DNA of 53,068 bases from assembly GCA_016927955.1 (NCBI GenBank), contig JAFGLR010000025.1, positions 1-53,068 of the forward strand, given 5' to 3'. Within the stretch, counting starts at the first letter, position 1. The number at the start of each line of letters is the position of its first letter. The notes beneath the pieces were generated by a model, which was not told where the DNA came from, searched no databases, and saw nothing but the letters and a program-made list of their open reading frames with translations. A program made the position numbers and the translations under genes. Shown here piece by piece: positions 1 to 53,068 of this stretch. Origin of the DNA: Dehalococcoidales bacterium. GTDB taxonomy: Bacteria > Chloroflexota > Dehalococcoidia > Dehalococcoidales > JAFGLR01.

Positions 1-90
1 AATATCGGAAGCACAATCGGGACATTTGTTGCCGGGACGAATATTATCAGAAACCTGTTCTGAGACAATCCTCAAAATCATGCCATTCAT
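1..90 (-). CDS. 5' end of an ORF running off the left edge (MNGMILRIVSEQVSDNIRPGNKCPDCASDI...); CPDC zinc-ribbon-like motif, product unknown
   Basis: ATG at 90 (alternative ATG at 81) stays open to position 1 on the minus strand. Same orientation as the glycosyltransferase, 63 nt downstream of its stop. No clear SD. Too short for the ORF track. Confidence 0.25.
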   Translation of the reverse strand, partial: MNGMILRIVSEQVSDNIRPGNKCPDCASDI

Positions 91-153
91 CTGAAAGTAC
101 AATACTTCACATTTCCGTCAGATTGGGTAATCATATATTCCTGAATTACGGGA

Positions 154-1578
154 TTATTGATTGGCAGTACATCCGGGAAATATGGAAGCGGACCGTCGCT
201 TGCTAAGTTTATACCACGGGTGAAAGCTTATTATGCAGTTTGCACAACTCTGATTATCCAGTTTAGCGTTAATAAGCATATCTATCGCCATAAGCCAATC
301 TGCAATACGGTCGGGCATAAGAAAATGCTCAGCCACATATTGTTTGCCACTCTCTCCAATTACCTTTGCAGCATCCGGTTTATCCAGAAGGTAGCTTAAT
401 GTTTGGGCAGCCTCCCGGGGAGACCGATAAAAGAAGCCCGTATCTCCCTCTCTTATTTGAAGGGGGATAGCGCCGACCTCGTCCGCGATTACCGGTTTAC
501 CCTTCCATAAAGCTTCGGTAATAACCAATCCGAAACCTTCTCTAGTGGAAGGCTGTATAATAACGTCCGCCGCTCGCTGTAGTGCATTTACCTCTTTCCA
601 ATTTGCGAGACGGTCAACTAACGAGAGGTTAAGAACGTGGATATCACTATCATCCTTCGTTTCCTCACAAATACGCGTAAAAATCCTCTCTCCCTCAGGG
701 TCATCGCTGGCAAAGCCACCGGCTAAGATTAGCTGGCATTTTTTCTCTTTTCTTACGAGCCGGTAAGCAGCTATTGTCCTGTCCAACCCTTTCCACGGGT
801 CAAAACGCCCGATCTGTGCGATAATCGGTATCCGGCGGTCAATCCCGTATCTCTCCAATACCTTATTTATTTCTTCCTGACTCAACTCACGGTTCTTTTC
901 GGATAGAGGATCGATAAAAGGTGGAATGATAAACTTCGGTAAAGACCACTGGGTAATAACATAATGTGCTGCGGTGAAGATTGCAGCATCGTAGTGTTCG
1001 AGCCAATTTTTCATGAAGTCTCGCAGGCTTGGATTGCCATCGAGTACCTCTTCCTCTATATCGATGTGGCATCGCCAAACCCACGTCTGCCCGGGTTTCT
1101 TTAGATGATAACCGAGTGCCGCCGGTTGTGGGTCATGGACAATAACCAAATCCGTATCACTATCAATTAAAGCACTACCGCTATAAGTATCCATTGCACT
1201 ACAATATGTCTTTACCATATCTGGTTGGAAGGCCATTTCCATGCCCTGTAACATGTTGTGAATACTCTTGGTACATTCGAAATATTCTTGGGAACCACTA
1301 ATAATTTTCCAATCGTTCTCAATACCCAACTCGTTTATAAAGGGAACCGCACTGTACAGCATCTCGGCAACCCCGCCGCCCGTTGCCGTGGCATTAATAT
1401 CTACTATTTTAACGTCTTTTAAACGGCCGCTAACTTCTAATAATCTTTCTATCTTCCGAGGATTAAGGATATGACTGTACTCTTTCAAAGAAGTCACTGA
1501 AATAGAATCCGCATTCCTCTTTTTACTGTAAACGGTACCGTCCGGTAAGGGGGTAGTATTACGCAACGGGTCTTTCAT
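154..1578 (-). CDS. treT: GT4-family glycosyltransferase, trehalose synthase (TreT)-like
   Basis: 474-aa ORF. The N-terminal block INATATGGGVAEML...FECTKSIHNMLQG resembles the TreT signature (NSTxxGGGVAE ... VTKxxHNxLQG) as I recall it. C-terminal GT-B motif STREGFGLVITEAL. AGGAGG lies upstream of the ATG. Confidence 0.7.
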   Translation of the reverse strand: MKDPLRNTTPLPDGTVYSKKRNADSISVTSLKEYSHILNPRKIERLLEVSGRLKDVKIVDINATATGGGVAEMLYSAVPFINELGIENDWKIISGSQEYFECTKSIHNMLQGMEMAFQPDMVKTYCSAMDTYSGSALIDSDTDLVIVHDPQPAALGYHLKKPGQTWVWRCHIDIEEEVLDGNPSLRDFMKNWLEHYDAAIFTAAHYVITQWSLPKFIIPPFIDPLSEKNRELSQEEINKVLERYGIDRRIPIIAQIGRFDPWKGLDRTIAAYRLVRKEKKCQLILAGGFASDDPEGERIFTRICEETKDDSDIHVLNLSLVDRLANWKEVNALQRAADVIIQPSTREGFGLVITEALWKGKPVIADEVGAIPLQIREGDTGFFYRSPREAAQTLSYLLDKPDAAKVIGESGKQYVAEHFLMPDRIADWLMAIDMLINAKLDNQSCANCIISFHPWYKLSKRRSASIFPGCTANQ

Positions 1579-2015
1579 GCTTCAATTACCCTCCTTATTT
1601 TCCGAGAGTCCTCTGAGCTGACACTTCGTATCGGCCTTATCTTACTTGGAAACGGAGAGAGGCGTCAACCCTTCTTACTTTACATTTCGCTGTTCCGGTC
1701 ACAACCCGTCTTTTCGTACAACAACATGGATTAAATTTAAAATAGAGGCCTGAAATATCCAAATGGAATTATCTTATGTAAAGAGCATTTGTTATTCTTA
1801 ATCACGTTCAATTCGTTTCATAAAAAGTGTATGATGTTGCACGGGCTATTATATAATACTATAATTTATCAGGTTTGAATCTAAGTTAATATAGCAACAG
1901 TACCATAAATTATTAGGCTTGAGTCGGTACAAATAGTATCAAGGAGAAATCCATAAAACAAAACAGCTACTCAAAATCGGAACGGTTAGTATTCCGAATC
2001 CCCAGTACTCAATCT

Positions 2016-3368
2016 TTGAGACTACTTTTCCAATTACCGAAGCCCGTAAATCCGCTTTCCTCGATAATTCTCCTGGCTTACGGCTTCGGTGGCGCAATAC
2101 TGGTCGGTACCATTCTGCTTATGCTCCCCATATCCAGCCAATCGGGAAATTTTACGTCTCCGGTTAATGCTCTATTCACCGCGACTTCTGCAGTGTGCGT
2201 TACCGGGCTTGTCGTCGTCGATACCGGTACATATTGGAGTACTTTCGGACAGGCAGTGCTTCTTGCTCTGTTCCAAATCGGTGGTTTTGGCTTCATAACT
2301 TTAGCTACTCTTATATTGATAACTATCGGAGGCGGATTCGGTCTGAAAGAAAGACTGGCCGTATCCGAATCACTAGGGTTGGGCCGGCTGAGCGGTATAC
2401 TTGGCATCGTCATAAAGATTGCTATTTTTTCGCTGGTGATAGAGGGAATAGGTGCCGCTATATTCTACATTCGCTGGCTAACGATCGGTGAACCGGGTGT
2501 TTCTTTATGGACTGCCGTTTTTCACGCGGTTTCGTCTTTCAATAACTGTGGGATGGACCTGTTCGGTGGTTTTAACAGCATGTCGGCTTACAGGAACGAC
2601 GCGATAGTTTTAATCACTACGGCAGCTCTAGTCATATTAGGTAGCATTGGTTATATAGTCGTAATGGAATATACGCGGAAGAGAAACTTTTTTAGGCTGT
2701 CTCTCGATAGTAAAATGATACTGATTACCGCATTTTCACTTCTAGTTCTGGGGACTCTGTTTTATTTTATTGCGGAATACGGAAATCCCGCAACTCTCGG
2801 CCCCTTATCATTCCCCCAAAAACTGATGGTAGCGTTCTTCCAATCAACTACCCCGAGGACTGCCGGATTTACGACAATTAACATCGACAGCTTGAAACAG
2901 ATTACCCTATTTTTCACGATGTTCTTAATGTTTATCGGCGGTGCGGCCGGCTCCGCTGCAGGCGGAGTGAAGGTTAACACCTTCGGTATACTCATACTCT
3001 CTGTAGTAAATACACTGCGGGGCAAGGCAAATATCGAAGCGTTCGGCAGACAGGTAACCCGGCAGACAATATATAGAGCCATAACCCTGGTAGTTTGCTA
3101 TTTACTGATGGTGAGTCTTATTGTAATTATATTATCCATAACAGAGAGGTTCCCTATCGAGCAAATTATTTTTGAGACTTTCTCAGCCATGAGTACCGTC
3201 GGCTTATCAACCGGTATCACTCCCGATTTATCCATTGCCGGAAGGGTTATAATAATAATAGCAATGCTGGTCGGCCGTTTAGGTCCTCTGGCCTTGATGA
3301 CAACACTGGCCCGGCATCAACAACCGATTGGTATTGAATATCCGCATGAGAACATAAGAATCGGCTAG
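2016..3368 (+). CDS. ktrB: K+ transporter membrane subunit (KtrB/TrkH family)
   Basis: 450-aa polytopic membrane ORF with repeated pore-loop-like segments (TAVCVTGL, FNNCGM, TPRTAGF, MSTVGLSTG) typical of TrkH/KtrB. TTG start at 2016 (start uncertain). Followed after 9 nt by the KtrA-like gene. Confidence 0.85.
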   Translation: MRLLFQLPKPVNPLSSIILLAYGFGGAILVGTILLMLPISSQSGNFTSPVNALFTATSAVCVTGLVVVDTGTYWSTFGQAVLLALFQIGGFGFITLATLILITIGGGFGLKERLAVSESLGLGRLSGILGIVIKIAIFSLVIEGIGAAIFYIRWLTIGEPGVSLWTAVFHAVSSFNNCGMDLFGGFNSMSAYRNDAIVLITTAALVILGSIGYIVVMEYTRKRNFFRLSLDSKMILITAFSLLVLGTLFYFIAEYGNPATLGPLSFPQKLMVAFFQSTTPRTAGFTTINIDSLKQITLFFTMFLMFIGGAAGSAAGGVKVNTFGILILSVVNTLRGKANIEAFGRQVTRQTIYRAITLVVCYLLMVSLIVIILSITERFPIEQIIFETFSAMSTVGLSTGITPDLSIAGRVIIIIAMLVGRLGPLALMTTLARHQQPIGIEYPHENIRIG

Positions 3369-3377
3369 GAGAATAAA

Positions 3378-4094
3378 ATGAGTAAACAAGTCGCAGTTAT
3401 CGGACTGGGAAGATTCGGTACAAGTCTGGCACTTGCGTTGCATGACGCGGGTTATGAAGTTCTGGCAATAGACAGAGTGTCGAACCTAGTTGATAATGTC
3501 GCACCGCACGTTACCCACGCCGTTCGGACAGATGCAACTAACGAATCATCTCTGCAAAAACTCGGCATTAGCGGTTTTAACGTTGCTGTCGTTACCATCG
3601 GAGACGCGATTCAAGAAAGCGTGATGATTACCATTTTGTTGAAAAAAATGGGGGTCCGTTACATCGTAGCCAGAGCGGATAACGAGTTACACGGCGAAAT
3701 CCTGACGAGTATCGGGGCAGACAAAGTAATCTTCCCTGAAAAGGATACCGCTTTGCGTTCCGCACCTATTTTAACCATGAAAGGCGTGTATGATTTTATC
3801 TCTCTGGGTGACGGTTCTGGTATCGTAAAAGCTAAAGCAACGCCCTATTTTATCGGAAAAACACTCGAGGATATCGGGTTTAGCTTCGGTAAGAGAAGCG
3901 GTATAGTGGTCCTCATGATACAACGCGGCAAAGAAGCAATTATTAACCCAAGCGCCGCCGAAGTCGTCAGCCACTTAGATTTCCTGATAATGGCAGGAAA
4001 TAATATCGATATCGATAAGCTGCTGGAAAAAGCTGAAAAATCCGAGGAAAAATCATCGCAGCAAGCTGCCAAAGAGGGTAACAACAAAGGCTGA
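3378..4094 (+). CDS. ktrA: K+ uptake regulatory subunit, RCK/TrkA-N plus TrkA-C domains (KtrA-like)
   Basis: 238 aa. Rossmann motif VAVIGLGRFGTSLA at the N-terminus. Size and position after ktrB fit KtrA. Lys/Glu-rich C-terminal tail. Confidence 0.85.
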   Translation: MSKQVAVIGLGRFGTSLALALHDAGYEVLAIDRVSNLVDNVAPHVTHAVRTDATNESSLQKLGISGFNVAVVTIGDAIQESVMITILLKKMGVRYIVARADNELHGEILTSIGADKVIFPEKDTALRSAPILTMKGVYDFISLGDGSGIVKAKATPYFIGKTLEDIGFSFGKRSGIVVLMIQRGKEAIINPSAAEVVSHLDFLIMAGNNIDIDKLLEKAEKSEEKSSQQAAKEGNNKG

Positions 4095-4311
4095 TTTACC
4101 AGGCGGCAGACAAATATCTGAGTTTGGTTGTAGAGCCAATGCCTGATACCTCTTGATATCTTATCACGGTAAAGATACACACGATGATAAGTAAATCCGA
4201 GAGTTATAAAAATGCAGCAGCGAAGGAACTCCCGCCCAAAATATGGTTTCTGCGGCTAAGAAATGGGGTTTTCAAATTATCTTGCTGTTAATACTACATG
4301 ACCCTGGCTAT

Positions 4312-5382
4312 TTACTTATTTAACCTCAACGCTTGTGTACTCAAGCGCTTTACTATGTTCATGACGACTATCCCCATAACCACAACAATAGCGGTTAGTA
4401 TTCCTACGTAGAGAGCCACCGACGCGAAACCGGCTCCTAGAACGGTTAAATCAGTAACCGGCCTGATGATATAGTACGTCGGGAAAATATAACCTATCCA
4501 CGAAGGTATCTGAGGAAACATGAAAATAAAGGCTGGGCCAAAGAGTAAAAGCCCCCCGAATTTCCAGAAAGCAAAGAGGGTATTGATATCCTTTACATAA
4601 GCGCCCACTAATAAGCCGATCTCTGCGGCCAATATAGCCCCGAGTGCGAGTACCCCTACTAAGGCAAGGGGAGAACCGCCGAAGCTGGTACTGATAGCTA
4701 GAGTAAGGACGCCCATAATTATTGCCAGGACAGCCCCGACGACACCTTTGGCCGTAAAGATATCGCTGATGGTTGCCGGGGTGACGTTAAGGGCTTCAAG
4801 AGTCTGGCGTTGCTTTTCGTGGATCAGCGATGAAGCTGGTATCATCATCCCTCCGAAGAAGACCGCTAACAGTATCGTCAACGGTAGCAGACGGTCGCTC
4901 CAGGGAAGGCTGGACTTATCACCTAACGGTACAGATTCAATATTCACCGGCAGTTCTGAGCCTGTCAATTCCCGCAAGGCATCGCTTAAGGCCAGCGGGA
5001 TAATCGTACGGTTTTTAGCCAGACTTTCGCCCCAGATATAGGCTTTAAGATTAACCGTTTTCGCCGCCAGTTTAATATCGAAATCAGACGGTAAAACGAT
5101 GCCCATATCCACGGCTCCATTAGCCGCAGCCGCCCTCAAATCGGCCTCATTCTGATAAGCCTTAACACTCATGCTGTCCGAGGATTCCAGGATTGGAGTA
5201 ATCGATGAGTTACCTTCATCATAAACCCCGAGCTTGGCGCGGTCTGTAAAAATATCACCGAAAGCAAGGCTGACGAAAAGTGCGAGCAATATCGGAAGAA
5301 CTACGGCCATGACAAGGACAATATCTTTAGGCCCGTGAAAGACCTCGTTTTTCACCAGCGTCCAGATACGTTTCAAGCTCAT
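4312..5382 (-). CDS. ABC-2 type transporter permease
   Basis: Polytopic membrane ORF. I prefer the internal ATG (MSLKRIWTLVKNE...) because it forms an ATGA overlap with the stop of the upstream permease gene. The 31-codon N-terminal extension in the track (to 5475) is out of character. Confidence 0.8.
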   Translation of the reverse strand: MSLKRIWTLVKNEVFHGPKDIVLVMAVVLPILLALFVSLAFGDIFTDRAKLGVYDEGNSSITPILESSDSMSVKAYQNEADLRAAAANGAVDMGIVLPSDFDIKLAAKTVNLKAYIWGESLAKNRTIIPLALSDALRELTGSELPVNIESVPLGDKSSLPWSDRLLPLTILLAVFFGGMMIPASSLIHEKQRQTLEALNVTPATISDIFTAKGVVGAVLAIIMGVLTLAISTSFGGSPLALVGVLALGAILAAEIGLLVGAYVKDINTLFAFWKFGGLLLFGPAFIFMFPQIPSWIGYIFPTYYIIRPVTDLTVLGAGFASVALYVGILTAIVVVMGIVVMNIVKRLSTQALRLNK

Positions 5383-6437
5383 CGGTAGCGCCTCCTCAAT
5401 GTCATCATCCCCGCAATAAAAACCACGGTGGTAAAACCTGCCAAAATCGCCAGGTTCAGTCCGATATCTCCCCATCCTGCACCGTAGTTTGCCACCCGGC
5501 TTACCGTATCAGTCAGATAGAAAGAAGGTATTACCTTAGCCCAATCGGATACCAGCCCCGGTATTACTACCCCGAATCCCGGGACAGCCAAGAGGATTAA
5601 TATCAACATACCCCAACCGGTCACGGCCGTAACATCACGCGTGGCCGCAGCCAGTAAAAAGCCAACGCCGACAGCCATAAGACTACCGACAAAAAGAGCC
5701 GCCAGGATTATGAAAGGTTCGTGGCTGAATCCGCCAACCAGTGCCATGAACAGTACTGCCTGTCCTAAGGCCAGTACAATACCCAGCAACCCCTTTGCCA
5801 GAAAAAGCTCGGAGATACGCAGGGGCGTTACTAGCAGCGCCCGAGCGGTACCCTGCTCTATTTCCACCGCAATGAGGCTTGCCAGCGTCAATATTTCCAC
5901 CAGCAGGATAAACACAACAAGGAGCGGCCTTATACGGTCCCGGAGGGCTATCTGATTGCCAAGCATATCGGGGCCAAGAATCTCCTCGGTGGTTTCAAAA
6001 TTAAGAGCCTGCCCCGTTTGTGCGTACGAAAGTTCTTTAACCAGTGCTACAACGGCCGCATTTATTTCTGAGGGTGCCGTGGACGAGTAATAGACAGTTA
6101 TATCCGGTTTATCACCGGCCAACCACGTTTCTATAATATCGGCTGGGAGAACAATGGCTACCTGGTAGTTACCATCGAGTACGGCCTGCTTCAGTGCTTC
6201 TTCGCTGGAAAATAGCTCGATATCGGTGCCCTCGTGTTCCGTGAGTTGAGTAAAGGAGGGAGGCACAACCGGAGCATATATCGCCAAGCTCAGTTTCTCA
6301 TCTGTTTGTGCCGGAAGTATGAAATATATTCCGATATAAAATACTAATCCAACAACTGTTATAAGCATGTAAAAGCGATTACTCATAAAAAGGGCGGTGT
6401 CTTTTTTCAGTAAGGCTTTAATAACCTGAGGGTTCAT
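5379..6437 (-). CDS. ABC-2 type transporter permease
   Basis: 352 aa. One N-terminal TM helix, a large extracytoplasmic loop, then 5 to 6 TM helices. 4-nt overlap with the ATPase gene stop. Confidence 0.8.
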   Translation of the reverse strand: MNPQVIKALLKKDTALFMSNRFYMLITVVGLVFYIGIYFILPAQTDEKLSLAIYAPVVPPSFTQLTEHEGTDIELFSSEEALKQAVLDGNYQVAIVLPADIIETWLAGDKPDITVYYSSTAPSEINAAVVALVKELSYAQTGQALNFETTEEILGPDMLGNQIALRDRIRPLLVVFILLVEILTLASLIAVEIEQGTARALLVTPLRISELFLAKGLLGIVLALGQAVLFMALVGGFSHEPFIILAALFVGSLMAVGVGFLLAAATRDVTAVTGWGMLILILLAVPGFGVVIPGLVSDWAKVIPSFYLTDTVSRVANYGAGWGDIGLNLAILAGFTTVVFIAGMMTLRRRYR

Positions 6438-7297
6438 TCGGTAAGCCTCCGGCCGGTCACCTTGATGAAAATATCTTCCAGGGTAGCCTCTTCGCTATGG
6501 AGGGTGACCACTTTTTCCCGCTGGAAAAGTTCTGCAACAGCGCCGGAAGTACCGGGTGTATCCATATCGATTTCACGCTTTTCTAATCCTGTTCCGACGG
6601 CAACTTCTGCAATAATCGAGCGCTTACCATAGAGTTGTTTAAGATTGTGAGGGGTATCCAGAGCTACTATTTTCCCTTTTTCCATAAACGCCACACGGTG
6701 GCACAGCTTATCCGCTTCCCACATATCATGGGTCGTCAGGAAAACCGTCGCTCCGCGGTCCCGCTCTTCCAGTATGATATTACCAATGGCTTCCGATGAT
6801 ACCGGGTCCAGGCCGGCAGTAGGTTCGTCCAAAAATATAATTTGGGGTTTATTTACCAGAGAACGGGCTACCATCAGCCGCTGCTTCATGCCTTTAGAAT
6901 ACCCTGAGACTTTGTCCTTTTCGCGTCCCGCCAATCCAACACGTTCCAATAGAGCATAACCATTAAAATTCTTAATGCCGAAAAGCTCGCTAAAAAGCTG
7001 TAGGTTATCTATGGCACTCATTTGCTCGTAAAGGTTTGTCTGCTCGAAACAAACGCCTATCTGTTCTCGTACCCTGCGAGTTTCTTTAACAATATCGTGT
7101 CCCAAGAGGATAGCCTTTCCCTCCAGCGGTTTTAATTGCCCGGTAAGCATTTTTACGGTGGTTGTTTTTCCGGCACCGTTAGGACCCAAAAAACCTAATA
7201 TTTCGCCTTCCCCAACTTCAAAGGAAACATGGTCTACCGCCGTCAGGTTCCCGTAATTATAAGTTAAGTCCTGAACAATAATTGATTTTTCAGACAT
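6434..7297 (-). CDS. ABC transporter ATP-binding protein
   Basis: Walker A GPNGAGKTT, signature-like YSKGMKQRL, Walker B IIFLDEPTAGLD, H-loop TTHDM. Confidence 0.95.
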   Translation of the reverse strand: MSEKSIIVQDLTYNYGNLTAVDHVSFEVGEGEILGFLGPNGAGKTTTVKMLTGQLKPLEGKAILLGHDIVKETRRVREQIGVCFEQTNLYEQMSAIDNLQLFSELFGIKNFNGYALLERVGLAGREKDKVSGYSKGMKQRLMVARSLVNKPQIIFLDEPTAGLDPVSSEAIGNIILEERDRGATVFLTTHDMWEADKLCHRVAFMEKGKIVALDTPHNLKQLYGKRSIIAEVAVGTGLEKREIDMDTPGTSGAVAELFQREKVVTLHSEEATLEDIFIKVTGRRLTE

Positions 7298-7300
7298 AAT

Positions 7301-7909
7301 TTACCCATCCTTATTGTTGAAGATGTCGATATCCTTCGTAACAAAACCATGAAGCATTATCCTGCTTAGCTGTTGAATAAGCATCGGTTTTTCCGTGAAA
7401 CTCTGCGCGATATCTTGCCGGCTGCTCAAACCAGCCTTTAGAATATCGACATAAATTGCTAATACGTCGATATCTACCGAAGCATCAACATAACCTTTCT
7501 CTTTACCTTCTGCCAGCATTCGCATCCATAAAGGCTTGATTTCGTTATTATATATCTCATCGATGTAAGGAGCCGTATTTTTATCCTGTGTTACAATCTT
7601 TTTCAGAATTTCACTATTTAACTCCGAAGCCATATCCATTTTTGCATTCATAATACCTAAAAGTTTTTGTGGGAAAGGTATTGCCGAATTAACAATTTCC
7701 TTACTTCTTTCTATACCTTCTCTCATCAGTACTTTGACAACTTCAAATAATAATGCTTCCCGAGTACCAAAATAGTTATAAATAGTAGTCGGCGATACAC
7801 CTGCTTCAACTGCAATACTCTCCAGGCTGACTCTTTTAATATTATGAGTCCGCCGGAAGAGTAAAACTGCAGCATCAATAATCTTTTGCCACTTATTTGT
7901 ACGCTTCAT
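7301..7909 (-). CDS. TetR/AcrR family transcriptional regulator
   Basis: 202 aa. N-terminal HTH (VSLESIAVEAGVSPTTIYNYFGTREAL). First gene of the TetR-ABC operon. Confidence 0.9.
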   Translation of the reverse strand: MKRTNKWQKIIDAAVLLFRRTHNIKRVSLESIAVEAGVSPTTIYNYFGTREALLFEVVKVLMREGIERSKEIVNSAIPFPQKLLGIMNAKMDMASELNSEILKKIVTQDKNTAPYIDEIYNNEIKPLWMRMLAEGKEKGYVDASVDIDVLAIYVDILKAGLSSRQDIAQSFTEKPMLIQQLSRIMLHGFVTKDIDIFNNKDG

Positions 7910-7933
7910 AAATTCACTTCATATTGTAGTTTA

Positions 7934-7948
7934 GTAGTATATTACTAC
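7934..7948. promoter_or_regulatory. Perfect 6-3-6 inverted repeat GTAGTA-TAT-TACTAC, candidate TetR operator
   Basis: Lies 25 nt upstream of the TetR start codon (7909). An additional half-site-like TGTAGT sits at 7925..7930. TetR regulators typically autoregulate through such palindromes. Confidence 0.45.
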
Positions 7949-8090
7949 ATTACTATACGTATGTCAATAATTCAACGCAGATTATTAATTCGTTTATAAA
8001 GATAAACCATTACTGTCCTTTGTCCCAAGTTGCCGAATTCTGACTTAGTTAAACCAACCCACAGCGATATCCAGTTGCACTGGCTAAGCT

Positions 8091-8774
8091 TTATACTTTT
8101 TCCTTGAGAACATAACCATAACCCCGCAGAGCATGAATTAAATTATCTTCTCCCTGGGTATTTAGTTTTTTCCTCAAGAAGTTTATGTAAACCTTAACGG
8201 GGTCAGTCTCCCTTTCGTATTCATCGCCCCAAACCTTTGCCAATATCACTTCCCGCCGTATAGGCCTGCCGGAATTCTCTGACAGTAATTTTAGAATATC
8301 GAACTCTCTCGTGGTCAATTCAACCGGCCGACTTCCCCGGTATACCTGGCGGCGTTTTGTATCTACTTTCAGGTCACCGACCTGAATAATTTCACCGACA
8401 GCAGCATTTTTCCGCCGTAGTACCGAACGGATTCTGGCTACTAATTCTTCAAACGCGAAAGGCTTTGATATATAATCATCTGCTCCTGCCTCTAACCCCA
8501 GCACGCGGTCCCCTACCGTATGCCGGACGGAAAGAAAAATAATTCCGATATCCCCCCAAGAACTCAATTCCCGGCAAACATCGATGCCGTCCGTATCCGG
8601 AAGTTTCATTTCCAAAATAACAACATCCGGCTTACCTGATTTTGCTGCCTCCAGTCCCTGCAGTCCAGTAAAAGATACCCTGACATCGTATTTTTTTTGA
8701 GACAGCCCCCGTTTAATAAAATCTGCGTCGTTTACGTCATCTTCGATAACCAGTATCTTAGCCTGGCCTTCCAT
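8091..8774 (-). CDS. OmpR/PhoB-family response regulator (receiver plus winged-helix), no adjacent kinase
   Basis: 227 aa. Receiver motifs ILVIEDD, DVVILEMKLPDTDG, and K in SKPF. C-terminal Trans_reg_C-like LTTREFDILKLL...GYGY. Confidence 0.9.
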   Translation of the reverse strand: MEGQAKILVIEDDVNDADFIKRGLSQKKYDVRVSFTGLQGLEAAKSGKPDVVILEMKLPDTDGIDVCRELSSWGDIGIIFLSVRHTVGDRVLGLEAGADDYISKPFAFEELVARIRSVLRRKNAAVGEIIQVGDLKVDTKRRQVYRGSRPVELTTREFDILKLLSENSGRPIRREVILAKVWGDEYERETDPVKVYINFLRKKLNTQGEDNLIHALRGYGYVLKEKV

Positions 8775-9030
8775 AAATAACCCTCCTTGTTGTTTTCAAT
8801 CGTTATCTGCAAAGCTGTCGTAAAATAGTGTCTTTATAACAATCAAATAATATATACCTTTTTTATACCTATTTTTATCTTTTATTTAACTTTATTTAAA
8901 CCATATTTTAACACTAATCTGATAATATTTATACCATACAAAAAATAAATAATATATGGTTATCTGAGTTATATTACGGTTACGGATTAATTTTCCGGAT
9001 AACGTTGGATTTTAGCGTAGCAGGTAGTCT

Positions 9031-9918
9031 GTGCTTGAGAAGATATTAATAACCATAGGGCTTTCCACACCAGTTTGGACTATATTTCCTTACGTTCAGT
9101 ATCTGGCTAGATATTTTAGTTCCGAATTGCATTTATTAGGTATTTCTACCAGGCCACAGCAGGTCTGGGACAATTCGCTGACAGGCTATATAAATAATTG
9201 GACCGCGCAGTTAAAAGAGAATAATATTCCATTTAAGACAGATTTTATACACGGTAACCCTGCCGTTGAAACTGTAAAATACGTTTACAAATGGGGTATT
9301 AACCTTATTACCACATCTATCTTTAAAAATAACGAAATAACCTGTACCATTCTAACCAATATTGCCCAAAAAATGGGTATCCGCGCCAGTTTTCCTTTAT
9401 TATTAATACCGCCCGGCAGTTTTAAAGAGTCCAATGTACTAACCCGCCCTACTATTAAAAAAATATTAGTACCGATGGATTGCCCGGAGGCCGGTGAAGC
9501 AGTTATCCCATACATTAAAGCAATGGCCGGTAGACTGAATAGTTCAGTCACTCTGCTGCATGTAAGTCGTCCACCTCCCCGACCTGTACCCGTAGTTCAA
9601 AGTGAGGTGGTCAGCATATCACAGGCAGTCGGCAAGGAATACCTGCAAAAAATCAACCGGTACCTCCAAAGCGAAGGTATCGCAGCTAATTCGGAAGTAA
9701 TTGACGGACTCCCGGCCAAAACAATTTTGAAATACGCCAAACAGAATAAATTTGATTTAATAGCTATGAGCACTCAGTATTCAGCCGGCGTCGGAGACCG
9801 ACTCTTCGGCAATACAACTAGTAAAGTGATTGAAAAGGCCGATATTCCCGTTCTTACGATGAGTTACCCGGCATTGAAAGGATTAAGTACGGAGGCCTTA
9901 GAGGGGGTTATTCTATGA
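9031..9918 (+). CDS. Tandem universal stress protein (two UspA domains)
   Basis: 295 aa. The second half carries KKILVPMDCPEAGEAV...LLHV...DLIAMSTQ...G.TTSKVIEKADIPVLT, typical of USP. GTG start at 9031 (uncertain). Confidence 0.7.
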   Translation: MLEKILITIGLSTPVWTIFPYVQYLARYFSSELHLLGISTRPQQVWDNSLTGYINNWTAQLKENNIPFKTDFIHGNPAVETVKYVYKWGINLITTSIFKNNEITCTILTNIAQKMGIRASFPLLLIPPGSFKESNVLTRPTIKKILVPMDCPEAGEAVIPYIKAMAGRLNSSVTLLHVSRPPPRPVPVVQSEVVSISQAVGKEYLQKINRYLQSEGIAANSEVIDGLPAKTILKYAKQNKFDLIAMSTQYSAGVGDRLFGNTTSKVIEKADIPVLTMSYPALKGLSTEALEGVIL

Positions 9919-10037
9919 CTCCCGGGGGAGTTAAATATAACTCATACTATCAAGTCATTATTAAATTAGAGAATTACAGTTTATTTCACTTAAAAATGAT
10001 TATACATTAAGGTAAAACAAGGAGAAACAATCCTGAT

Positions 10038-10643
10038 ATGGAAAAGCCTGCAGGTAAAAAAAAGAGAGTAGCACTGGGCAGGACAGGGAGGACGGCCCGG
10101 GCGATTCAATTTGTTATTCTGTTCGCTTTTTGGGTTATGCTAACAGGCCGATATGAACTTAAATATCTTCTGATAGGTATAGCGGCCGCTGCCTTAGTGA
10201 CTTATTTGACCGGCGACCTGATATATAAACCCAGCCGCAGAAAGACCCCTGTCCCGGGAGCCGGTTTCGTTCTGCGAAGTGCCTGGCACCTGTTATTATA
10301 TATTCCCTGGCTGGTCCGGGCAATTATAAAAGCTAACATTCAGGTGGCAATAATAATTATCAAACCAAAAATGCCGATAGACCCGGTGAATCTTCAGTTT
10401 AAGACCGGCTTAAAAAATAAAGTGGCTTTAGTAACCCTGGCTAACTCGATTACCCTGACTCCGGGTACGATTACGGTGTTACTGGAAAAGGATACTTATA
10501 CGGTTCACTGTCTCAGGAGTGATTATGCCTCTGACCTGGAGACAGCCGTAATGCAAAATAAAGTCGGTAAAGTATTTGAGACCAAACCGGATACACCGCC
10601 GGAATGTACCTGGAAATACTCGATTAAGGAAACAAAGCTATGA
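10038..10643 (+). CDS. mrpE: Na+/H+ antiporter subunit E (MrpE/MnhE, MbhA-like)
   Basis: 201 aa with N-terminal TM helices. First of 11 overlapping or abutting genes. The PGT(I/L)TV block (SITLTPGTITV) is typical of MnhE. Confidence 0.8.
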   Translation: MEKPAGKKKRVALGRTGRTARAIQFVILFAFWVMLTGRYELKYLLIGIAAAALVTYLTGDLIYKPSRRKTPVPGAGFVLRSAWHLLLYIPWLVRAIIKANIQVAIIIIKPKMPIDPVNLQFKTGLKNKVALVTLANSITLTPGTITVLLEKDTYTVHCLRSDYASDLETAVMQNKVGKVFETKPDTPPECTWKYSIKETKL

Positions 10644-10912
10644 CATCAGTATTTCCCTGGGTGGCTATATTTTTGATAATCCTGATGCTGCCCGCATTAT
10701 ACCGTGTTCTCAAGGGGCCTACCCTCTTCGACCGTATTATTTCAGCCGGTTTGATGGGCACTAACGGTGTCATTATATTGGCGATATTGGGTTTTACTTA
10801 TGACCGGATAAATATGTTTATCGACCTCGCAATAGCTTATGCCCTGCTGAATTTCGTCGGCACGGTAGCTATCGGGAAATACCTGGAGCGACGCCGTAAG
10901 GAGTCCGAATGA
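10640..10912 (+). CDS. mrpF: Na+/H+ antiporter subunit F (MrpF/MnhF)
   Basis: 90 aa, 3 TM. The LYRVLKGPTLFDRI motif is characteristic of MnhF. 4-nt overlaps on both sides. Confidence 0.85.
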   Translation: MTSVFPWVAIFLIILMLPALYRVLKGPTLFDRIISAGLMGTNGVIILAILGFTYDRINMFIDLAIAYALLNFVGTVAIGKYLERRRKESE

Positions 10913-11286
10913 TAGTCCAGACCGTTATAGCAGGCATGTTTATCCTGGGCGGGCTGTTTTTCTTAACCGTCAGTGTCACCGGCTTAATCCGTTTGCCGGA
11001 TTTCTACAGCCGTAATCATGCCGTAGGCAAATCGGAAACACTTGGGGCAATGCTGGTTTTATGCGGCCTGGCGATTTATAACGGCTTGGATATAAATACA
11101 CTGAAATTGCTGGGAATATTATTATTTATTGCTCTGGCTAATCCCACGGCAACCCATATTGTCGCCCGTGCGGCTTATCGTAACGGACTGGAACTCTGGG
11201 TGACACCAAAAAGACGCTCGAAAGACACTTCTTGTCCGGTGGAACCGGAATCACCACAAAATAGCACGGAAGGTAAAAGACTATGA
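10909..11286 (+). CDS. mrpG: Na+/H+ antiporter subunit G (MrpG/MnhG)
   Basis: 125 aa. IRLPDFYSRNHA and NPTATH motifs are typical of MnhG. Confidence 0.85.
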   Translation: MIVQTVIAGMFILGGLFFLTVSVTGLIRLPDFYSRNHAVGKSETLGAMLVLCGLAIYNGLDINTLKLLGILLFIALANPTATHIVARAAYRNGLELWVTPKRRSKDTSCPVEPESPQNSTEGKRL

Positions 11287-11528
11287 GCCATCCGTTAACA
11301 TTGGCCCTTTTTGTAATTCTGATAATTGCGGCTATAGCTGCTCTAAAGATACGTGATTTAGCAGCGGCGGCATTTGTATTAACGGCTTTCAGCTTCGCCG
11401 CGGCTATAACCTATGCCCAGATGGGAGCGCCTGATGTCGCTCTCACAGAAGCTGTCGTCGGAGCCGGTGTTAGCGGCGTATTCCTGATAGCGGCTCTATT
11501 CTACCTGAACAGGAGGTCCAAAGATTGA
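11283..11528 (+). CDS. MbhD-like small membrane subunit (DUF4040, corresponds to the MrpA C-terminal region)
   Basis: 81 aa, 3 TM. The GAPDVALTEAVVGAG motif is typical of MbhD/MrpA-C. Confidence 0.7.
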   Translation: MSHPLTLALFVILIIAAIAALKIRDLAAAAFVLTAFSFAAAITYAQMGAPDVALTEAVVGAGVSGVFLIAALFYLNRRSKD

Positions 11529-11827
11529 AGTGGTTCGGCATCCTGGTCATAGTCTTATTCGCCGGCTTCCTATTTTATGCCGAAAGTGACATGGGAGCTT
11601 ACGGTGATGTTAATGCCGTGCCCAACCAACATGTCTCTCCCGAATATATAGAGCGGTCGATAGAAGATATGCATACACCGGATATGGTTACGGCCGTGCT
11701 GGCGGACTACAGGGGTTATGATACCCTAGGTGAGACTACGGTTATCTTTACAGCCGGGTTAATATGCTACATGTTGTTAGGAAAATGGAAACGGAATGAT
11801 AACAAAATATCAAAGCCTGATCGTTAA
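11525..11827 (+). CDS. MbhE-like membrane subunit (N-terminal MnhB-type segment)
   Basis: 100 aa. MVTAVLADYRGYDTLGETTVIFTAG is the hallmark DYRG(F/Y)DTLGE motif of MnhB/MbhE. TTG start. Confidence 0.7.
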   Translation: MKWFGILVIVLFAGFLFYAESDMGAYGDVNAVPNQHVSPEYIERSIEDMHTPDMVTAVLADYRGYDTLGETTVIFTAGLICYMLLGKWKRNDNKISKPDR

Positions 11828-12224
11828 TGTTGCTTGCCGCGTTATAGTCCCGTTTATTTTTATGTTCGGAATATACGTGATAATGTTCGGCCATTATAGT
11901 CCGGGCGGCGGATTTCAGGGCGGAACCATTCTGGCTGCTACGGTAATTTTAATGCGGATGTGCTTGGGCAAGGATGCAACCTATGGTAAGTTTCCGCCCC
12001 AACTTGGTCTTATCTTAGGGGCTATCGGGCTATTGATTTATGGCGGCACCGGTGTAGCCGCACTGATTTCCGGAGGAAATTACCTGGATTATTCCGCCAT
12101 ACCCTTTCCGGTATCGGAAGCAGAAAGAAGGTATTACGGGATATTATGCGTAGATATCGGGGTTGCATTTACGGTTTTCGGGACTTTGCTCTCCATCTTC
12201 GACAGCCTGACTAAGGAGAAATGA
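11796..12224 (+). CDS. mrpB: Na+/H+ antiporter subunit B (MrpB/MnhB, MbhF-like)
   Basis: 142 aa. HYSPGGGFQGG motif. 32-nt overlap with the preceding gene; no alternative in-frame start is seen. Confidence 0.8.
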   Translation: MITKYQSLIVNVACRVIVPFIFMFGIYVIMFGHYSPGGGFQGGTILAATVILMRMCLGKDATYGKFPPQLGLILGAIGLLIYGGTGVAALISGGNYLDYSAIPFPVSEAERRYYGILCVDIGVAFTVFGTLLSIFDSLTKEK

Positions 12225-12595
12225 TGTTACAGGTATTATTGGATAATTATCCCTATTACTTCAGTACGGTCTTGCTGGCAATCGGCATCTGGGGAATGTA
12301 TACCAAACGCAACCTGATGAAGAAACTTATCGGAATGACGATATTCCAGGTAGCGATTATACTAATTTTTATTGCCAGCGCCGCTAAGTTCGGAGCGACG
12401 ATACCTACCGTAGACCCGGCATTAGGTGTCACAGACCCGGCTCTCTATGCTAATCCTTTACCCCATGTACTGATGCTTACCGCCATCGTGGTTATGGTAG
12501 CCACCAGCGGAGTGGCCTTATCTATCCTTTTATTGATATACCGCCGCTATAACACTATCGATGAGACTGAAATAATGGAGAGGATGCGAGAATAA
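12221..12595 (+). CDS. mrpC: Na+/H+ antiporter subunit C (MrpC/MnhC, NuoK-like)
   Basis: 124 aa, 3 TM, NuoK-like layout. 4-nt overlap upstream and 1-nt overlap downstream. Confidence 0.8.
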   Translation: MMLQVLLDNYPYYFSTVLLAIGIWGMYTKRNLMKKLIGMTIFQVAIILIFIASAAKFGATIPTVDPALGVTDPALYANPLPHVLMLTAIVVMVATSGVALSILLLIYRRYNTIDETEIMERMRE

Positions 12596-14070
12596 TGTTC
12601 GAGCAGCTACCCGTCATTATTCCGGTCTCATTGCTGCTATTTGCCCTGCTGACCTTTCTCTGCGGGTTATGGCGAAAGAGCCTGGCGTTCCCTGTCTCCC
12701 TAGCCGGGGTAACTATATCCCTGATAGCTTCAATATGGGGACTGGTACAGGTTCTCACCAGCGGCCCGATGCACTATCACCTGGGTGGCTGGATACCCCC
12801 TATCGGTATCGAATATGTCCTCGACCATCTTGCGGCCTTCATGGCAGTGCTGATTACGGGTATTGCTTTTGCCAGTATGATATATTCCCGGCAGTCATTT
12901 ACGAAAGAAGTACCGGAGAAAATCGTACCTCTATATGCCTTAATACTTTTATTACTGGCCGGGCTGACAGGTATTGTCGTTACCGGCGACCTTTTTAATA
13001 TCTATGTATTTCTGGAAATAGCATCATTGGCTGCATACGCAGTGATGGCTATCGGTCATGGTAAAGCTCCAATGGCAGTATTCCGCTATATCATTTTCGG
13101 GACGGTAGGGGCCTGCTTCTATTTGCTCGGCGTCGGCTTTATTTATTTCGCTACCGGTTCTTTAAATATGGCCGATGTTGCCAGAATATTACCCACTATA
13201 CCGGATTCCCGGCTTATCGTCGCCGCCGCGGTCTTTATTATAATCGGGATGGGACTGAAAATGGCCCTCTTCCCGTTCCATCTCTGGCTGCCTGATGTAT
13301 ATACTTATGCCCCTTCAGGGGTGATTAATTTCGTGGCGCCTCTGATGACCAAAGTCGGTGCCTATGTTGTAATCCGCGTTTTTATCTCGGTCTTTATGCC
13401 GAACTACTTCACGGAAACCCTGCCTATTATGACCGTGATTTCCTGGCTGGCCGCTGCCGGGATTATTTTTGCTTCGATAATGGCCATTGCTCAAAAAGAC
13501 GTCAGGCGCATGCTGGCGTACAGCAGCGTTGCCCAGATATGTTATGTTGCCCTGGGTATCGGTATGGCTAATCCGGCGGGTTTAATCGGGGCGATGTTGC
13601 ATATTTTAAACCACGCTTTTATGAAAGGCACTCTGTTCCAAGCGGCCGGTAGTATTCGATATAGCACGGGTATCACCGAAATTGCCCGTTTTGCCGGACT
13701 GGGACGCAAGATGCCTTTAACGATGAGTGCGTTTACAGTGGCCGCTCTCTCTATGGTCGGGATTCCTCCGGCTGCCGGTTTCTTCAGCAAATGGTACCTG
13801 GTATCAGGTGCGGTCGCCGGCCATAACTGGGTGTTTGTAGCCGTAATATTAATCAGTTCGCTGCTCAATGCAGTTTACTTTTTCCGTATCCTGGAAAAAG
13901 CTTATATGTCGCCGCCGCCTGACGATGAAGTTGTCAGCCAGGCCAAAGACCCCCCGAAAGGAATGACCGTGCCTATGGTGGCTTTAGCGGCGGGCATCAT
14001 TATACTGGGTATTATCAACGCGGTTATCGTTACCAACGTTTTACAGCCGGTGACAAGCCTTATTTTTTAA
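12595..14070 (+). CDS. mrpD: Antiporter-like subunit, MrpD / NuoN-M family (MbhH-like)
   Basis: 491 aa, about 14 TM. Proton-conducting membrane transporter motifs (LAAYAVM, KMALFPFHLWLPD, MLAYSSVAQ, HAFMKG). Confidence 0.85.
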   Translation: MFEQLPVIIPVSLLLFALLTFLCGLWRKSLAFPVSLAGVTISLIASIWGLVQVLTSGPMHYHLGGWIPPIGIEYVLDHLAAFMAVLITGIAFASMIYSRQSFTKEVPEKIVPLYALILLLLAGLTGIVVTGDLFNIYVFLEIASLAAYAVMAIGHGKAPMAVFRYIIFGTVGACFYLLGVGFIYFATGSLNMADVARILPTIPDSRLIVAAAVFIIIGMGLKMALFPFHLWLPDVYTYAPSGVINFVAPLMTKVGAYVVIRVFISVFMPNYFTETLPIMTVISWLAAAGIIFASIMAIAQKDVRRMLAYSSVAQICYVALGIGMANPAGLIGAMLHILNHAFMKGTLFQAAGSIRYSTGITEIARFAGLGRKMPLTMSAFTVAALSMVGIPPAAGFFSKWYLVSGAVAGHNWVFVAVILISSLLNAVYFFRILEKAYMSPPPDDEVVSQAKDPPKGMTVPMVALAAGIIILGIINAVIVTNVLQPVTSLIF

Positions 14071-14093
14071 CCGGAGATAGATAGAGACATTTA

Positions 14094-15584
14094 ATGAATA
14101 CGTTTACTTCGATACTCCCGTTAATTGCCGTACTGATTCCGGTACTGGCAGCGGTACTGATATTGATATTTTCACGCCGGCAAAATATCCGGGAATTCTG
14201 GACTATCGCAGCGTCAGTTGCGATGTTCGGGGTTATTTTCACGATGCTCCCGGACGTACTGGGTGGTAAATTTCCACATATCGACCTGTTAAATATTGCG
14301 CCCGGTATATCGCTTTCTTTTCACGTTGATACCGTCGGGTTAATCTTCGGCCTATCGGCATCATTACTCTGGATTATTACCTCCTTCTATTCTATCGGTT
14401 ATATGCGCAGCCTGGCGGAGCATAAACAGACCCGTTACTACACTATGTTCGCTCTCTGTCTGACTTCTACTATCGGCATTGCATTTTCCGCCAACCTGCT
14501 GACTTTTGTCCTGTTCTACGAAATTTTGACTATAGCTACTTATCCGCTGGTGATTCATAAAGAAACCCCGGCAGCGATGTCCGCCGGACGCAAATACCTG
14601 GCCTATCTGCTTACCGGAGGGCTTGCTTTAATTGCTGCCACAGCTTTAACTTATTACTACGCAGGTTCTTTGGATTTTACTGCCGGCGGGTTTTTAAGCA
14701 ATTTAACCGGTCAGCCCAATCTGATGCTTCTCTTTGTCCTATTTCTGGTCGGGTTCGGGATGAAGTCCGCCCTGATACCATTGCATAGCTGGCTGCCCAC
14801 CGCGATGATTGCCCCGACACCGGTGAGCGCTCTGCTCCATGCGGTAGCGGTGGTCAAAGCGGGCGTTTTCGGGGGCATCCGGGTAGTGGGCTTTATTTTC
14901 GGACCGGCTCTTTTCCATAATATCGGTGCGTGGCAGATTCTGGCGATAATGGCAGCCATCACTATAATTGTCTCTTCATTATTGGCTTTTTACCAGGATA
15001 ATTTAAAACGGCGGCTGGCTTACTCCACGGTGGGACACCTTTCGTACATTCTACTAGGCATATCTTTGTTATCGCCTATCTCCTGGACCGGCAGCCTTAT
15101 CCATCTGGTGAATCACGCAACATTGAAAATAACCCTGTTTTTCTGTGCCGGAGCGGTATATGCCAAAACGCACGTGGAGAATATCAGTGAATTAAACGGC
15201 ATCGGAAAACAGATGCCGATTACGATGGGAGCTTTTACACTGGCGGCGATAGGTCTGGTGGGCATTCCGCCTCTAAACGGATTTGTCAGCAAATGGTATC
15301 TCGGCGAGGGTGCTATAAATGCCGGACAGCCTGTTTATCTGGGAGTACTTTTACTCAGCGGCCTGCTTAACGCCGGTTACTTTTTCCCCGTTATCAGAAG
15401 GGCATTTTTCATGAGTTCGGAGAAAAGGACACGGTTTAGCGAAGCTTCTATGTTTATGGTCGTGCCTTTAGTAATTACGGCATTGCTATCCCTCTTCCTA
15501 GGGCTTTTGCCGGACGGCTTATTCCACTTCTTCCAACTTGCCGGTGATACGGTAGCCAGTGTTTTTAGCGGAGTAATAAGATGA
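14094..15584 (+). CDS. mrpD: Second antiporter-like subunit, MrpD / NuoM-N family
   Basis: 496 aa. KSALIPLHSWLPTAM, LAYSTVGHL and HATLK motifs. Confidence 0.85.
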   Translation: MNTFTSILPLIAVLIPVLAAVLILIFSRRQNIREFWTIAASVAMFGVIFTMLPDVLGGKFPHIDLLNIAPGISLSFHVDTVGLIFGLSASLLWIITSFYSIGYMRSLAEHKQTRYYTMFALCLTSTIGIAFSANLLTFVLFYEILTIATYPLVIHKETPAAMSAGRKYLAYLLTGGLALIAATALTYYYAGSLDFTAGGFLSNLTGQPNLMLLFVLFLVGFGMKSALIPLHSWLPTAMIAPTPVSALLHAVAVVKAGVFGGIRVVGFIFGPALFHNIGAWQILAIMAAITIIVSSLLAFYQDNLKRRLAYSTVGHLSYILLGISLLSPISWTGSLIHLVNHATLKITLFFCAGAVYAKTHVENISELNGIGKQMPITMGAFTLAAIGLVGIPPLNGFVSKWYLGEGAINAGQPVYLGVLLLSGLLNAGYFFPVIRRAFFMSSEKRTRFSEASMFMVVPLVITALLSLFLGLLPDGLFHFFQLAGDTVASVFSGVIR

Positions 15585-15814
15585 AAATATTCACCGGGAA
15601 GAAAGCCACCTGGATAATATTGGCGATACTGGCCGTTATCGCCGTAGTAATCGGTTTCATATTCCCCGCCGGGGAAGAAGAACACGGGTTTTCCTGGACT
15701 CATTTCAACGGGTTTTATGCTTTATTGGGATTCATCGGATGCGTAGTTATGGTCTTTTTCGCTAAATGGATTAGTCATTACTGGCTGGAGAGGAAGAACG
15801 ACTATTATGATTAG
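15581..15814 (+). CDS. Small 2-TM membrane protein embedded in the Mrp operon
   Basis: 77 aa with two hydrophobic helices. 4-nt and 8-nt overlaps with the flanking antiporter-like genes imply co-translation. Confidence 0.6.
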   Translation: MKIFTGKKATWIILAILAVIAVVIGFIFPAGEEEHGFSWTHFNGFYALLGFIGCVVMVFFAKWISHYWLERKNDYYD

Positions 15815-17561
15815 TATTCCTCCTGCAGCAATTTTATTTTTAGGGGCTATCCTGCTGCCGTTTTTACCCCGCCGTAGCCACGCGGCCGTATTCCTGCTTT
15901 TTCCTTTAACGGCTTTTTACTGGTTATTGCAGCTGCATCCCGGGGATACGCTGACCGTCGGATTTTTAAATTACACCCTCATACCTACCCGGGTTGATGA
16001 GCTGAGCCTGGTTTTCGGGTATGTTTTTGTGATTATCACCTTCCTGGGCGGTATTTTCGCCTATCACATCAAAAGTACCGGGGAAAGAATTGCTACGCTC
16101 TTATATGCCGGTGTTTCGCTGGGTGTCGTTTTTGCCGGCGACCTCATCACGCTGGTAGTATTCTGGGAGATTATGGCCGTAGCTTCGGTATACCTTATCT
16201 GGGCCAGAGGCACGGCTCTCTCCCGCGGTGCCGGGATGCGCTATCTGATGGTACATCTGTTTGGCGGCAGCATCCTGATAGCAGGTGTCCTGATACAGCT
16301 CAACCAGACCGGCTCGATTGCGTTTAATTATATGTACGCCGGTTTAGCCTCTTACCTGATTCTCTTCGCTTTTTGTCTCAATGCCGCGGTACCGCCGCTA
16401 CATGCCTGGCTTTCCGATGCTTATCCAGAAGGCACGGTTACCGGCAGTGTCTTCCTGAGTGCGTTCACCACTAAGACCGCGGTATATGTACTGGCGAGAG
16501 GGTTTGCCGGTTGGGAAATTCTTATCTGGGCAGGAGTGGCGATGGCGGTTTATGGCGTCGTCTATGCCGTGCTGCAAAATGATATCCGCCGCTTGCTGGC
16601 CTACCATATCATCAGCCAGGTGGGCTATATGGTTGCCGGGGTCGGCATAGGGACAATGGTGGCCGTAAACGGAGCCACAGCTCACGCTTTCACCCATATT
16701 CTATACAAAGCGTTGTTGTTTATGGGCGCCGGCACGGTTCTTTTTGCCACCGGACGAAGTAAGCTAAGCGAGTTAGGCGGCCTGGGCAAGGCGATGCCAT
16801 GGGTTTTCGTCCTGTATATTATCGCCGGTTTTTCCATTTCCGGAGTACCCCTGTTTAGCGGCTTCATCAGTAAGTCGATGATTATTTATGCGGCCGGTTT
16901 AAGCGGTCTGGGACTGGTAGTAATACTGTTAAATCTGGCTTCGGTAGGTACTTTCCTCAGTACCACTCTCAAGCTGCCTTATTTTACCTGGCTGGGAAAG
17001 TATAACGGCACGGGAGAACCTCCCCGCGTGACACAGAAAATCCCCCTAAATATGTACATCGGCATGGCTCTTACCGCCGTTTGTTGTATCGTACTAGGTG
17101 TTTGTCCTTCACTGCTATACAATATTCTGCCTTATCCGGTAGACTACCGGCCGTATAATTCCGCTCATATTATAGAGACTATCCAGATTCTGGTATTTAC
17201 CGGCATCGGGTTCTGGCTGCTTCTCAAGGTATTAAAGCCCAAAGATACAATGACGCTGGACATAGACTGGTTCTACCGCCGCCCGGCTAGACCGGTTTAC
17301 AACGTATTCGTAGTTTACTTTAACCGGTTTATGGGCTGGATAGAGACTCTCACCGGACGTCTGGTTTACGTGTTAATACGATTCGCATCGAATCCTATAA
17401 AATGGTTAACTAAAATCCAGGTGTCCGGAGCGAAAGGCACCGGCGGTGCAAAAGTCCCGGAGGATTACGACCCCGATTACCAGCGGCTGCCGGTACAGTT
17501 TATGTTACTTATCGTGGTAGCAATTTTCGTCGTGTTACTTGCATGGGGATTTCTGAAGTAA
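15807..17561 (+). CDS. Third antiporter-like subunit (MrpA-N / NuoL-like, 584 aa)
   Basis: 584 aa. FWEIMAV, PPLHAWLSDAYPEG, LAYHIISQVGYM and HAFTHILYKALLFMG motifs of the NuoL/M/N family. Confidence 0.85.
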   Translation: MISIPPAAILFLGAILLPFLPRRSHAAVFLLFPLTAFYWLLQLHPGDTLTVGFLNYTLIPTRVDELSLVFGYVFVIITFLGGIFAYHIKSTGERIATLLYAGVSLGVVFAGDLITLVVFWEIMAVASVYLIWARGTALSRGAGMRYLMVHLFGGSILIAGVLIQLNQTGSIAFNYMYAGLASYLILFAFCLNAAVPPLHAWLSDAYPEGTVTGSVFLSAFTTKTAVYVLARGFAGWEILIWAGVAMAVYGVVYAVLQNDIRRLLAYHIISQVGYMVAGVGIGTMVAVNGATAHAFTHILYKALLFMGAGTVLFATGRSKLSELGGLGKAMPWVFVLYIIAGFSISGVPLFSGFISKSMIIYAAGLSGLGLVVILLNLASVGTFLSTTLKLPYFTWLGKYNGTGEPPRVTQKIPLNMYIGMALTAVCCIVLGVCPSLLYNILPYPVDYRPYNSAHIIETIQILVFTGIGFWLLLKVLKPKDTMTLDIDWFYRRPARPVYNVFVVYFNRFMGWIETLTGRLVYVLIRFASNPIKWLTKIQVSGAKGTGGAKVPEDYDPDYQRLPVQFMLLIVVAIFVVLLAWGFLK

Positions 17562-17577
17562 CAATTTCTGTATTCGT

Positions 17578-17616
17578 GAAAAAAGCGTGGCATGAAAATT
17601 TCATGCCACGCTTTTC
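17578..17616. terminator. Bidirectional intrinsic terminator between the convergent mrp operon and the acyl-CoA dehydrogenase genes
   Basis: Perfect stem GCGTGGCATGA / TCATGCCACGC (17585..17595 and 17602..17612). Flanked by an A-run on the left and a T-run on the right. Confidence 0.85.
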
Positions 17617-17646
17617 TATAAAAAGTTTAAACCTAATTCTTTTTTT

Positions 17647-18783
17647 CTAGGCCGTTATTAACCTGGCGATTTCCCTCCGGTGATAGGCCGGTTGGCCGAG
17701 ATAGTTGAACAGGGAACGCGATGCCCTGGTATGGAAACTTATAGCGTGTTCCTGGGAGTAGCTGATACCGCTGAAAACCCGGTGGGCCAGGGTAACCACT
17801 TCAAAATAGGCTTCACTGGCGACCGCTTTAGCCAGGTGAATGCTTTCCTCCGAGGGCTTACCGGTGTCCAGTTTCCAGAGGGCTTCGTATGTGGTTAAAC
17901 GGGCGGCATCGGCATAGTTGGCCATATCGATAATCCAGTCCTGAACCCGCTGGAAACGCCCGATGGCCTGCCCGAACTGCAACCTGGTGCGGCTGTACTC
18001 TATCGTCTGCTCGATTACGTTCTGGCTGGCCCCGACTTTATAGGCACAGAGCACCGGAATGGCTTTGGCGATACCGGTTTGCAAAGGCAGCCAGCCCTTG
18101 TTTTCTTCTCCTAGAATACCGGTTAACGGCACTTTTACCGCATCGAAGGTAACCTCAAATATCCGGCTAGAAAGAAATCCGGGGAGCTTGCGTATTGTAA
18201 CTCCATTGGCTTTGCTGTCCACCAGGACTAAAGAAATGCCCTCCGAACCCATGCCGGAACCGTTACGGGCGACGACGATAAAATGGGTTGCGGCAAGGGC
18301 ATCATAGGTGAAAAGCTTTACACCCTTGACAACCGCCTGATTACCGTCCTTCTTTATTGAAGTCCGGATAGAGGAAGGCTCCCAGCCGAATTCCGGTTCG
18401 GTCAGGGCGAGCGTTATTATCCTTTTGCCCTCAGTGAGTTCCGGTAAAATTTGTTTTTTCTGTTCTTCCGCAGCGGCTTCCATAATGATTAAAGCAGAGA
18501 GAATGCCGGAGGAAAAATAGGGCCCCGGCATCGGTCCGGTACCCAGGGCTTCAAACAGGGCGGCAGCACTGGTCAGCGAACCGCCCGTTCCGCCGTAAGC
18601 CTCCGGGATAACAATGCCCAGCCAGCCCATATCAACAGCCTTCTGCCATAGCTCCGGGGTATAGCCGGTATCAGATTCCTGTAAAGATTGAATCACCGGC
18701 TTCGGAGCGTCACGCTTCAGGAAGTCGATGGCGGCCTTCCGCAGCATTTCTTCGCTTTCGGTAAAACTTAAATCGAGTCTCAT
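17647..18783 (-). CDS. Acyl-CoA dehydrogenase family protein (378 aa)
   Basis: ACAD three-domain layout. Starts MRLDLSFTESEEMLRKAA and has GWLGIVIPEAYGG. The C-terminus reads LFNYLGQPAYHRREIAR where MCAD-type enzymes have YEGT. Confidence 0.85.
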   Translation of the reverse strand: MRLDLSFTESEEMLRKAAIDFLKRDAPKPVIQSLQESDTGYTPELWQKAVDMGWLGIVIPEAYGGTGGSLTSAAALFEALGTGPMPGPYFSSGILSALIIMEAAAEEQKKQILPELTEGKRIITLALTEPEFGWEPSSIRTSIKKDGNQAVVKGVKLFTYDALAATHFIVVARNGSGMGSEGISLVLVDSKANGVTIRKLPGFLSSRIFEVTFDAVKVPLTGILGEENKGWLPLQTGIAKAIPVLCAYKVGASQNVIEQTIEYSRTRLQFGQAIGRFQRVQDWIIDMANYADAARLTTYEALWKLDTGKPSEESIHLAKAVASEAYFEVVTLAHRVFSGISYSQEHAISFHTRASRSLFNYLGQPAYHRREIARLITA

Positions 18784-18826
18784 ATTTTATCTCCTTAAAT
18801 ACTCCATAATTGAACTGTGTCTTACT

Positions 18827-20062
18827 TTACCGGCCGATACCCAGTGCCCGGGCCATATTTATTTTCAGGGCTTCCGGAGTACCTCCGGAGGCAAAGCAGA
18901 CCCCGGCACGCTGGACGGACTCGAAAGTACCGTCATCCATCTGCCACTTGGTGTCGTCGGTCAGGGCATAAGGACCGAGAACTTCCAGCGAATCGCGGAT
19001 AAACCGCCCGCCGAAGTTCTTGGAGAACAAGGCCATCTGCGGGCCGGTATAAGGAGCTTCTATATGATTAAAGGACTGCCAGGAGTTCCTTATCGAGAAA
19101 AGCCTTTCAGTCTGGGCGTCAATATAAATATCTACAAGAGTATCGAGTAAAAGCGGATTGTCTTTTATCCGTTTGATAATGTTCGGGTTATTTTTCACCT
19201 GAGCAAAAAATTTCTCGGTAGTATAATTCCGGCCGATGACACCGACGAAGTTACCGCTATGCTCGACATCGAGAGCGGCAACAACTACCTTCCAACCGTC
19301 GTGGTCGCCTCCTATCAAACATTTCTCAGAAACTTTAACATCATCGAAGAAGACCGAGTGTTTGGTACCCTCGGAGTTGGCTACCGTAGGGCTGCAAGCT
19401 TCATAAAAAGTACCGGGCGGAAACAGGTCCAGCGGCTGAACTTCGATGCCCGGCAGATTAGCAGGCACGATAAAAGCCGCCAGGTTCTTATGGCGCGGTG
19501 CCTGAAGGTCGCTACGGGTTAACAGAAAGAACTGGTCCGGCTTGGAGGGAAACGCTCCGACAAATATTTTCTGACCGTTAATTATAAAATAGTCGTTTTC
19601 ATTCGGGGAACGGAGAGCGTTGGTCTGCTGGTTGGCCTCGTCAGTGCCGGCTTCCGGCTCGGTAAAAAGCTGCCAGGTCAGTACTTCACCCCGGAACATC
19701 GGGGGTAAAAACCGCTTTTTCTGTTCTTCAGTACCGGCCGCGAGAATAGCGGGGCCGGCCAGAACTCCGACGTCGTAAAGCGGCGGCAGTCCCAAACCTC
19801 TTTCGGCTAACTCCACACTCAATACGTAACACTGGTCGGCATTCAGCCCGCCGCCGCTGTATTCGGGAGGAGCCCCGGGGTACAGCCAGCCCTTTTGCCC
19901 CAGCTTATAGACAAAATCCCGCCTCATTTGCCACTGTTCCCGGCTCATTTTGGCCGGGTCCCTGATGGTTAATAAACCCTTTGGAACACTATTGTTAAGC
20001 CATTCTTTCACATCAACCGCAAATTTTTCCTGTTCGGGTGTATACCCCAATGAAAAATCCAT
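18827..20062 (-). CDS. Acyl-CoA dehydrogenase family protein (411 aa)
   Basis: ACAD-like (MDFSLGYTPEQEKFAVDVKEWL..., TEPEAGTD). I chose the ATG at 20062 because GGAGG lies 7 nt upstream. The track's extra 12 codons are unsupported. Confidence 0.85.
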   Translation of the reverse strand: MDFSLGYTPEQEKFAVDVKEWLNNSVPKGLLTIRDPAKMSREQWQMRRDFVYKLGQKGWLYPGAPPEYSGGGLNADQCYVLSVELAERGLGLPPLYDVGVLAGPAILAAGTEEQKKRFLPPMFRGEVLTWQLFTEPEAGTDEANQQTNALRSPNENDYFIINGQKIFVGAFPSKPDQFFLLTRSDLQAPRHKNLAAFIVPANLPGIEVQPLDLFPPGTFYEACSPTVANSEGTKHSVFFDDVKVSEKCLIGGDHDGWKVVVAALDVEHSGNFVGVIGRNYTTEKFFAQVKNNPNIIKRIKDNPLLLDTLVDIYIDAQTERLFSIRNSWQSFNHIEAPYTGPQMALFSKNFGGRFIRDSLEVLGPYALTDDTKWQMDDGTFESVQRAGVCFASGGTPEALKINMARALGIGR

Positions 20063-20348
20063 AATGTACCTCCTCTGATGTTGTACTCCTGCTGACAAGC
20101 CACTTTTAGGGGACTTTGTATATATAATACAATTTTAGGAATCAGGATTAAAATAACCGTACCGTATCAAACAATACGCCTATAAAAAAGAATCTTACAT
20201 TATTTTTGTTTCTGGAATCAACCAGCCTATCTGAAAGCCTGAACTTGCGGCTTGAATCACACGTGTATTAACTATGAAAATGTTATGCCCCGGCCGATAC
20301 ACAAAGTATATCGGTAAAAAGGTCAATGTACTGTATTAGCGTAAGTGT

Positions 20349-20729
20349 CTATATTATCGCGAGAACGCTAATTGCTATAATCCAGATTATGTAACCGACG
20401 CATCCGATAATCCCAAGCACCAGGCCGGCAATAGCCAAGCCTCTGCCCGAGAGATTGGGGTCTTTTCCCATCTGGTTTAAGGCTATAGCGCCGAAAATGA
20501 GAGCAAACAACGAAATCCCTAAAATACCGAGGATTAATGAGGTAATAGCGAGACCACTCTCCCGCTTTGTGCTCTGAGGTGCAGACTGTACATAGACTGT
20601 TGCCGGATTCGATGTCGATGCCTGAGAATTTGTTGATGCCGGAGGTGCTGTTTTAGCTGCCGGAGTACCACACTTGCTACAAAACTGGTCACTCTCAGAT
20701 AGTTGGTTACCGCACTTTGCACAATAAAT
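20349..20729 (-). CDS. Zinc-ribbon plus DUF4190-type membrane protein, not in the ORF track (no canonical start codon)
   Basis: My own translation: (I)YCAKCGNQLSESDQFCSKCGTPAAK...STKRESGLAITSLILGILGISLFALIFGAIALNQMGKDPNLSGRGLAIAGLVLGIIGCVGYIIWIIAISVLAII*. It has a CxxC..CxxC ribbon, a low-complexity linker and two TM helices with the G..P.L.GRGLA.AG motif of DUF4190. The frame opens after a TGA at 20739..20741. The only start candidates before the first Cys are ATT codons (20729 or 20738). AAGGAGG at 20742..20748. Confidence 0.65.
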   Translation of the reverse strand: MYCAKCGNQLSESDQFCSKCGTPAAKTAPPASTNSQASTSNPATVYVQSAPQSTKRESGLAITSLILGILGISLFALIFGAIALNQMGKDPNLSGRGLAIAGLVLGIIGCVGYIIWIIAISVLAII

Positions 20730-20866
20730 TAAGGTAATTCACCTCCTTAATTTATTGTATGTATAGACTATAATTTCAGCTATATTATGTTCAGATTTAC
20801 ATTTTCGCCTAAATTATACCACCGATTCTCAATAAGTCAAACGATATTGAGACACCTGTGCAAAGG

Positions 20867-22180
20867 CTATAGCAAAGTCATTTTCTTGCAGTGTCGCATC
20901 AGGCGTTCGCGGAAAGCAGGGTGGGCAATGGCAATGAGGGCTAAAGCCCTTTCGCGAACACTCTTGCCTCGCAAGTTAGCTATACCATATTCGGTTACGA
21001 TATAGTGAACATCGTTCCGGGTTGTGGTTACCACCGCTCCTTTATCAAGATACGGCACAATCCGGGAATGGCTACCATCAGCCGCGGTGGATGCCGCTGC
21101 AATAATCGATTTACCGTTTTTCGAGCGGGAAGCCCCCCGGATAAAGTCTACCTGGCCGCCGACACCGGAATACTGCAAAGGCCCGATTGTTTCAGAGGTT
21201 ACCTGCCCTAGCAGGTCAATCTGCAAACAGGAATTAATAGAAACGACATTATCATTTTGCCCGATGATATAGGGGTCGTTAGTATAATCGATAGGATACA
21301 TTTCCACCGTGGGGTTATTATTCACGAAATCATACAATTTCCGGGAGCCCATCAGGAAAGAGGCGACTACTTTACCTTTGTTAATATTTTTCCGGCTGCC
21401 GTTAATCACCCCGCTGCGGATAAGGGGGATTACCCCGTCAGAGAACATTTCGGTATGAATACCCAAGTCCTTTTTATGTGTCAGAAATTGCAGGACGGAG
21501 TCCGGTATGTCGCCGATACCGAGCTGTAAACAGGCCCCATCCCCGATTAACTCGGCACAATAATTACCGAGTTTCCGGATACCGGAGGCAAACCCGGGAT
21601 TTTCCCGTTTTGTCGAACGATAAACAATGAGCGGTTCGTCATGTTCTACAATGTAATCGAGCTCCGAAACATGGATGAGAGCATTACCGCACGTCCGCGG
21701 CATATGCCGGTTAATTTGAGCGATAACTGTTTTAGCCGATTCCGCAACCGGTTTGGTGTAGTCTACCGATATACCGAAGCTACAGTAACCGTGTTCGTCC
21801 GGCGGGGACAGCTGGCATAACATGACATCGACCGGAATATCCTCCCGGTACAAACGTGGCAACTCCCGGAAGAAACAGGGGGTAAACCGGGCCTGGCCGC
21901 GGTTAACCACATCCCTGGTAGCAGACCCGATAAAGATAGCATTGTGGATAAAGTGCCCGGTACACTCGGCCAGGCAGTATTCACTCAAGCCCATCGGCAA
22001 CATATGAGTAACTTCCACATTTTCATACTCTGCCTTATGGGCGACCATTGTTTTTACGAGATGCTGCGGTTCGGCACAATTATGCCCCACCGCTACCCGG
22101 TTGCCAGACTTAATCGCTTGAACGGCAATGTCCGCCGTGGTCAGTTTACTCCGGTATTCGTCTTGCCAGTTCATCACCAC
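20867..22180 (-). CDS. Acetyl-CoA hydrolase/transferase family protein (4-hydroxybutyrate/butyryl-CoA:acetate CoA-transferase-like)
   Basis: 437 aa. The GIHTEMFSDGV block contains the catalytic Glu context of this CoA-transferase family. GGQVDF motif present. The start is GTG 22180 or, more likely, ATG 22174. Confidence 0.85.
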   Translation of the reverse strand: MVMNWQDEYRSKLTTADIAVQAIKSGNRVAVGHNCAEPQHLVKTMVAHKAEYENVEVTHMLPMGLSEYCLAECTGHFIHNAIFIGSATRDVVNRGQARFTPCFFRELPRLYREDIPVDVMLCQLSPPDEHGYCSFGISVDYTKPVAESAKTVIAQINRHMPRTCGNALIHVSELDYIVEHDEPLIVYRSTKRENPGFASGIRKLGNYCAELIGDGACLQLGIGDIPDSVLQFLTHKKDLGIHTEMFSDGVIPLIRSGVINGSRKNINKGKVVASFLMGSRKLYDFVNNNPTVEMYPIDYTNDPYIIGQNDNVVSINSCLQIDLLGQVTSETIGPLQYSGVGGQVDFIRGASRSKNGKSIIAAASTAADGSHSRIVPYLDKGAVVTTTRNDVHYIVTEYGIANLRGKSVRERALALIAIAHPAFRERLMRHCKKMTLL

Positions 22181-22502
22181 AATTCCGCCTTTACCGATTG
22201 TTCTTGAGATTTAGTTAATTCAAGATGTGATATTTATTCGAGGTCAGGGAAATTTGGCTGTAAAAAAGAGCAGGTAACTTTAACTAATAAAACATATAAT
22301 ACCATATAATCCGTATTTATAAAAATAAACTTCTCTTTACTTTATTTATTATTAATATGATTTATATGCATAAACCCCTTCGTTTACAATGTAAAAACGG
22401 CCAATTTTTGTAGACAGTTCCGGTTATTCCGGTAAGAAAGCCGATGGTTAATATAATCCGCGAGGAAGAGAAGACATATCGTAACTCTTTTTCTCTTCTC
22501 AC

Positions 22503-22532
22503 TTGATTCGAAGCAACAAACCGGGTTATAAT
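22503..22532 (+). promoter_or_regulatory. Candidate sigma-70-type promoter TTGATT-18 nt-TATAAT for the 22611 gene
   Basis: TTGATT at 22503..22508 and TATAAT at 22527..22532, about 80 nt upstream of the ATG, in an AT-rich intergenic region. Confidence 0.35.
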
Positions 22533-22610
22533 ATTACTGACTGGTAAGTATAATTTACCCCGCAACTAATAATCTTTATAATTATATTAAAACAATCCGG
22601 GAGTTTTGAA

Positions 22611-23078
22611 ATGGCCAAGACAAGTATGCTTTGCCCGTTCAGCGGGAAAATGTGTAAGGAATGTGAGAATTACCGCGGCCGGCATTATTTCCTTTGTTAC
22701 GTTGAGAAATACCGCGGCTATATACCCAAAGCCAATAAAGGTAGTATAAAAGCCGATTTTAATTCACCGCACCAGATCAACTTTGAGGCTTTATCAAAAC
22801 GCATAAATCCATGGGCAAACGCCAAAAATACTATGGGCAGAGAGCCTGAAATCATGTTAAAAGTGATGGATATGGAAACAAAAAAGGTGAGGACCTGCAG
22901 TATCGAGGAAGCCAAATCATGGGACTGGTCCGACCCCAGAACGATACGGGTCATCGACGGCCGCCATGTTACCAGCTGGAGTAACCTCTGCGATATGTTG
23001 AAATACCGTGCGGAAAAAGGCCAAACTGAAGTCGAGCTTCATGAAGGACCATTTTTCTTACTCATCAACGGCGGTTAA
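22611..23078 (+). CDS. Hypothetical Cys-rich protein (155 aa)
   Basis: GGGAG SD 7 nt upstream of the ATG. The N-terminus CPFSGKMCKECENYRGRHYFLC suggests a metal-binding knuckle. I recognise no family. Confidence 0.6.
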   Translation: MAKTSMLCPFSGKMCKECENYRGRHYFLCYVEKYRGYIPKANKGSIKADFNSPHQINFEALSKRINPWANAKNTMGREPEIMLKVMDMETKKVRTCSIEEAKSWDWSDPRTIRVIDGRHVTSWSNLCDMLKYRAEKGQTEVELHEGPFFLLINGG

Positions 23079-23772
23079 CATCCGGTAATAATTCAACATT
23101 AAGGCGGTAACTGGCGTCCGATATATTTTACTTTAAGTTTTTCTGCCTGTCCGTAATCATGAATACCTTTTATGATGATGCCGCTATCTGGTAAAACGAT
23201 AACCGACAGCCTTCCGCCTTAAAGAATAGCACGTACCGGGTACGGGAAAATATTTTCATCCCGGATAACTTGTCACCAAGTTAGCGTAAAGTAATTTCAC
23301 CCGCTGCGGTATTAATAATGTGCACCGGCTGGTCGCTTCTATGTAAAGTTGACACCCTCAATACGTGGAAATAGCATCTGCTGGGAATAACGGCCTCGTT
23401 AATCCCGGTCATTTATATGACGACCTCTCAAATTATTTAGTAATTTCGGATATCTTGGGATAGTAAAGGCCTTTTATCCTTCAGGGACAAACAATTTTAA
23501 AAGTATATGCTATAATGCATGAAAATAGGAGGCGGAATGTAAGTCCCGGGAATTACCAGCAGTCCGCATAAAAGGGATTCTACATTTCCGGCTCGACTTA
23601 CTGGAATGTAGCCGTCGCCCACGATAAAGGTGAGGTTGTTAATGACACAGAAGGCATGTAAACAGCCTGGAATTTCGGCAAGAATATAGCATTTTTAATT
23701 AAAAGATTAAAGGGTGAAAATAGAGAGTTTACGGAATAGTGATACAAAATAGTTGTTCTATCGATTTTAACA

Positions 23773-25536
23773 ATGGCATTTAATTTCCCACCGTTTTCGC
23801 TGATATTTTTATTCGGCTCGATATTGGCAATATTTATTGCCTGTATTGTTTGGATGAGGCGGCCGGCGCCCGGTGCCGTACCTCTGACCTTCTTCATGCT
23901 CTGTATTGCCTGGTGGCTATTTGCCAGGATTCTTGAAGCCGGAGCTATTGATTATTCTGTAAAAGTATTCTGGGGCAAAGCCGAGTTCTTCGGCATTGCG
24001 GGAATCGGTATCCTATGGGCTTTCTTCGCCCTGGATTATATCGGATCTACCTGGTGGCGCCGACCCCGTAATTACCTCTTGCTTGCTTTACTGCCTATTG
24101 CCGCTCTCGGCGTCATCTGGACAAATCAGTTTCACCATTCATTCTGGACTGATATATATCCTTCAGGTATACCCTCCATCCTTGTATGGGAACACGGCTG
24201 GTCATTCTGGCTCTTCTGGGGCTGCCAATATATCGCCCTTATTTACGGTATGCACCTGCTTTGGGAGTTTGTCTTCAGGAAACAGGGTATTTACCGGCGC
24301 CAGTTCATCTTACTATTAACCGGTACTATGCTCCCCCTCATCGGTAATATAATTTATGTATTTGGCTTAAGACCGGTTAAAGGACTGGACTTGACCCCTT
24401 TCGTTTTCGTTATTGCCGGAGGGTTCTATTCTCTCTCCTTACTCCGATTTCACTTTATGAACCCCGTGACCATTGCCCGCAACAAACTGGTGGAAAACCT
24501 GCCGGACGGTATACTAGTTCTTAATGCTCAAGGAATTGTAGCCGACATAAATGCAGCCGGTGAGCGCATTATCAACACCAGTCGAGAAGATACCATCGGC
24601 AAACCGGTCATACGGACCTGGTCGAAATGGCCTCCCACAATAATAAACACTACTCCTTTCGAAGCCAGAGCGGAAATTATTACGGAAAGTCCGCGGGGAA
24701 ACCGGTATTTTAATGTTAGCTCAACGACCTTGAGAAACAAGCAGAATAATATTATCGGTAAATTGATACTCCTGCGAGATATATCCGAGCGCCGGGAATC
24801 TCAGAAATTAATGGAGACCCTCTATGATAAAGAATACAAGCTACGTCATGAATTACAGCAGGAAATAGAAAAGCGGGATAAATATGTCAGGGCAATTGTT
24901 CACGAATTAAAAACACCATTAACGGCTATTCTCGCCTCCGGTGAAATATTAGAAGCTGAGATAAATAATACAACTCAATCCTCACTGGTCAGTAATATCA
25001 GAAAATCTTCGATTAATCTGGAAAACCGGATAAATGAACTTCTGGACTTGGCTCGCGGAGAAATCGGGACCCTGCATATCGAACCAAAACCTATCGACAT
25101 CACAGAATTGATACGGGAAGTCGAATCAGAAACAGCCCCATTAGCCCGCAGTAAAGCTCTGGGATTAGAAGTAGTGATTCCCGATAATTTACCTTTAGTG
25201 AACGGGGACAACCACAGGCTACGTTGGGTACTGTTAAACTTACTGAATAACGCTTTTCACTATACTACCGAAGGTAAAGTGATTATATGTGCCGAAAAAT
25301 ATGATGATTATTTTATACAGGTGAAAGTTGAAGATACCGGACAGGGAATCTGCGATGACATGATGCCGCATCTATTCGACCCCTACTGGCGAAACCGGGA
25401 AAAGGACAGGCTTAGCGGATTAGGCATTGGGCTAGCGTTAAGTAAGATGTTTATCGAACTGCATGAAGGTAAAATATGGGCGGAAAATAATCCGCAAAAA
25501 GGTGCCAGTCTAATTTTTACTTTGCCGTTAGCCTGA
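23773..25536 (+). CDS. Sensor histidine kinase: N-terminal multi-TM (7TM-type) sensor, PAS, HisKA, HATPase_c
   Basis: 587 aa with about 6 to 7 N-terminal TM helices. PAS-like LPDGILVLNAQGIVADIN. H-box VHELKTPLTAIL, N-box LLNLLNNAFHYT, G-boxes EDTGQGI and GLGIGLALS. No response regulator is adjacent. Confidence 0.9.
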   Translation: MAFNFPPFSLIFLFGSILAIFIACIVWMRRPAPGAVPLTFFMLCIAWWLFARILEAGAIDYSVKVFWGKAEFFGIAGIGILWAFFALDYIGSTWWRRPRNYLLLALLPIAALGVIWTNQFHHSFWTDIYPSGIPSILVWEHGWSFWLFWGCQYIALIYGMHLLWEFVFRKQGIYRRQFILLLTGTMLPLIGNIIYVFGLRPVKGLDLTPFVFVIAGGFYSLSLLRFHFMNPVTIARNKLVENLPDGILVLNAQGIVADINAAGERIINTSREDTIGKPVIRTWSKWPPTIINTTPFEARAEIITESPRGNRYFNVSSTTLRNKQNNIIGKLILLRDISERRESQKLMETLYDKEYKLRHELQQEIEKRDKYVRAIVHELKTPLTAILASGEILEAEINNTTQSSLVSNIRKSSINLENRINELLDLARGEIGTLHIEPKPIDITELIREVESETAPLARSKALGLEVVIPDNLPLVNGDNHRLRWVLLNLLNNAFHYTTEGKVIICAEKYDDYFIQVKVEDTGQGICDDMMPHLFDPYWRNREKDRLSGLGIGLALSKMFIELHEGKIWAENNPQKGASLIFTLPLA

Positions 25537-25822
25537 ATCGCTGTTTTCCTATTTGTATGTGATATCCTCTGATGACTAAAGTTAATTACTATGACGTTTT
25601 AGTAATATTATATAAACCAAATCTGCAGGAAATACCAGAATAACGGGCATAATCGTCAAATTGACAACAAACCTAGAAATTGATACTCTTAATTAATCGG
25701 CCCTTTCATAATATCGAAAATAAACATCCCCAATAAGCAAACTATTGTTACTAATTCTAAGGAGGTGACTACAGGACCATAACAGCGGCTAACTTAATAT
25801 TGATTCTGCAAAGGAGGAATAA

Positions 25823-26896
25823 ATGGCAAATATACCTAATGAAATTCAAACATGGCAAATGACAACCCCAGGAACATTAACCAGAACCAGTATTCCGATG
25901 CCTGAAATTAAACCGGGAGAGGCATTGGTAGAAATCGCCGGCTGTGGTGTTTGCCACACCGACTTGGGCTACTTTTATGATGGAGTACCTACAGTTAATA
26001 AACCACCTCTCACTCTAGGCCACGAGATTAGCGGTACGGTAATCGCTGGAGATAGCAATTGGGTTGGTAAAGAAGTAATCGTACCGGCTGTAATGCCGTG
26101 TAATAATTGTCCCATCTGTGCCGCCGGTAGGGGTAACCGCTGCCTAGCACAAAAAATGCCGGGCAACAGCCTGGGAATCTATGGCGGTTTTTCCAGCCAT
26201 ATCGTCGTCCCATCCGCTGATTTATGCTGGGTAGAAGATAAAAAGGAATTCCCTCTGTCCCACCTGGCGGTTATCGCCGATGCCGTCACTTCGCCCTACC
26301 AGGGTGCGATTCGCGGCGAAGTCAAACCCGGTGACCTGACTATCGTTATCGGTGCTACCGGAGGCGTAGGTGTTTACGCCACTCAGATTATCCATGCCCT
26401 CGGGGCTAAAGAAGTCATCGCCATCGGCCGCAACCCCGCTAAACTAGAGAGGTCTTTACAATATGGCGCTACTAAAACAATTAGCTCTGCCGGAAAAGAT
26501 ATTAAAGCTATCCGCGATGAGTTCCGCGCTTACTGTAAAGAAAAAGGTCTACCCGCCAACTACGGCTGGAAAATTTTCGAGTGGACCGGTACCGGTGAAG
26601 GCCAGAGTATTGCTCTCGAGCTGCTCTCATTTATCGGCGTTTTAGTCATCGCCGGATACGGCATGCAGAAGAACGAATATATGATGTCACGTTTGATGGC
26701 ATTCGATGCCGATATCCGCGGCACCTGGGGATGCTTACCGAAATACTACGCCCCGGTATTGAAGATGGTTCTCGAAGGCCAAATCAAAATCGAACCGTTC
26801 CTCGAGACCAGACCGATGAGTACAATACAGAAGGCTTTCGAAGACGCCCATAAGGGCGGTATTGAGAAAAGGATTGTTCTCACTCCCGACTTCTAA
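25823..26896 (+). CDS. had: Zn-dependent alcohol dehydrogenase family, 6-hydroxycyclohex-1-ene-1-carbonyl-CoA dehydrogenase (Had/BamQ)-like
   Basis: 357 aa. GCGVCHTDLGYFYDGV and GHE motifs, structural-Zn cysteines CNNCPICAAGRGNRC, Rossmann IGATGGVG. The specific call rests on resemblance to Had as I recall it and on adjacency to the Oah-like gene. AAAGGAGG SD. Confidence 0.6.
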   Translation: MANIPNEIQTWQMTTPGTLTRTSIPMPEIKPGEALVEIAGCGVCHTDLGYFYDGVPTVNKPPLTLGHEISGTVIAGDSNWVGKEVIVPAVMPCNNCPICAAGRGNRCLAQKMPGNSLGIYGGFSSHIVVPSADLCWVEDKKEFPLSHLAVIADAVTSPYQGAIRGEVKPGDLTIVIGATGGVGVYATQIIHALGAKEVIAIGRNPAKLERSLQYGATKTISSAGKDIKAIRDEFRAYCKEKGLPANYGWKIFEWTGTGEGQSIALELLSFIGVLVIAGYGMQKNEYMMSRLMAFDADIRGTWGCLPKYYAPVLKMVLEGQIKIEPFLETRPMSTIQKAFEDAHKGGIEKRIVLTPDF

Positions 26897-26936
26897 TATT
26901 AATCATTAAAAATAAAAATAATCATTGGAGGTTATT

Positions 26937-28076
26937 ATGGCTTTAAATTGGATTCCACGGGAAGGTGGTGTAAAAGACCACAATATTTGGGGTATGGAAC
27001 ATTTCGGTACGACCCCCCCATGCACAATGTACGAAGAGAAACCCATCCTCGACCCGACCGGTAAACCGGTAGAAGGTCTATACAGCGCCTGGATTACCCT
27101 GAACAACCCTGCCCAGTACAATTCTTATACTACTGAGATGGTAAAGGGCGTTATCGCTGGTTTTCATCGCGCTCAGGAACAGCGTAATGTAGTTGCCGTT
27201 GTCTTCACCGGTGCCGGTAACAATGCCTTCTGCACCGGCGGTAATACCAAAGAGTACTCTGAATACTACTCTCAGAAACCGACTGAATATTCTCAGTACA
27301 TGACGCTTTTCAACGGCATGGTCGATGCAATCTTAATGTGCCAGAAACCGGTAATCCGCCGTATTAACGGTATGAGCGTTGCCGGCGGTCAGGAAATAGG
27401 CGGTGCCTGTGATATCGCAGTCGCTGCTGACACGGCTATCTTCGGCCAGGCCGGACCCCGCCACGGTTCCGCTCCTGTCGGTGGTTCCTCAGATTTCCTT
27501 CCCTGGGCGCTGACCATTGAAGATGCCATGTGGAACTGTGTCTCTTGCGAGATGTGGAGTGCCTACAAAATGGTCCGGAAGAATTACCTGAGCAAGGTTT
27601 TCCCGGTTTTAAAACAGGGTGATAAGTTCGTCAGAAATCCCTCAGTCATCACTGAAAAGTGGCTAGATAACGGTGAAATCGTTTACGGTGAGAGTGTTAC
27701 TGGTGAAGCCGCAAAAGCCGCCAGAGAAATTATGAAGGGCTGCACCTATGACTACTCCCTCGTCGATGCCGAAGTAAACAGAATCCTCTGGACTTTCACC
27801 AACCTGTTCCCGCACTGCTTGATGAAATCTATTGCCGGTGTTCGTCAGAAGAAAAAATACTTCTGGGACCTCAACAAGAACGACCATTTGTTCTGGCTGG
27901 GCGTCAATATGGACAGCGAGGCGTTCCTCGGCTTTACTGCCTTCAATACCAAGAAGATTACCGGTAAAGACACGATTGACTTTATCAAATATCGTGAGTT
28001 AATAGCCCAAGGCCATATGATTAATGACGAACTCTTCGAGGCCGTCTTAGGCAAACCTTTACCTCCGCAAAAATAA
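26937..28076 (+). CDS. oah: Crotonase-superfamily ring-opening hydrolase, 6-oxocyclohex-1-ene-1-carbonyl-CoA hydrolase (Oah/BamA)-like
   Basis: 379 aa, unusually long for a crotonase, as in BamA/Oah. The FTGAGNNAFCTGGN, VAGGQEIGGACDIAVAAD and GPRHGSAPVGGSSDFLPW blocks match my recollection of BamA. ATG at 26937 has TGGAGG 5 nt upstream; the track's TTG at 26925 is rejected. Confidence 0.65.
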   Translation: MALNWIPREGGVKDHNIWGMEHFGTTPPCTMYEEKPILDPTGKPVEGLYSAWITLNNPAQYNSYTTEMVKGVIAGFHRAQEQRNVVAVVFTGAGNNAFCTGGNTKEYSEYYSQKPTEYSQYMTLFNGMVDAILMCQKPVIRRINGMSVAGGQEIGGACDIAVAADTAIFGQAGPRHGSAPVGGSSDFLPWALTIEDAMWNCVSCEMWSAYKMVRKNYLSKVFPVLKQGDKFVRNPSVITEKWLDNGEIVYGESVTGEAAKAAREIMKGCTYDYSLVDAEVNRILWTFTNLFPHCLMKSIAGVRQKKKYFWDLNKNDHLFWLGVNMDSEAFLGFTAFNTKKITGKDTIDFIKYRELIAQGHMINDELFEAVLGKPLPPQK

Positions 28077-28098
28077 TCAATTTAATATGTAGTAACTT

Positions 28099-28132
28099 AG
28101 AGAAGCCCAAGTTAAATAACTTGGGCTTCTCT
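28099..28132 (+). terminator. Perfect 15-bp stem-loop between the oah-like and dch-like genes (no U-tract)
   Basis: AGAGAAGCCCAAGTT-AAAT-AACTTGGGCTTCTCT. Lies 22 nt after the oah stop and 100 nt before the dch start. Confidence 0.5.
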
Positions 28133-28232
28133 GTATAGGTTAGTGTTAATATTCTATCGCAAATAAGCTTGCATTTCGGGGTTGGATTTCGGTAAAATTC
28201 AGCCGAACCGTTTCAACTATATAGGAGGAAAT

Positions 28233-29003
28233 ATGGAATATAAGAATATTATTTTAGAGAAAAAAGATGGTATCACCAAACTAATCGTGAACCGTCCGCC
28301 TGTTAATGTCATAAATATGGAGACACTCCGGGAAATAAACAGTGCTATCGCCGACTTAACCAGTGACGAGGCTACTAAGGTCGTGATTATCCGCGGTAAC
28401 GGGGAAAAGGCTTTCTGTGCCGGCATCGAGGTAAAAGACCACCTGGGAGATATGCTGCCGCAAATGATGATGGAATTCGGCAAGCTATTTAAACTCCTCC
28501 GCGGTCTGGGCAAACCCAGCATTGCCTTGGTCAACGGCATTGCCCTGGGCGGCGGGTGTGAAATTATCGCCGGTTGTGATTTAGCTATTGCGGCGGAAGG
28601 TGTTAAAATGGGTCAGCCGGAAATTCAGTTGGGCGGTTTAGCCCCGGCGGCAGCCGCTTTATTCCCCCGCATTATGGGCCAAAAGAAAGCTTACGAGTTA
28701 ATTCTCATCGGCAACAGTATTACCGCAGAGCAAGCCGAGAAAATCGGGTTGGTTAATAAGGTAGTTCCTTTAGCTGAACTGGACAAAGCGGGCGAGGAAA
28801 TAGCCAAAACTTTCCTGAGCAAGAGTGCCCTCAGTGTGAAACTGGTACGCGAGGCTTTTTATGAGTGTGCTGGCAGTCCCGATCTTACCACTGCTCTGGA
28901 TAAAGCCACAGTAATGGGCATAGCCAACTGGTTAACGGAAGACGGACAGGAAGGCTTAAAATCCTACCTGGAGAAAAGACCGGCAGTCTGGAAGAATAAG
29001 TAA
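28233..29003 (+). CDS. dch: Enoyl-CoA hydratase/isomerase (crotonase), cyclohexa-1,5-diene-1-carbonyl-CoA hydratase (Dch/BamR)-like by context
   Basis: 256 aa from the ATG at 28233 (AGGAGG 4 nt upstream). FCAGIEV and ALGGGCEI oxyanion-hole motifs. The specific substrate is inferred only from the had/oah neighbours. Confidence 0.5.
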   Translation: MEYKNIILEKKDGITKLIVNRPPVNVINMETLREINSAIADLTSDEATKVVIIRGNGEKAFCAGIEVKDHLGDMLPQMMMEFGKLFKLLRGLGKPSIALVNGIALGGGCEIIAGCDLAIAAEGVKMGQPEIQLGGLAPAAAALFPRIMGQKKAYELILIGNSITAEQAEKIGLVNKVVPLAELDKAGEEIAKTFLSKSALSVKLVREAFYECAGSPDLTTALDKATVMGIANWLTEDGQEGLKSYLEKRPAVWKNK

Positions 29004-29024
29004 CGGCGTGGCTATTCCTGAAAC

Positions 29025-29300
29025 TCAAGTAATTTTTCTTAAATACCCGTAAACATGCTTCGAATACATTAGCATCATAAAGCAACCCTTTTTCACCGTA
29101 ATTCCCTCTAACGCTTTATCGATGCCTATAGCAGAATGGTAAGGCCGGTGTAGTTTTATTGCCTCAACTACATCGGCCGCCGCTGTTATTCTCGCTTACA
29201 TTAAGATGTCTTTATTCGATACCCCCCTGACGAATAACCGTAACCGAAAAAAATACTTTGCCGGCAAACGATAAATATTGTGAAATTATTCAATAATAAT
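29025..29300 (-). pseudogene. Degraded C-terminal relic of an HD-GYP/HD-domain phosphohydrolase gene
   Basis: The minus-strand translation gives ...FGYGYSSGG / (frame change in a G6 run, plus-strand C-run at 29222..29227) / SNKDILM*ARITAAADVVEAIKLHRPYHSAIGIDKALEGI...KGCF.... This resembles the HD-GYP C-terminus (DGSGYPxGLxGexIPLxARIxAVADxxDAxxxxRPYxxAxxxxxAxxxI), interrupted by a TAA. No intact ORF. Confidence 0.4.
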
Positions 29301-29538
29301 CAGTCTCTTTGTTCGAGGACCAATCCGGTTGCTTCGCTTATTTCATCATTCCGTAACCGTATCGCACACTCTCCATATTTACTAAGACGTACGGTATAAA
29401 GACTATCATTAAAGAAGGATTATCTAATACGGGTTATCATTAAATAAAAGGCGAATGAGACGGTAACACCTAACGAACTCATATTGTTGAAAAGTATAAG
29501 TTCAAATTGTAAAATTTAACCAACAGGTATTTTAACAA

Positions 29539-30549
29539 GTGATGAAACCAATTAATATCGTTATTACTCCACATCTGGATAAGGCATTATTAGAGCAAAT
29601 AAAGTTGGTTAGTCCGCGGTTAAAAGTAATAGACATATCCGGTCTGGCTCAACTTAAGATGATTGATCGATTTTTAACCGAACCCGATAATGTCAGAGCA
29701 AAAATTAATAAAATACTGGCAGATGCTGAAATTATATACGGTTACCGTCTGCCGGAACACCTTATCCGCCGGGCCCCGAAGCTAAAGTGGTATCAATCGA
29801 TGACCGCCGGCATTGATTGGTTTGTCGAAGATACCCTTTTAAACAGTAAAGTTATTATTACCACCGTCGGCGGTATTCATTCTACCGTCATCCCCGAATT
29901 CGTTATGGCACAGATGTTAATGCTGGCAAAACAGGCCCCCGAGCTTTTTGAGTTAAAACACGAAAAACAATGGTACCGTTTTATGCCGATAGTCCTGAAA
30001 GGTAAAACAATCGGTATACTGGGATTGGGTAAAATCGGCTGTGAAATTGCCCGCATGGCTAAAGCCTTCGGTATGAAAGTTATCGCCGTCCGCCGTTCGG
30101 CTAAAAAAGGTTCGCACTCGAAATATGCCAATCAGGTATTACCTCCTTCGAAAACGCACCGGTTGCTGGCAGAAAGCGATTTCGTTGTAGTTGCGTTACC
30201 ACTAACACGGGAAACCACCCGGATAATCGGCGAAAGAGAATTAAATGCGATGAAACCTTCGGCTTATATTATCAATATCGCCAGGGGGGCTATTATAGAC
30301 CAGCCTGCTCTGATACGAGCCCTGGAAGAACAGCGGATTGCCGGTGCCGCTCTGGATGTTTTTGACACCGAGCCGCTCCCTACGGATAACAAGCTTTGGG
30401 AAATGCCCAACGTAATTATTAGTCCCCATATTGCGGGAGCAATGCCGGATTACGAACAGCGTGCTACCGACGTTTTTTGCCAGAATCTGGCACGCTATAT
30501 CGATGGCAAACGCCTGATTAATGTCGTAAACAAAAAACGAGGTTATTAA
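29539..30549 (+). CDS. D-isomer-specific 2-hydroxyacid dehydrogenase family, NAD-binding
   Basis: 336 aa. GILGLGKIGCEIA Rossmann motif, NIARGAIID and SPHIAG catalytic motifs. Start is GTG 29539 or ATG 29542. Confidence 0.85.
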   Translation: MMKPINIVITPHLDKALLEQIKLVSPRLKVIDISGLAQLKMIDRFLTEPDNVRAKINKILADAEIIYGYRLPEHLIRRAPKLKWYQSMTAGIDWFVEDTLLNSKVIITTVGGIHSTVIPEFVMAQMLMLAKQAPELFELKHEKQWYRFMPIVLKGKTIGILGLGKIGCEIARMAKAFGMKVIAVRRSAKKGSHSKYANQVLPPSKTHRLLAESDFVVVALPLTRETTRIIGERELNAMKPSAYIINIARGAIIDQPALIRALEEQRIAGAALDVFDTEPLPTDNKLWEMPNVIISPHIAGAMPDYEQRATDVFCQNLARYIDGKRLINVVNKKRGY

Positions 30550-30573
30550 CCCAGCCTGAAATCAGGCTGGGTT
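30548..30573. terminator. Stem-loop between convergent genes (AACCCAGCCTGA..TCAGGCTGGGTT)
   Basis: Near-perfect palindrome overlapping the 30549 stop codon. No clear U-tract on either strand. Confidence 0.45.
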
Positions 30574-30598
30574 AATAAAACATACGGGACGCCTTTAT

Positions 30599-31861
30599 TT
30601 ACTTCTGTTCGAGAATTGTACAAATACCAAGACCGCCGCCACCACAAATAGTGAGTAAGCCGTATCTCACTCCTCTCCTAACCATCTCATGGATAAGAGT
30701 AACCAGCCTCATTACACCGGTAGCCCCAATCGGATGGCCAAGAGATATGCCCGAACCGTTTACGTTTACCTTATTTTCCATAACATCTGCACTCAACCCC
30801 ATTAACTTGGCGTCGGCAAGACATTGTACGGCAAAGGCTTCCTGGATTTCAATAAGGTCCATCTGGTCAATAGTAAGCCCGGCTTTTTTTAAAGCATTGT
30901 TTACGGCTATAGGAACCGCCGGGTAAGTTAAAGTGGGGTCAGCACCACCGATGCCAAAGGATTTAATATAGACCAGCGGTTTAACACCACGTTCTTCTGC
31001 CTTCTCCGGTGTCATCAAGACAACAGCTCCGGCTCCGTCGTTTTCGCTGGATGAGTTGCCCGCCGTACATACACCTCCCGGATAAACCGTTTTGAGTTTA
31101 GTCAGTAGCTCGATAGAAGTATCGCGGCGGGGTGTTTCATCTACGGCAAAAAGTACTTCTTTTCCCTTTTCCATAACGGGTATCGGAACGATTTCTTCCT
31201 TAAACTTTCCTGAGTCGATAGCAGCGATAGCTTTTTTATGAGAACCAACCGACCATTTATCAGCTTCTTCGCGGGTGATGTGTTCGTTCTTAGCCGCGGT
31301 TTCCGCCCAGGTCATCATCGAGTTAAGCTCGCCGAAGCGGTCGATAGGCTGGTGCATCGGGCGACCGCGCTGTATCCTGTCATAAAGCGGGATACCCCAG
31401 AGTGCCATACTGCCATGCTGTCGCGGGAAAAAGCCCCACTTCGGGTCGTTCTTACCGCCGACACCCCATTTCATATATTCACCGGGAATGTAAAACTCGC
31501 AGCGGCTCATGCTATCGGCACCGGCGGAAATGGTTGTATCCGCGTATTCCGCCTGGATTTCCATAGCAGCAGTCCATAAGGAGGCCACACCGCCGCAGCA
31601 ACGCCGGTCGACCGTAATACCGGGTACTTCGACCGGCCAGCCGGCTGTTAATAAGGCCAGACGGGCCAAATTGGGTGATTCGCCGCCTGCGTAAGCCTGG
31701 GAAAAAACGACATCATTCACTTCTTCAGGCTTCACTTTGGAATCGGCCACTGCCCTATTCAATACGGTCGCACCGAGTTTCTCGACGGGTGTATCGCGAA
31801 GGGTACCGCAATATGCCCCGATGGGCGTCCTAACCGCTGCTGTAATTACTACATCTTTCAT
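30599..31861 (-). CDS. Thiolase (acetyl-CoA C-acyl/acetyltransferase family)
   Basis: 420 aa. Active-site Cys region VDRRCCGGVAS. C-terminal GHPIGATG and CGGGGLG motifs. Confidence 0.9.
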   Translation of the reverse strand: MKDVVITAAVRTPIGAYCGTLRDTPVEKLGATVLNRAVADSKVKPEEVNDVVFSQAYAGGESPNLARLALLTAGWPVEVPGITVDRRCCGGVASLWTAAMEIQAEYADTTISAGADSMSRCEFYIPGEYMKWGVGGKNDPKWGFFPRQHGSMALWGIPLYDRIQRGRPMHQPIDRFGELNSMMTWAETAAKNEHITREEADKWSVGSHKKAIAAIDSGKFKEEIVPIPVMEKGKEVLFAVDETPRRDTSIELLTKLKTVYPGGVCTAGNSSSENDGAGAVVLMTPEKAEERGVKPLVYIKSFGIGGADPTLTYPAVPIAVNNALKKAGLTIDQMDLIEIQEAFAVQCLADAKLMGLSADVMENKVNVNGSGISLGHPIGATGVMRLVTLIHEMVRRGVRYGLLTICGGGGLGICTILEQK

Positions 31862-31913
31862 GAAAATCTCCTTTATTAAATATAGATTGAATTTCTTATT
31901 GATTTATTAAGAA

Positions 31914-32657
31914 CTAGATATATTGACCGCCATCGACCCTGATAATATCGCCGGTGACATGGCGAGATTTCTCACTGCAGAGAAATGTAACGACATTAGA
32001 TACATCTTCCGGGCTGGCTAGTCTGCCGATCATTGTTTCATCGATAGCTTTCTGTAAAAACTCTTTCGGAATGTTCTTTGCCATATCCGTTTCCACCATA
32101 CCCGGGGCTACGGCATTAACATTGATATTAAATTTACCTAACTCCCTTGCCAGGGTCTTAGTGAAAGCGATAATACCACCTTTCGAAGCGGAGTAGTTAG
32201 ACTGTCCGAATTTGCCGCGCATACCGTTAATAGAAGTAATATTAACGATTTTACCGTAGTTCTTTTCTTTAAAATGGATGGCGGCGGCACGGTTATAATT
32301 AAAATAGCCCTTCAAGTTAATACTGATAACCTCATCCCACTGCTGCTCGGTCATTTTCCAAATGACACTGTCCCGGTTAACACCGGCATTACAGACGAGA
32401 ATATGCAGGTCGCCCCATTCGGCAACCACTTTTTTAATCATATTCTCGGCATCCTGGAAACTGGCGACATCGGCTTGCACCGCCAGTCCTTTGCGGCCGA
32501 CCGCCTCTATCTGCCGGACGATTTCTTTCGCTTCGGTATCATGTTTACGGTAGTTTATGGCAACATTGGCACCTTCTTTAGCCAGAGTAATGGCGATCGC
32601 TGCCCCGATACCCAAACTGGCACCAGTTACGATAGCGTTCTTTCCTTCGAGGTCCAT
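31914..32657 (-). CDS. Short-chain dehydrogenase/reductase (FabG-like 3-oxoacyl/3-hydroxyacyl reductase)
   Basis: TGASLGIGAAIA cofactor motif, NAG, and the YSASKGG catalytic tetrad. ATG at 32657 is preferred (GGAGGAAGGA directly upstream) over 32669. Confidence 0.9.
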   Translation of the reverse strand: MDLEGKNAIVTGASLGIGAAIAITLAKEGANVAINYRKHDTEAKEIVRQIEAVGRKGLAVQADVASFQDAENMIKKVVAEWGDLHILVCNAGVNRDSVIWKMTEQQWDEVISINLKGYFNYNRAAAIHFKEKNYGKIVNITSINGMRGKFGQSNYSASKGGIIAFTKTLARELGKFNINVNAVAPGMVETDMAKNIPKEFLQKAIDETMIGRLASPEDVSNVVTFLCSEKSRHVTGDIIRVDGGQYI

Positions 32658-32941
32658 TCCTTCCTCCATTTCTAATACTATGTTTATTATCTCAGCGTAT
32701 AATTTTATTTTTTAATAAAACCAAAAATCAAGTTATATATCGGAAAGAGAAACTGCTGTATCAGTTAAAATCGCAAATGGCTGTACCCGTTGATTAATAT
32801 AAGAAGCTTATCAATATCCTATCATTCCACGCTCTACCAGTCAATTTATTTTATTATTTTAGGTATAACGGCCAAAAAACCTATTTATAAATATTAACAT
32901 TTAAGGTAAAATAGTAAAAATAATAATTCGAGGAGAGAATA

Positions 32942-33103
32942 TTGAAAATAGCCCCTAGGAAAGTCTATTGTTCGAATTGTCAGAAACTGGTGAAAGGCGA
33001 GGAACAAAAAACCGAAGCTGTTATCCGTATTATGTGCCCCAAGTGCAAAAAACCGATTTACCTGAAAGACGGCTTTGAGTGGAGGTATATTAAAGAAGAG
33101 TAA
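32942..33103 (+). CDS. Small zinc-ribbon protein (53 aa), below the ORF-track size cutoff
   Basis: My own translation: MKIAPRKVYCSNCQKLVKGEEQKTEAVIRIMCPKCKKPIYLKDGFEWRYIKEE*. Two CxxC pairs. GAGGAGAG SD 5 nt before the TTG start. Its own hairpin terminator follows. Confidence 0.5.
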   Translation: MKIAPRKVYCSNCQKLVKGEEQKTEAVIRIMCPKCKKPIYLKDGFEWRYIKEE

Positions 33104-33141
33104 GTTCTTGCCGTTTAAACTAGGGTTTTCCCGATGAAATG

Positions 33142-33180
33142 AACGCAGGTGTTTATTTGTGACGCCTGCGTTTGTTATTG
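33142..33180 (+). terminator. Intrinsic terminator-like hairpin after the small zinc-ribbon ORF
   Basis: AACGCAGG...CCTGCGTT stem followed by TTGTTATTG. Confidence 0.5.
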
Positions 33181-33214
33181 TATGATAATTTAAGGAGCAA
33201 TTCTGGAGGATATT

Positions 33215-34294
33215 ATGATTAAAGTAGGTATTCTTGGGGCTACCGGTATGGTAGGTCAAAATTACCTGAGGCTGCTTAATAACCATCCGTGGTTTGAAGT
33301 AGTATATCTGGCCGCTTCACCCAATTCCGCAGGCAAACGCTATAGCGAAGCAGTTGCGGGTCGCTGGCACATGACCACCGACCTCCCCGATAAATATAAA
33401 GATATTATCGTAGAAGACGCGGGCAATGTCGATAAGGCTATCGGCAAATGCCAGCTTGTTTTTTCTGCAGTTGAAATGGATAAGAAAGCCATTTTAGCTA
33501 TTGAAGCCGAATACGCAGCTAAGGGATTTGCCGTCGTATCTAATAACTCAGCCCACCGGGCAACTGAAGACGTGCCGGTGATGGTCCCGGAAATCAATCC
33601 GGGGCATTTGGAGATTATTCCCCAGCAGCAAAAACAGCGCGGCTGGAAAAACGGTTTTCTGGTAGTGAAACCAAACTGCAGTATTCAGAGCTATATGATA
33701 CCACTCTTTGCTCTGATGCAGATGGGCTATGTAATAGATAAAATGATTGTTACTACTTTACAGGCTGTATCCGGAGGAGGATACCCGGGTCCGGCCTCGA
33801 TTGACATGATCGATAATATCGTGCCGTTCATCCCCGGCGAAGAGGAAAAATCAGAGGTTGAGCCGATGAAAGTATTCGGCAAGGTCAGTAATGGTAAAAT
33901 TATACCCGAGTCAAACCTCAGGATTTCCGCCCACTGCAACCGTGTGGCAGTGGTTGACGGGCATACCGCCTGCTGCTCGGTGCAGTTTGCCGGTAAGAAG
34001 CCCGAAGCCGATGAGATTATTGATATTTGGCGTAATTTTACCGCTGAGCCCCAGAAGTTAAAACTGCCTTCGGCTCCAATCCCCGCCATGGTTTATCGGG
34101 ATGAGCCTAACCGACCGCAGCCGCAAAAGGACCGCGATGCCGGTAATGCGATGGCAGTAACCGTCGGACGGCTGAGAAAATGTAACGTCTTTGACTACCG
34201 GTTTATCGGCCTGCACCATAACACCGTCAGAGGCGCTGCCGGAGGTTCCATACTTACCGCAGAACTGCTAAAAGCCAAGGGTTATATTAAATAA
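33215..34294 (+). CDS. asd: Aspartate-semialdehyde dehydrogenase
   Basis: 359 aa. N-terminal VGILGATGMVGQ, active-site KPNCSIQ, and GAAGG near the C-terminus. GGAGG SD. Confidence 0.85.
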   Translation: MIKVGILGATGMVGQNYLRLLNNHPWFEVVYLAASPNSAGKRYSEAVAGRWHMTTDLPDKYKDIIVEDAGNVDKAIGKCQLVFSAVEMDKKAILAIEAEYAAKGFAVVSNNSAHRATEDVPVMVPEINPGHLEIIPQQQKQRGWKNGFLVVKPNCSIQSYMIPLFALMQMGYVIDKMIVTTLQAVSGGGYPGPASIDMIDNIVPFIPGEEEKSEVEPMKVFGKVSNGKIIPESNLRISAHCNRVAVVDGHTACCSVQFAGKKPEADEIIDIWRNFTAEPQKLKLPSAPIPAMVYRDEPNRPQPQKDRDAGNAMAVTVGRLRKCNVFDYRFIGLHHNTVRGAAGGSILTAELLKAKGYIK

Positions 34295-34315
34295 CCTGAA
34301 CGGGGAAAACGACCC

Positions 34316-34348
34316 AAGAGTCCCGATTTTATCGGGACTCTTTTCTTT
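34316..34348 (+). terminator. Rho-independent terminator of asd
   Basis: AAGAGTCCCGAT-TTT-ATCGGGACTCTT followed by TTCTTT. Confidence 0.85.
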
Positions 34349-34426
34349 ATCATTCAAGCCTATATTTATAATAATCCGGAGTTCACAGCCCGGTATATTA
34401 AACTGGGCACTTAAAACTAAACCGGG

Positions 34427-34717
34427 TTAATTCTTTTTCATGTTCTGGACGGTCTGGTTTTTCGGGTCATAGACCCCATCGAAGAGTACCATAGCCCGAT
34501 ATGCATCAAACGAAGCGTAATCTTTAACTTTAATATTTTTAGCTCTTACGTCGGCTTCGCTATATAATCTAAAATCCATCATTCCGGGTTCTTGGCCCGG
34601 CTTCATCACACTTTTTAGATTGTTAACCCAGCTCGAGCTTAATTTCAGATTCGTTACCAAGTACTTAACCATTGCATCCGGAACATTCTGCGGTTTAAGA
34701 AAATCTTTAGTTGCCAC
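34427..34717 (-). CDS. Hypothetical protein (96 aa)
   Basis: GTG start preceded by AAGGAAGGG. Protein-like composition. No recognisable family. Confidence 0.5.
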   Translation of the reverse strand: MATKDFLKPQNVPDAMVKYLVTNLKLSSSWVNNLKSVMKPGQEPGMMDFRLYSEADVRAKNIKVKDYASFDAYRAMVLFDGVYDPKNQTVQNMKKN

Positions 34718-35303
34718 TTTACCCTTCCTTATCTATTAGCTAATTCAATTAATATTTTATTTATTTTCTCCGAGATAACTTTTTAGGATACTATCCGGTC
34801 CAATATCACATTCAAAAAAGTTTAACCTTATTAAACCGGTATAAAGCAGCAATAAAGGACACTGCAGCAATCTGTACCGGACTTTTTAATGGAAAGTATC
34901 AGTCTATATACCGCATTAATTACTTACACACAGGCATGCTGAGCGGTCTATAGAGCCTCTACTTATTAAGAGAAGTCATCTTGGAAACGGGTTCGGAACT
35001 TACACGTCGCTATCGGACGTTACGAAGGACAGGGGGCGGTTCTTTACAAAGAGCCATGTAGAGGAGAGAATTGATTTTAATAAAAACAACCGAAGCCAGT
35101 AAATAAACCAGCGAATCAAACTGAGAATTGCTCAATAAGACTGATATGCAATTGTTATGGATATACCCGTTATGCAACGCGTTCATTAGCTTATATAGTG
35201 ATATCCAAATTATACATAAGGAATCTAATTAGAGTCAAAGAGTAAGTTTAATGCAATTTCAAAAATAATAGTAAAATAAAATACGGTTATTCGGGTGGTA
35301 TCA

Positions 35304-36683
35304 TTACAGTCCTTTTATCATATAGGCACCCTTTAATAAATACCCCTCCGAGCCGTAATATTCCCGGGCACCGACGCCGCTTAACACGAGAATGCGGGAC
35401 AGGCCAAATTCCTCGCGGGCAATACGCTCTGCCTCGCTTAATAAAGCTTTGCCGTAGCCTTTGTGCTGGGCCGCCTCCGATTGGGCTGCTTTTAGCGGGA
35501 CTTCAGGGCCGAAAACATGCAACTCGCGAATGACAGCGGTTTTCTCGCCTGAATTCGCGCCGGGTAAAATCTGCCGGGAGTGAATTCTTAATCTCAATAG
35601 TCCGAATAAAGTCTCTTTCTCATCTTCGAAGGAAAGGAATATTTCCTTGCCTTCGGCAGCCTCATAGTCAGTTCTAACCAATTGCGGAGTGCTGATTTGC
35701 CATTTCGCCCGCCGCCGGTGGCCGTATTCCCGGCAACGGATGCAGCGGCATTGTATATTTTGCTCTTTCATTCTTTCACTCACGGGCTGGCGCAGGGTAT
35801 CTTTACAGCCGGCAGTGATGTATTTCGATGGGATATCCCTTAACACCCGGGCAATGCGGACATATTTAGGAACGATGGATTTAATCTTCACCGCCAGATC
35901 AACCATAATAGCTTTATCATAAGGCTGATAACGGCCTTCCTGATACCACCTCTCCAATTCCGTGTGCTCAACAACAGCCGTAGGATAAATTTTCAGGCCG
36001 TCCGGCTGAAACCGGGGGTCGGTAAATACCATTTTAGCCATCGCAAAGTCTTTTTCCGGTGACGAGCCGGGCAAGCCGGGCATGAGGTGATAATAGACCT
36101 TGAAACCATAATTACGCAGACGGGCGGTTGCCTCGACTACATCGGCTACGGTATGGCCCCGCCGGACCAATTTATAAATTTCATCGTCGGGAGCCTGTAC
36201 CCCCAGTTCGACACGGGTTGCGCCCCATTCCAGCATCCGTTCGACTTCCGCCTGACCGCACCAGTCCGGTCTCGTTTCAATACAGAGTCCGGTACAGCGA
36301 TTTTTAGCCGTCTCGTTAATCGTTTGGGCTTCAGCTAAAGAAGCAGATACCACACCGTTTAAAGCTTCATAAGTATCTTTAATAAACTGATATTGATAGT
36401 CCACCGGCGCGGCTAAAAAAGTCCCGCCCATTACAATTACCTCGATTTTATCCGTAGGATGCCCCATATCCGCCAGGACACCGACCCGCAACATAACCTG
36501 GCGTTTGACGTCGAATTCGCAAGCGCGGGCGCGGAAAACTGCCGGTGATTCCGGGGTATAACTCTGCGGTGAGTCAGAATAAGTGGGACAGTAAATGCAG
36601 GTGCCCGGGCAGCCCATCGGCTTAGCCATCACAGCAACCGGCGTAACGCCGGAAATAGTGCGGGTTACTTTTTTCAGTGCCAC
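35304..36683 (-). CDS. elp3: Elp3-type radical SAM / GNAT acetyltransferase (tRNA U34 cm5 modification enzyme homologue)
   Basis: 459 aa. N-terminal radical-SAM cluster motif CPGTCIYCP inside PVAVMAKPMGCPGTCIYCPT. A central Cys-rich segment (CRCIRCREYG). C-terminal GNAT motif QHKGYGKALL. This is the architecture of the compact bacterial/archaeal Elp3 (for example Dehalococcoides mccartyi Elp3). Confidence 0.85.
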   Translation of the reverse strand: MALKKVTRTISGVTPVAVMAKPMGCPGTCIYCPTYSDSPQSYTPESPAVFRARACEFDVKRQVMLRVGVLADMGHPTDKIEVIVMGGTFLAAPVDYQYQFIKDTYEALNGVVSASLAEAQTINETAKNRCTGLCIETRPDWCGQAEVERMLEWGATRVELGVQAPDDEIYKLVRRGHTVADVVEATARLRNYGFKVYYHLMPGLPGSSPEKDFAMAKMVFTDPRFQPDGLKIYPTAVVEHTELERWYQEGRYQPYDKAIMVDLAVKIKSIVPKYVRIARVLRDIPSKYITAGCKDTLRQPVSERMKEQNIQCRCIRCREYGHRRRAKWQISTPQLVRTDYEAAEGKEIFLSFEDEKETLFGLLRLRIHSRQILPGANSGEKTAVIRELHVFGPEVPLKAAQSEAAQHKGYGKALLSEAERIAREEFGLSRILVLSGVGAREYYGSEGYLLKGAYMIKGL

Positions 36684-36759
36684 GATTCCAGTTTAACACT
36701 CTGGTCTGGTATCACTCAAACGTGCTATATTATAGGGTATTCATTATTGAGGTAAGCTT

Positions 36760-37413
36760 TTGACGGAGAACGTTTTCGACCGCATCGCCCCGGGCTGGTA
36801 CGGCTTCCGGCACCACACGATATTCCGTACCGAACTCGAAACGCTGGCAAAAAAATGGCAACCGGGCAAACTTCTGAACATCGGCTGCGCCCACGGGCCG
36901 GATTTTATTCCCTTCAGGGAGCACTTCGAGTTATACGGTATCGACTCTTCGCCGGAGATGCTTCACTACGGGCGAAAATACGCCCGGAAATTCGATTTCG
37001 AACCGTTCTTAGAACTGGCTGATGCAACAAGCCTTCCTTTTCCGGATAATTCATTCGATTACGCAATAGCAGTAGCAACCTATCATCATCTGGAAGATAA
37101 AACAGCGAGGCTGAAGGCATTGAGGGAACTAAACCGGGTGCTGAAACCGGACGGCGAAGCATTCATCACGGTCTGGAACCACTGGCAACCGCGATTCTGG
37201 TTCAAGGGTTCGGATACCCTGGTGCCCTGGCGGATTAAAGAACAAGTAGTGCAGCGTTATTATCATCTATTCTCTTACGGAGAAATGGCAAAACTGGTAA
37301 AACAGGCCGGGTTACAGGTGATAAAATTATCTCCGGAAAGCTCGCACCGCTGTCCTATAAAATATTTTTCCCGGAATATATGCCTGCTGGTTAAAAAAAT
37401 ATCTAATAAATAG
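36760..37413 (+). CDS. Class I SAM-dependent methyltransferase, Trm9-like
   Basis: 217 aa. Blocks align by eye with yeast Trm9: VFDRIAPGWYGFRH (VYNEIAPHFSQTRY), LLNIGCAHG (motif I), SFDYAIAVATYHHL (FDFAISIAVVHHW), VLKPDGEAFITVWN, DTLVPW (DVFVPW), RYYHLFSYGEM (RFYHLYREGEL). TTG start with GAGGT 6 nt upstream. Confidence 0.65.
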   Translation: MTENVFDRIAPGWYGFRHHTIFRTELETLAKKWQPGKLLNIGCAHGPDFIPFREHFELYGIDSSPEMLHYGRKYARKFDFEPFLELADATSLPFPDNSFDYAIAVATYHHLEDKTARLKALRELNRVLKPDGEAFITVWNHWQPRFWFKGSDTLVPWRIKEQVVQRYYHLFSYGEMAKLVKQAGLQVIKLSPESSHRCPIKYFSRNICLLVKKISNK

Positions 37414-37422
37414 GAGGCTAAT

Positions 37423-37620
37423 ATGCCCGTAGTAATTGTGGAATGGTGGGAAGGCCGCACGGTCGGCCAGAAGAAAGAGGTCATCGAGGGTATCACAGAA
37501 GTATTGACCAGGGTAGGTATTCCACCGGAAGCGACGCATGTTATTATCAAGGACAACCCCAAGACCAACTGGGGCACCGGCGGCAAACAATGCGCGGAAA
37601 ATAGCCTTTCGAAAGATTGA
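37423..37620 (+). CDS. 4-oxalocrotonate tautomerase family protein
   Basis: 65 aa. Starts MPVV (catalytic Pro1 after Met removal). Beta-alpha-beta pattern EGRTVGQKKEVIEGITEVL. AGGAGG SD. 9 nt after the methyltransferase stop. Confidence 0.8.
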   Translation: MPVVIVEWWEGRTVGQKKEVIEGITEVLTRVGIPPEATHVIIKDNPKTNWGTGGKQCAENSLSKD

Positions 37621-37712
37621 CAGCAAGTCAATTCATCAAACAGAAAACTAGTCCAGGTGCCAAAACCCCATTAGTTAAGCTATAATGAAACTTACTTACT
37701 TGAGGTGAACCC

Positions 37713-38870
37713 ATGGATACTAATGAGTTAAAACAGACGATTATCAGTGATATCGAGGCAAGGAGCAAAGAGCTCAGCGAGCTGTGTTTGAAAATACACG
37801 CTAATCCTGAACTCGGAATGCATGAAGAAAAGGCTGCCGCGTGGCTGACGAAATATCTGGAAACAAACGGCTTTAAAGTAGAGCGGGGCATCTGTGATAT
37901 GCCCACCGCCTTCCGGGCGGTCTACGGAAAAGACAGGCCTGCCGTTGCCTTTCTGGCGGAATACGACGCCCTGCCGGAGGTCGGTCATGCCTGCGGTCAT
38001 AATATTATCGCAACATCGGCCGTCGGGGCGGGAGTGGCGGCAAAAATTGTTGCAGATAATTTCCCGGGCACGATACAGGTCATTGGAACGCCGGCTGAGG
38101 AATTAATCGGCGGGAAAATCGAAATGGCCAACAAAGCCGCATTTAACGATTTGGACGCAGCAATGCTGGTCCATCCCGGAATGCGGGACACGGCAACATC
38201 CAACGCACTGGCCTGTATCACACTGGATGTCGAGTTTTTCGGGAAATCGGCACATGCTGCGGCAGAACCGGAACTCGGCCGGAACGCATTAGAAGCGATG
38301 ATATTGGCTTTTAATGCAATAGACGCTTTAAGACAACACATCAAACCTGTTTCTCGTATCCACGGTATTATTACGAACGGCGGGTCGGCTGCCAACGTAG
38401 TACCGGAGCACAGTGCCGGCTCCTTCCTGGTCCGCGCCGAGGAAGATACTTACTTAGATGAACTGAAACAGCGGGTCCTGGACTGTTTTATCGGAGCGGC
38501 CATGGCTACCGGAACCCGTCTGGAACACCGTTGGAGCCACCATTACGCTCCGATGCGTAATAATAATGCCTTGGCCAATATTTTTCTGGAAAATATGACC
38601 GCTCTAGGACGAAACGTGCGCCCGGAGGGAGATAAAGCGATAGGCAGCACGGATATGGGTAACGTCAGTCAGGTAGTGCCGGCAATTCATCCGTTTGTCG
38701 CGATAGCTCCGCTTAATACTGCTTCTCATTCACCGGAATTCGCTGCAGCCGCCGCTTCCGAAATAGGTATAAAAGGCATGCTGGACGCCGCAAAAACAAT
38801 GGCTATGACGGCAGCCGATTTACTATCAAATCCCAAATTAATGGATCAAATCAAAGTCGAGTTCAAATAA
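37713..38870 (+). CDS. M20-family metallohydrolase (amidohydrolase/peptidase M20D-like)
   Basis: 385 aa. The ELGMHEEKAA...AEYDALPEVGHACGHN...GTPAEE motifs are typical of M20 amidohydrolases. Confidence 0.85.
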   Translation: MDTNELKQTIISDIEARSKELSELCLKIHANPELGMHEEKAAAWLTKYLETNGFKVERGICDMPTAFRAVYGKDRPAVAFLAEYDALPEVGHACGHNIIATSAVGAGVAAKIVADNFPGTIQVIGTPAEELIGGKIEMANKAAFNDLDAAMLVHPGMRDTATSNALACITLDVEFFGKSAHAAAEPELGRNALEAMILAFNAIDALRQHIKPVSRIHGIITNGGSAANVVPEHSAGSFLVRAEEDTYLDELKQRVLDCFIGAAMATGTRLEHRWSHHYAPMRNNNALANIFLENMTALGRNVRPEGDKAIGSTDMGNVSQVVPAIHPFVAIAPLNTASHSPEFAAAAASEIGIKGMLDAAKTMAMTAADLLSNPKLMDQIKVEFK

Positions 38871-38872
38871 TC

Positions 38873-39859
38873 ATGGCTACAATAGGCATTCCGCGAGCTT
38901 TAGCTTATTATCAATACTACCCGATGTGGCGGACTTTCTTCGAAAAGCTCGGCTCAGAAGTCGTCACTTCGCCGCCGACCACACAGAAAATGCTGGCGGA
39001 CGGAGCAGGCAGAGTTGTCGCTGATACCTGCCTGCCGGCGAAAGTCTATCTGGGACACGTTATTTCACTGGCAGACAAATGCGATTACATGTTTATTCCC
39101 GTTATCCGCAGCGTGAAACGAAAAGCATATAATTGTGCCAAATTTCTCGGCCTGCCGGATATGACCCGGGCGGTCGTACCTGAATGTCCGCCGATTCTAG
39201 AAATCGATTTCGATGTCAATAAAGGTGCGAATACTATATACAAATTAATTTATGAGATAGCTAAGCCTTTCTCCAAAAATAAAAGCCATGTTAAGCAGGC
39301 TGCGATGAGTGCATGGGAAACTCATCTTCATTACCGCCAGCTAATGGTAAATGAGAAACTCACCCCTCCTCAGGCACTAGGTCTGCTGTACGAAAATGAA
39401 AGGCCCGATTTAACGGAGGATAACCGGGTAACTATCGGACTTATCGGACACCACTACCTGCTCTACGATGAACTGGTGAACCAACGGCTAATACCGCGCT
39501 TAAAAACCGCCGGGTGCCGTATTGTTACTCCGGAAATGGCCGATGCGGAAAAGCTCGAAGCGGCGACTCAACGACTCGCAAAACGGCCTTATTGGACATG
39601 GGAAGAAGAAGTCATCGGCGCGGGAGGCTATTACCTGGAAAATGAAAATGTAGATGGGATTATCGGGGTGGCCGCCTTCGGCTGCGGGCCTGACTCGTTA
39701 ATGATGGACTCAGTACACCGCGAGGCAACCAGGTTAAGAAACACTCCTTTTATGAATCTTACATTAGAAGAGCATACCGCCGAGGCAGGGATAATCACCC
39801 GGTTGGAGGCTTTCCTGGACATGATTTTCCGCAAACAGCGGAGGTTAACATGCGCGTAA
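38873..39859 (+). CDS. BCR/HAD-superfamily subunit, DUF2229 / acyl-CoA dehydratase activase-related type (subunit 1)
   Basis: 328 aa. N-terminus IGIPRALAYYQYYPMWRTFFEKLG, DTCLPAKV, AAFGCGPD. I recognise these from the C-terminal halves of the large CoA-substrate-specific enzyme activase proteins. 2-nt gap after the M20 gene. Confidence 0.7.
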   Translation: MATIGIPRALAYYQYYPMWRTFFEKLGSEVVTSPPTTQKMLADGAGRVVADTCLPAKVYLGHVISLADKCDYMFIPVIRSVKRKAYNCAKFLGLPDMTRAVVPECPPILEIDFDVNKGANTIYKLIYEIAKPFSKNKSHVKQAAMSAWETHLHYRQLMVNEKLTPPQALGLLYENERPDLTEDNRVTIGLIGHHYLLYDELVNQRLIPRLKTAGCRIVTPEMADAEKLEAATQRLAKRPYWTWEEEVIGAGGYYLENENVDGIIGVAAFGCGPDSLMMDSVHREATRLRNTPFMNLTLEEHTAEAGIITRLEAFLDMIFRKQRRLTCA

Positions 39860-40938
39860 CTATACCTCAAATGGGCAATTTGTATATCCCTGTGACAACC
39901 CTGTTTCGGGAATTGAATGTGGATATGGTTATGCCGCCGATGAACAGTCAGCGCACGATGTCCTTAGGCACTAAGTATTCTCCGGAAGGATTATGCATAC
40001 CTTTTAAGTTGACGCTGGGAAACTTCATCGAAGCGGCAGAGCTTGGGGCAGATACTTTTATAATGGCGAGCGGTTACAACACTTGCCGCCTGGGCATTTA
40101 CGCTAAAACCCAGGAGAAAATTTTACAGAATCTGGGTTACCAGATGGAAATGATAGAAATGGGCGTGTCCGAAAAGAAGTTTGCCGGCTTTTTGAAAATG
40201 GTTAAAAGGCTCGCGAATAACGCTCCCTGGCAGAGAATCTTCCAGGCTTTCCGTTTCGGTATCGCCAAGATGGATATCACGGACAAAATAGAGCGGGAAA
40301 TGCAGAGTATCCGGGCACGCGAAGCGGTAAAAGGCACCGCCTTCCGGACTTATAATAATGCTCTTAAAGCTATTGATGAAGCTGATAGTATGAGAAAACT
40401 AAAAATGCTTAAAAAAGACTATCTCGAACAGCTGGGGCAGATACCCTTAAACGGAAATAAACAACCGCTGAAAGTATGTATTGTCGGTGAATTCTACGTG
40501 GTCTTAGAGCCCTTCTCCAATCTGGACGTGGAAAATGAACTGGGAAAGCTGGGCGTGGAAGTAACCCGCAGCCTGTATATCTCCGAATGGCTGAAATTCG
40601 GGCTGTTTTTCGGGGTGCTGAAGAAATTCCGCAAGGACAAGAACGCGATATTACACGAGGCGGCAATGCCTTATCTTAAACGCGACATCGGCGGCGAAGG
40701 CTGGGAGACGGTGGGACATAAAGTGCTCGGCGGAGAGCATTACGAAGGGCTGGTGCATTTAGCTCCTTTCACATGTATGCCGGAAATTGTCGCTCAAAAT
40801 ATTATGTCGTCTACTAAAGAAAACATTCCGGTATTGACCCTTTTCTGTGACGAGCAGATGGGCAAACCGGGGATGCTTACGCGAGTGGAAGCCTTCGTCG
40901 ATTTGTTGAAAAGACGGCGCGAAAAGTATAACAATTAA
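39850..40938 (+). CDS. BCR/HAD-superfamily subunit, HgdAB/DUF2229-like (subunit 2)
   Basis: 362 aa. N-terminus VTIPQMGNLYIPV..., EGLCIPFKLTLGN, NTCRLG, APFTCMPE. 10-nt overlap with subunit 1. Confidence 0.7.
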   Translation: MRVTIPQMGNLYIPVTTLFRELNVDMVMPPMNSQRTMSLGTKYSPEGLCIPFKLTLGNFIEAAELGADTFIMASGYNTCRLGIYAKTQEKILQNLGYQMEMIEMGVSEKKFAGFLKMVKRLANNAPWQRIFQAFRFGIAKMDITDKIEREMQSIRAREAVKGTAFRTYNNALKAIDEADSMRKLKMLKKDYLEQLGQIPLNGNKQPLKVCIVGEFYVVLEPFSNLDVENELGKLGVEVTRSLYISEWLKFGLFFGVLKKFRKDKNAILHEAAMPYLKRDIGGEGWETVGHKVLGGEHYEGLVHLAPFTCMPEIVAQNIMSSTKENIPVLTLFCDEQMGKPGMLTRVEAFVDLLKRRREKYNN

Positions 40939-40957
40939 TTTGAATTCAAGGGGAGCT

Positions 40958-41923
40958 ATGGAAGCATATTTAGGTATTGATGTAGGTTCGGTTACAACAA
41001 AGTTTGCCGCTCTGGACCGTGATGATAAGCTACTGGCTCATCTGTATTTGCCGACACAGGGTAAGCCAATCGAAACCGTGCAGGGCGGGCTGAAAAAAAT
41101 CCGGCAAGAGCTCTCTCCTGACACGGAAATCTGCGGTGCGGCAACTACCGGCAGCGCCCGATATTTAGCGGGTGTGATAGTTGGGGCCGACCTGGTTAAG
41201 AACGAGATTACCAGTCATGCCGTTGCCACACTACACTATTATCCTGACGTACAAACGGTTATTGAAATCGGCGGGCAGGACAGCAAGATCATTATCATCC
41301 GTGATGAAATAGTTACGGATTTCGGTATGAATACAGTTTGTGCCGCCGGCACCGGCAGTTTCCTCGACCACCAGGCACAGCGGCTTAATTTGAGTATTCA
41401 GGAATTCAGCGAACGTGCCCTGACTAGTAAAACTCCGGTACGGATTGCCGGACGGTGTACTGTCTTCGGCGAATCGGATATGATTCACAAGCAGCAAATG
41501 GGACACCGTATCGAGGATATTATATACGGACTATGTCAGGCACTGGTACGGAACTACTTGAACAACGTCGGATTAGGTAAAGAAATCAAACCGCCAGTGG
41601 TATTTCAGGGTGGGGTCGCCTTCAATAAAGGCATTATCAAGGCCTTCCGCGAAGAACTCAAGACCGATTTGATTGTCCCCGAACATCACGAAGTAATGGG
41701 AGCCATCGGGGCGGCATTACTGGTACATGAGGAAATAACGCAATCGAAAAATAAAAGTACGTTTAAGGGGTTCGGCATCAGCGATGTTCAATACCAGACC
41801 TCATCGTTCGAATGCAAGTCCTGCCCTAACCTATGCGAAATCGCCCAATTATCAGTTAAAAATAAGGTACTGGCGAGGTGGGGAGGCCGGTGCGATTTAT
41901 GGGAAAGAACTACCGGTGAATGA
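40958..41923 (+). CDS. BadF/BadG/BcrA/BcrD-type ATPase (HgdC-like activator) with a Cys-rich C-terminal tail
   Basis: Actin-fold phosphate-1 motif LGIDVGSVTTK. Cluster-ligand contexts VCAAGTGSFLD and RCTVFGESD. GGVAFN. C-terminal FECKSCPNLCE...GRCDLWE. ATG at 40958 is preferred (GGGGAG SD) over the track's TTG at 40940. Confidence 0.85.
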   Translation: MEAYLGIDVGSVTTKFAALDRDDKLLAHLYLPTQGKPIETVQGGLKKIRQELSPDTEICGAATTGSARYLAGVIVGADLVKNEITSHAVATLHYYPDVQTVIEIGGQDSKIIIIRDEIVTDFGMNTVCAAGTGSFLDHQAQRLNLSIQEFSERALTSKTPVRIAGRCTVFGESDMIHKQQMGHRIEDIIYGLCQALVRNYLNNVGLGKEIKPPVVFQGGVAFNKGIIKAFREELKTDLIVPEHHEVMGAIGAALLVHEEITQSKNKSTFKGFGISDVQYQTSSFECKSCPNLCEIAQLSVKNKVLARWGGRCDLWERTTGE

Positions 41924-42058
41924 TATCTATTATTAATTAAATTATATCATTCAATATTATTTTTTCTTGATTCATTACCAATTACACTATTTTTTTAACA
42001 TTCAAAATTTGCTATTATTTAGAAACCGGATATTGGAATAAAAGGTAAAAGAGAAAAT

Positions 42059-43054
42059 ATGATTATTGCTGTTGATGCTGCTGGCGGAGATTTTGCTCCC
42101 TGGGAAGTAGTCAAGGGAGCAATTAAAGCCGCCCAAGAATTCGGTGTGGGAATTGCCCTAGTGGGCAGTGGAGAGATACTCCACGTGCTTGCGGGGAAAT
42201 ACCTGAAAAAGCTACCTATCACCTTTGTGGAGGCCAGCCAGGTCATTGGATTTAATGAGCATGCTATTCAGGCAATACAGACGAAGCCGGATTCAAGTAT
42301 TGTGGTGGGTATTAACCTGTTAAAACAGGGCAAAGTAGATGCTTTCGTTTCCGCCGGTCATTCGGGAGCGGTCTTTGCCGCCGGAATGTTTATTCTGGGC
42401 AAGATTGAAGGTACACCGCGCCCGGCCATAGGTTGTTTTATCAATTTGGACCCGAGCAAACTGGCTTTCCTTATCGACGCCGGGGCTAACGTGGAGTGCC
42501 GGCCGGAACATCTGGTCTGGTTTGCTCATATGGGCAGCCTCTATTTAAGCCAGATTTACGGTATTGAGTCTCCGCGTGTCGGTTTGCTCAGTAACGGAGC
42601 GGAAGATACCAAAGGTGATAAGCTGGTAATCGAAACTAATCACTTATTAAAAAATACCAAGTTAAATTTTATCGGCAATATCGAGGGACACGACATCATG
42701 CAAGGAACGGCAGAAGTAATAGTAACCGACGGATTCACCGGTAACATTGTTCTTAAGACCGTCGAGGGTATATACGATAACTGGTTATCTTCCATGAAAG
42801 AAGCCAACCAGAGAGTGGCGAAAGCTTACCGCCAATCGGTAAAAACGCTCAATCGCGATACTGATATAGGTTCGTGGACGAAAAAACTGGACTTCCGTGA
42901 GTATGGCGGGGCGTGCTTGCTGGGTATTAACGGTAATGTAATCATCTCACACGGACGCAGCCAGGCTACGGCGATTAAAAACGCTATCGGACTGGCGATA
43001 AGGACCGCCGAACGGTCGGTACCACAAAAAATTAAGGAGGAAAATAATGACTAA
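42059..43054 (+). CDS. plsX: Phosphate acyltransferase PlsX
   Basis: 331 aa. IAVDAAGGDFAP at the N-terminus and GFTGNIVLKT are both hallmark PlsX motifs. Confidence 0.9.
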   Translation: MIIAVDAAGGDFAPWEVVKGAIKAAQEFGVGIALVGSGEILHVLAGKYLKKLPITFVEASQVIGFNEHAIQAIQTKPDSSIVVGINLLKQGKVDAFVSAGHSGAVFAAGMFILGKIEGTPRPAIGCFINLDPSKLAFLIDAGANVECRPEHLVWFAHMGSLYLSQIYGIESPRVGLLSNGAEDTKGDKLVIETNHLLKNTKLNFIGNIEGHDIMQGTAEVIVTDGFTGNIVLKTVEGIYDNWLSSMKEANQRVAKAYRQSVKTLNRDTDIGSWTKKLDFREYGGACLLGINGNVIISHGRSQATAIKNAIGLAIRTAERSVPQKIKEENND

Positions 43055-43373
43055 ACCTTTCGATGTGACTGAAGCTAACTTCGATAAAGAAGTGATAAAA
43101 TCCAAAATACCGGTGCTGGTGGATTTCTGGGCACCCTGGTGCCGTCCCTGTCTGATGACCGCACCGATTCTTGATGAACTGGCCGTAGAATATAAGGATA
43201 AGCTGACTTTTACCAAGATGAATGTCGATGAGAATGGAGAAGTAGCCAGACAATATGGCGTTATGTCAATCCCGAATCTTATTGTTTTCAAAGACGGCAA
43301 ACCGGCCGCCCAGGTGGTTGGTTTTAAACCGAAAGCCGAATTGAAACATACACTGGATGGAGTAATTGGATAA
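43047..43373 (+). CDS. trxA: Thioredoxin with a WCRPC active site
   Basis: 108 aa. VLVDFWAPWCRPCLM...YGVMSIPNLIVFKDG. 8-nt overlap with plsX. AAGGAGG SD inside the plsX 3' end. Confidence 0.9.
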   Translation: MTKPFDVTEANFDKEVIKSKIPVLVDFWAPWCRPCLMTAPILDELAVEYKDKLTFTKMNVDENGEVARQYGVMSIPNLIVFKDGKPAAQVVGFKPKAELKHTLDGVIG

Positions 43374-43698
43374 AACAGTTTCAGTAACGATTATTTTCGA
43401 TAGTAAAAAAGTGCAATGTGAAGGCCAATGCGGCTTTGACTGGTCGTCGCCCGAATCAGTTGAGACAGTCAAGAAGCGGGTAACGGAACGTTTTGGTAAG
43501 ACGGTTATGCTGGAATTAGTGGATTTGTCCGCAGCCGGTAAGCTGAATACAGACTGGCAAAACCGTGTAGAAAAAGAAAACCTGAATCTACCCTTACTTC
43601 TGGTAAATAACGAAATCAGGATACCGGGGGAATTCGATGTCCGTCAGATGATGGACGCTATCGAAGTGGAGCTTGAGATAGATGGAACAGCAATATGA
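43366..43698 (+). CDS. Small thioredoxin-fold-like protein, YuzD (DUF1462)-like
   Basis: 110 aa. CEGQC near the N-terminus. LPLLLVNNEIRIPGEFDV resembles the PLVLVEDKIVGEG segment of YuzD as I recall it. TTG start overlapping the trxA stop by 8 nt. Confidence 0.5.
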   Translation: MDKTVSVTIIFDSKKVQCEGQCGFDWSSPESVETVKKRVTERFGKTVMLELVDLSAAGKLNTDWQNRVEKENLNLPLLLVNNEIRIPGEFDVRQMMDAIEVELEIDGTAI

Positions 43699-44599
43699 TG
43701 TAATCATCATCGGTGGCGGTCCCGCCGGACTGGCAGCCGGATTATATACCTCACGGGACCGCCTGAAAACCCTGCTTATTGAAAAGGGGTTCTTCGGCGG
43801 TCTTATTGCCACAGCAGAGTGGGTAGAAAATTATCCGGGCTTTCCGGACGGGGTCGGGGGCTTCGAACTCGGCGAGTTTATGCGTAAACAGACCGCTAAA
43901 TACGGCCTCAATACCCTTATAGCCGAGGTTACGGGCGCCGATTTAAAGAATAAGGAAAAAGTAATCAAGACCAGCGAAGGCGATTTCAAGGCAAAAGCGG
44001 TAATTATTGCGACAGGTTCCGACAGGTCAAAGCTGGGTGTTCCGGGTGAAGCGGAACTAACCGGAAAGGGCGTATCTTATTGTGCCACCTGCGATGCCGC
44101 TTTTTTCCGTGATTTGCCCGTAGCTGTCGTGGGCGGCGGCAATGCAGCAATCTCCGAGGCGATTCACCTCACCAACTTCGCCTCAAAGGTGATAGTAATC
44201 CACCGCCGCGACCAGTTAAGAGCTACCCGTGTTGTCCAGGAAAAAGCTATGACTAACCCGAAAATTGAGTTCAAATGGGATACTGTCGTTGAAGAAATAA
44301 CCGGTGAAAAAGCGGTGAAAAACGTAAAACTCCGTAATGCTAAAACCGGGGAGAAGTCCATACTCGAACTGTCCGGCATCTTTATCTCCACCGGGTTGAA
44401 ACCCAATACCGCATTCTTACAAGGCAACCTGCCGCTTGATAACAGCGGCCGTATCATAACCAACGACCGGATGGAGACCGGCATTCCCGGCGTCTATGCT
44501 GCCGGGGACGTCCGCTGTAATTCAGGCATGCAAGCTATCTGTTCGGCGGGAGAAGGAGCCACTGCTGCTATCTATGCCCAGCGATATTTAAGCGAATAA
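43682..44599 (+). CDS. trxB: Thioredoxin-disulfide reductase
   Basis: 305 aa. GGGPAG FAD motif, redox-active CATCDA, GGGNAA NADPH motif, GDV. Confidence 0.92.
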   Translation: MEQQYDVIIIGGGPAGLAAGLYTSRDRLKTLLIEKGFFGGLIATAEWVENYPGFPDGVGGFELGEFMRKQTAKYGLNTLIAEVTGADLKNKEKVIKTSEGDFKAKAVIIATGSDRSKLGVPGEAELTGKGVSYCATCDAAFFRDLPVAVVGGGNAAISEAIHLTNFASKVIVIHRRDQLRATRVVQEKAMTNPKIEFKWDTVVEEITGEKAVKNVKLRNAKTGEKSILELSGIFISTGLKPNTAFLQGNLPLDNSGRIITNDRMETGIPGVYAAGDVRCNSGMQAICSAGEGATAAIYAQRYLSE

Positions 44600-44623
44600 C
44601 GCTGAAAGAGGAGGCTAGTTCAA

Positions 44624-45139
44624 ATGGAAAGTAAGATACTGGTAGCGTATGGTTCTAAATACGGAGCTACGGCAGGAATCGCTCAGAAAATCGGGGAGAC
44701 TCTGCAACAGGAAGGTCTTAAGGTAGATATATTATCTGCAAAAAAAGTCACCGATATCAGCTCATATAAAGCGGTAGTTCTGGGCAGCGCGGCTTATATG
44801 TTCCAATGGCGTAAAGAAGTCGTAAAACTATTGCAGGATAAGGAAAACCAATTAGCGGAAAAGCCGGTATGGCTTTTTACCAGCGGTCCTCTAGAAGAAG
44901 GCGACCCCGTTAAACTGCTGGAAGGTAAAATTATTCCGAAGGCATTACAACCTGTACTTGACCGCATCAAGCCACGCGGCATTACCGTTTTCGGCGGTGC
45001 TATCGACCTGAATAAAGTGAATTTTTTTGAAAGATTTATTTTTAAGAGAGTGAAAGCATCCTCAGGCGATTTCCGTAACTGGGATACTATAACAACCTGG
45101 GCAAAAAGTATTGCAAACACGCTCAAGAATCCCGCTTAA
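44624..45139 (+). CDS. Flavodoxin-domain protein (HemG/Flavodoxin_5-like)
   Basis: 171 aa. The ILVAYGSKYGATAGIAQKI FMN-loop-like N-terminus and overall size are as in the flavodoxin-like HemG family. GAGGAGG SD. Confidence 0.7.
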   Translation: MESKILVAYGSKYGATAGIAQKIGETLQQEGLKVDILSAKKVTDISSYKAVVLGSAAYMFQWRKEVVKLLQDKENQLAEKPVWLFTSGPLEEGDPVKLLEGKIIPKALQPVLDRIKPRGITVFGGAIDLNKVNFFERFIFKRVKASSGDFRNWDTITTWAKSIANTLKNPA

Positions 45140-45228
45140 AATCGGGCAAAAAATAATTGAATATAATGTCTGTTAATTGATAAACTGGCGCAGTATAATA
45201 AACTGTATTCTTTTAAACGAGGGGAACC

Positions 45229-45690
45229 ATGAAAGTAATTTTTATCTGTGATGTTACCAATGTGGCAAAAGCCGGAGATATAAAAAACGTACCCGATGGC
45301 TATGCCCGTAATTATCTTTTACCCAAGAAACTGGCAGTGCTGGCTGATTCTAATACGACGGCACAGCGAACCCAAGCGCTGATAAAAGAGCAAAGAGAGG
45401 CTGCTGCCAAACAGGGAGAGATGAACGCCCTGGCTAAAGAAATCGACGGCAAAGAGGTAACCTTGAAAGCCCGTGCCGGTAAAGAAAAACTGTTCGGTTC
45501 GGTTACCAGTGCCGATATTTCCGCCGCTCTGGAGCGTACTTACAGCCTTGTTGTCGATAAGAAGAAAATAGAGTTACCCGAACCGATTCACCAGTTGGGC
45601 AGCTATGAAGTAGTAGTCAAGCTCGGAGCGGATATGAACCCGAAGTTAAAGGTAAACGTAGTGGAGGAGACTGAAAAGAGTGCCGAATGA
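45229..45690 (+). CDS. rplI: 50S ribosomal protein L9
   Basis: 153 aa. The MKVIFI.DV...G..G.I..V.DGYARNYLLPKKLA signature. Confidence 0.92.
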   Translation: MKVIFICDVTNVAKAGDIKNVPDGYARNYLLPKKLAVLADSNTTAQRTQALIKEQREAAAKQGEMNALAKEIDGKEVTLKARAGKEKLFGSVTSADISAALERTYSLVVDKKKIELPEPIHQLGSYEVVVKLGADMNPKLKVNVVEETEKSAE

Positions 45691-47056
45691 GAAGCTACCG
45701 CCTCATGACGTTGATGCGGAAGAAGCGGTTATCGGTTCACTCCTGATAGATGGTACGTCTCTGTATAAAATTACCATTAATTTGCAGCCGGTAGATTTTT
45801 ACAGCGAGCGTAATATGCTTGTATACGAGACCTGCCAGTCTCTTTATCAGCGTAATGAAACGATTAACCAGATAACGGTCGCCCAGGAACTGGCCCGTAA
45901 AGGCCGCCTGGAGACTTGCGGCGGGGCTGCCTACCTCAGTCATCTTATCTCGATATGCCCGACCTCGCTAGATATCGATACGTACGCTCAGATAGTGTTC
46001 CGGCTGGCGGCAATGCGCCGCCTGATAACTGCAGGAGCTCAGATTTCCGATATCGGCTACCAGGCCGACCCGGATGTCGATGGAGCTTTGAGTAAGGCGG
46101 AAGACTTACTGTTCAGAATGCATCACGGTCAGGGGCAGGACTTCCAACCGATACGGTCTATTCTCGATAAGTATTTCGAGCCGGGTACCGAACCTACCGA
46201 GGAAGAAATAGCATCAGGACACCCACACGGTCTTATGACCGGCTTTGCCGGTCTGGACGAACTCTTAGGCGGGTTACAACGTTCCGATTTGATTATTTTG
46301 GCCGCTCGTCCCAGTATGGGGAAAACGAGCCTGGCCCTTAATATTGCCCGTAATATTGCCGTCCAGCAAAAAGGTACCGTTGCCATGTTCAGTCTGGAAA
46401 TGGCTTGTGAACCACTGGTATTGCGTTTACTGTCCAGTGAGGCCGGGGTAGATAGCAAACGCATTCGCCTCGGCGTTCACCAGACGGAAGCGGAAGAAAA
46501 GCAGATAATTGAAGCTACCGGTATACTGTCCGAAGCCCCTATTTTTATTGATGATTCGCCGCGGCAACGCGTGGTCGAAATCAGAAGCAAAGCCCGCCGT
46601 CTCCATTTCGAACGCGGTATTGACTTGCTGATAATCGACCATCTCGGACTTGTTCAGGGTGACGGACGCTGGGAAAACCGTGTTCAGGAAATTAGCTACA
46701 TTTCACGGTCTCTTAAAGCTATTGCCCGCGAATTAAACGTGCCTCTGATTGCCCTGTCACAGCTCAGCCGTGCCTCGGAATGGCGTGCCGTCCACAAACC
46801 GCAGCTTTCCGACCTACGTGACAGCGGCAGTATCGAGCAGGATGCGGATGTAGTAGCTTTTATCTACCGGGATGAATATTATTTCGCTTCCCGCGAGGAA
46901 TGGGAGCGGGAACATCCGGATGAGGCTTATCCGCCGCCGGCGGAAATCATCGTCGCCAAACACCGTAACGGGCCTATCGGAGAAATTAAAGTGCGTTTCC
47001 GCCCTAACCTGGCCAGATTTGAAAATATCGCCACCGAAGAACCGATAACGCAATGA
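45680..47056 (+). CDS. dnaB: Replicative DNA helicase DnaB
   Basis: 458 aa. PPHDVDAEEAVIGSLLID N-terminus, Walker A ARPSMGKTS, IIDHL, SQLSR, KHRNGP. GTG start overlapping rplI. No intein-sized insertion. Confidence 0.92.
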   Translation: MPNEKLPPHDVDAEEAVIGSLLIDGTSLYKITINLQPVDFYSERNMLVYETCQSLYQRNETINQITVAQELARKGRLETCGGAAYLSHLISICPTSLDIDTYAQIVFRLAAMRRLITAGAQISDIGYQADPDVDGALSKAEDLLFRMHHGQGQDFQPIRSILDKYFEPGTEPTEEEIASGHPHGLMTGFAGLDELLGGLQRSDLIILAARPSMGKTSLALNIARNIAVQQKGTVAMFSLEMACEPLVLRLLSSEAGVDSKRIRLGVHQTEAEEKQIIEATGILSEAPIFIDDSPRQRVVEIRSKARRLHFERGIDLLIIDHLGLVQGDGRWENRVQEISYISRSLKAIARELNVPLIALSQLSRASEWRAVHKPQLSDLRDSGSIEQDADVVAFIYRDEYYFASREEWEREHPDEAYPPPAEIIVAKHRNGPIGEIKVRFRPNLARFENIATEEPITQ

Positions 47057-47769
47057 AACAGTTTAACGGCTTTCCCGTTAAAACAAAATATACACCCATA
47101 CCCAATATCTTCTTCAGCTCGGTTTTACCGGAAATATCAGATATTGCTGAGTTAAAGGTAACGTTGCATTTTTGGGAAATATTATATCCTAAAAAAGGTT
47201 ACCCGAAATATGTCAGCCGCAGCAAATTATTAAGTGATATCGCTCTGTTAAGAAGCCTGAAGGGACTTGGGCAAGAACCGGAAGCGGTTTTACAGAAAGC
47301 TCTGAAGTTAGCTGAGGGCCGTGGCACTATACTTCGGATAACTCTGGATAAAGACAGCACGGCAGAAGATATCTATTTGCTGAATACCGAGGCGGATAGA
47401 CAGGCGGCGGCCAAGATTCAAAGTGGTGAGTTAAAATTAACGGGTCTGGAAACCCGAACGGCTCCGGCTAACTTACCGGAGGAACAACCGGACGTTTTCC
47501 GGCTATATGAAGATAATATCGGGATGCTCACCCCGATAGTGGCAGATGAGCTTCGTGAAGCAGAAAAGCTCTACCCGGCAGATTGGATTCGGGATGCCTT
47601 TAAAGAAGCGGTAGTTAATAATAAACGGAACTGGCGGTACATCGCCAGGATACTGGAACGGTGGACAACCGAAGGTAAAAGTGATGGAACACATCGGCGA
47701 TATCTTAAAGAGGACAACGACCCGGACAAATACATCAAAGGGAAATACGGACATATCGTCCGCCGCTGA
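47053..47769 (+). CDS. DnaD-domain replication/primosome protein
   Basis: 238 aa. The C-terminal DnaD/DnaB_2-type domain (YEDNIGMLTPIVADELREAEKLYPADWIRDAFKEAVVNNKRNWRYIARILERW). ATGA overlap with the dnaB stop. Confidence 0.75.
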   Translation: MKQFNGFPVKTKYTPIPNIFFSSVLPEISDIAELKVTLHFWEILYPKKGYPKYVSRSKLLSDIALLRSLKGLGQEPEAVLQKALKLAEGRGTILRITLDKDSTAEDIYLLNTEADRQAAAKIQSGELKLTGLETRTAPANLPEEQPDVFRLYEDNIGMLTPIVADELREAEKLYPADWIRDAFKEAVVNNKRNWRYIARILERWTTEGKSDGTHRRYLKEDNDPDKYIKGKYGHIVRR

Positions 47770-49114
47770 AATAACGGAAAGGACGGGAGAATCATCCTGT
47801 CCCCTTTGTAACGGTTCCGGTTACGTTCATCCGTTGCTGGCCTCGGGCAAGCCGGACTTTAGTCGCGTGGTCGTCTGCCAATGTACCAAAACCAAATTCT
47901 CTAAAGATCGCCAGAGCCGGTTGCAGCGATACAGTAATCTCGGCTCGCTCACCAGCCTGACTTTCGATAGGCTATCTCCGGAAGGCCGCAGTGGTAACCC
48001 GGACAGCCAGCAGCGCTGCCGGGAGGCCTATCAGGAGGCACGACAATTTGCGGCATCACCTGATGGCTGGCTCATCTTCGTCGGACCGCCCGGCAGCGGG
48101 AAAACTCACCTCGCCGCCGCTATAGTCAACGAACGGATTAATAACGGACTACCGGCCTTTTTTATTACGACTCCCGACCTCCTCGACCACCTGCGTTCTG
48201 CTTTCAATCCGAACAGCGAGATGCCCTACGACGAGCTATTTGAGAGGGTCAAGAACTCTCCTCTGCTGATACTCGATGACTTCGGAGTTCAAGCTAGTAC
48301 CCCCTGGGCAAAAGAGAAGCTGGACCAGCTATTGAATCACCGTTTTAATAATGAGCTACCTGCGGTAATCACCACCGCTATCCAGATAGACGATATGGAT
48401 GAAAATATCCGTGCCCGTTTTACCGACCCACAGAAATGCCGGATTCTTATTATCGAAGATAAACGGGCTTTAAGCAATAATTATGACTGGCCGCCGGAGT
48501 TCAAGCTGCAAAAAAGCATGACATTCGAAAACTTCGACTGGCATCGGAGGAACCTCCCTGCCGAGCAGCAGGAAAATCTGGCAGAAGCCTACCGGCTGGC
48601 CTTCGATTTCGCTAAAGAACCGGAGGGCTGGCTGGTCTTTATGGGCGTTACCGGCTGCGGTAAAACTCACCTTGCTTCTGCCATTGTGAACTACCGTTAC
48701 CAGGCTAAACAACCGGGCTTATTTATCGTCGTACCGGAATTTCTCGACCACCTGCGTTCTACATTCGGACCGGATAGCAAAGTATCTTACGACCAGGTTT
48801 TCGAGAGGGTTAAAAAAGCACCCTTACTTGTGCTGGATGATTTCGGGGAACAGTCCACGACACCATGGGCACAGGAAAAACTGTACCAGGTTATTAACTA
48901 TCGTTATAACGCCCGGTCAGCCACTGTCATTACAACACGTTATTCTCTGGACGAAATCATGGAGCGGGTTGAAAGCACTATCAGTTCCCGGCTCAGCGAC
49001 CCGAAAATCAGCACACTTTGGAATATAACCGTACCGGACTATCGAACTACGTTAACCCCTTCCGCTAAGAAAAATGCCCGGCGTAACAGCCGGTCATCCG
49101 GGCGCTGGGATTAG
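47684..49114 (+). CDS. Helicase-loader-like protein with an N-terminal zinc ribbon and two tandem DnaC/DnaI-type AAA+ modules
   Basis: 476 aa. CPLCNGSG...CQC. Module 1 has GPPGSGKTHLAAAI plus LLILDDFG. Module 2 has GVTGCGKTHLASAI plus LLVLDDFG. The only in-frame starts before the zinc ribbon are GTG 47681 and ATG 47684, so it overlaps the DnaD-like gene by 86 nt. Confidence 0.8.
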   Translation: MEHIGDILKRTTTRTNTSKGNTDISSAAEITERTGESSCPLCNGSGYVHPLLASGKPDFSRVVVCQCTKTKFSKDRQSRLQRYSNLGSLTSLTFDRLSPEGRSGNPDSQQRCREAYQEARQFAASPDGWLIFVGPPGSGKTHLAAAIVNERINNGLPAFFITTPDLLDHLRSAFNPNSEMPYDELFERVKNSPLLILDDFGVQASTPWAKEKLDQLLNHRFNNELPAVITTAIQIDDMDENIRARFTDPQKCRILIIEDKRALSNNYDWPPEFKLQKSMTFENFDWHRRNLPAEQQENLAEAYRLAFDFAKEPEGWLVFMGVTGCGKTHLASAIVNYRYQAKQPGLFIVVPEFLDHLRSTFGPDSKVSYDQVFERVKKAPLLVLDDFGEQSTTPWAQEKLYQVINYRYNARSATVITTRYSLDEIMERVESTISSRLSDPKISTLWNITVPDYRTTLTPSAKKNARRNSRSSGRWD

Positions 49115-49178
49115 GGCCATTCAGTCTCAATAACGCAAAACTTGTATCTAATTTGTACTTGGAATAAAATTAAGTTAT

Positions 49179-49700
49179 ATGGGTGTAGACGGTAAGCTTA
49201 CCAATCTACCGGTACTGGTCTTGAACCAGAGTTACGAACCCCTGAATATCTGCCGGGTACGGCGGGCAGTGGTCTTAATCCAGGGCGGTAAAGCTGAACT
49301 GCTGGAAAACGGCGTCGGTTATCTTCACTCGGCCCTGGATTTATTCTCCATACCATCGGTCATCCGCTTATCAGTGATGATAAAGCGGCCCCGGGCAGAG
49401 CGTAGAATGACGCGCTTTGAAATTTTTAACCGCGACCACTATACCTGCCAGTACTGCGGTAAAAAGACCCACCAGCTAACCCTGGACCATGTAATGCCGC
49501 GGCACCGTAAAGGTGAACATACCTGGGAAAATGTCGTCAGTGCCTGTATAGCCTGCAACCGGCATAAAGCGGGACGGACTCCCGAGGAAGCCAATATGAA
49601 ACTGGCACGGAAACCCACCCGGCCGCATAACACCGGAATATTCAATGTTCCATACCAGTTACGTAATAAGACAGAATGGCAAAAATACCTGCTGCAGTAA
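49179..49700 (+). CDS. HNH endonuclease family protein
   Basis: 173 aa. YTCQYCGKK...LTLDHVMPRHRKGEHTWENVVSACIACNRHK is a complete HNH/zinc-finger motif. Confidence 0.85.
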   Translation: MGVDGKLTNLPVLVLNQSYEPLNICRVRRAVVLIQGGKAELLENGVGYLHSALDLFSIPSVIRLSVMIKRPRAERRMTRFEIFNRDHYTCQYCGKKTHQLTLDHVMPRHRKGEHTWENVVSACIACNRHKAGRTPEEANMKLARKPTRPHNTGIFNVPYQLRNKTEWQKYLLQ

Positions 49701-49701
49701 A

Positions 49702-50511
49702 CTAAGCGGCAGGGGGCGGATTATCCGTTCCGGTATCGATAACATTACCCGGCTCTTCTGGTTCTTTATCCCGGGCAATCTCCTCAACGGGAATTTCCTC
49801 TGACGTTTCGATGGCTTCTTCCGCAGGCATATCCGAGGTTGCGGTGGGTTTTGCCTTAACTTTCAATGACGGGTCGGCTTCATAAGATAAACAGCATAAC
49901 AAACGACCGCAGGAGCCGGCGATTTTCATCGGGTTCAGCGGCAGGTTCTGTTGTTTTGCCATCTTTATCGAGACCGGGGCGAATTCGTTGAGGAAACTGG
50001 CACAACACAGGGGACGTCCGCAGCGGCCATAGCCGCCGACCAGTTTAGCTTCATCACGGGGACCTACCTGGCGTAACTCAACTCTAAGTTTAAAATGGGA
50101 GTTCAGTTCCTTAACCAATTCGCGGAAGTCCACTCTCTCTGCGGCTTTGAAATAAATCGTCAGGTGATTACCTTCCAGGTTATACTCCGCCATAATCAGT
50201 TTCATCGGCAGGTTCAGTTTCGTAACCTGTTGAGCGGCCTCTGCCAGTACCTCGATTTCCTTGTCGCCGAATTCTTCCGCTCGTTTGATATCTTCCGGAG
50301 TCGCCTTACGGACAATCGGTTTCGGCGGTTCGGGCAACTCACTCGAAAGGACCTGATGCGGAGCGTTAACGACCTGCCCCAACTTAAGACCGCGCGGCGT
50401 ACTGACCACTACGTAATCATTAGCTTTCAATTCAATACCGGCGGGGTCAAAGGAATATATCCGCCCGGCCCTTTTATACCTTATTCCAACAATGCTTATG
50501 GTTTCATTCAT
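49702..50511 (-). CDS. ricT: PSP1-domain protein RicT/YaaT
   Basis: 269 aa. The PSP1 domain with GRCGRPLCCASFL and GSCGRLLCCLSYE cysteine motifs. Acidic, Pro-rich tail. ATGA-type 1-nt junction with holB. Confidence 0.85.
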   Translation of the reverse strand: MNETISIVGIRYKRAGRIYSFDPAGIELKANDYVVVSTPRGLKLGQVVNAPHQVLSSELPEPPKPIVRKATPEDIKRAEEFGDKEIEVLAEAAQQVTKLNLPMKLIMAEYNLEGNHLTIYFKAAERVDFRELVKELNSHFKLRVELRQVGPRDEAKLVGGYGRCGRPLCCASFLNEFAPVSIKMAKQQNLPLNPMKIAGSCGRLLCCLSYEADPSLKVKAKPTATSDMPAEEAIETSEEIPVEEIARDKEPEEPGNVIDTGTDNPPPAA

Positions 50512-51521
50512 TATTTTCTCCCGGGTATGTTAAACATCAGTACTTCCAGAACGAGCCGTGGGCTGGCGTTTTTATCCAACTGGGTCATCGCTTCCTGAAG
50601 TTTTTTGATGAATAAACGTATTTCGCTTAGAGTATAATCTTCCGCAATACGGCTGATTTCTTTGGCATAATCGATATTAGTAATTCTATCATCGCTACCG
50701 ACTTTTACCAGCATCAGGTCGCGCCACCAGTCCAGCCATAATTCCAGTTCATCCGACACGGAATGCCGGTCCTTACTGAAACGGTTCGCCATCTGGTCGG
50801 CATAGGCAAACCGTTCGGTAATACCGGCATTAAGCACTCCAATAATGTTCTCCAGCTTCGCTTTTCGTTCGTCTAATAAGCTATCGTTCTGAGCCGTGGT
50901 GACCGCCCAGCCCAAACAGCCGTGCGATAGCCGGGATAACAATTTGGCTTTAGGTGATTCGATTTGCCAGCGTTCCTGAAGTACCGTATCCATTTTTTCC
51001 GGAGCAATCGGCAGCAATTCCAGTTTCTGGCAGCGAGAAATCACGGTAAGGGGTAACAGCTGCTCATTAGTCGTCAGCAAAATATAGATAATCTTATCGG
51101 CCGGTTCTTCCAGGGTTTTTAAAAGGCAATTAGCCGCCTCGTTGGATAGCCTTTCCGCACCGTCGACAATGAAAACCTTATACTTACCCTCAAAAGGGGG
51201 CAGACTGGCATCATGCTGTATCGCCCTGACCTGGTCGATACTTATTTCGGTTTTAGTTTTCGCTTCCTTACCGTTACCGGGAGACAAACCGATGACCTGT
51301 ACATCGGCATGTTTTCCAGCGGCTATTTTACGACAGACATTACACTCACCGCAGGGCGGCTCCGACGCCTCGCAGTTCAATGCCTGGGCCAGCGTTAGAG
51401 CTAAAGTCATCTTGCCGACGTGTGCCGGTCCTACCAGAAGATAGGCATTGGGAAGCCGGCCTCTTTCGAGGCTGCTCTTTAACAACGGGACTGACCGGGA
51501 ACGTTCAACTACCTGCCACAC
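50511..51521 (-). CDS. holB: DNA polymerase III subunit delta' (HolB)
   Basis: 336 aa. AYLLVGPAHVGKMTLA P-loop variant, zinc module CGECNVCRKI, and SRCQ sensor motif. Confidence 0.85.
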   Translation of the reverse strand: MWQVVERSRSVPLLKSSLERGRLPNAYLLVGPAHVGKMTLALTLAQALNCEASEPPCGECNVCRKIAAGKHADVQVIGLSPGNGKEAKTKTEISIDQVRAIQHDASLPPFEGKYKVFIVDGAERLSNEAANCLLKTLEEPADKIIYILLTTNEQLLPLTVISRCQKLELLPIAPEKMDTVLQERWQIESPKAKLLSRLSHGCLGWAVTTAQNDSLLDERKAKLENIIGVLNAGITERFAYADQMANRFSKDRHSVSDELELWLDWWRDLMLVKVGSDDRITNIDYAKEISRIAEDYTLSEIRLFIKKLQEAMTQLDKNASPRLVLEVLMFNIPGRK

Positions 51522-51553
51522 AATAATAGATCCTAAATCTTAATTTCTGAACA

Positions 51554-52870
51554 TTAAACGAAATCAGTGCTCACCAGGTCTTTGTAGGTCTCGCGCCTGC
51601 GAATCAGACGTGCCTGGCCGTCCTTGACCATAACGATAGCCGGTTTTAATGAGGCGTTATAGTTTGAAGCCATAGGAATACAATAAGCACCGCAAGAAGG
51701 TATTGCAATGATATCACCGGCTGTTATTTCCGGTAAATCTATATCACGAATCAGGATATCACCGGACTCGCAATACTTTCCGGCAATAGTGACTTTTTGC
51801 GTATCATTCTCGCTGACTTTATTAGCCGCGACCGCTTCATACTTCGCATCATATATCGCCGGACGTATATTATCCCCCATACCACCGTCCACACAAGCAA
51901 AAGTACGCACGCCGGGTACTTCTTTAATAGCACCGACAGTGTATAGTGCTACACCGGACTGCCCGACCATAGAACGCCCCGGCTCGATAAGAAGCTCGGG
52001 CGGATTCAATTTGAGTTCTTTACACTTAGCAGCCATTCTGGAAGTAATTGCCTCGGCATAAGCAGCCACCGGCGGAGCCGGATTGTCTACCACATATTGC
52101 AGAGCAAACCCGCCGCCGATATCCAATTGCTGCAACTCGAAGCTGTATTTCTGCTTCATTTCCACGGCAAACTTTAGCATGTTGTCCACGGCATCTAAAA
52201 ACGGCTGTACTTCAAATATCGACGAGCCGATATGGCAATGCAAACCTACCAGATTAACATTGGGTGAGGCTAAAGCCTTGCTAACCGCTTCCCCACCATA
52301 AGACAGCGGAAAACCAAACTTACTATCGGTAACACCGGTGGATAAAAACCGGTGGGTATGGGCGTCGATATTCGGGGTTAAGCGCAGCAGAATAGACGGC
52401 CTGACTCTTAGCTTTCCGGCAAGCTCGTTAAGAACTGCCATCTCTTGGAAATTATCCACCACAATATGCCCGATACCCCATTCTATAGCCAGATATAGCT
52501 CTTCAGCCGACTTATTATTGCCGTGAAAATAAACCTGCTGCATCGGAAAACCGGCAGCACGGGCAATACTGAATTCACCGGCAGATACTGCATCGAGCCA
52601 GATACCTTCTTCTTTTAAAATTCCGGCGATGGCCTTATTGAGGAATGCTTTGGAAGCATACACGACCGTGGTTCTGGCGTATCGCTTGCCGAACTCCTGC
52701 TTGAACTCCCGGCACTTATTCCGCAGCCCGGTTTCATCGAAAACGTAGAGCGGTGTGCCAAATTCAGTTGCCAGAGCAACGGTATCAAAACCGCCGATTG
52801 TCAGATGACCCTTTTGATTCAACTCGGTAGTAGCCGGGAATAAAGCTAAACGCGGAATTTGCTTCGTCAT
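51554..52870 (-). CDS. lysA: Diaminopimelate decarboxylase
   Basis: PLP-lysine context VVYASKAF, HCHIGS, GGG, and CESGD near the C-terminus. ATG at 52870 is preferred (AGAGAGGA 7 nt upstream) over 52876. Confidence 0.9.
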   Translation of the reverse strand: MTKQIPRLALFPATTELNQKGHLTIGGFDTVALATEFGTPLYVFDETGLRNKCREFKQEFGKRYARTTVVYASKAFLNKAIAGILKEEGIWLDAVSAGEFSIARAAGFPMQQVYFHGNNKSAEELYLAIEWGIGHIVVDNFQEMAVLNELAGKLRVRPSILLRLTPNIDAHTHRFLSTGVTDSKFGFPLSYGGEAVSKALASPNVNLVGLHCHIGSSIFEVQPFLDAVDNMLKFAVEMKQKYSFELQQLDIGGGFALQYVVDNPAPPVAAYAEAITSRMAAKCKELKLNPPELLIEPGRSMVGQSGVALYTVGAIKEVPGVRTFACVDGGMGDNIRPAIYDAKYEAVAANKVSENDTQKVTIAGKYCESGDILIRDIDLPEITAGDIIAIPSCGAYCIPMASNYNASLKPAIVMVKDGQARLIRRRETYKDLVSTDFV

Positions 52871-53068
52871 AATCATATCCTCTCTAATAACTCAATGTTA
52901 CCAGTGGGCTATTCTTTAGTCAATTTATTGAAGATAATACGCAGATTCAATAATTTATGTTTTAGAATTTCCGACTAATACCCTGTTGTTGTCCAGTGAA
53001 AATGTCACCCTTAATGTTCTGAGAATTTGTCACCCCCCTACTTATCAATAAATATTCTATATTTACTC

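Follow-up and report, generated by a model that had tools for sequence, protein, structure and literature searches.

The window, a 53,068-nucleotide stretch of DNA from a Dehalococcoidales bacterium, is contig C34 of a fragmented MAG (2.29 Mb, 177 contigs, 6.3% estimated contamination). It carries three consecutive plus-strand genes whose open reading frames were recovered with the boundaries given in a preliminary description, which had named them had, oah and dch. Family membership of Had, Oah, Dch, benzoate-CoA ligase and class I reductase was judged by the NCBIfam equivalog cut-offs. The first gene (25823-26896) encodes a Zn-ADH of 357 aa with ADH_N and ADH_zinc_N domains, in which the GCGVCHTDLGYFYDGV motif begins at residue 40. 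It matches the Had equivalog TIGR03201 along the entire profile (1-349 of 349) with 463.2 bits, against a cut-off of 338.65. Only five of the 40 relatives compared for co-occurrence have a Had above this cut-off, and Oah-like genes are present in all four of the relatives with a complete Had. Among 80 related oah loci compared for their neighbourhood, 50 have a homologue of Had with 55% identity or more no more than 500 nt from oah, a synteny whose absence would have spoken for a generic Zn-ADH. The product is thus assigned to the Had family, as the preliminary description had it.

The second gene, oah (26937-28076, plus strand), follows after a gap of 40 nt that contains GGAGG. It is present as a single copy in the genome and encodes a long crotonase of 379 aa with the GPRHGSAPVGGSSDFLPW motif beginning at residue 173. 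The match to TIGR03200 covers the whole profile (1-360 of 360) and reaches 518.5 bits against a cut-off of 464.45, which none of 14 control genomes reached. Identity is 75-94% to homologues from Dehalococcoidales and 65-70% to those from Syntrophorhabdaceae and other phyla. Far from clustering elsewhere among the long crotonases, the product falls in the Oah equivalog family, and the Oah/BamA identity first claimed for it is retained at the level of family assignment. Directly 3′ of the oah stop codon lies a perfect hairpin of about 16 bp (28098-28133, plus strand) with a folding energy of -30.4 kcal/mol (z = -7.3 relative to shuffled sequences). A terminator scan did not call this hairpin because it is not followed by a T tract. 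It sits inside the 156-nt gap that separates oah from the third gene.

The flanks hold the two ACADs, the CoA-transferase, the thiolase and the SDR that had been listed at the outset. Upstream, a 7TM-PAS sensor histidine kinase (23773-25536, plus strand; HisKA_7TM, PAS, HisKA and HATPase_c domains) has a counterpart of 65% identity at the same position ahead of had in locus L062 of the congener, and is a possible regulator of the pathway. The CoA-transferase (20867-22180, minus strand) belongs to the acetyl-CoA hydrolase/transferase family by NCBIfam comparison, scoring 372 bits versus 674.8 for butyryl-CoA:acetate CoA-transferase; it too adjoins the kinase in L062 (76% identity). Both minus-strand ACADs (17647-18783 and 18827-20098) carry ACAD domains, with best NCBIfam scores far under the cut-offs. 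These genes, from 17647 to 22180, appear to provide generic beta-oxidation and CoA-recycling functions and are putative members of the pathway. Downstream, a FabG-like SDR (31914-32669, minus strand) is a candidate 3-hydroxypimelyl-CoA dehydrogenase. It shares 57-66% identity with SDRs flanking oah in 18 loci of other phyla and, the congener excepted, at most 44% with any SDR of its own order. The neighbouring thiolase (30599-31861, minus strand; TIGR01930, 359 bits against a cut-off of 240.55) might conceivably be the 3-oxopimelyl-CoA thiolase, although in other phyla the thiolases that come after the SDR linked to oah are just 32-36% identical to the one in the window. Among relatives of the same order neither the SDR nor the thiolase profile tracks oah, and a role in the pathway is therefore suggested by cross-phylum synteny only. 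No non-decarboxylating glutaryl-CoA dehydrogenase (NF045552) scores above the cut-off in the genome, the best match being 280 bits against 470.

The third gene (28233-29003, plus strand) does encode a standard crotonase of 256 aa, as first described, but the label dch attached to it is an interpretation. The product is the best match in the genome to the Dch model TIGR03189 (120.7 bits; the next best has 85 bits), yet it stays below the cut-off of 292.5. Its own best NCBIfam family is the short-chain enoyl-CoA hydratase (188 bits, again under the cut-off), and its best relatives of solved structure are generic hydratases. The crotonase tree was anchored with TIGR03189 sequences above the cut-off, which are not biochemically characterised Dch enzymes. 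The clade of the third crotonase falls outside the generic crotonases with support of 100/98, the five generic paralogues of the genome forming a separate 100/98 clade. It is a deep sister of, and is not nested in, a 92/88 clade of true TIGR03189 members, which holds the above-cut-off sequences together with other crotonases linked to oah or had.

The link to the pathway comes from phylogenetic profile and position. Homologues of the third crotonase (47-89% identity, 252-496 bits) are found in only four of the 40 relatives, those with had and oah, and the best match in the remaining relatives does not exceed 163 bits. Against such a link, three relatives have the homologue and had-oah on separate contigs. 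Here and in five Dehalococcoidales loci the crotonase gene comes immediately after had-oah, and in the other genomes tested the oah-adjacent crotonase is likewise the best genome-wide match to the Dch model. JGI names many of the relatives Dch, which NCBI does not. Because the protein is the best Dch match of its genome, stands outside the generic clade and has homologues that track had and oah, it is probably a ring hydratase, a candidate cyclohexa-1,5-diene-1-carbonyl-CoA hydratase with its substrate deduced from this context. It could instead act in the lower pathway as an ordinary short-chain enoyl-CoA hydratase (for example on crotonyl-CoA after glutaryl-CoA oxidation), the dienoyl-CoA hydratase being another, unrecognised protein. 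This is unlikely. Such a role would agree with the generic top family and nearest structures, with a score under the Dch cut-off and a place outside the true-Dch clade, and with the chance that the gene forms a separate transcription unit. However, the genome already has five generic paralogues in a clade of their own, none of which exceeds 85 bits on the Dch model, and strong homologues of the third crotonase are confined to relatives with had and oah, whereas generic beta-oxidation crotonases are widespread.

A more speculative reading, to which we give little weight, keeps the function in ring processing but not the orthology. The clade would then have been recruited to ring hydration separately. 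Its members would either hydrate the dienoyl-CoA without being orthologues of Dch or act on another cyclic dienoyl- or enoyl-CoA, e.g., a substituted one, and they would be partnered with a class II reductase made of BamBCDEF only, without BamGHI. If true, the ring hydratases of anaerobic aromatic degradation would include a third sequence type. The TIGR03189 cut-off itself is narrow, as only three of 301 genomes in a sample of the phylum of Syntrophorhabdaceae pass it. It misses had/oah-linked crotonases in most of the obligate anaerobes sampled here, and calls of 'no Dch' in MAG surveys therefore need caution.

As the preliminary description observed, the window has neither a dearomatising reductase nor a ligase. 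Genome-wide scans for the AOR family (PF01314), HGD-D/BcrBC (PF06050) and benzoate-CoA ligase (TIGR02262) gave nothing above cut-off on C34, the sole match being a sub-threshold HGD-D hit of 22.4 bits at 39485-39826. It had been suggested that the module at 38873-41923, two DUF2229 proteins and an activase, may carry out the reduction. The activase is indeed an ATPase of the BcrAD_BadFG type (185 bits to TIGR00241), and HGD-D is faintly matched in the module (23.2 bits, cut-off 28.4). Against this, the ATPase scores 107 bits versus BcrA (cut-off 578) and 62 versus BzdQ (cut-off 380), the large subunits are DUF2229 proteins matched by no BcrB/C or BzdN/O model, the module, flanked by an M20 hydrolase gene and plsX, lies some 10 kb away from had, and a bona fide BamB is encoded elsewhere in the genome. 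The profile evidence thus indicates that the module is not a benzoyl-CoA reductase, and the suggestion that it is the reductase of the cluster is hardly credible. The roughly 18 HGD-D ORFs of the genome were also considered as a class I reductase, and all pairs tested scored far under the BCR cut-offs; the best class I-like scores outside the window, on C157, are 186 bits for BzdN (cut-off 454) and 224 for BzdQ (cut-off 380). Several HGD-D ORFs adjoin fused family III CoA-transferases, as in 2-hydroxyacyl-CoA dehydratase systems.

The other idea raised at the outset, a reductase encoded elsewhere, is borne out by contig C171. Its bamB (3047-5038, minus strand) encodes a full-length match to BamB of Geobacter metallireducens (PDB 4Z3W; 951.8 bits over residues 1-652 of 4Z3W_A), and the Cys at the equivalent of position 322 in the solved chain is conserved; the second-best AOR reaches 195 bits. 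A second AOR, on C65, was rejected as BamB and is a generic AOR. The gene after bamB is bamC (244.8 bits versus 4Z3W_E), followed by an HdrD-like bamD and an HdrA-like bamE that is truncated by the contig end. An in-frame TGA in bamE, at TNDCSM-x-ILAPK, is predicted to encode selenocysteine, and the genome has tRNA-Sec, SelA and SelB. The congener G010 has the same cluster as bamBCDEF, with complete bamE and MvhD-like bamF genes and a TGA in each; bamGHI was not found after bamF on that contig, nor adjoining the bam cluster. The C171 genes are predicted to encode a class II (tungsten/selenium) benzoyl-CoA reductase. A benzoate-CoA ligase is encoded on C6 (TIGR02262, 625 bits against a cut-off of 375), so that had-oah, bamBCDE and the ligase gene lie on three separate contigs, C34, C171 and C6.

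With an estimated contamination of 6.3%, 177 contigs and bamB apart from had-oah, C171 could in principle be bin contamination, leaving had-oah to serve scavenged alicyclic CoA esters. BamB and the ligase are found, among the 40 relatives, in G010, G036 and G049, and each of these three also encodes Had, Oah and a protein strongly similar to the third crotonase. In addition, BamB is encoded at 62-93% identity in every one of the five Dehalococcoidales genomes that show the had-oah-crotonase synteny (93% in the congener and 62-67% in four more). The '1 TAA' flags on BamB homologues of relatives are natural stop codons near the C-terminus. This co-occurrence of BamB and ligase with had and oah argues against contamination, which is very improbable. 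The scavenging of alicyclic CoA esters, also put forward originally, is unnecessary.

The window thus very probably encodes the ring-processing stage of an anaerobic benzoyl-CoA pathway of the Thauera/Geobacter type, with the ligase and a class II reductase on other contigs. Comparison establishes to which families Had, Oah, BamB, BamC and the ligase belong, and that they occur together in relatives. Benzoate would be activated by the C6 ligase, and the tungsten- and selenocysteine-containing BamBCDE(F) of C171 would reduce benzoyl-CoA to the 1,5-dienoyl-CoA. The third crotonase is the probable hydratase of this cyclohexa-1,5-diene-1-carbonyl-CoA; Had would then oxidise the product to the 6-oxo compound, and Oah/BamA would hydrate it and hydrolyse the ring to 3-hydroxypimelyl-CoA, which would enter beta-oxidation, possibly via the nearby SDR and thiolase. 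Benzoate breakdown is the presumed physiological direction. Class II reductases and the Dch, Had and Oah steps are reversible, and many acyl-CoA dehydratase-like pairs in the genome suggest a fermentative lifestyle; a mainly reductive pathway forming cyclohexanecarboxylate or benzoate, as in Syntrophus, is nevertheless improbable, given a dedicated benzoate-CoA ligase above the cut-off that co-occurs with the pathway. On the gene content, benzoate breakdown here appears to follow an ordinary obligate-anaerobe benzoyl-CoA route split over contigs. The apparent gap of a bamA without a reductase would then be an artefact of the MAG's fragmented assembly rather than a sign of unusual biology. With this predicted gene set a complete benzoyl-CoA route of class II (ATP-independent, W/Se) is documented for a Dehalococcoidales lineage, and the points of interest are modest: a class II reductase in this order and a divergent Dch-like clade.

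In G. metallireducens, BamR, BamQ and BamA correspond to Dch, Had and Oah, and the reductase is BamBCDEFGHI. The present system resembles it in the full-length BamB and BamC matches (952 and 245 bits), the HdrD-like BamD, HdrA-like BamE and the congener's MvhD-like BamF, the TGA codons at positions expected for selenocysteine, and Had and Oah at equivalog level. It differs in that the congener's contig is without bamGHI after bamF. Thauera aromatica and Azoarcus (bzdWXY) convert dienoyl-CoA to 3-hydroxypimelyl-CoA by the same three steps, with Had and Oah of the families seen here. Those organisms, however, use a class I ATP-dependent reductase, for which nothing reaches the cut-off here (BzdN-like, 186 versus 454 bits), and have the order dch-had-oah rather than had-oah-crotonase. 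In the marine Chloroflexi single-cell genomes DscP3 and Dsc4, reported to hold the phylum's first complete pathway for benzoate degradation without oxygen, Sewell et al. (2017) described a benzoate-CoA ligase and dch-had-oah together with a class I reductase (bzdNOPQ), noting the absence of the class II enzyme and regarding the energy cost of class I as a puzzle (PMC5736913). In contrast, the MAG described here has a BamB-type class II enzyme; BamB has previously been noted in a few Dehalococcoidia MAGs (PMC10570749).

Loci of the had-dch type satisfy the Dch model at 423-437 bits, far above the crotonase of the window, and these above-cut-off loci have no oah within 1.5 kb, whereas had and oah are adjacent here. 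In the sdr-had-oah-crotonase clusters of Syntrophorhabdaceae the order had-oah-crotonase is identical. The gene order, whose difference from those of Thauera and Geobacter the preliminary description pointed out, is not distinctive, being shared with Syntrophorhabdaceae and related MAGs. Oah and Had of Syntrophorhabdaceae are 68-69% and 60-65% identical to those of the window, and their crotonase is likewise under the Dch cut-off and the genome-wide best Dch match. It is, however, 37-41% identical to that of the window and falls inside the 92/88 true-Dch clade, outside which the crotonase of the window lies.

The three consecutive plus-strand genes of the preliminary description (an alcohol dehydrogenase, a long crotonase and a standard crotonase) are present as described, and the first two can be named with confidence. 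Had (25823-26896, +) is a Zn-dependent alcohol dehydrogenase of 357 aa, with the motif noted earlier beginning at residue 40, and matches the equivalog model TIGR03201 end to end (463.2 bits, cut-off 338.65). Oah, or BamA (26937-28076, +), is a long crotonase of 379 aa with its motif beginning at residue 173; it matches TIGR03200 equally end to end (518.5 bits, cut-off 464.45), is encoded by a single gene in the genome, and has no counterpart above that cut-off in the control genomes. Its closest relatives are proteins from Dehalococcoidales and other Dehalococcoidia MAGs (75-94% identity), followed at 65-70% by homologues from Anaerolineae, Syntrophorhabdaceae, Calditrichota, KSB1 and some archaea. 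Of 80 related loci, 50 have a Had homologue (identity 55% or higher) no more than 500 nt from oah: in 34 it precedes oah on the same strand, in 14 it is downstream and in two the genes diverge. Given these scores and this adjacency, the long crotonase does not fall outside the Oah/BamA clade, nor is the dehydrogenase a generic enzyme lacking synteny with oah.

The had-oah gap is 40 nt and GGAGG precedes oah. Directly behind the oah stop codon comes a perfect hairpin, about 16 bp long (-30.4 kcal/mol, z -7.3); it lacks a T-run and the terminator scan made no call on it. The third gene (28233-29003, +; 256 aa) begins 156 nt after oah and has its own AGGAGG. The order had-oah-crotonase, noted earlier as differing from those of Thauera and Geobacter, recurs in Syntrophorhabdaceae and related MAGs.

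The identity of this standard crotonase is less straightforward. It scores 120.7 bits against the Dch model TIGR03189, far short of the cut-off of 292.5; its best model, a generic short-chain enoyl-CoA hydratase, is likewise below cut-off (188 bits), and the closest solved structures are generic hydratases. Many of its relatives are named Dch by JGI (KO-based) and carry generic names at NCBI. It is nevertheless the top TIGR03189 match of its genome (120 bits versus at most 85 for five crotonase paralogues), and in the genomes checked the crotonase beside oah or had-oah is the genome-wide top match to the Dch model. The TIGR03189 cut-off is itself narrow. Ten crotonases linked to oah in other phyla all fall short of it; where the model is listed for those outside Dehalococcoidales (seven), scores are 137-176 bits. 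Of 301 genomes sampled from the phylum to which Syntrophorhabdaceae belong, only three pass (423-437 bits), five reach 229-246 bits and most lie at 130-197 bits; of twelve top-scoring crotonases examined, 11 adjoin had or oah, the exception being on a short contig.

A maximum-likelihood tree, anchored on above-cut-off TIGR03189 sequences rather than on biochemically characterised Dch, resolves into three groups: the generic crotonases, among them all five paralogues (support 100/98), 33 oah- or had-linked crotonases including the anchors (92/88), and, between these, six oah-adjacent crotonases of Dehalococcoidales including the third gene (100/100). From this position the last clade branches deeply as sister to the Dch-like group rather than within it, and the gene is not assigned to TIGR03189. 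The strongest argument for a role in the pathway is its phylogenetic profile. The order was sampled through 40 relatives, which are kin so that such counts are not independent. Strong homologues (252-496 bits, 47-89% identity) are confined to the congener G010 and to G012, G036 and G049, exactly those with a complete Had and an Oah-type gene; the remainder give at most 163 bits. The tie is independent of adjacency, since three of the four encode the homologue on a contig other than that of had-oah. The earlier label dch thus holds as regards the link with had and oah and fails as regards family and clade membership; on its sequence and distribution, the protein is rather likely to be a functional dienoyl-CoA hydratase.

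The flanks contain two ACADs, a CoA-transferase, a thiolase and an SDR, as originally reported. The SDR (31914-32669, -) is 57-66% identical to SDRs flanking oah in 18 loci of KSB1, Calditrichota, Zixibacteria, Gemmatimonadota and others. The congener apart, its own order, sampled through 39 genomes outside the genus, has no SDR that exceeds 44% identity to it. This distribution suggests horizontal acquisition, and the protein may be a pathway-linked 3-hydroxypimelyl-CoA dehydrogenase. The occurrence of the thiolase in relatives does not track oah, and no link to the pathway is demonstrated for the ACADs and the CoA-transferase. The crotonase-thiolase spacing is about 1.6 kb here (29004-30598) versus about 5.4 kb in the congener (G010:C29:9095-14485), an insertion or deletion difference inside the genus. 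Elsewhere in the window, 12595-17561 (+) encodes three successive Mrp/NuoLMN-type antiporter-like membrane subunits of 491, 496 and 584 aa, of which one passes the model for Na+/H+ antiporter subunit D (696 bits, cut-off 564).

Genome-wide scans place no AOR-family gene, above-threshold HGD-D gene or benzoate-CoA ligase on contig C34, which is the window, in agreement with the reported lack of ligase and reductase. The module at 38873-41923 (+), once proposed to do the reduction, comprises a pair of DUF2229 proteins with a TIGR00241-type activase and lies between genes for an M20 hydrolase and plsX. It has no match to the BcrB/C or BzdN/O models, and the family scans do not support that proposal. 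HGD-D-family ORFs number about 18 in the 2.3-Mb genome (about nine pairs, on C157, C59, C170, C70, C7, C136, C147 and C162). None of the pairs tested approaches the class I cut-offs; the best, a four-gene BCR-like cluster (C157:28674-32977), reaches 186 vs 454 bits for BzdN and 224 vs 380 for BzdQ. Several pairs adjoin 816-aa fused double family III CoA-transferases and resemble 2-hydroxyacyl-CoA dehydratase systems.

The suggestion that the reductase is encoded elsewhere is borne out by class II genes on contig C171 and a benzoate-CoA ligase on C6 (625 bits, cut-off 375). BamB, an AOR-family protein of 663 aa, matches G. metallireducens BamB (PDB 4Z3W_A) over residues 1-652 with 951.8 bits, the second-best AOR structure giving 195, and retains a Cys at the place of position 322 of that chain, reportedly the tungsten ligand. 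A BamC match (244.8 bits), an HdrD-like gene and an HdrA-like gene interrupted by the contig end follow. This last gene, bamE (C171:1-1368, -), has an in-frame TGA at TNDCSM-x-ILAPK, as does the congener's bamE (about 1030 aa); the congener's MvhD-like bamF has its own TGA at CHW-x-AYGAAD, both codons lying in its bam locus at L158:10215-14174. The genome encodes tRNA-Sec (C23), SelA and SelB (C83), so the TGAs are readable as selenocysteine; BamE and BamF are probably selenoproteins, which ORF callers would split. Immediately before bamB, both genomes encode a PaaX-like regulator (247 bits, cut-off 264.55), MoeA, MobB and a radical SAM/SPASM protein (L033:5183-9250 on C171; L158:2365-6384), and in the congener bamB through bamF follow in the same arrangement. 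These upstream genes suggest control that responds to aryl-CoA, and cofactor maturation dedicated to the tungsten enzyme.

The MAG (2.29 Mb, 177 contigs) is 91.9% complete and 6.3% contaminated. BamB is 93% identical in the congener and 62-67% in four other Dehalococcoidales genomes with had-oah-crotonase synteny. Three of the 40 relatives, G010, G036 and G049, have both BamB and the ligase (76-87% identity), and each of them also carries Had, Oah and the third-gene crotonase. The five proteins therefore travel together within the order, which speaks against contamination of the bin, yet patchily: an Oah-type match is found in five of the 40, every one a different genus.

The initial observations thus stand and their interpretation does so in part, the MAG apparently encoding an ordinary, complete benzoyl-CoA pathway of the obligate-anaerobe type, split over contigs that are not physically linked. 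For marine Chloroflexi single cells, Sewell et al. 2017 (PMC5736913) described dch-had-oah together with a benzoate-CoA ligase and a reductase of class I (bzdNOPQ), and commented that class II was absent. In Dehalococcoidia, bamA and in few cases bamB have been tabulated for SZUA-161 MAGs (Zehnle et al. 2023, PMC10570749), and bcr genes are reported from most sediment-derived MAGs (Yu et al. 2023, PMC10116835). The pathway of this MAG is thus a further case of a known kind.

Follow-up and report, generated by a model that had tools for sequence, protein, structure and literature searches.

Divergent elp3 and trm9-like genes in Dehalococcoidia and Patescibacteria: a predicted archaeal/eukaryotic-type wobble uridine pathway in bacteria

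Described systems for the modification of U34

The clustering of Elp3 with Trm9 has been used as functional evidence in the archaea (Grosjean et al. 2008, PMC2584109), where the mcm5(s2)U pathway is predicted or partly shown (PMC2584109; van Tran et al. 2018, PMC6144793). Like the locus described here, the cluster of Sulfolobus solfataricus has an Elp3 unaccompanied by Elp1, 2 and 4-6, with a Trm9 homologue adjacent to it. The present pair, however, occurs in Dehalococcoidia and Patescibacteria and is consistently head to head, and it is known from its genes, whereas Trm112 binding has been demonstrated for the archaeal Trm9. The methyltransferase domain of Trm9 and ALKBH8 (Trm9-Trm112, PDB 5CM2) has the class I fold and the genomic association with Elp3 in common with the enzyme of this locus, and the compact fungal Trm9 is similar to it in size; the differences are a bacterial host, a Trm112 partner that was not detected nearby and, relative to Yarrowia Trm9, a stretch from the RYYHL block to the C-terminal Asn that is longer by about 10 residues. 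Eukaryotic and archaeal Trm9 depend on Trm112, a small zinc-binding activator. Homologues of the Trm112-dependent methyltransferases have been reported as not detectable in bacteria (PMC5372719).

The bacterial MnmE/MnmG system (with MnmC), which produces cmnm5U/mnm5U34, is a functional analogue in that it places an xm5 side chain on U34 with optional 2-thiolation by MnmA, but the enzymes are non-homologous, with a GTPase/FAD chemistry using glycine in place of the radical-SAM and acetyl-CoA chemistry of Elp3. Another functional analogue, CmoM, methyl-esterifies the carboxylated wobble uridine cmo5U and is an unrelated enzyme.

Bacterial Elp3 has been described as confined to Dehalococcoides, with no evidence there of xcm5U derivatives (PMC7663514). 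The crystallised enzyme of Dehalococcoides mccartyi (DmcElp3; PDB 5L7J, 5L7L and 6IA6) resembles the Elp3 examined here, which comes from an uncultured Dehalococcoidales bacterium, in its compact 459-residue form, the absence of a basic N-terminus and the residues that serve the Fe-S cluster and acetyl-CoA. In Dehalococcoidia, Elp3 is without the N-terminal extension that binds tRNA (PMC6367351), and DmcElp3 is described as very weakly active in vitro, with weak acetyl-CoA hydrolysis and a reduced affinity for tRNA (PMC7663514). No mention of a partner methyltransferase for DmcElp3 is made in these two reports.

The gene pair and its Elp3

The window, i.e. the whole stretch of DNA analysed (53,068 nucleotides), carries elp3 on the minus strand at 35,304-36,683 (459 amino acids, GTG start). 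On the plus strand, at 36,760-37,413, lies the trm9-like gene for a class I SAM-dependent methyltransferase (217 amino acids), with GAGG 6-7 nucleotides 5' of its TTG start. The intergenic spacer, read from the sequence, spans 36,684-36,759; thus, the divergent arrangement with a gap of 76 bp given by an earlier reading of the sequence alone (hereafter the sequence-only reading) is exact. The spacer is presumed to be a shared or bidirectional promoter region, through which the two genes could be co-regulated; a scan of positions 35,100-37,800, including the spacer, for promoter and terminator consensus sequences gave nothing above the level of shuffled sequence. A gene of the 4-oxalocrotonate tautomerase family (37,423-37,620, plus strand, 65 amino acids; Pfam Tautomerase, E = 6.8e-15) begins 9 bp past the trm9-like gene and is probably co-transcribed with it. 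An Rfam scan of the window returned 0 matches, no tRNA genes were found in it, and neither MnmE nor MnmG is encoded within its 53 kb.

The Elp3 protein combines the Pfam domains Radical_SAM, Radical_SAM_C and Acetyltransf_1 in one chain, in which the CX4CX2C motif of radical-SAM enzymes is found within GCPGTCIYCP and that of GNAT within AAQHKGYGKALL. It scores 574 bits against the NCBIfam model TIGR01211 ELP3 (cut-off 350), and in the PDB it is best matched by 5L7J, the Elp3 of D. mccartyi (E = 8e-196), the alignment running from end to end (residues 3-458) with the equivalents of K77, K193, E386 and Y441 kept. These matches uphold the identification, in the sequence-only reading, of a compact Elp3 with radical-SAM and GNAT motifs, and the protein is of the form without the basic N-terminal extension. 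The gene is predicted to encode a stand-alone radical-SAM/GNAT enzyme forming the carboxymethyl group on tRNA uridine(34). The same reading had named Dehalococcoides as the known bacterial case of Elp3, a view that proved too narrow, as the methyltransferase, adjacent to elp3 in nearly every locus examined, has relatives in hundreds of species-level genomes and the pairing extends to Patescibacteria.

Family membership and active site of the methyltransferase

The methyltransferase matches the Pfam models Methyltransf_11, 25 and 23 and carries a SAM motif of the GxGxG type (NIGCAHG). Its relatives are present in 372 species-level genomes, the nearest among species-representative genomes being 79% identical; many are annotated at source as 'UbiE' or 'class I SAM-dependent methyltransferase', whereas IMG gives the name TRM9 to some close homologues. 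When the protein was searched against the PDB with phmmer, Yarrowia Trm9 (5cm2_Z; about 26-32% identity) ranked first with E = 1.9e-17 over query residues 39-193 (runner-up 3.9e-12), and the family profile gave the same first match (5.7e-21; runner-up 7.4e-17). The AF2 model (pLDDT 91.8) has the class I fold, and Foldseek again placed 5cm2_Z first (target-normalised TM 0.83, rmsd 2.8 Å), its lead over other class I methyltransferases being small.

A family HMM built from prokaryotic homologues only gave 148-189 bits to named full-length fungal Trm9 proteins and 70-134 bits to generic methyltransferases with the same SAM-binding motif. On its own, the crystallised Yarrowia fragment scored 110 bits, an ambiguous value because the fragment lacks both termini; the full-length fungal proteins settled the matter. 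In a neighbour-joining (NJ) tree of Kimura distances, the Trm9-like proteins and fungal Trm9 lie apart from 32 generic methyltransferases, with bootstrap values of only 25-43%; the tree is poorly supported and does not establish the joint acquisition of both steps of the pathway that the sequence-only reading had suggested. When the Yarrowia fragment was searched against the open reading frames of at least 100 amino acids in 0.94 Mb of related loci, only this methyltransferase family was matched, a result that says little because no further methyltransferases are detectable in those flanks. Judged by these sequence comparisons, the methyltransferase is assigned to the Trm9 family.

Mutation of a set of Trm9 residues abolishes or cripples the methylation of cm5U, or the residues contact docked cm5U (PMC4678810). 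These functional residues, R29, D72, H115, H116, W145, W168, R241, Y243 and N271 in the yeast numbering, all map one to one onto the bacterial protein. In the HMM alignment F6, R17, D62, H109 and H110 of the window enzyme correspond to Y29, R40, D83, H126 and H127 of the Yarrowia protein, and W139, W157, R166, Y168 and N206 to its W156, W179, R192, Y194 and N222. Across an alignment of 123 sequences (122 prokaryotic cluster representatives and the Yarrowia fragment), R17, H109/H110, W139, W157, R166, Y168 and N206 are kept in 80-121, H110 being the least conserved (80/123) and the other mapped residues present in 101-121. D62 (yeast D72), the acidic residue that ends strand beta-2, is invariant in the bacterial family. 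With F6 in place of Yarrowia Y29, the hydrogen bond proposed to link this position with the carboxylate would be lost. The blocks that had been likened to Trm9 by eye (IAP, FDxAIxxAxxHH, VPW and RYYHLF..GE) are real, since HMMER aligns them to 5cm2_Z, and the likeness holds at the experimentally defined active-site residues.

Genomic linkage and the proposed pathway

The elp3 gene is divergent from and upstream of the methyltransferase gene in 81 of the 82 assessable Chloroflexota loci, within 600 bp in 77, with a median distance of 128 bp (81 loci, measured between the ends of tblastn matches), so that the synteny check suggested for Dehalococcoidia came out in favour of linkage. The other flanking genes change among these loci; in another clade of Chloroflexota the methyltransferase gene forms a monocistronic unit ahead of a convergent GGDEF gene, with elp3 still divergent. 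An independent, unbiased metagenomic sample of 80 loci was chosen by a generic SAM motif, and those with 1.5 kb or more of sequence upstream were counted. Elp3 was nearby in 28 of the 35 loci whose methyltransferase carries the Trm9 signature (divergent in 26) and in 0 of the 23 with a generic methyltransferase (Fisher p = 2.4e-10). The distant loci bearing the pair are bacterial, their neighbours including HrcA, TsaE, YidC, IF-3, SmpB, MurI, Fmt, RuvA and SecA and their source names being Patescibacteria group, Ca. Magasanikbacteria and Ca. Paceibacterota. In Patescibacteria the pair stands amid quite different neighbours, and Elp3 identity between Chloroflexota and Patescibacteria is 39-52%. 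In one locus (L127) mnmA, encoding the tRNA 2-thiouridine(34) synthase (373 bits), abuts elp3, which ties the module to U34. The link between elp3 and the methyltransferase gene is therefore not coincidental, and the reservation that the methyltransferase might merely head the downstream operon is removed, because the pair persists where the methyltransferase gene is monocistronic or its neighbours differ.

Pfam scans, small open reading frames included, gave no match to Trm112 (PF03966) in the 53 kb of the window or the flanking sequence of 168 related loci, nor was a Trm112-like motif found in the open reading frames of at least 35 amino acids of the window and these loci. A 72-residue zinc-ribbon gene, absent from the window, lies 3' of the methyltransferase gene in 20-30 of 88 relatives. 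Its product was considered as a relative of Trm112 or Kti11 and rejected, as Pfam gave only generic zinc-ribbon matches for all 22 members and a PDB profile search to E = 10 returned no Trm112 chain.

The identity of the two genes, the conservation of the active site and the linkage across very distant bacteria are established here. The pair probably constitutes a two-step U34 pathway of the archaeal/eukaryotic type that operates in bacteria and yields mcm5U. In the first step the stand-alone Elp3 would draw on its radical-SAM [4Fe-4S] cluster and on acetyl-CoA to place a carboxymethyl group on C5 of U34, forming cm5U, as suggested by homology at the level of 5L7J and the published Elp3 mechanism. 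In the second, the Trm9-family enzyme would use SAM to convert the carboxyl group of cm5U into the methyl ester, giving mcm5U, or mcm5s2U where MnmA adds sulphur. The residue-by-residue agreement with Trm9 of Yarrowia and of yeast suggests that the pair R17/H110 holds the carboxylate and that H109, W139 and N206 recognise the uracil ring. From the sequences we infer a tRNA substrate, an mcm5U product and independence from Trm112. The possible eukaryote/archaea-style (m)cm5U34 route raised by the sequence-only reading thus gains support from the Trm9 residues and the conserved linkage, with mcm5U as the predicted product.

The methyltransferase could instead be a paralogue within the Trm9 family that acts together with Elp3 on another Elp3-derived side chain, another position or another RNA, giving a product other than mcm5U. 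The replacement of Tyr by F6, the lack of a detected Trm112 in the window and the 168 locus flanks, the missing tRNA-binding extension and weak in vitro activity of Dehalococcoidia Elp3 (PMC6367351; PMC7663514), and the accompanying tautomerase-family and small zinc-ribbon genes, which are unknown in the canonical pathway, would all accord with such a role. All the residues shown to be needed for cm5U methylation are nevertheless kept, including those proposed to contact the uracil ring (H109, W139 and N206) and the carboxylate (R17, H110 and R166), and cm5U is the simplest substrate for a pocket of this kind. A different product is considered unlikely, and the synthesis of mcm5U is preferred.

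It is still less probable that the pair goes back to an archaeal transfer and persists as relics or poorly active copies that contribute little, while MnmE/MnmG continues to modify U34. The weak acetyl-CoA hydrolysis and reduced tRNA affinity of DmcElp3 in vitro (PMC7663514) could be read in this way, but the open reading frames are intact and the catalytic residues invariant in hundreds of species-level genomes, including those of the streamlined Patescibacteria, which indicates purifying selection on function. An unrelated small-molecule enzyme of the UbiE/MenG type, adjoining elp3 through functionless inheritance of gene order, is highly improbable. The database label 'UbiE' of many homologues and the top NCBIfam matches, which are UbiE/MenG models, point towards it, as does the fact that gene order can be inherited within one order; these matches, however, reach 46 bits against a cut-off of 158 and cover the SAM-binding half only, while the pair outlasts changes of neighbours and spans Chloroflexota and Patescibacteria at the Elp3 divergence given above, and none of the 23 control generic methyltransferases adjoins Elp3.

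A broader proposal, for and against which the chances appear evenly balanced, is that Dehalococcoidia and several lineages of Patescibacteria decode with mcm5U/mcm5s2U by means of Elp3 and a Trm112-free Trm9, in many Dehalococcoidales perhaps with the 72-residue zinc-ribbon protein as a partner, and that this route might replace MnmE/MnmG. If the predicted pathway holds, Trm9 would be able to act in the absence of Trm112 or together with a new partner, and a simple bacterial enzyme would become available for studies of structure and mechanism in a family linked to human disease (ALKBH8, TRMT9B). How U34 modification evolved would then have to be re-examined, with an ancient module to be weighed against transfer among archaea, Patescibacteria and Chloroflexota, and, if MnmE/MnmG is indeed replaced, the module would be no hallmark of archaea and eukaryotes.

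The other genes at the locus recur less regularly. Of 88 Chloroflexota loci, 30 have a tautomerase homologue 3' of the methyltransferase gene, at a varying distance, and the membership of this gene in the functional module is uncertain. The M20 and DUF2229 genes that the window carries further 3' reappear in only a few relatives from Chloroflexota: L001 and L005 have both, and in L060 a DUF2229 gene lies upstream.

Identity of Elp3 and of the methyltransferase

The elp3 gene (35304..36683, minus strand, GTG start, 459 aa) and the gene for a Trm9-like methyltransferase (36760..37413, plus strand, TTG start preceded by GAGG, 217 aa) are divergent, with a spacer of 76 bp read from the window sequence; both open reading frames and their spacing match the sequence-only reading exactly. 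Elp3 contains both motifs claimed for it there, GCPGTCIYCP (radical-SAM) and QHKGYGKALL (GNAT), and the identity of the protein is confirmed by its Pfam domains (Radical_SAM, Radical_SAM_C and Acetyltransf_1), by the NCBIfam ELP3 model TIGR01211 (574 bits, cut-off 350) and by a full-length alignment with the crystallised Dehalococcoides mccartyi Elp3 (DmcElp3, PDB 5L7J; E = 8e-196), in which the equivalents of K77, K193, E386 and Y441 are kept. Like DmcElp3, it is without the basic N-terminal extension carried by archaeal and eukaryotic Elp3.

For the methyltransferase, whose nearest relative in species-representative genomes shows 79% identity, Pfam and NCBIfam searches gave generic class I methyltransferase domains only. 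Automatic annotation in IMG names a number of the bacterial homologues 'TRM9' and others 'UbiE'; a UbiE/MenG identity is very unlikely, the corresponding NCBIfam models scoring far under their own cut-offs. The closest solved structure was that of Yarrowia lipolytica Trm9 in complex with Trm112 (5cm2_Z), both in a single-sequence search (E = 1.9e-17; runner-up 3.9e-12) and in a family-profile search (E = 5.7e-21; runner-up 7.4e-17), and this was the top-ranked match with an alignment spanning the C-terminal VPW and RYYHL blocks. It also ranked first in a Foldseek search with an AlphaFold2 model (pLDDT 91.8; target-normalised TM 0.83, rmsd 2.8 A), its lead over other class I methyltransferases being small.

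A family HMM was built on the window protein and 121 representatives of prokaryotic clusters, eukaryotic sequences being excluded, and full-length fungal Trm9 sequences, named tRNA (carboxymethyluridine(34)-5-O)-methyltransferase in their source, were aligned to it. In yeast Trm9, methylation of cm5U requires R29, D72, H116, W145, W168, R241, Y243 and N271 (Letoquart et al., PMC4678810), and H115 and Y18 touch the docked cm5U (PMC4678810). Window residues F6, R17, D62, H109, H110, W139, W157, R166, Y168 and N206 correspond to Yarrowia Y29, R40, D83, H126, H127, W156, W179, R192, Y194 and N222, respectively, in exact agreement with the Yarrowia numbering in PMC4678810. The active site is conserved: the ten positions are invariant or nearly so across the bacterial family, and the window differs from Yarrowia only at the first of them, where F replaces Y. 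The Trm9 likeness earlier noticed by eye is thus borne out residue by residue and by the structure matches. On this prokaryote-only HMM, fungal Trm9 scored 148-189 bits, family members 166-296 bits and generic methyltransferases with the same SAM-binding motif 70-134 bits. A neighbour-joining tree places all Trm9-like proteins together with fungal Trm9, opposite 32 generic methyltransferases; since bootstrap values are only 25-43%, this phylogenetic placement is consistent with Trm9 membership, which it does not establish.

Linkage and distribution of the gene pair

Relatives of the methyltransferase were found in 372 genomes, scanned at one genome per species. The best 80 of the 372 come from bins of Dehalococcoidales or Dehalococcoidia, except for a few that bear the names of other taxa, on short contigs, and with eight metagenomic loci they make up the 88 Chloroflexota loci compared. 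In 81 of the 82 loci with enough upstream sequence, elp3 lies upstream on the opposite strand, within 600 bp in 77 of the 81 (median gap between tblastn match ends, 128 bp). The sole assessable Dehalococcoidales locus without Elp3, L013 (CAZHRL010000142.1), is a 3.6-kb contig with 2.9 kb of upstream sequence present, and the absence may reflect rearrangement or mis-assembly.

In the sequence-only reading the methyltransferase was taken to head the downstream operon, and its link to elp3 was considered possibly coincidental. The remaining neighbours of the pair, however, vary: asd was found once, and only L001 and L005 share the M20/DUF2229 genes, L060 having a DUF2229 gene upstream. A second Chloroflexota clade (40-46% identity) has a monocistronic methyltransferase, which is followed by a convergent GGDEF/HD gene and is still divergent from elp3. 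Such variability and the monocistronic clade remove the caveat.

A scan of metagenomes for the generic SAM-binding motif alone yielded 80 loci, which divide cleanly into 41 with the Trm9 signature and 35 with generic methyltransferases, the rest being two truncated signature-bearing ORFs and two loci without a scorable ORF. Where the upstream sequence extended over 1.5 kb or more, Elp3 was present within about 2 kb in 28 of 35 signature loci, head-to-head in 26 of these, as against none of 23 generic loci (Fisher p = 2.4e-10). The distant loci are bacterial, with neighbours such as HrcA, TsaE, YidC, IF-3, SmpB, MurI, Fmt, RuvA and SecA, and exact-sequence look-ups gave Patescibacteria group bacterium, Ca. 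Magasanikbacteria and Ca. Paceibacterota. Their Elp3 shows 39-52% identity to that of the window and has a basic N-terminal extension of roughly 60-90 residues, typical of archaeal and eukaryotic Elp3 and lacking in Dehalococcoidia; there are therefore two distinct Elp3 architectures in bacteria, both paired with a Trm9-like gene. Elp3 ORFs in the metagenomic loci (L100-L158) are 504-601 aa long.

Bacterial Elp3 has been described as restricted to Dehalococcoides (PMC7663514), and bacterial homologues of Trm112-dependent methyltransferases as not detectable (PMC5372719). Elp3 is not confined to Dehalococcoides, which the sequence-only reading gave as the known bacterial example: the methyltransferase, beside elp3 in nearly all loci compared, has relatives in the 372 genomes, and pairs are also present in Patescibacteria; the bacterial Elp3-Trm9 pair is far more widespread than the literature implies. 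Clustering of the two genes is known in Sulfolobus (PMC2584109), and the archaeal/eukaryotic pathway is established or well predicted (PMC2584109, PMC6144793, PMC7694415). A full-text literature search, which did not extend to the 2016 DmcElp3 paper, yielded no description of a bacterial Elp3-Trm9 module, and according to a review published in 2020 by the laboratory behind the Elp3 structures nucleoside data do not exist (PMC7663514).

Proposed route to mcm5U34 and candidate partners

The window genes are supported in silico as bacterial members of this known enzyme pair and pathway, and formation of mcm5U by Elp3 and the Trm9-like enzyme is the best-supported reading, which we consider probable. 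Elp3 would convert U34 of tRNA to cm5U34, which the Trm9-like enzyme would methyl-esterify to mcm5U34, possibly independently of Trm112; where MnmA acts, the product would be mcm5s2U34. By analogy with the roles proposed for the equivalent residues of Yarrowia Trm9 (PMC4678810), R17 and H110 would place the carboxylate, and recognition of the uracil ring would fall to H109, W139 and N206. The Paceibacterota locus L127 also points to U34: there mnmA, for tRNA 2-thiouridine(34) synthase (L127:1897-2979, minus strand; 373 bits, NF001138), abuts elp3 (L127:2981-4555, minus strand), both diverging from the Trm9-like gene; this arrangement suggests an mcm5s2U module.

Neither the window nor any flank of the related loci yielded a Trm112 homologue, nor did the 53-kb window show mnmE, mnmG, tRNA genes or Rfam matches. 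A conserved 72-aa protein with four cysteines combines a zinc ribbon (CPxC...CWKC) with a charged helix at its C-terminus. Its gene is missing from the window; in 30 of the 88 Chloroflexota loci (among them L002:6721-6939, plus strand, with homologues such as L011:2434-2646, L014:2286-2498 and L047:8721-8930) it is found close to that of the methyltransferase, in 20 of the 30 starting no more than 150 nt downstream. The protein shows no sequence relationship to Trm112, and in Pfam it matches only generic zinc ribbons; as a candidate partner it may serve the methyltransferase, as Trm112 does, or Elp3, as Kti11 does, or it may have nothing to do with either. A 53-aa ORF of the window upstream of asd (32942-33103, plus strand; CxxC...CPKC) is neither Trm112 nor a homologue of the 72-aa protein, its zinc-ribbon matches being weak and generic.

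Surroundings of the pair in the window

A 4-oxalocrotonate-tautomerase-family gene (37423-37620, plus strand, 65 aa) starts 9 bp past the Trm9-like gene, and 30 of the 88 Chloroflexota loci likewise have a homologue of it downstream of the methyltransferase; we know of no role for this family in U34 modification. An M20 amidohydrolase gene, two DUF2229 genes, a BcrAD/BadFG-type ATPase gene and plsX follow. The DUF2229 and ATPase genes (38873-41923, plus strand) form a cluster a few kb downstream of the pair, resembling a 2-hydroxyacyl-CoA-dehydratase activase. In three metagenomic loci that putatively belong to the Patescibacteria-type group (L109:9690-12596, L110:9219-11252 and L135:10399-12417), the pair likewise has downstream of it a similar cluster with two DUF2229-like genes, judged from N-terminal sequences only, the ATPase being visible in L109. 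The cluster is absent from most Dehalococcoidales loci and its proximity may be a coincidence; an ATP-driven electron-transfer system close to a radical-SAM enzyme merits attention. Elsewhere the window, which comes from an uncultured Dehalococcoidales bacterium, consists of ordinary chromosomal sequence. Downstream of elp3, a 586-bp stretch (34718-35303) is without Rfam matches and its longest ORFs do not exceed 58 aa; on its minus strand, at 35238-35209, there is a strong match to a sigma-70-like promoter (TTGACT-18-TATAAT, 11/12).

Follow-up and report, generated by a model that had tools for sequence, protein, structure and literature searches.

A compact block of three genes in a Dehalococcoidales bacterium raises the question of which enzyme it encodes and on what substrate that enzyme might act. 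The window, meaning the whole stretch of DNA analyzed, was one strand of 53,068 nt (GCA_016927955.1 JAFGLR010000025.1:1-53068), and the module lies at 38873-41923. A sequence-only reading had described it as a BCR/HAD-superfamily DUF2229 enzyme taken apart into separate genes, with a single ATPase, and the fold matches, the invariant cysteines, and the correspondence to PlsA/PlsR reported below agree with that description. The module and its neighbors are as follows:

37713..38870, + strand, M20 metallopeptidase (HmrA / Xaa-Arg dipeptidase-like), from Pfam, NCBIfam, and structure matches
38873..39859, + strand, subunit A, 328 aa, predicted DUF2229 catalytic subunit and putative PlsA Red1 equivalent
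39850..40938, + strand, subunit B, 362 aa, probable DUF2229 paralogue of A and putative PlsR (Red2) equivalent
40958..41923, + strand, subunit C, 321 aa, HgdC/BcrAD-type ASKHA ATPase ("archerase")
42059..43054, + strand, plsX (phosphate acyltransferase), from TIGR00182, a neighbor gene outside the conserved module

The three ORFs are tightly packed on the same strand. A and B overlap by 10 nt, and a 19-nt gap separates the B stop at 40938 from the C ATG at 40958; the coordinates and spacing given earlier were correct. The C reading frame is open from 40940, and the ATG at 40958 was taken as the start. An AGGGGAG ribosome-binding site lies 4 nt upstream of this ATG, and the resulting protein has homologues of matching length. 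The M20 gene ends with a TAA at 38868-38870 and A starts 2 nt later, as had been described. There is a promoter-like site upstream of the M20 gene (37657-37686, weak evidence), and an AT-rich spacer of 135 nt lies between C and plsX. Only in the Dehalococcoidia-like clade does the M20 gene probably open the operon, and it falls outside the universal core.

Profile searches found the M20, plsX, and flavodoxin-fold genes where the sequence-only reading had placed them. The M20 protein matched Pfam Peptidase_M20 and M20_dimer and scored 225 bits with TIGR01891; its closest solved structures are HmrA (3ram, 2e-73) and an Xaa-Arg dipeptidase (7yh4). The plsX product scored 318 bits with TIGR00182 (cutoff 243). 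The flavodoxin-fold gene belongs to the HemG type (PF12724) and was found in the closest relatives only.

Domains, folds, and conserved residues of the three subunits

A and B had been proposed to be DUF2229 proteins, and both exceeded the Pfam gathering cutoff of 29.4 bits for PF09989 (A, 171.7 bits, 2e-50; B, 39.7 bits, 5e-10). The C-terminal part of A gave a sub-threshold match to HGD-D (PF06050; 23.2 bits against a cutoff of 28.4), and no HGD-D match was found for B in the Pfam search. The GCGPD and FTCMPE motifs, IGIPRALAYYQYYPMW, and VTIPQMGNLYIP are all present in the module sequence, as is every other motif quoted earlier.

The AlphaFold model of A had a pLDDT of 92.8 and the structure model of B a pLDDT of 78. 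In Foldseek searches, the top 17 matches of the A model were all DCCP, HadBC, BzdNO, or MbdON chains, and the only significant matches of the B model were to chains of these same proteins. The matches of A and B to HadBC (3o3m/3o3n) had E values of 4e-8 to 4e-7 and TM scores of 0.45-0.59, and the class I BCR structures 8s02, 9g87, and 9gai were also among the fold matches. Aligned to each other with hhalign, the A and B families matched over their full length (probability 99.3, E 1e-20), indicating that A and B are paralogous subunits.

In A, the residues C53, C88, C271, K57, H62, Y195, and W241 were invariant in 134 diverse sequences (133 representatives and the A of the window), and D199 was nearly invariant (133/134). 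All of them are also conserved in PlsA, and the sharing of K57, H62, Y195, D199, and W241 suggests related chemistry. In B, C49, C79, and C309 were present without exception in 120 homologues, and PlsR has them too. The sequence-only reading had argued that a functional radical enzyme should retain Fe-S ligands in both subunits, and each does have three cysteines that never vary over more than 250 sequences and are kept in PlsA/PlsR. We propose that C53, C88, and C271 of A are [4Fe-4S] ligands and that C49, C79, and C309 of B are likewise cluster ligands.

C matched BcrAD_BadFG in Pfam (6e-45, 154 bits, cutoff 31.5) and TIGR00241 in NCBIfam (185.5 bits, cutoff 125.4), and it scored far below the cutoffs of the NCBIfam models benz_CoA_red_A, benz_CoA_red_D, and bzdQ. 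The motifs LGIDVGSVTTK, VCAAGTG, RCTVFGESD, and CKSCPNLC...GGRC are all present. Its best match in the PDB was MbdQ (5e-38), followed by HadI (3e-33) and HgdC (2e-31), and its CAAGTG and CTVF cysteine motifs align with those of all three. All six cysteines (C128, C167, C286, C289, C293, and C312) were invariant in 50/50 family members, which bears out the earlier description of an HgdC-type activator with both bridging-cysteine contexts and a cysteine tail. In the published structures of HgdC, the two cysteines equivalent to C128 and C167 are cluster ligands. C is presumably a homodimer that bridges a [4Fe-4S] cluster via C128/C167. The tail, CX2CX3C...C (C286, C289, C293, and C312), is shared with PlsA ATPase domain 2, is missing from PlsA domain 1, and was not found in the solved activators (243-276 aa); the use of this tail as a criterion is our own observation and not a published family definition.

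Comparison with characterized enzymes

The PlsA/PlsR reference was a gene pair (L007) collinear with Clostridium perfringens CPE1194-1195; at 4,199 bp, the locus has exactly the length reported for those two genes. CPE1194-1195 encode the anaerobic plasmalogen synthase PlsA/PlsR, and PlsA is a single gene in Enterococcus, Lactococcus, and Bifidobacterium. By BLASTP, A aligned with PlsA 663-972 (24% identity over 327 aa, E 2e-22) and C with PlsA 317-634 (32% identity, E 5e-51), the latter alignment running through the tail; B matched PlsR (24% identity, E 2e-6). The A-family profile scored 136-139 bits on PlsA and 16.5 bits on PlsR, and for the B-family profile PlsR scored 34.5 bits, while neither PlsA sequence was reported as a match. 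Judged from these alignments, A corresponds to PlsA Red1, B to PlsR, and C to PlsA Act2 including the tail.

Three cysteines per reductase unit and a four-cysteine tail after the ATPase are common to both systems, and neither requires conserved accessory genes. However, the split system is arranged as Red1-Red2-Act in three polypeptides, whereas PlsA is Act1-Act2-Red1 and is followed by PlsR. The split system also has one ATPase gene, presumed to give a homodimer, in contrast to the two fused and diverged ATPase domains of PlsA. With identities of only 24-32% and a large, separate family of its own, its function is not transferable by orthology. Strong orthology to PlsA/PlsR, which the sequence-only reading said would remove the novelty, was not seen, and we rejected the module as a PlsA/PlsR orthologue since it has no close relationship to a characterized member. 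It was also rejected as an orthologue of PlsA/PlsR or Ger on architecture, as it consists of three separate genes with one ATPase and lacks a fusion of two activation domains. This comparison rests on the PlsA/PlsR pair, and Ger was set apart by its published description.

PlsA/PlsR had been named as the only DUF2229 enzyme with an assigned function, but Ger, the glycerol ester reductase, is a second (PMC13159169). Ger, a PlsA homologue that works only anaerobically, needs no partner genes to turn sn-1 esters into alkyl ethers (PMC13159169), and E. coli gains ether-lipid synthesis from PlsAR or Ger alone (PMC13159169; PMC12838417). The "BBD..." designation of fused architectures denotes two activation domains followed by reductase domains (PMC13159169). 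Like the module, Ger (Thermotoga maritima Tmari_0479; Desulfatibacillum alkenivorans SHJ90043) is a DUF2229/BcrAD_BadFG enzyme, but it is a single fused BBDHDDH protein and the module is three genes. Chloroflexota are not among the Ger-bearing phyla listed in a Black Sea survey (PMC11868695). The search criteria of published Ger surveys were built on the full-length protein.

HadBC/HadI and HgdAB/HgdC resemble the module in having two paralogous Fe-S subunits and, from one gene, a separate ATPase activator that is a homodimer (presumably so in the module), along with the A/B fold match and the alignment of C with HadI and HgdC. Unlike the 2-hydroxyacyl-CoA dehydratases, the module has HGD-D below threshold and no conserved CoA-transferase or 2-hydroxyacid context, and the four-cysteine tail of C is missing from HgdC and HadI. 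We rejected a 2-hydroxyacyl-CoA dehydratase on the HGD-D scores of A and B given above and on the absence of CoA-transferase, CoA-ligase, and acyl-CoA dehydrogenase families from the 25 commonest flanking families. The class I BCRs (BcrABCD, BzdNOPQ, and MbdONPQ) belong to the same superfamily and fold, and MbdQ is the best PDB match of C. However, they have two different ATPase subunits, HGD-D-type catalytic subunits, and a place in aromatic-degradation clusters, none of which applies to the module. A class I BCR was rejected on the single ATPase gene and on the absence of had/oah at 91 other loci. DCCP with its dedicated ATPase reductase DCCP-R (Carboxydothermus hydrogenoformans; 6eno, 7yyl) was the best sequence-level PDB match of the A profile (5e-5), was among the top fold matches, and shares a C-terminal TR[LIV]EAF helix motif. 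DCCP is a homodimer with six cysteines and an [8Fe-9S] cluster, in contrast to the two paralogues with three invariant cysteines each seen here, and the module was rejected as DCCP on these grounds.

Distribution and gene neighborhood

At E<=1e-30 the split A family had 471 representatives, almost all of them standalone. The best 150 were either single proteins of 300-385 aa or A and B joined in 670-775 aa; no protein was longer than 775 aa or fused to an ATPase, contradicting the earlier statement that DUF2229 regions are usually fused into proteins of >1000 aa. The split family has thousands of homologues, carried by Dehalococcoidia and many anaerobic Bacillota. Identities are 60-86% within Dehalococcoidia and, across phyla, 33-48% for A and 54-65% for C. 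The A-B-C order is near-universal, being kept at 21/22 loci of the Dehalococcoidia-like clade and 23/29 other loci, so the co-occurrence of the three genes on which the sequence-only reading depended was found. The three-gene set is genuine and occurs very widely among anaerobes, and both the number of homologues and the kept order point to a functional unit under selection.

Conservation of a longer M20-A-B-ATPase-plsX neighborhood had also been raised. A-B-C was kept widely, but M20 and plsX were restricted to the Dehalococcoidia-like clade. M20 lies upstream of A at 26/32 clade loci, where the two genes overlap by 4-8 nt or stand 2-3 nt apart, and at 0/29 loci outside the clade. The flanks outside the clade held 116 genes in 140 Pfam families, and no recurring metabolic partner was found among them. 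No CoA-transferase, CoA-ligase, or acyl-CoA dehydrogenase was in the 25 most frequent flanking Pfam families outside Dehalococcoidia. The genomic contexts of the module were variable housekeeping genes, such as purine genes (L010), spoVA/lysA (Firmicutes), and dapF/dapL (Monoglobus).

There were mild hints of lipid context. plsX directly follows C at about half of the clade loci (11/21, and 0/20 outside), at L001 only 22 nt downstream. At L008, the end of a CMAS-type methyltransferase gene is 18 nt upstream of A, and PLD-type genes lie beside the module in 2 loci.

Candidate reaction and substrate

The mechanistic class of the module, an ATP-driven low-potential Fe-S radical reductase of the BCR/HAD superfamily, is well supported. 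We infer its quaternary structure, cluster types, and electron path as follows. Two copies of C would dimerize, with C128 and C167 bridging a [4Fe-4S] cluster that reduced ferredoxin or flavodoxin would reduce. ATP binding and hydrolysis would lower the potential of this cluster and push one electron to A/B, possibly via a second cluster in the family-specific CX2CX3C...C tail. A and B would form an HgdAB-like heterodimer with one [4Fe-4S] cluster on the three cysteines of each subunit. At one of the two clusters, the open iron may bind the substrate carbonyl and inject the electron, giving a ketyl radical that initiates reductive C-O chemistry.

Our preferred reading, which we consider evenly poised between right and wrong, is that M20-A-B-C is an operon whose A-B-C core is a three-subunit, O2-sensitive, ATP-driven Fe-S radical reductase/dehydratase, a split equivalent of PlsA/PlsR and Ger. 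Our best guess at the substrate, held with low confidence, is a membrane glycerolipid, whose acyl-ester carbonyl would be converted to a vinyl or alkyl ether, because the only characterized DUF2229 enzymes do so and the module likewise needs no conserved partner genes. Lipid ester reduction had also been the earlier proposal, and it stands as the best guess, but the arguments offered for it from plsX and the flavodoxin are weak. The plsX adjacency is clade-restricted and incomplete, it is not obvious what the tightly coupled M20 dipeptidase would do in lipid ester reduction, and no ether lipids were documented for Dehalococcoidia in the literature searched.

The other earlier proposal, an ATP-dependent acyl-CoA reductase/dehydratase (novel BCR-like or 2-hydroxyacyl-CoA-dehydratase-like) feeding the had/oah genes ~10 kb upstream, now appears very improbable. 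These had been called had-oah-dch; had and oah are genuine equivalogs that pass their cutoffs, but the third crotonase scores 120 bits against the dch cutoff of 292.5. Acyl-CoA dehydrogenases, a CoA-transferase, a D-2-hydroxyacid dehydrogenase, and a thiolase are nearby, the A/B fold is common to BzdNO and HadBC, and no canonical benzoyl-CoA reductase was found in the window, as had been noted. However, a had/oah homologue occurs within +/-8 kb of the module at 0/91 other loci, and here asd, Elp3, and a methyltransferase on mixed strands separate had/oah from it. A falls below the threshold of HGD-D, the Pfam family to which true HAD/BCR catalytic subunits belong, there is one ATPase gene and not the two distinct ones of class I BCR, and CoA-activating enzymes are missing from the 25 most frequent flanking families. 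The module is also present in Thermoanaerobacter and Monoglobus, carbohydrate fermenters that do not degrade aromatics. A role for the M20 protein in Dehalococcoidia, in which it releases or processes an amino-acid- or N-acyl-amino-acid-derived compound and A/B reduces or dehydrates the product, is unlikely, though somewhat less so. The M20-A translational coupling at the 26 clade loci extends down to ~49% A identity and persists while the genes upstream of M20 vary, and the promoter-like site precedes M20. Yet other lineages lack M20 beside the module although A/B/C and the active-site residues are conserved there, so M20 is not needed for the core reaction. Its closest structures are dipeptidases of general function, and in streamlined genomes unrelated genes often stay coupled.

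Another possible explanation, which we hold tentatively, is that the enzyme class is the same but the substrate is not the sn-1 acyl ester, making split A-B-C a third functional DUF2229 branch for housekeeping reduction or dehydration in strict anaerobes. Candidates would be another lipid reaction, either on an sn-2 ester or from a vinyl ether to an alkyl ether, or chemistry on a soluble small molecule or non-CoA carbonyl, as in DCCP. The split family is separate, large, coherent, and distinct from PlsA, its contexts are varying housekeeping genes, and the best sequence-level PDB match of the A profile is DCCP. Against this, nothing positive favors any particular other substrate, A and B have three invariant cysteines each and not the double-cubane six, and K57, H62, Y195, D199, and W241 are common to PlsA, pointing to related chemistry. 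A 2026 survey found, in all screened Bacillota genomes, a PlsA/Ger homologue with activation domains and "additional PlsA homologs" without them, whose role it called unclear, and it ascribed the vinyl-ether to alkyl-ether conversion to "a yet-unknown enzyme" (PMC13274423). The coexistence of split A-B with PlsA/Ger homologues in Bacillota points to a different specificity or function. Thermoanaerobacter, one genus of that survey, does have the split A-B pair.

Gene structure and fold of the A-B-C module

The window is one entire contig of a Dehalococcoidales metagenome-assembled genome (53,068 bp), and its three-gene module consists of the following open reading frames, the first of which has the NCBI locus JW967_02210.

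38873-39859, forward strand: A, DUF2229 subunit, 328 aa
39850-40938, forward strand: B, second DUF2229 subunit, 362 aa
40958-41923, forward strand: C, HgdC-type ATPase, 321 aa

A starts 2 nt after the stop codon of an M20 peptidase gene and overlaps B by 10 nt, with a ribosome-binding site, GGAGG, 5' of the B start. The mechanical open reading frame for C begins at a TTG at 40940. The ATG at 40958, which an AGGGGAG site precedes by 4 nt, gives the 321 aa found in homologues, and therefore the B-C gap of 19 nt is correct. The open reading frames and spacings of the sequence-only reading were thus borne out by the ribosome-binding sites and homologue lengths, and all the motifs it quoted were found in the translated proteins. 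Rfam and tRNA scans of the window gave no matches.

The same reading had interpreted the module as a radical enzyme of the BCR/HAD superfamily with two HgdAB-like subunits and an activating ATPase, and domain searches, predicted folds and conserved ligands agree with this. Pfam assigned DUF2229 to A (2e-50, with a sub-threshold HGD-D match at the C-terminus) and to B (5e-10), and no NCBIfam model matched either protein. C matched BcrAD_BadFG (6e-45) and TIGR00241, 'acyl-CoA dehydratase activase' (185.5 bits, cutoff 125.4). In the PDB, C aligned end to end with MbdQ (5e-38), HadI (3e-33) and HgdC (2e-31), with the CAAGTG and CTVF cysteine motifs in register. A had no close sequence relative there, only a marginal C-terminal match to the double-cubane cluster protein (DCCP; profile search, 5e-5), and B had no match in the PDB sequence search. 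Predicted models of A (pLDDT 92.8) and B (pLDDT 78.3) were compared with known structures using Foldseek. The significant matches, 17 for A (E 1e-8 to 6e-5) and 15 for B (down to 6e-4), were exclusively chains of DCCP and of the dehydratase and benzoyl-CoA reductase subunits HadBC, BzdNO and MbdON. A and B are also paralogous over their full length (hhalign probability 99.3, E 1e-20). Such an alpha/beta arrangement of paralogous subunits is typical of the superfamily.

A lack of Fe-S ligands in A and B would, according to the sequence-only reading, have argued against a functional radical enzyme; three cysteines are conserved in each. C53, C88 and C271 of A do not vary among 120 close homologues or among 134 diverse sequences (the window's A and 133 representatives), and PlsA retains all three together with K57, H62, Y195, D199 and W241. 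C49, C79 and C309 of B are invariant in 120 homologues and kept in PlsR. In C, the bridging cysteines 128 and 167 and the tail cysteines 286, 289, 293 and 312 are kept without exception in the 50 distinct family members compared. Three more cysteines, A C70, A C327 and B C333 (nt about 39080, 39851 and 40846), are kept in 118-120 of the 120 Dehalococcoidia-clade homologues and are absent from other clades and from PlsA/PlsR. These could form a clade-specific extra metal site or a disulfide.

Relation to PlsA/PlsR and breadth of the family

The cloning primer published for C. perfringens (PMC12838417, Table S6) served as a query against genome contigs and led to a plsA-plsR pair. In the Clostridium sp. 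locus obtained (L007), plsA and plsR together occupy 4,199 bp, exactly as reported for CPE1194-1195. Its PlsA has two BcrAD_BadFG domains and a DUF2229 domain, and its PlsR has a weak DUF2229 match. The proteins of the module were compared with the reduction (Red) and ATPase (Act) domains of this pair.

BLASTP comparison of the module with PlsA/PlsR
A with PlsA 663-972 (Red1): 24% identity, E 2e-22, full length
B with PlsR (Red2): 24% identity, E 2e-6
C with PlsA 317-634, second ATPase domain (Act2): 32% identity, E 5e-51, alignment extends through the four-cysteine tail
C with PlsA first ATPase domain (Act1): E 7e-33

The A-family profile scored 136-139 bits on Red1 of PlsA and 16.5 bits on PlsR. 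The B-family profile scored 34.5 bits on PlsR, with no reported match to PlsA. This one-to-one correspondence in BLASTP and family profiles makes the module a subunit-for-domain split of the Act/Red1/Red2 plan, and the split family is a variant of the PlsAR/Ger type (Ger, glycerol ester reductase). PlsA/PlsR contains two fused ATPase domains, whereas A-B-C has one ATPase gene. The four-cysteine tail is common to C and Act2, but Act1 and all solved activators (243-276 aa) do not have it; it seems to be a distinguishing mark of the ATPases that accompany DUF2229. Judged by their sequences, the split proteins are a separate family and not orthologues of PlsA.

Scanned against 1.84 billion representative sequences, A had 2,775 matches; E was 1e-10 or lower for 1,516 of them and 1e-30 or lower for 471. 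The best 150 of the 2,775 were 33-48% identical to A, except for a few fragments, and nearly all were standalone proteins of 300-385 aa. About a dozen of these 150 were A-B fusions of 670-775 aa, and none was fused to an ATPase. The earlier statement that DUF2229 regions are usually fused is therefore not true of the nearest relatives. There are thousands of close homologues of A and B (60-86% identity), and the named ones are all from Dehalococcoidia or Chloroflexota. A profile search also found Thermincola, Sporotomaculum, Calderihabitans, Desulfitispora, Crassaminicella, Marinisporobacter and many other Clostridia, and cluster look-ups added Thermoanaerobacter (ethanolicus, wiegelii, brockii), Syntrophomonadaceae and Ca. 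Hakubella. A search of a plasmid collection gave one further split A-B-C cluster, that of Monoglobus pectinilyticus, and fused PlsA-type genes at 22-26% identity.

Family members carry only the generic annotation 'acyl-CoA dehydratase activase-related protein'. The literature searched contained no functional study of the split family, and neither that annotation nor 'enzyme activase' combined with Dehalococcoid* yielded a paper. The only result for 'CoA-substrate-specific enzyme activase' was a selenium-linked HGD-D cluster in Slackia, which is unrelated. Nothing sets the window's module apart from other members of this very large, conserved and uncharacterized family, and the novelty lies in the whole family and not in this locus.

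Gene neighborhoods

Ninety-four loci from contig look-ups, an 80-locus metagenome scan and two annotated records were examined, using our own ORF calling and BLASTP labelling. Loci with an A at least 44% identical to the window's formed the Dehalococcoidia-like group, and the rest are the remaining lineages.

Gene order around the module (Dehalococcoidia-like loci; remaining lineages)
B after A: 22 of 22; 26 of 29
C follows: 21 of 22; 23 of 29
M20 immediately upstream (4-8 nt overlap or 2-3 nt gap): 26 of 32; 0 of 29
plsX directly after C: 11 of 21; 0 of 20

These counts identify A-B-C as a universal unit. M20 is a clade-specific operon partner, and the occurrence of plsX, trx, trxB, L9 and dnaB near the module is lineage synteny. 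The C-plsX spacer in the window is AT-rich, 135 nt long and probably holds its own promoter, and that of L001 has only 22 nt. A terminator scan detected none between C and plsX, with counts at the level of shuffled sequence. Assignment of M20 as N-acetyl-diaminopimelate deacetylase or DapE was rejected; its closest structures are HmrA and a Xaa-Arg dipeptidase, and the DapE models scored far below their cut-offs.

Several loci vary the basic unit. An extra B paralogue, 43-54% identical to the window's B, gives the order A-B'-B-C in L001 (8993-11136), L026 and L039. A-B fusions of 690-775 aa followed by C were found in L010 (8001-10073), L045, L046, L058 and L086, and in L010 the fused pair lies between purD and purB-purC-purS. 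A-B pairs with no adjacent ATPase gene occur in L054, L060, L078 and a Thermoanaerobacter locus, L093 (9001-11063). Their activator must be encoded elsewhere or borrowed from a fused PlsA/Ger. Such pairs probably correspond to the 'additional PlsA homologs lacking the activation domain' of PMC13274423.

Outside the Dehalococcoidia group, a Pfam scan of 116 flanking genes gave 140 families, led by SpoVAF/GerA (6), PALP (4) and ApbE (3), with no recurrent metabolic partner. CoA-transferase, CoA-ligase and acyl-CoA dehydrogenase were not among the 25 most frequent of these families. Lysine/diaminopimelate genes lie near A-B-C in three unrelated lineages (L008/L009; L011, L012, L063, L070 and L092; L094). 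L008 has dapA-dapB-lysA upstream of the module, spore-forming Firmicutes have spoVA...spoVAF-A-B-C-(0-3 genes)-lysA, and the Monoglobus locus reads A-B-C-TSCPD-orf-dapF-dapL. In the window, asd is 4.5 kb upstream and lysA 10 kb downstream (33215-34294 and 51554-52876). The proximity of lysine/diaminopimelate or sporulation genes may reflect either inherited synteny of housekeeping genes or a genuine link.

Candidate substrate, proposed mechanism and further genes of the window

Two substrates had been proposed from the sequence: a CoA ester, in an enzyme feeding the had-oah-dch genes upstream, and a lipid ester. The had and oah calls are real, as both pass equivalog cut-offs (TIGR03201, 463 bits against 339; TIGR03200, 518 against 464), but the third crotonase beside them (273 aa) scored 120 bits against the 292.5 required for dch, dienoyl-CoA hydratase. 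No had/oah homologues were found within 8 kb of the module in the other 91 loci, the module is present in sugar fermenters, and the HGD-D and BCR subunit models stayed below threshold for its proteins. The proposal that the module feeds had/oah is thus unsupported, and a CoA-ester substrate is disfavored. PlsAR and Ger are the only characterized DUF2229 enzymes (PMC13159169, PMC12838417); both reduce membrane lipids at the sn-1 ester and, like the module, are self-sufficient. A lipid substrate is therefore the most economical and, by analogy, best guess, although the specific arguments first given for it are weak: the plsX linkage is partial, and the flavodoxin suggested as electron donor (44624-45139) is of the HemG type and found only in the closest relatives (L004/L005). 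This gene scored 92 bits with Flavodoxin_5 (PF12724) and 30 bits with Flavodoxin_1, and no NCBIfam model matched it. As it is not conserved beside the module, it was rejected as a dedicated donor.

The mechanism of HgdC/HgdAB, HadI/HadBC and class I BCR is established, and the following steps are proposed for A-B-C by analogy. A dimer of C would bridge a [4Fe-4S] cluster, which ferredoxin or flavodoxin would reduce. ATP hydrolysis would then drive the electron to the A/B heterodimer, possibly via a cluster bound by the tail. The three-cysteine [4Fe-4S] cluster of A/B would bind the substrate carbonyl at its free iron and form a ketyl radical, leading to C-O bond chemistry. Tentatively, the substrate may be a glycerolipid acyl ester.

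A bolder reading, which we consider rather improbable, takes split A-B-C to be the reductase with which Dehalococcoidia and many anaerobic Bacillota form ether lipids (or modify lipids in another new way). In an alternative form of this reading, the family would supply a missing step, either from vinyl ether to alkyl ether or etherification at sn-2. The split enzyme would have escaped gene surveys, since their queries were full-length fused Ger or PlsA.

According to a 2026 study of Bacillota, all screened genomes carry PlsA/Ger with activation domains plus extra PlsA homologues without them, of 'unclear' role, and Thermoanaerobacter, a screened genus, is a plasmalogen producer by its dimethyl-acetal profile (PMC13274423). 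We found a split A-B pair in Thermoanaerobacter. Coexistence of split and fused forms, if real, would favor a distinct specificity or function. In the literature searched, none of the papers naming both Dehalococcoidia and ether lipids contains lipid data on this class.

If the bolder reading were true, Dehalococcoidia would be unrecognized producers of sedimentary ether lipids. This class dominates anoxic sediments and euxinic waters, and bacterial ether lipids have a central place both in the 'lipid divide' debate and in brGDGT palaeoclimate proxies. Enzymes of this kind use ATP to attain redox potentials that are the lowest in biology. Identification of the substrate would either place Dehalococcoidia and others among the ether-lipid producers or define a new ATP-dependent radical reaction with a housekeeping role in strict anaerobes. 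The subunits of the split form can be expressed separately, so biochemistry would be easier than with 1,400-aa fusions.

Other parts of the window were also annotated. At 25823-29003 (with 17647-22180 and 29539-32669), had and oah are ringed by two acyl-CoA dehydrogenases, a butyryl-CoA:acetate CoA-transferase-like gene, a D-2-hydroxyacid dehydrogenase, a thiolase and an SDR. This region looks like a lower benzoyl-CoA or alicyclic acid pathway, and no ring reductase is recognizable on the 53,068-bp contig. A bacterial Elp3-type tRNA-modification radical SAM/GNAT enzyme (35304-36683, reverse strand; TIGR01211, 574 bits) forms a divergent pair with a class I methyltransferase (36760-37413, forward strand), and the same pair lies upstream of M20 in L004/L005. 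A 110-aa open reading frame with a CEGQC motif (43366-43698) overlaps the thioredoxin stop and the trxB start; it has no Pfam match, and L004/L005 have a counterpart in the same place (77% identity), as do L033 and L039 with more distant ones. In the region 45680-49700, the genes after dnaB encode a DnaD-like protein, a protein of 477 aa that contains two IstB/DnaC-like AAA modules, and an HNH endonuclease. The replication-loader arrangement is unusual and partly kept in relatives (a DnaB_2-domain gene after dnaB in L001-L004). An Mrp-type antiporter cluster at 10038-17561 has three MrpD/NuoN-like subunits in succession (491, 496 and 584 aa).
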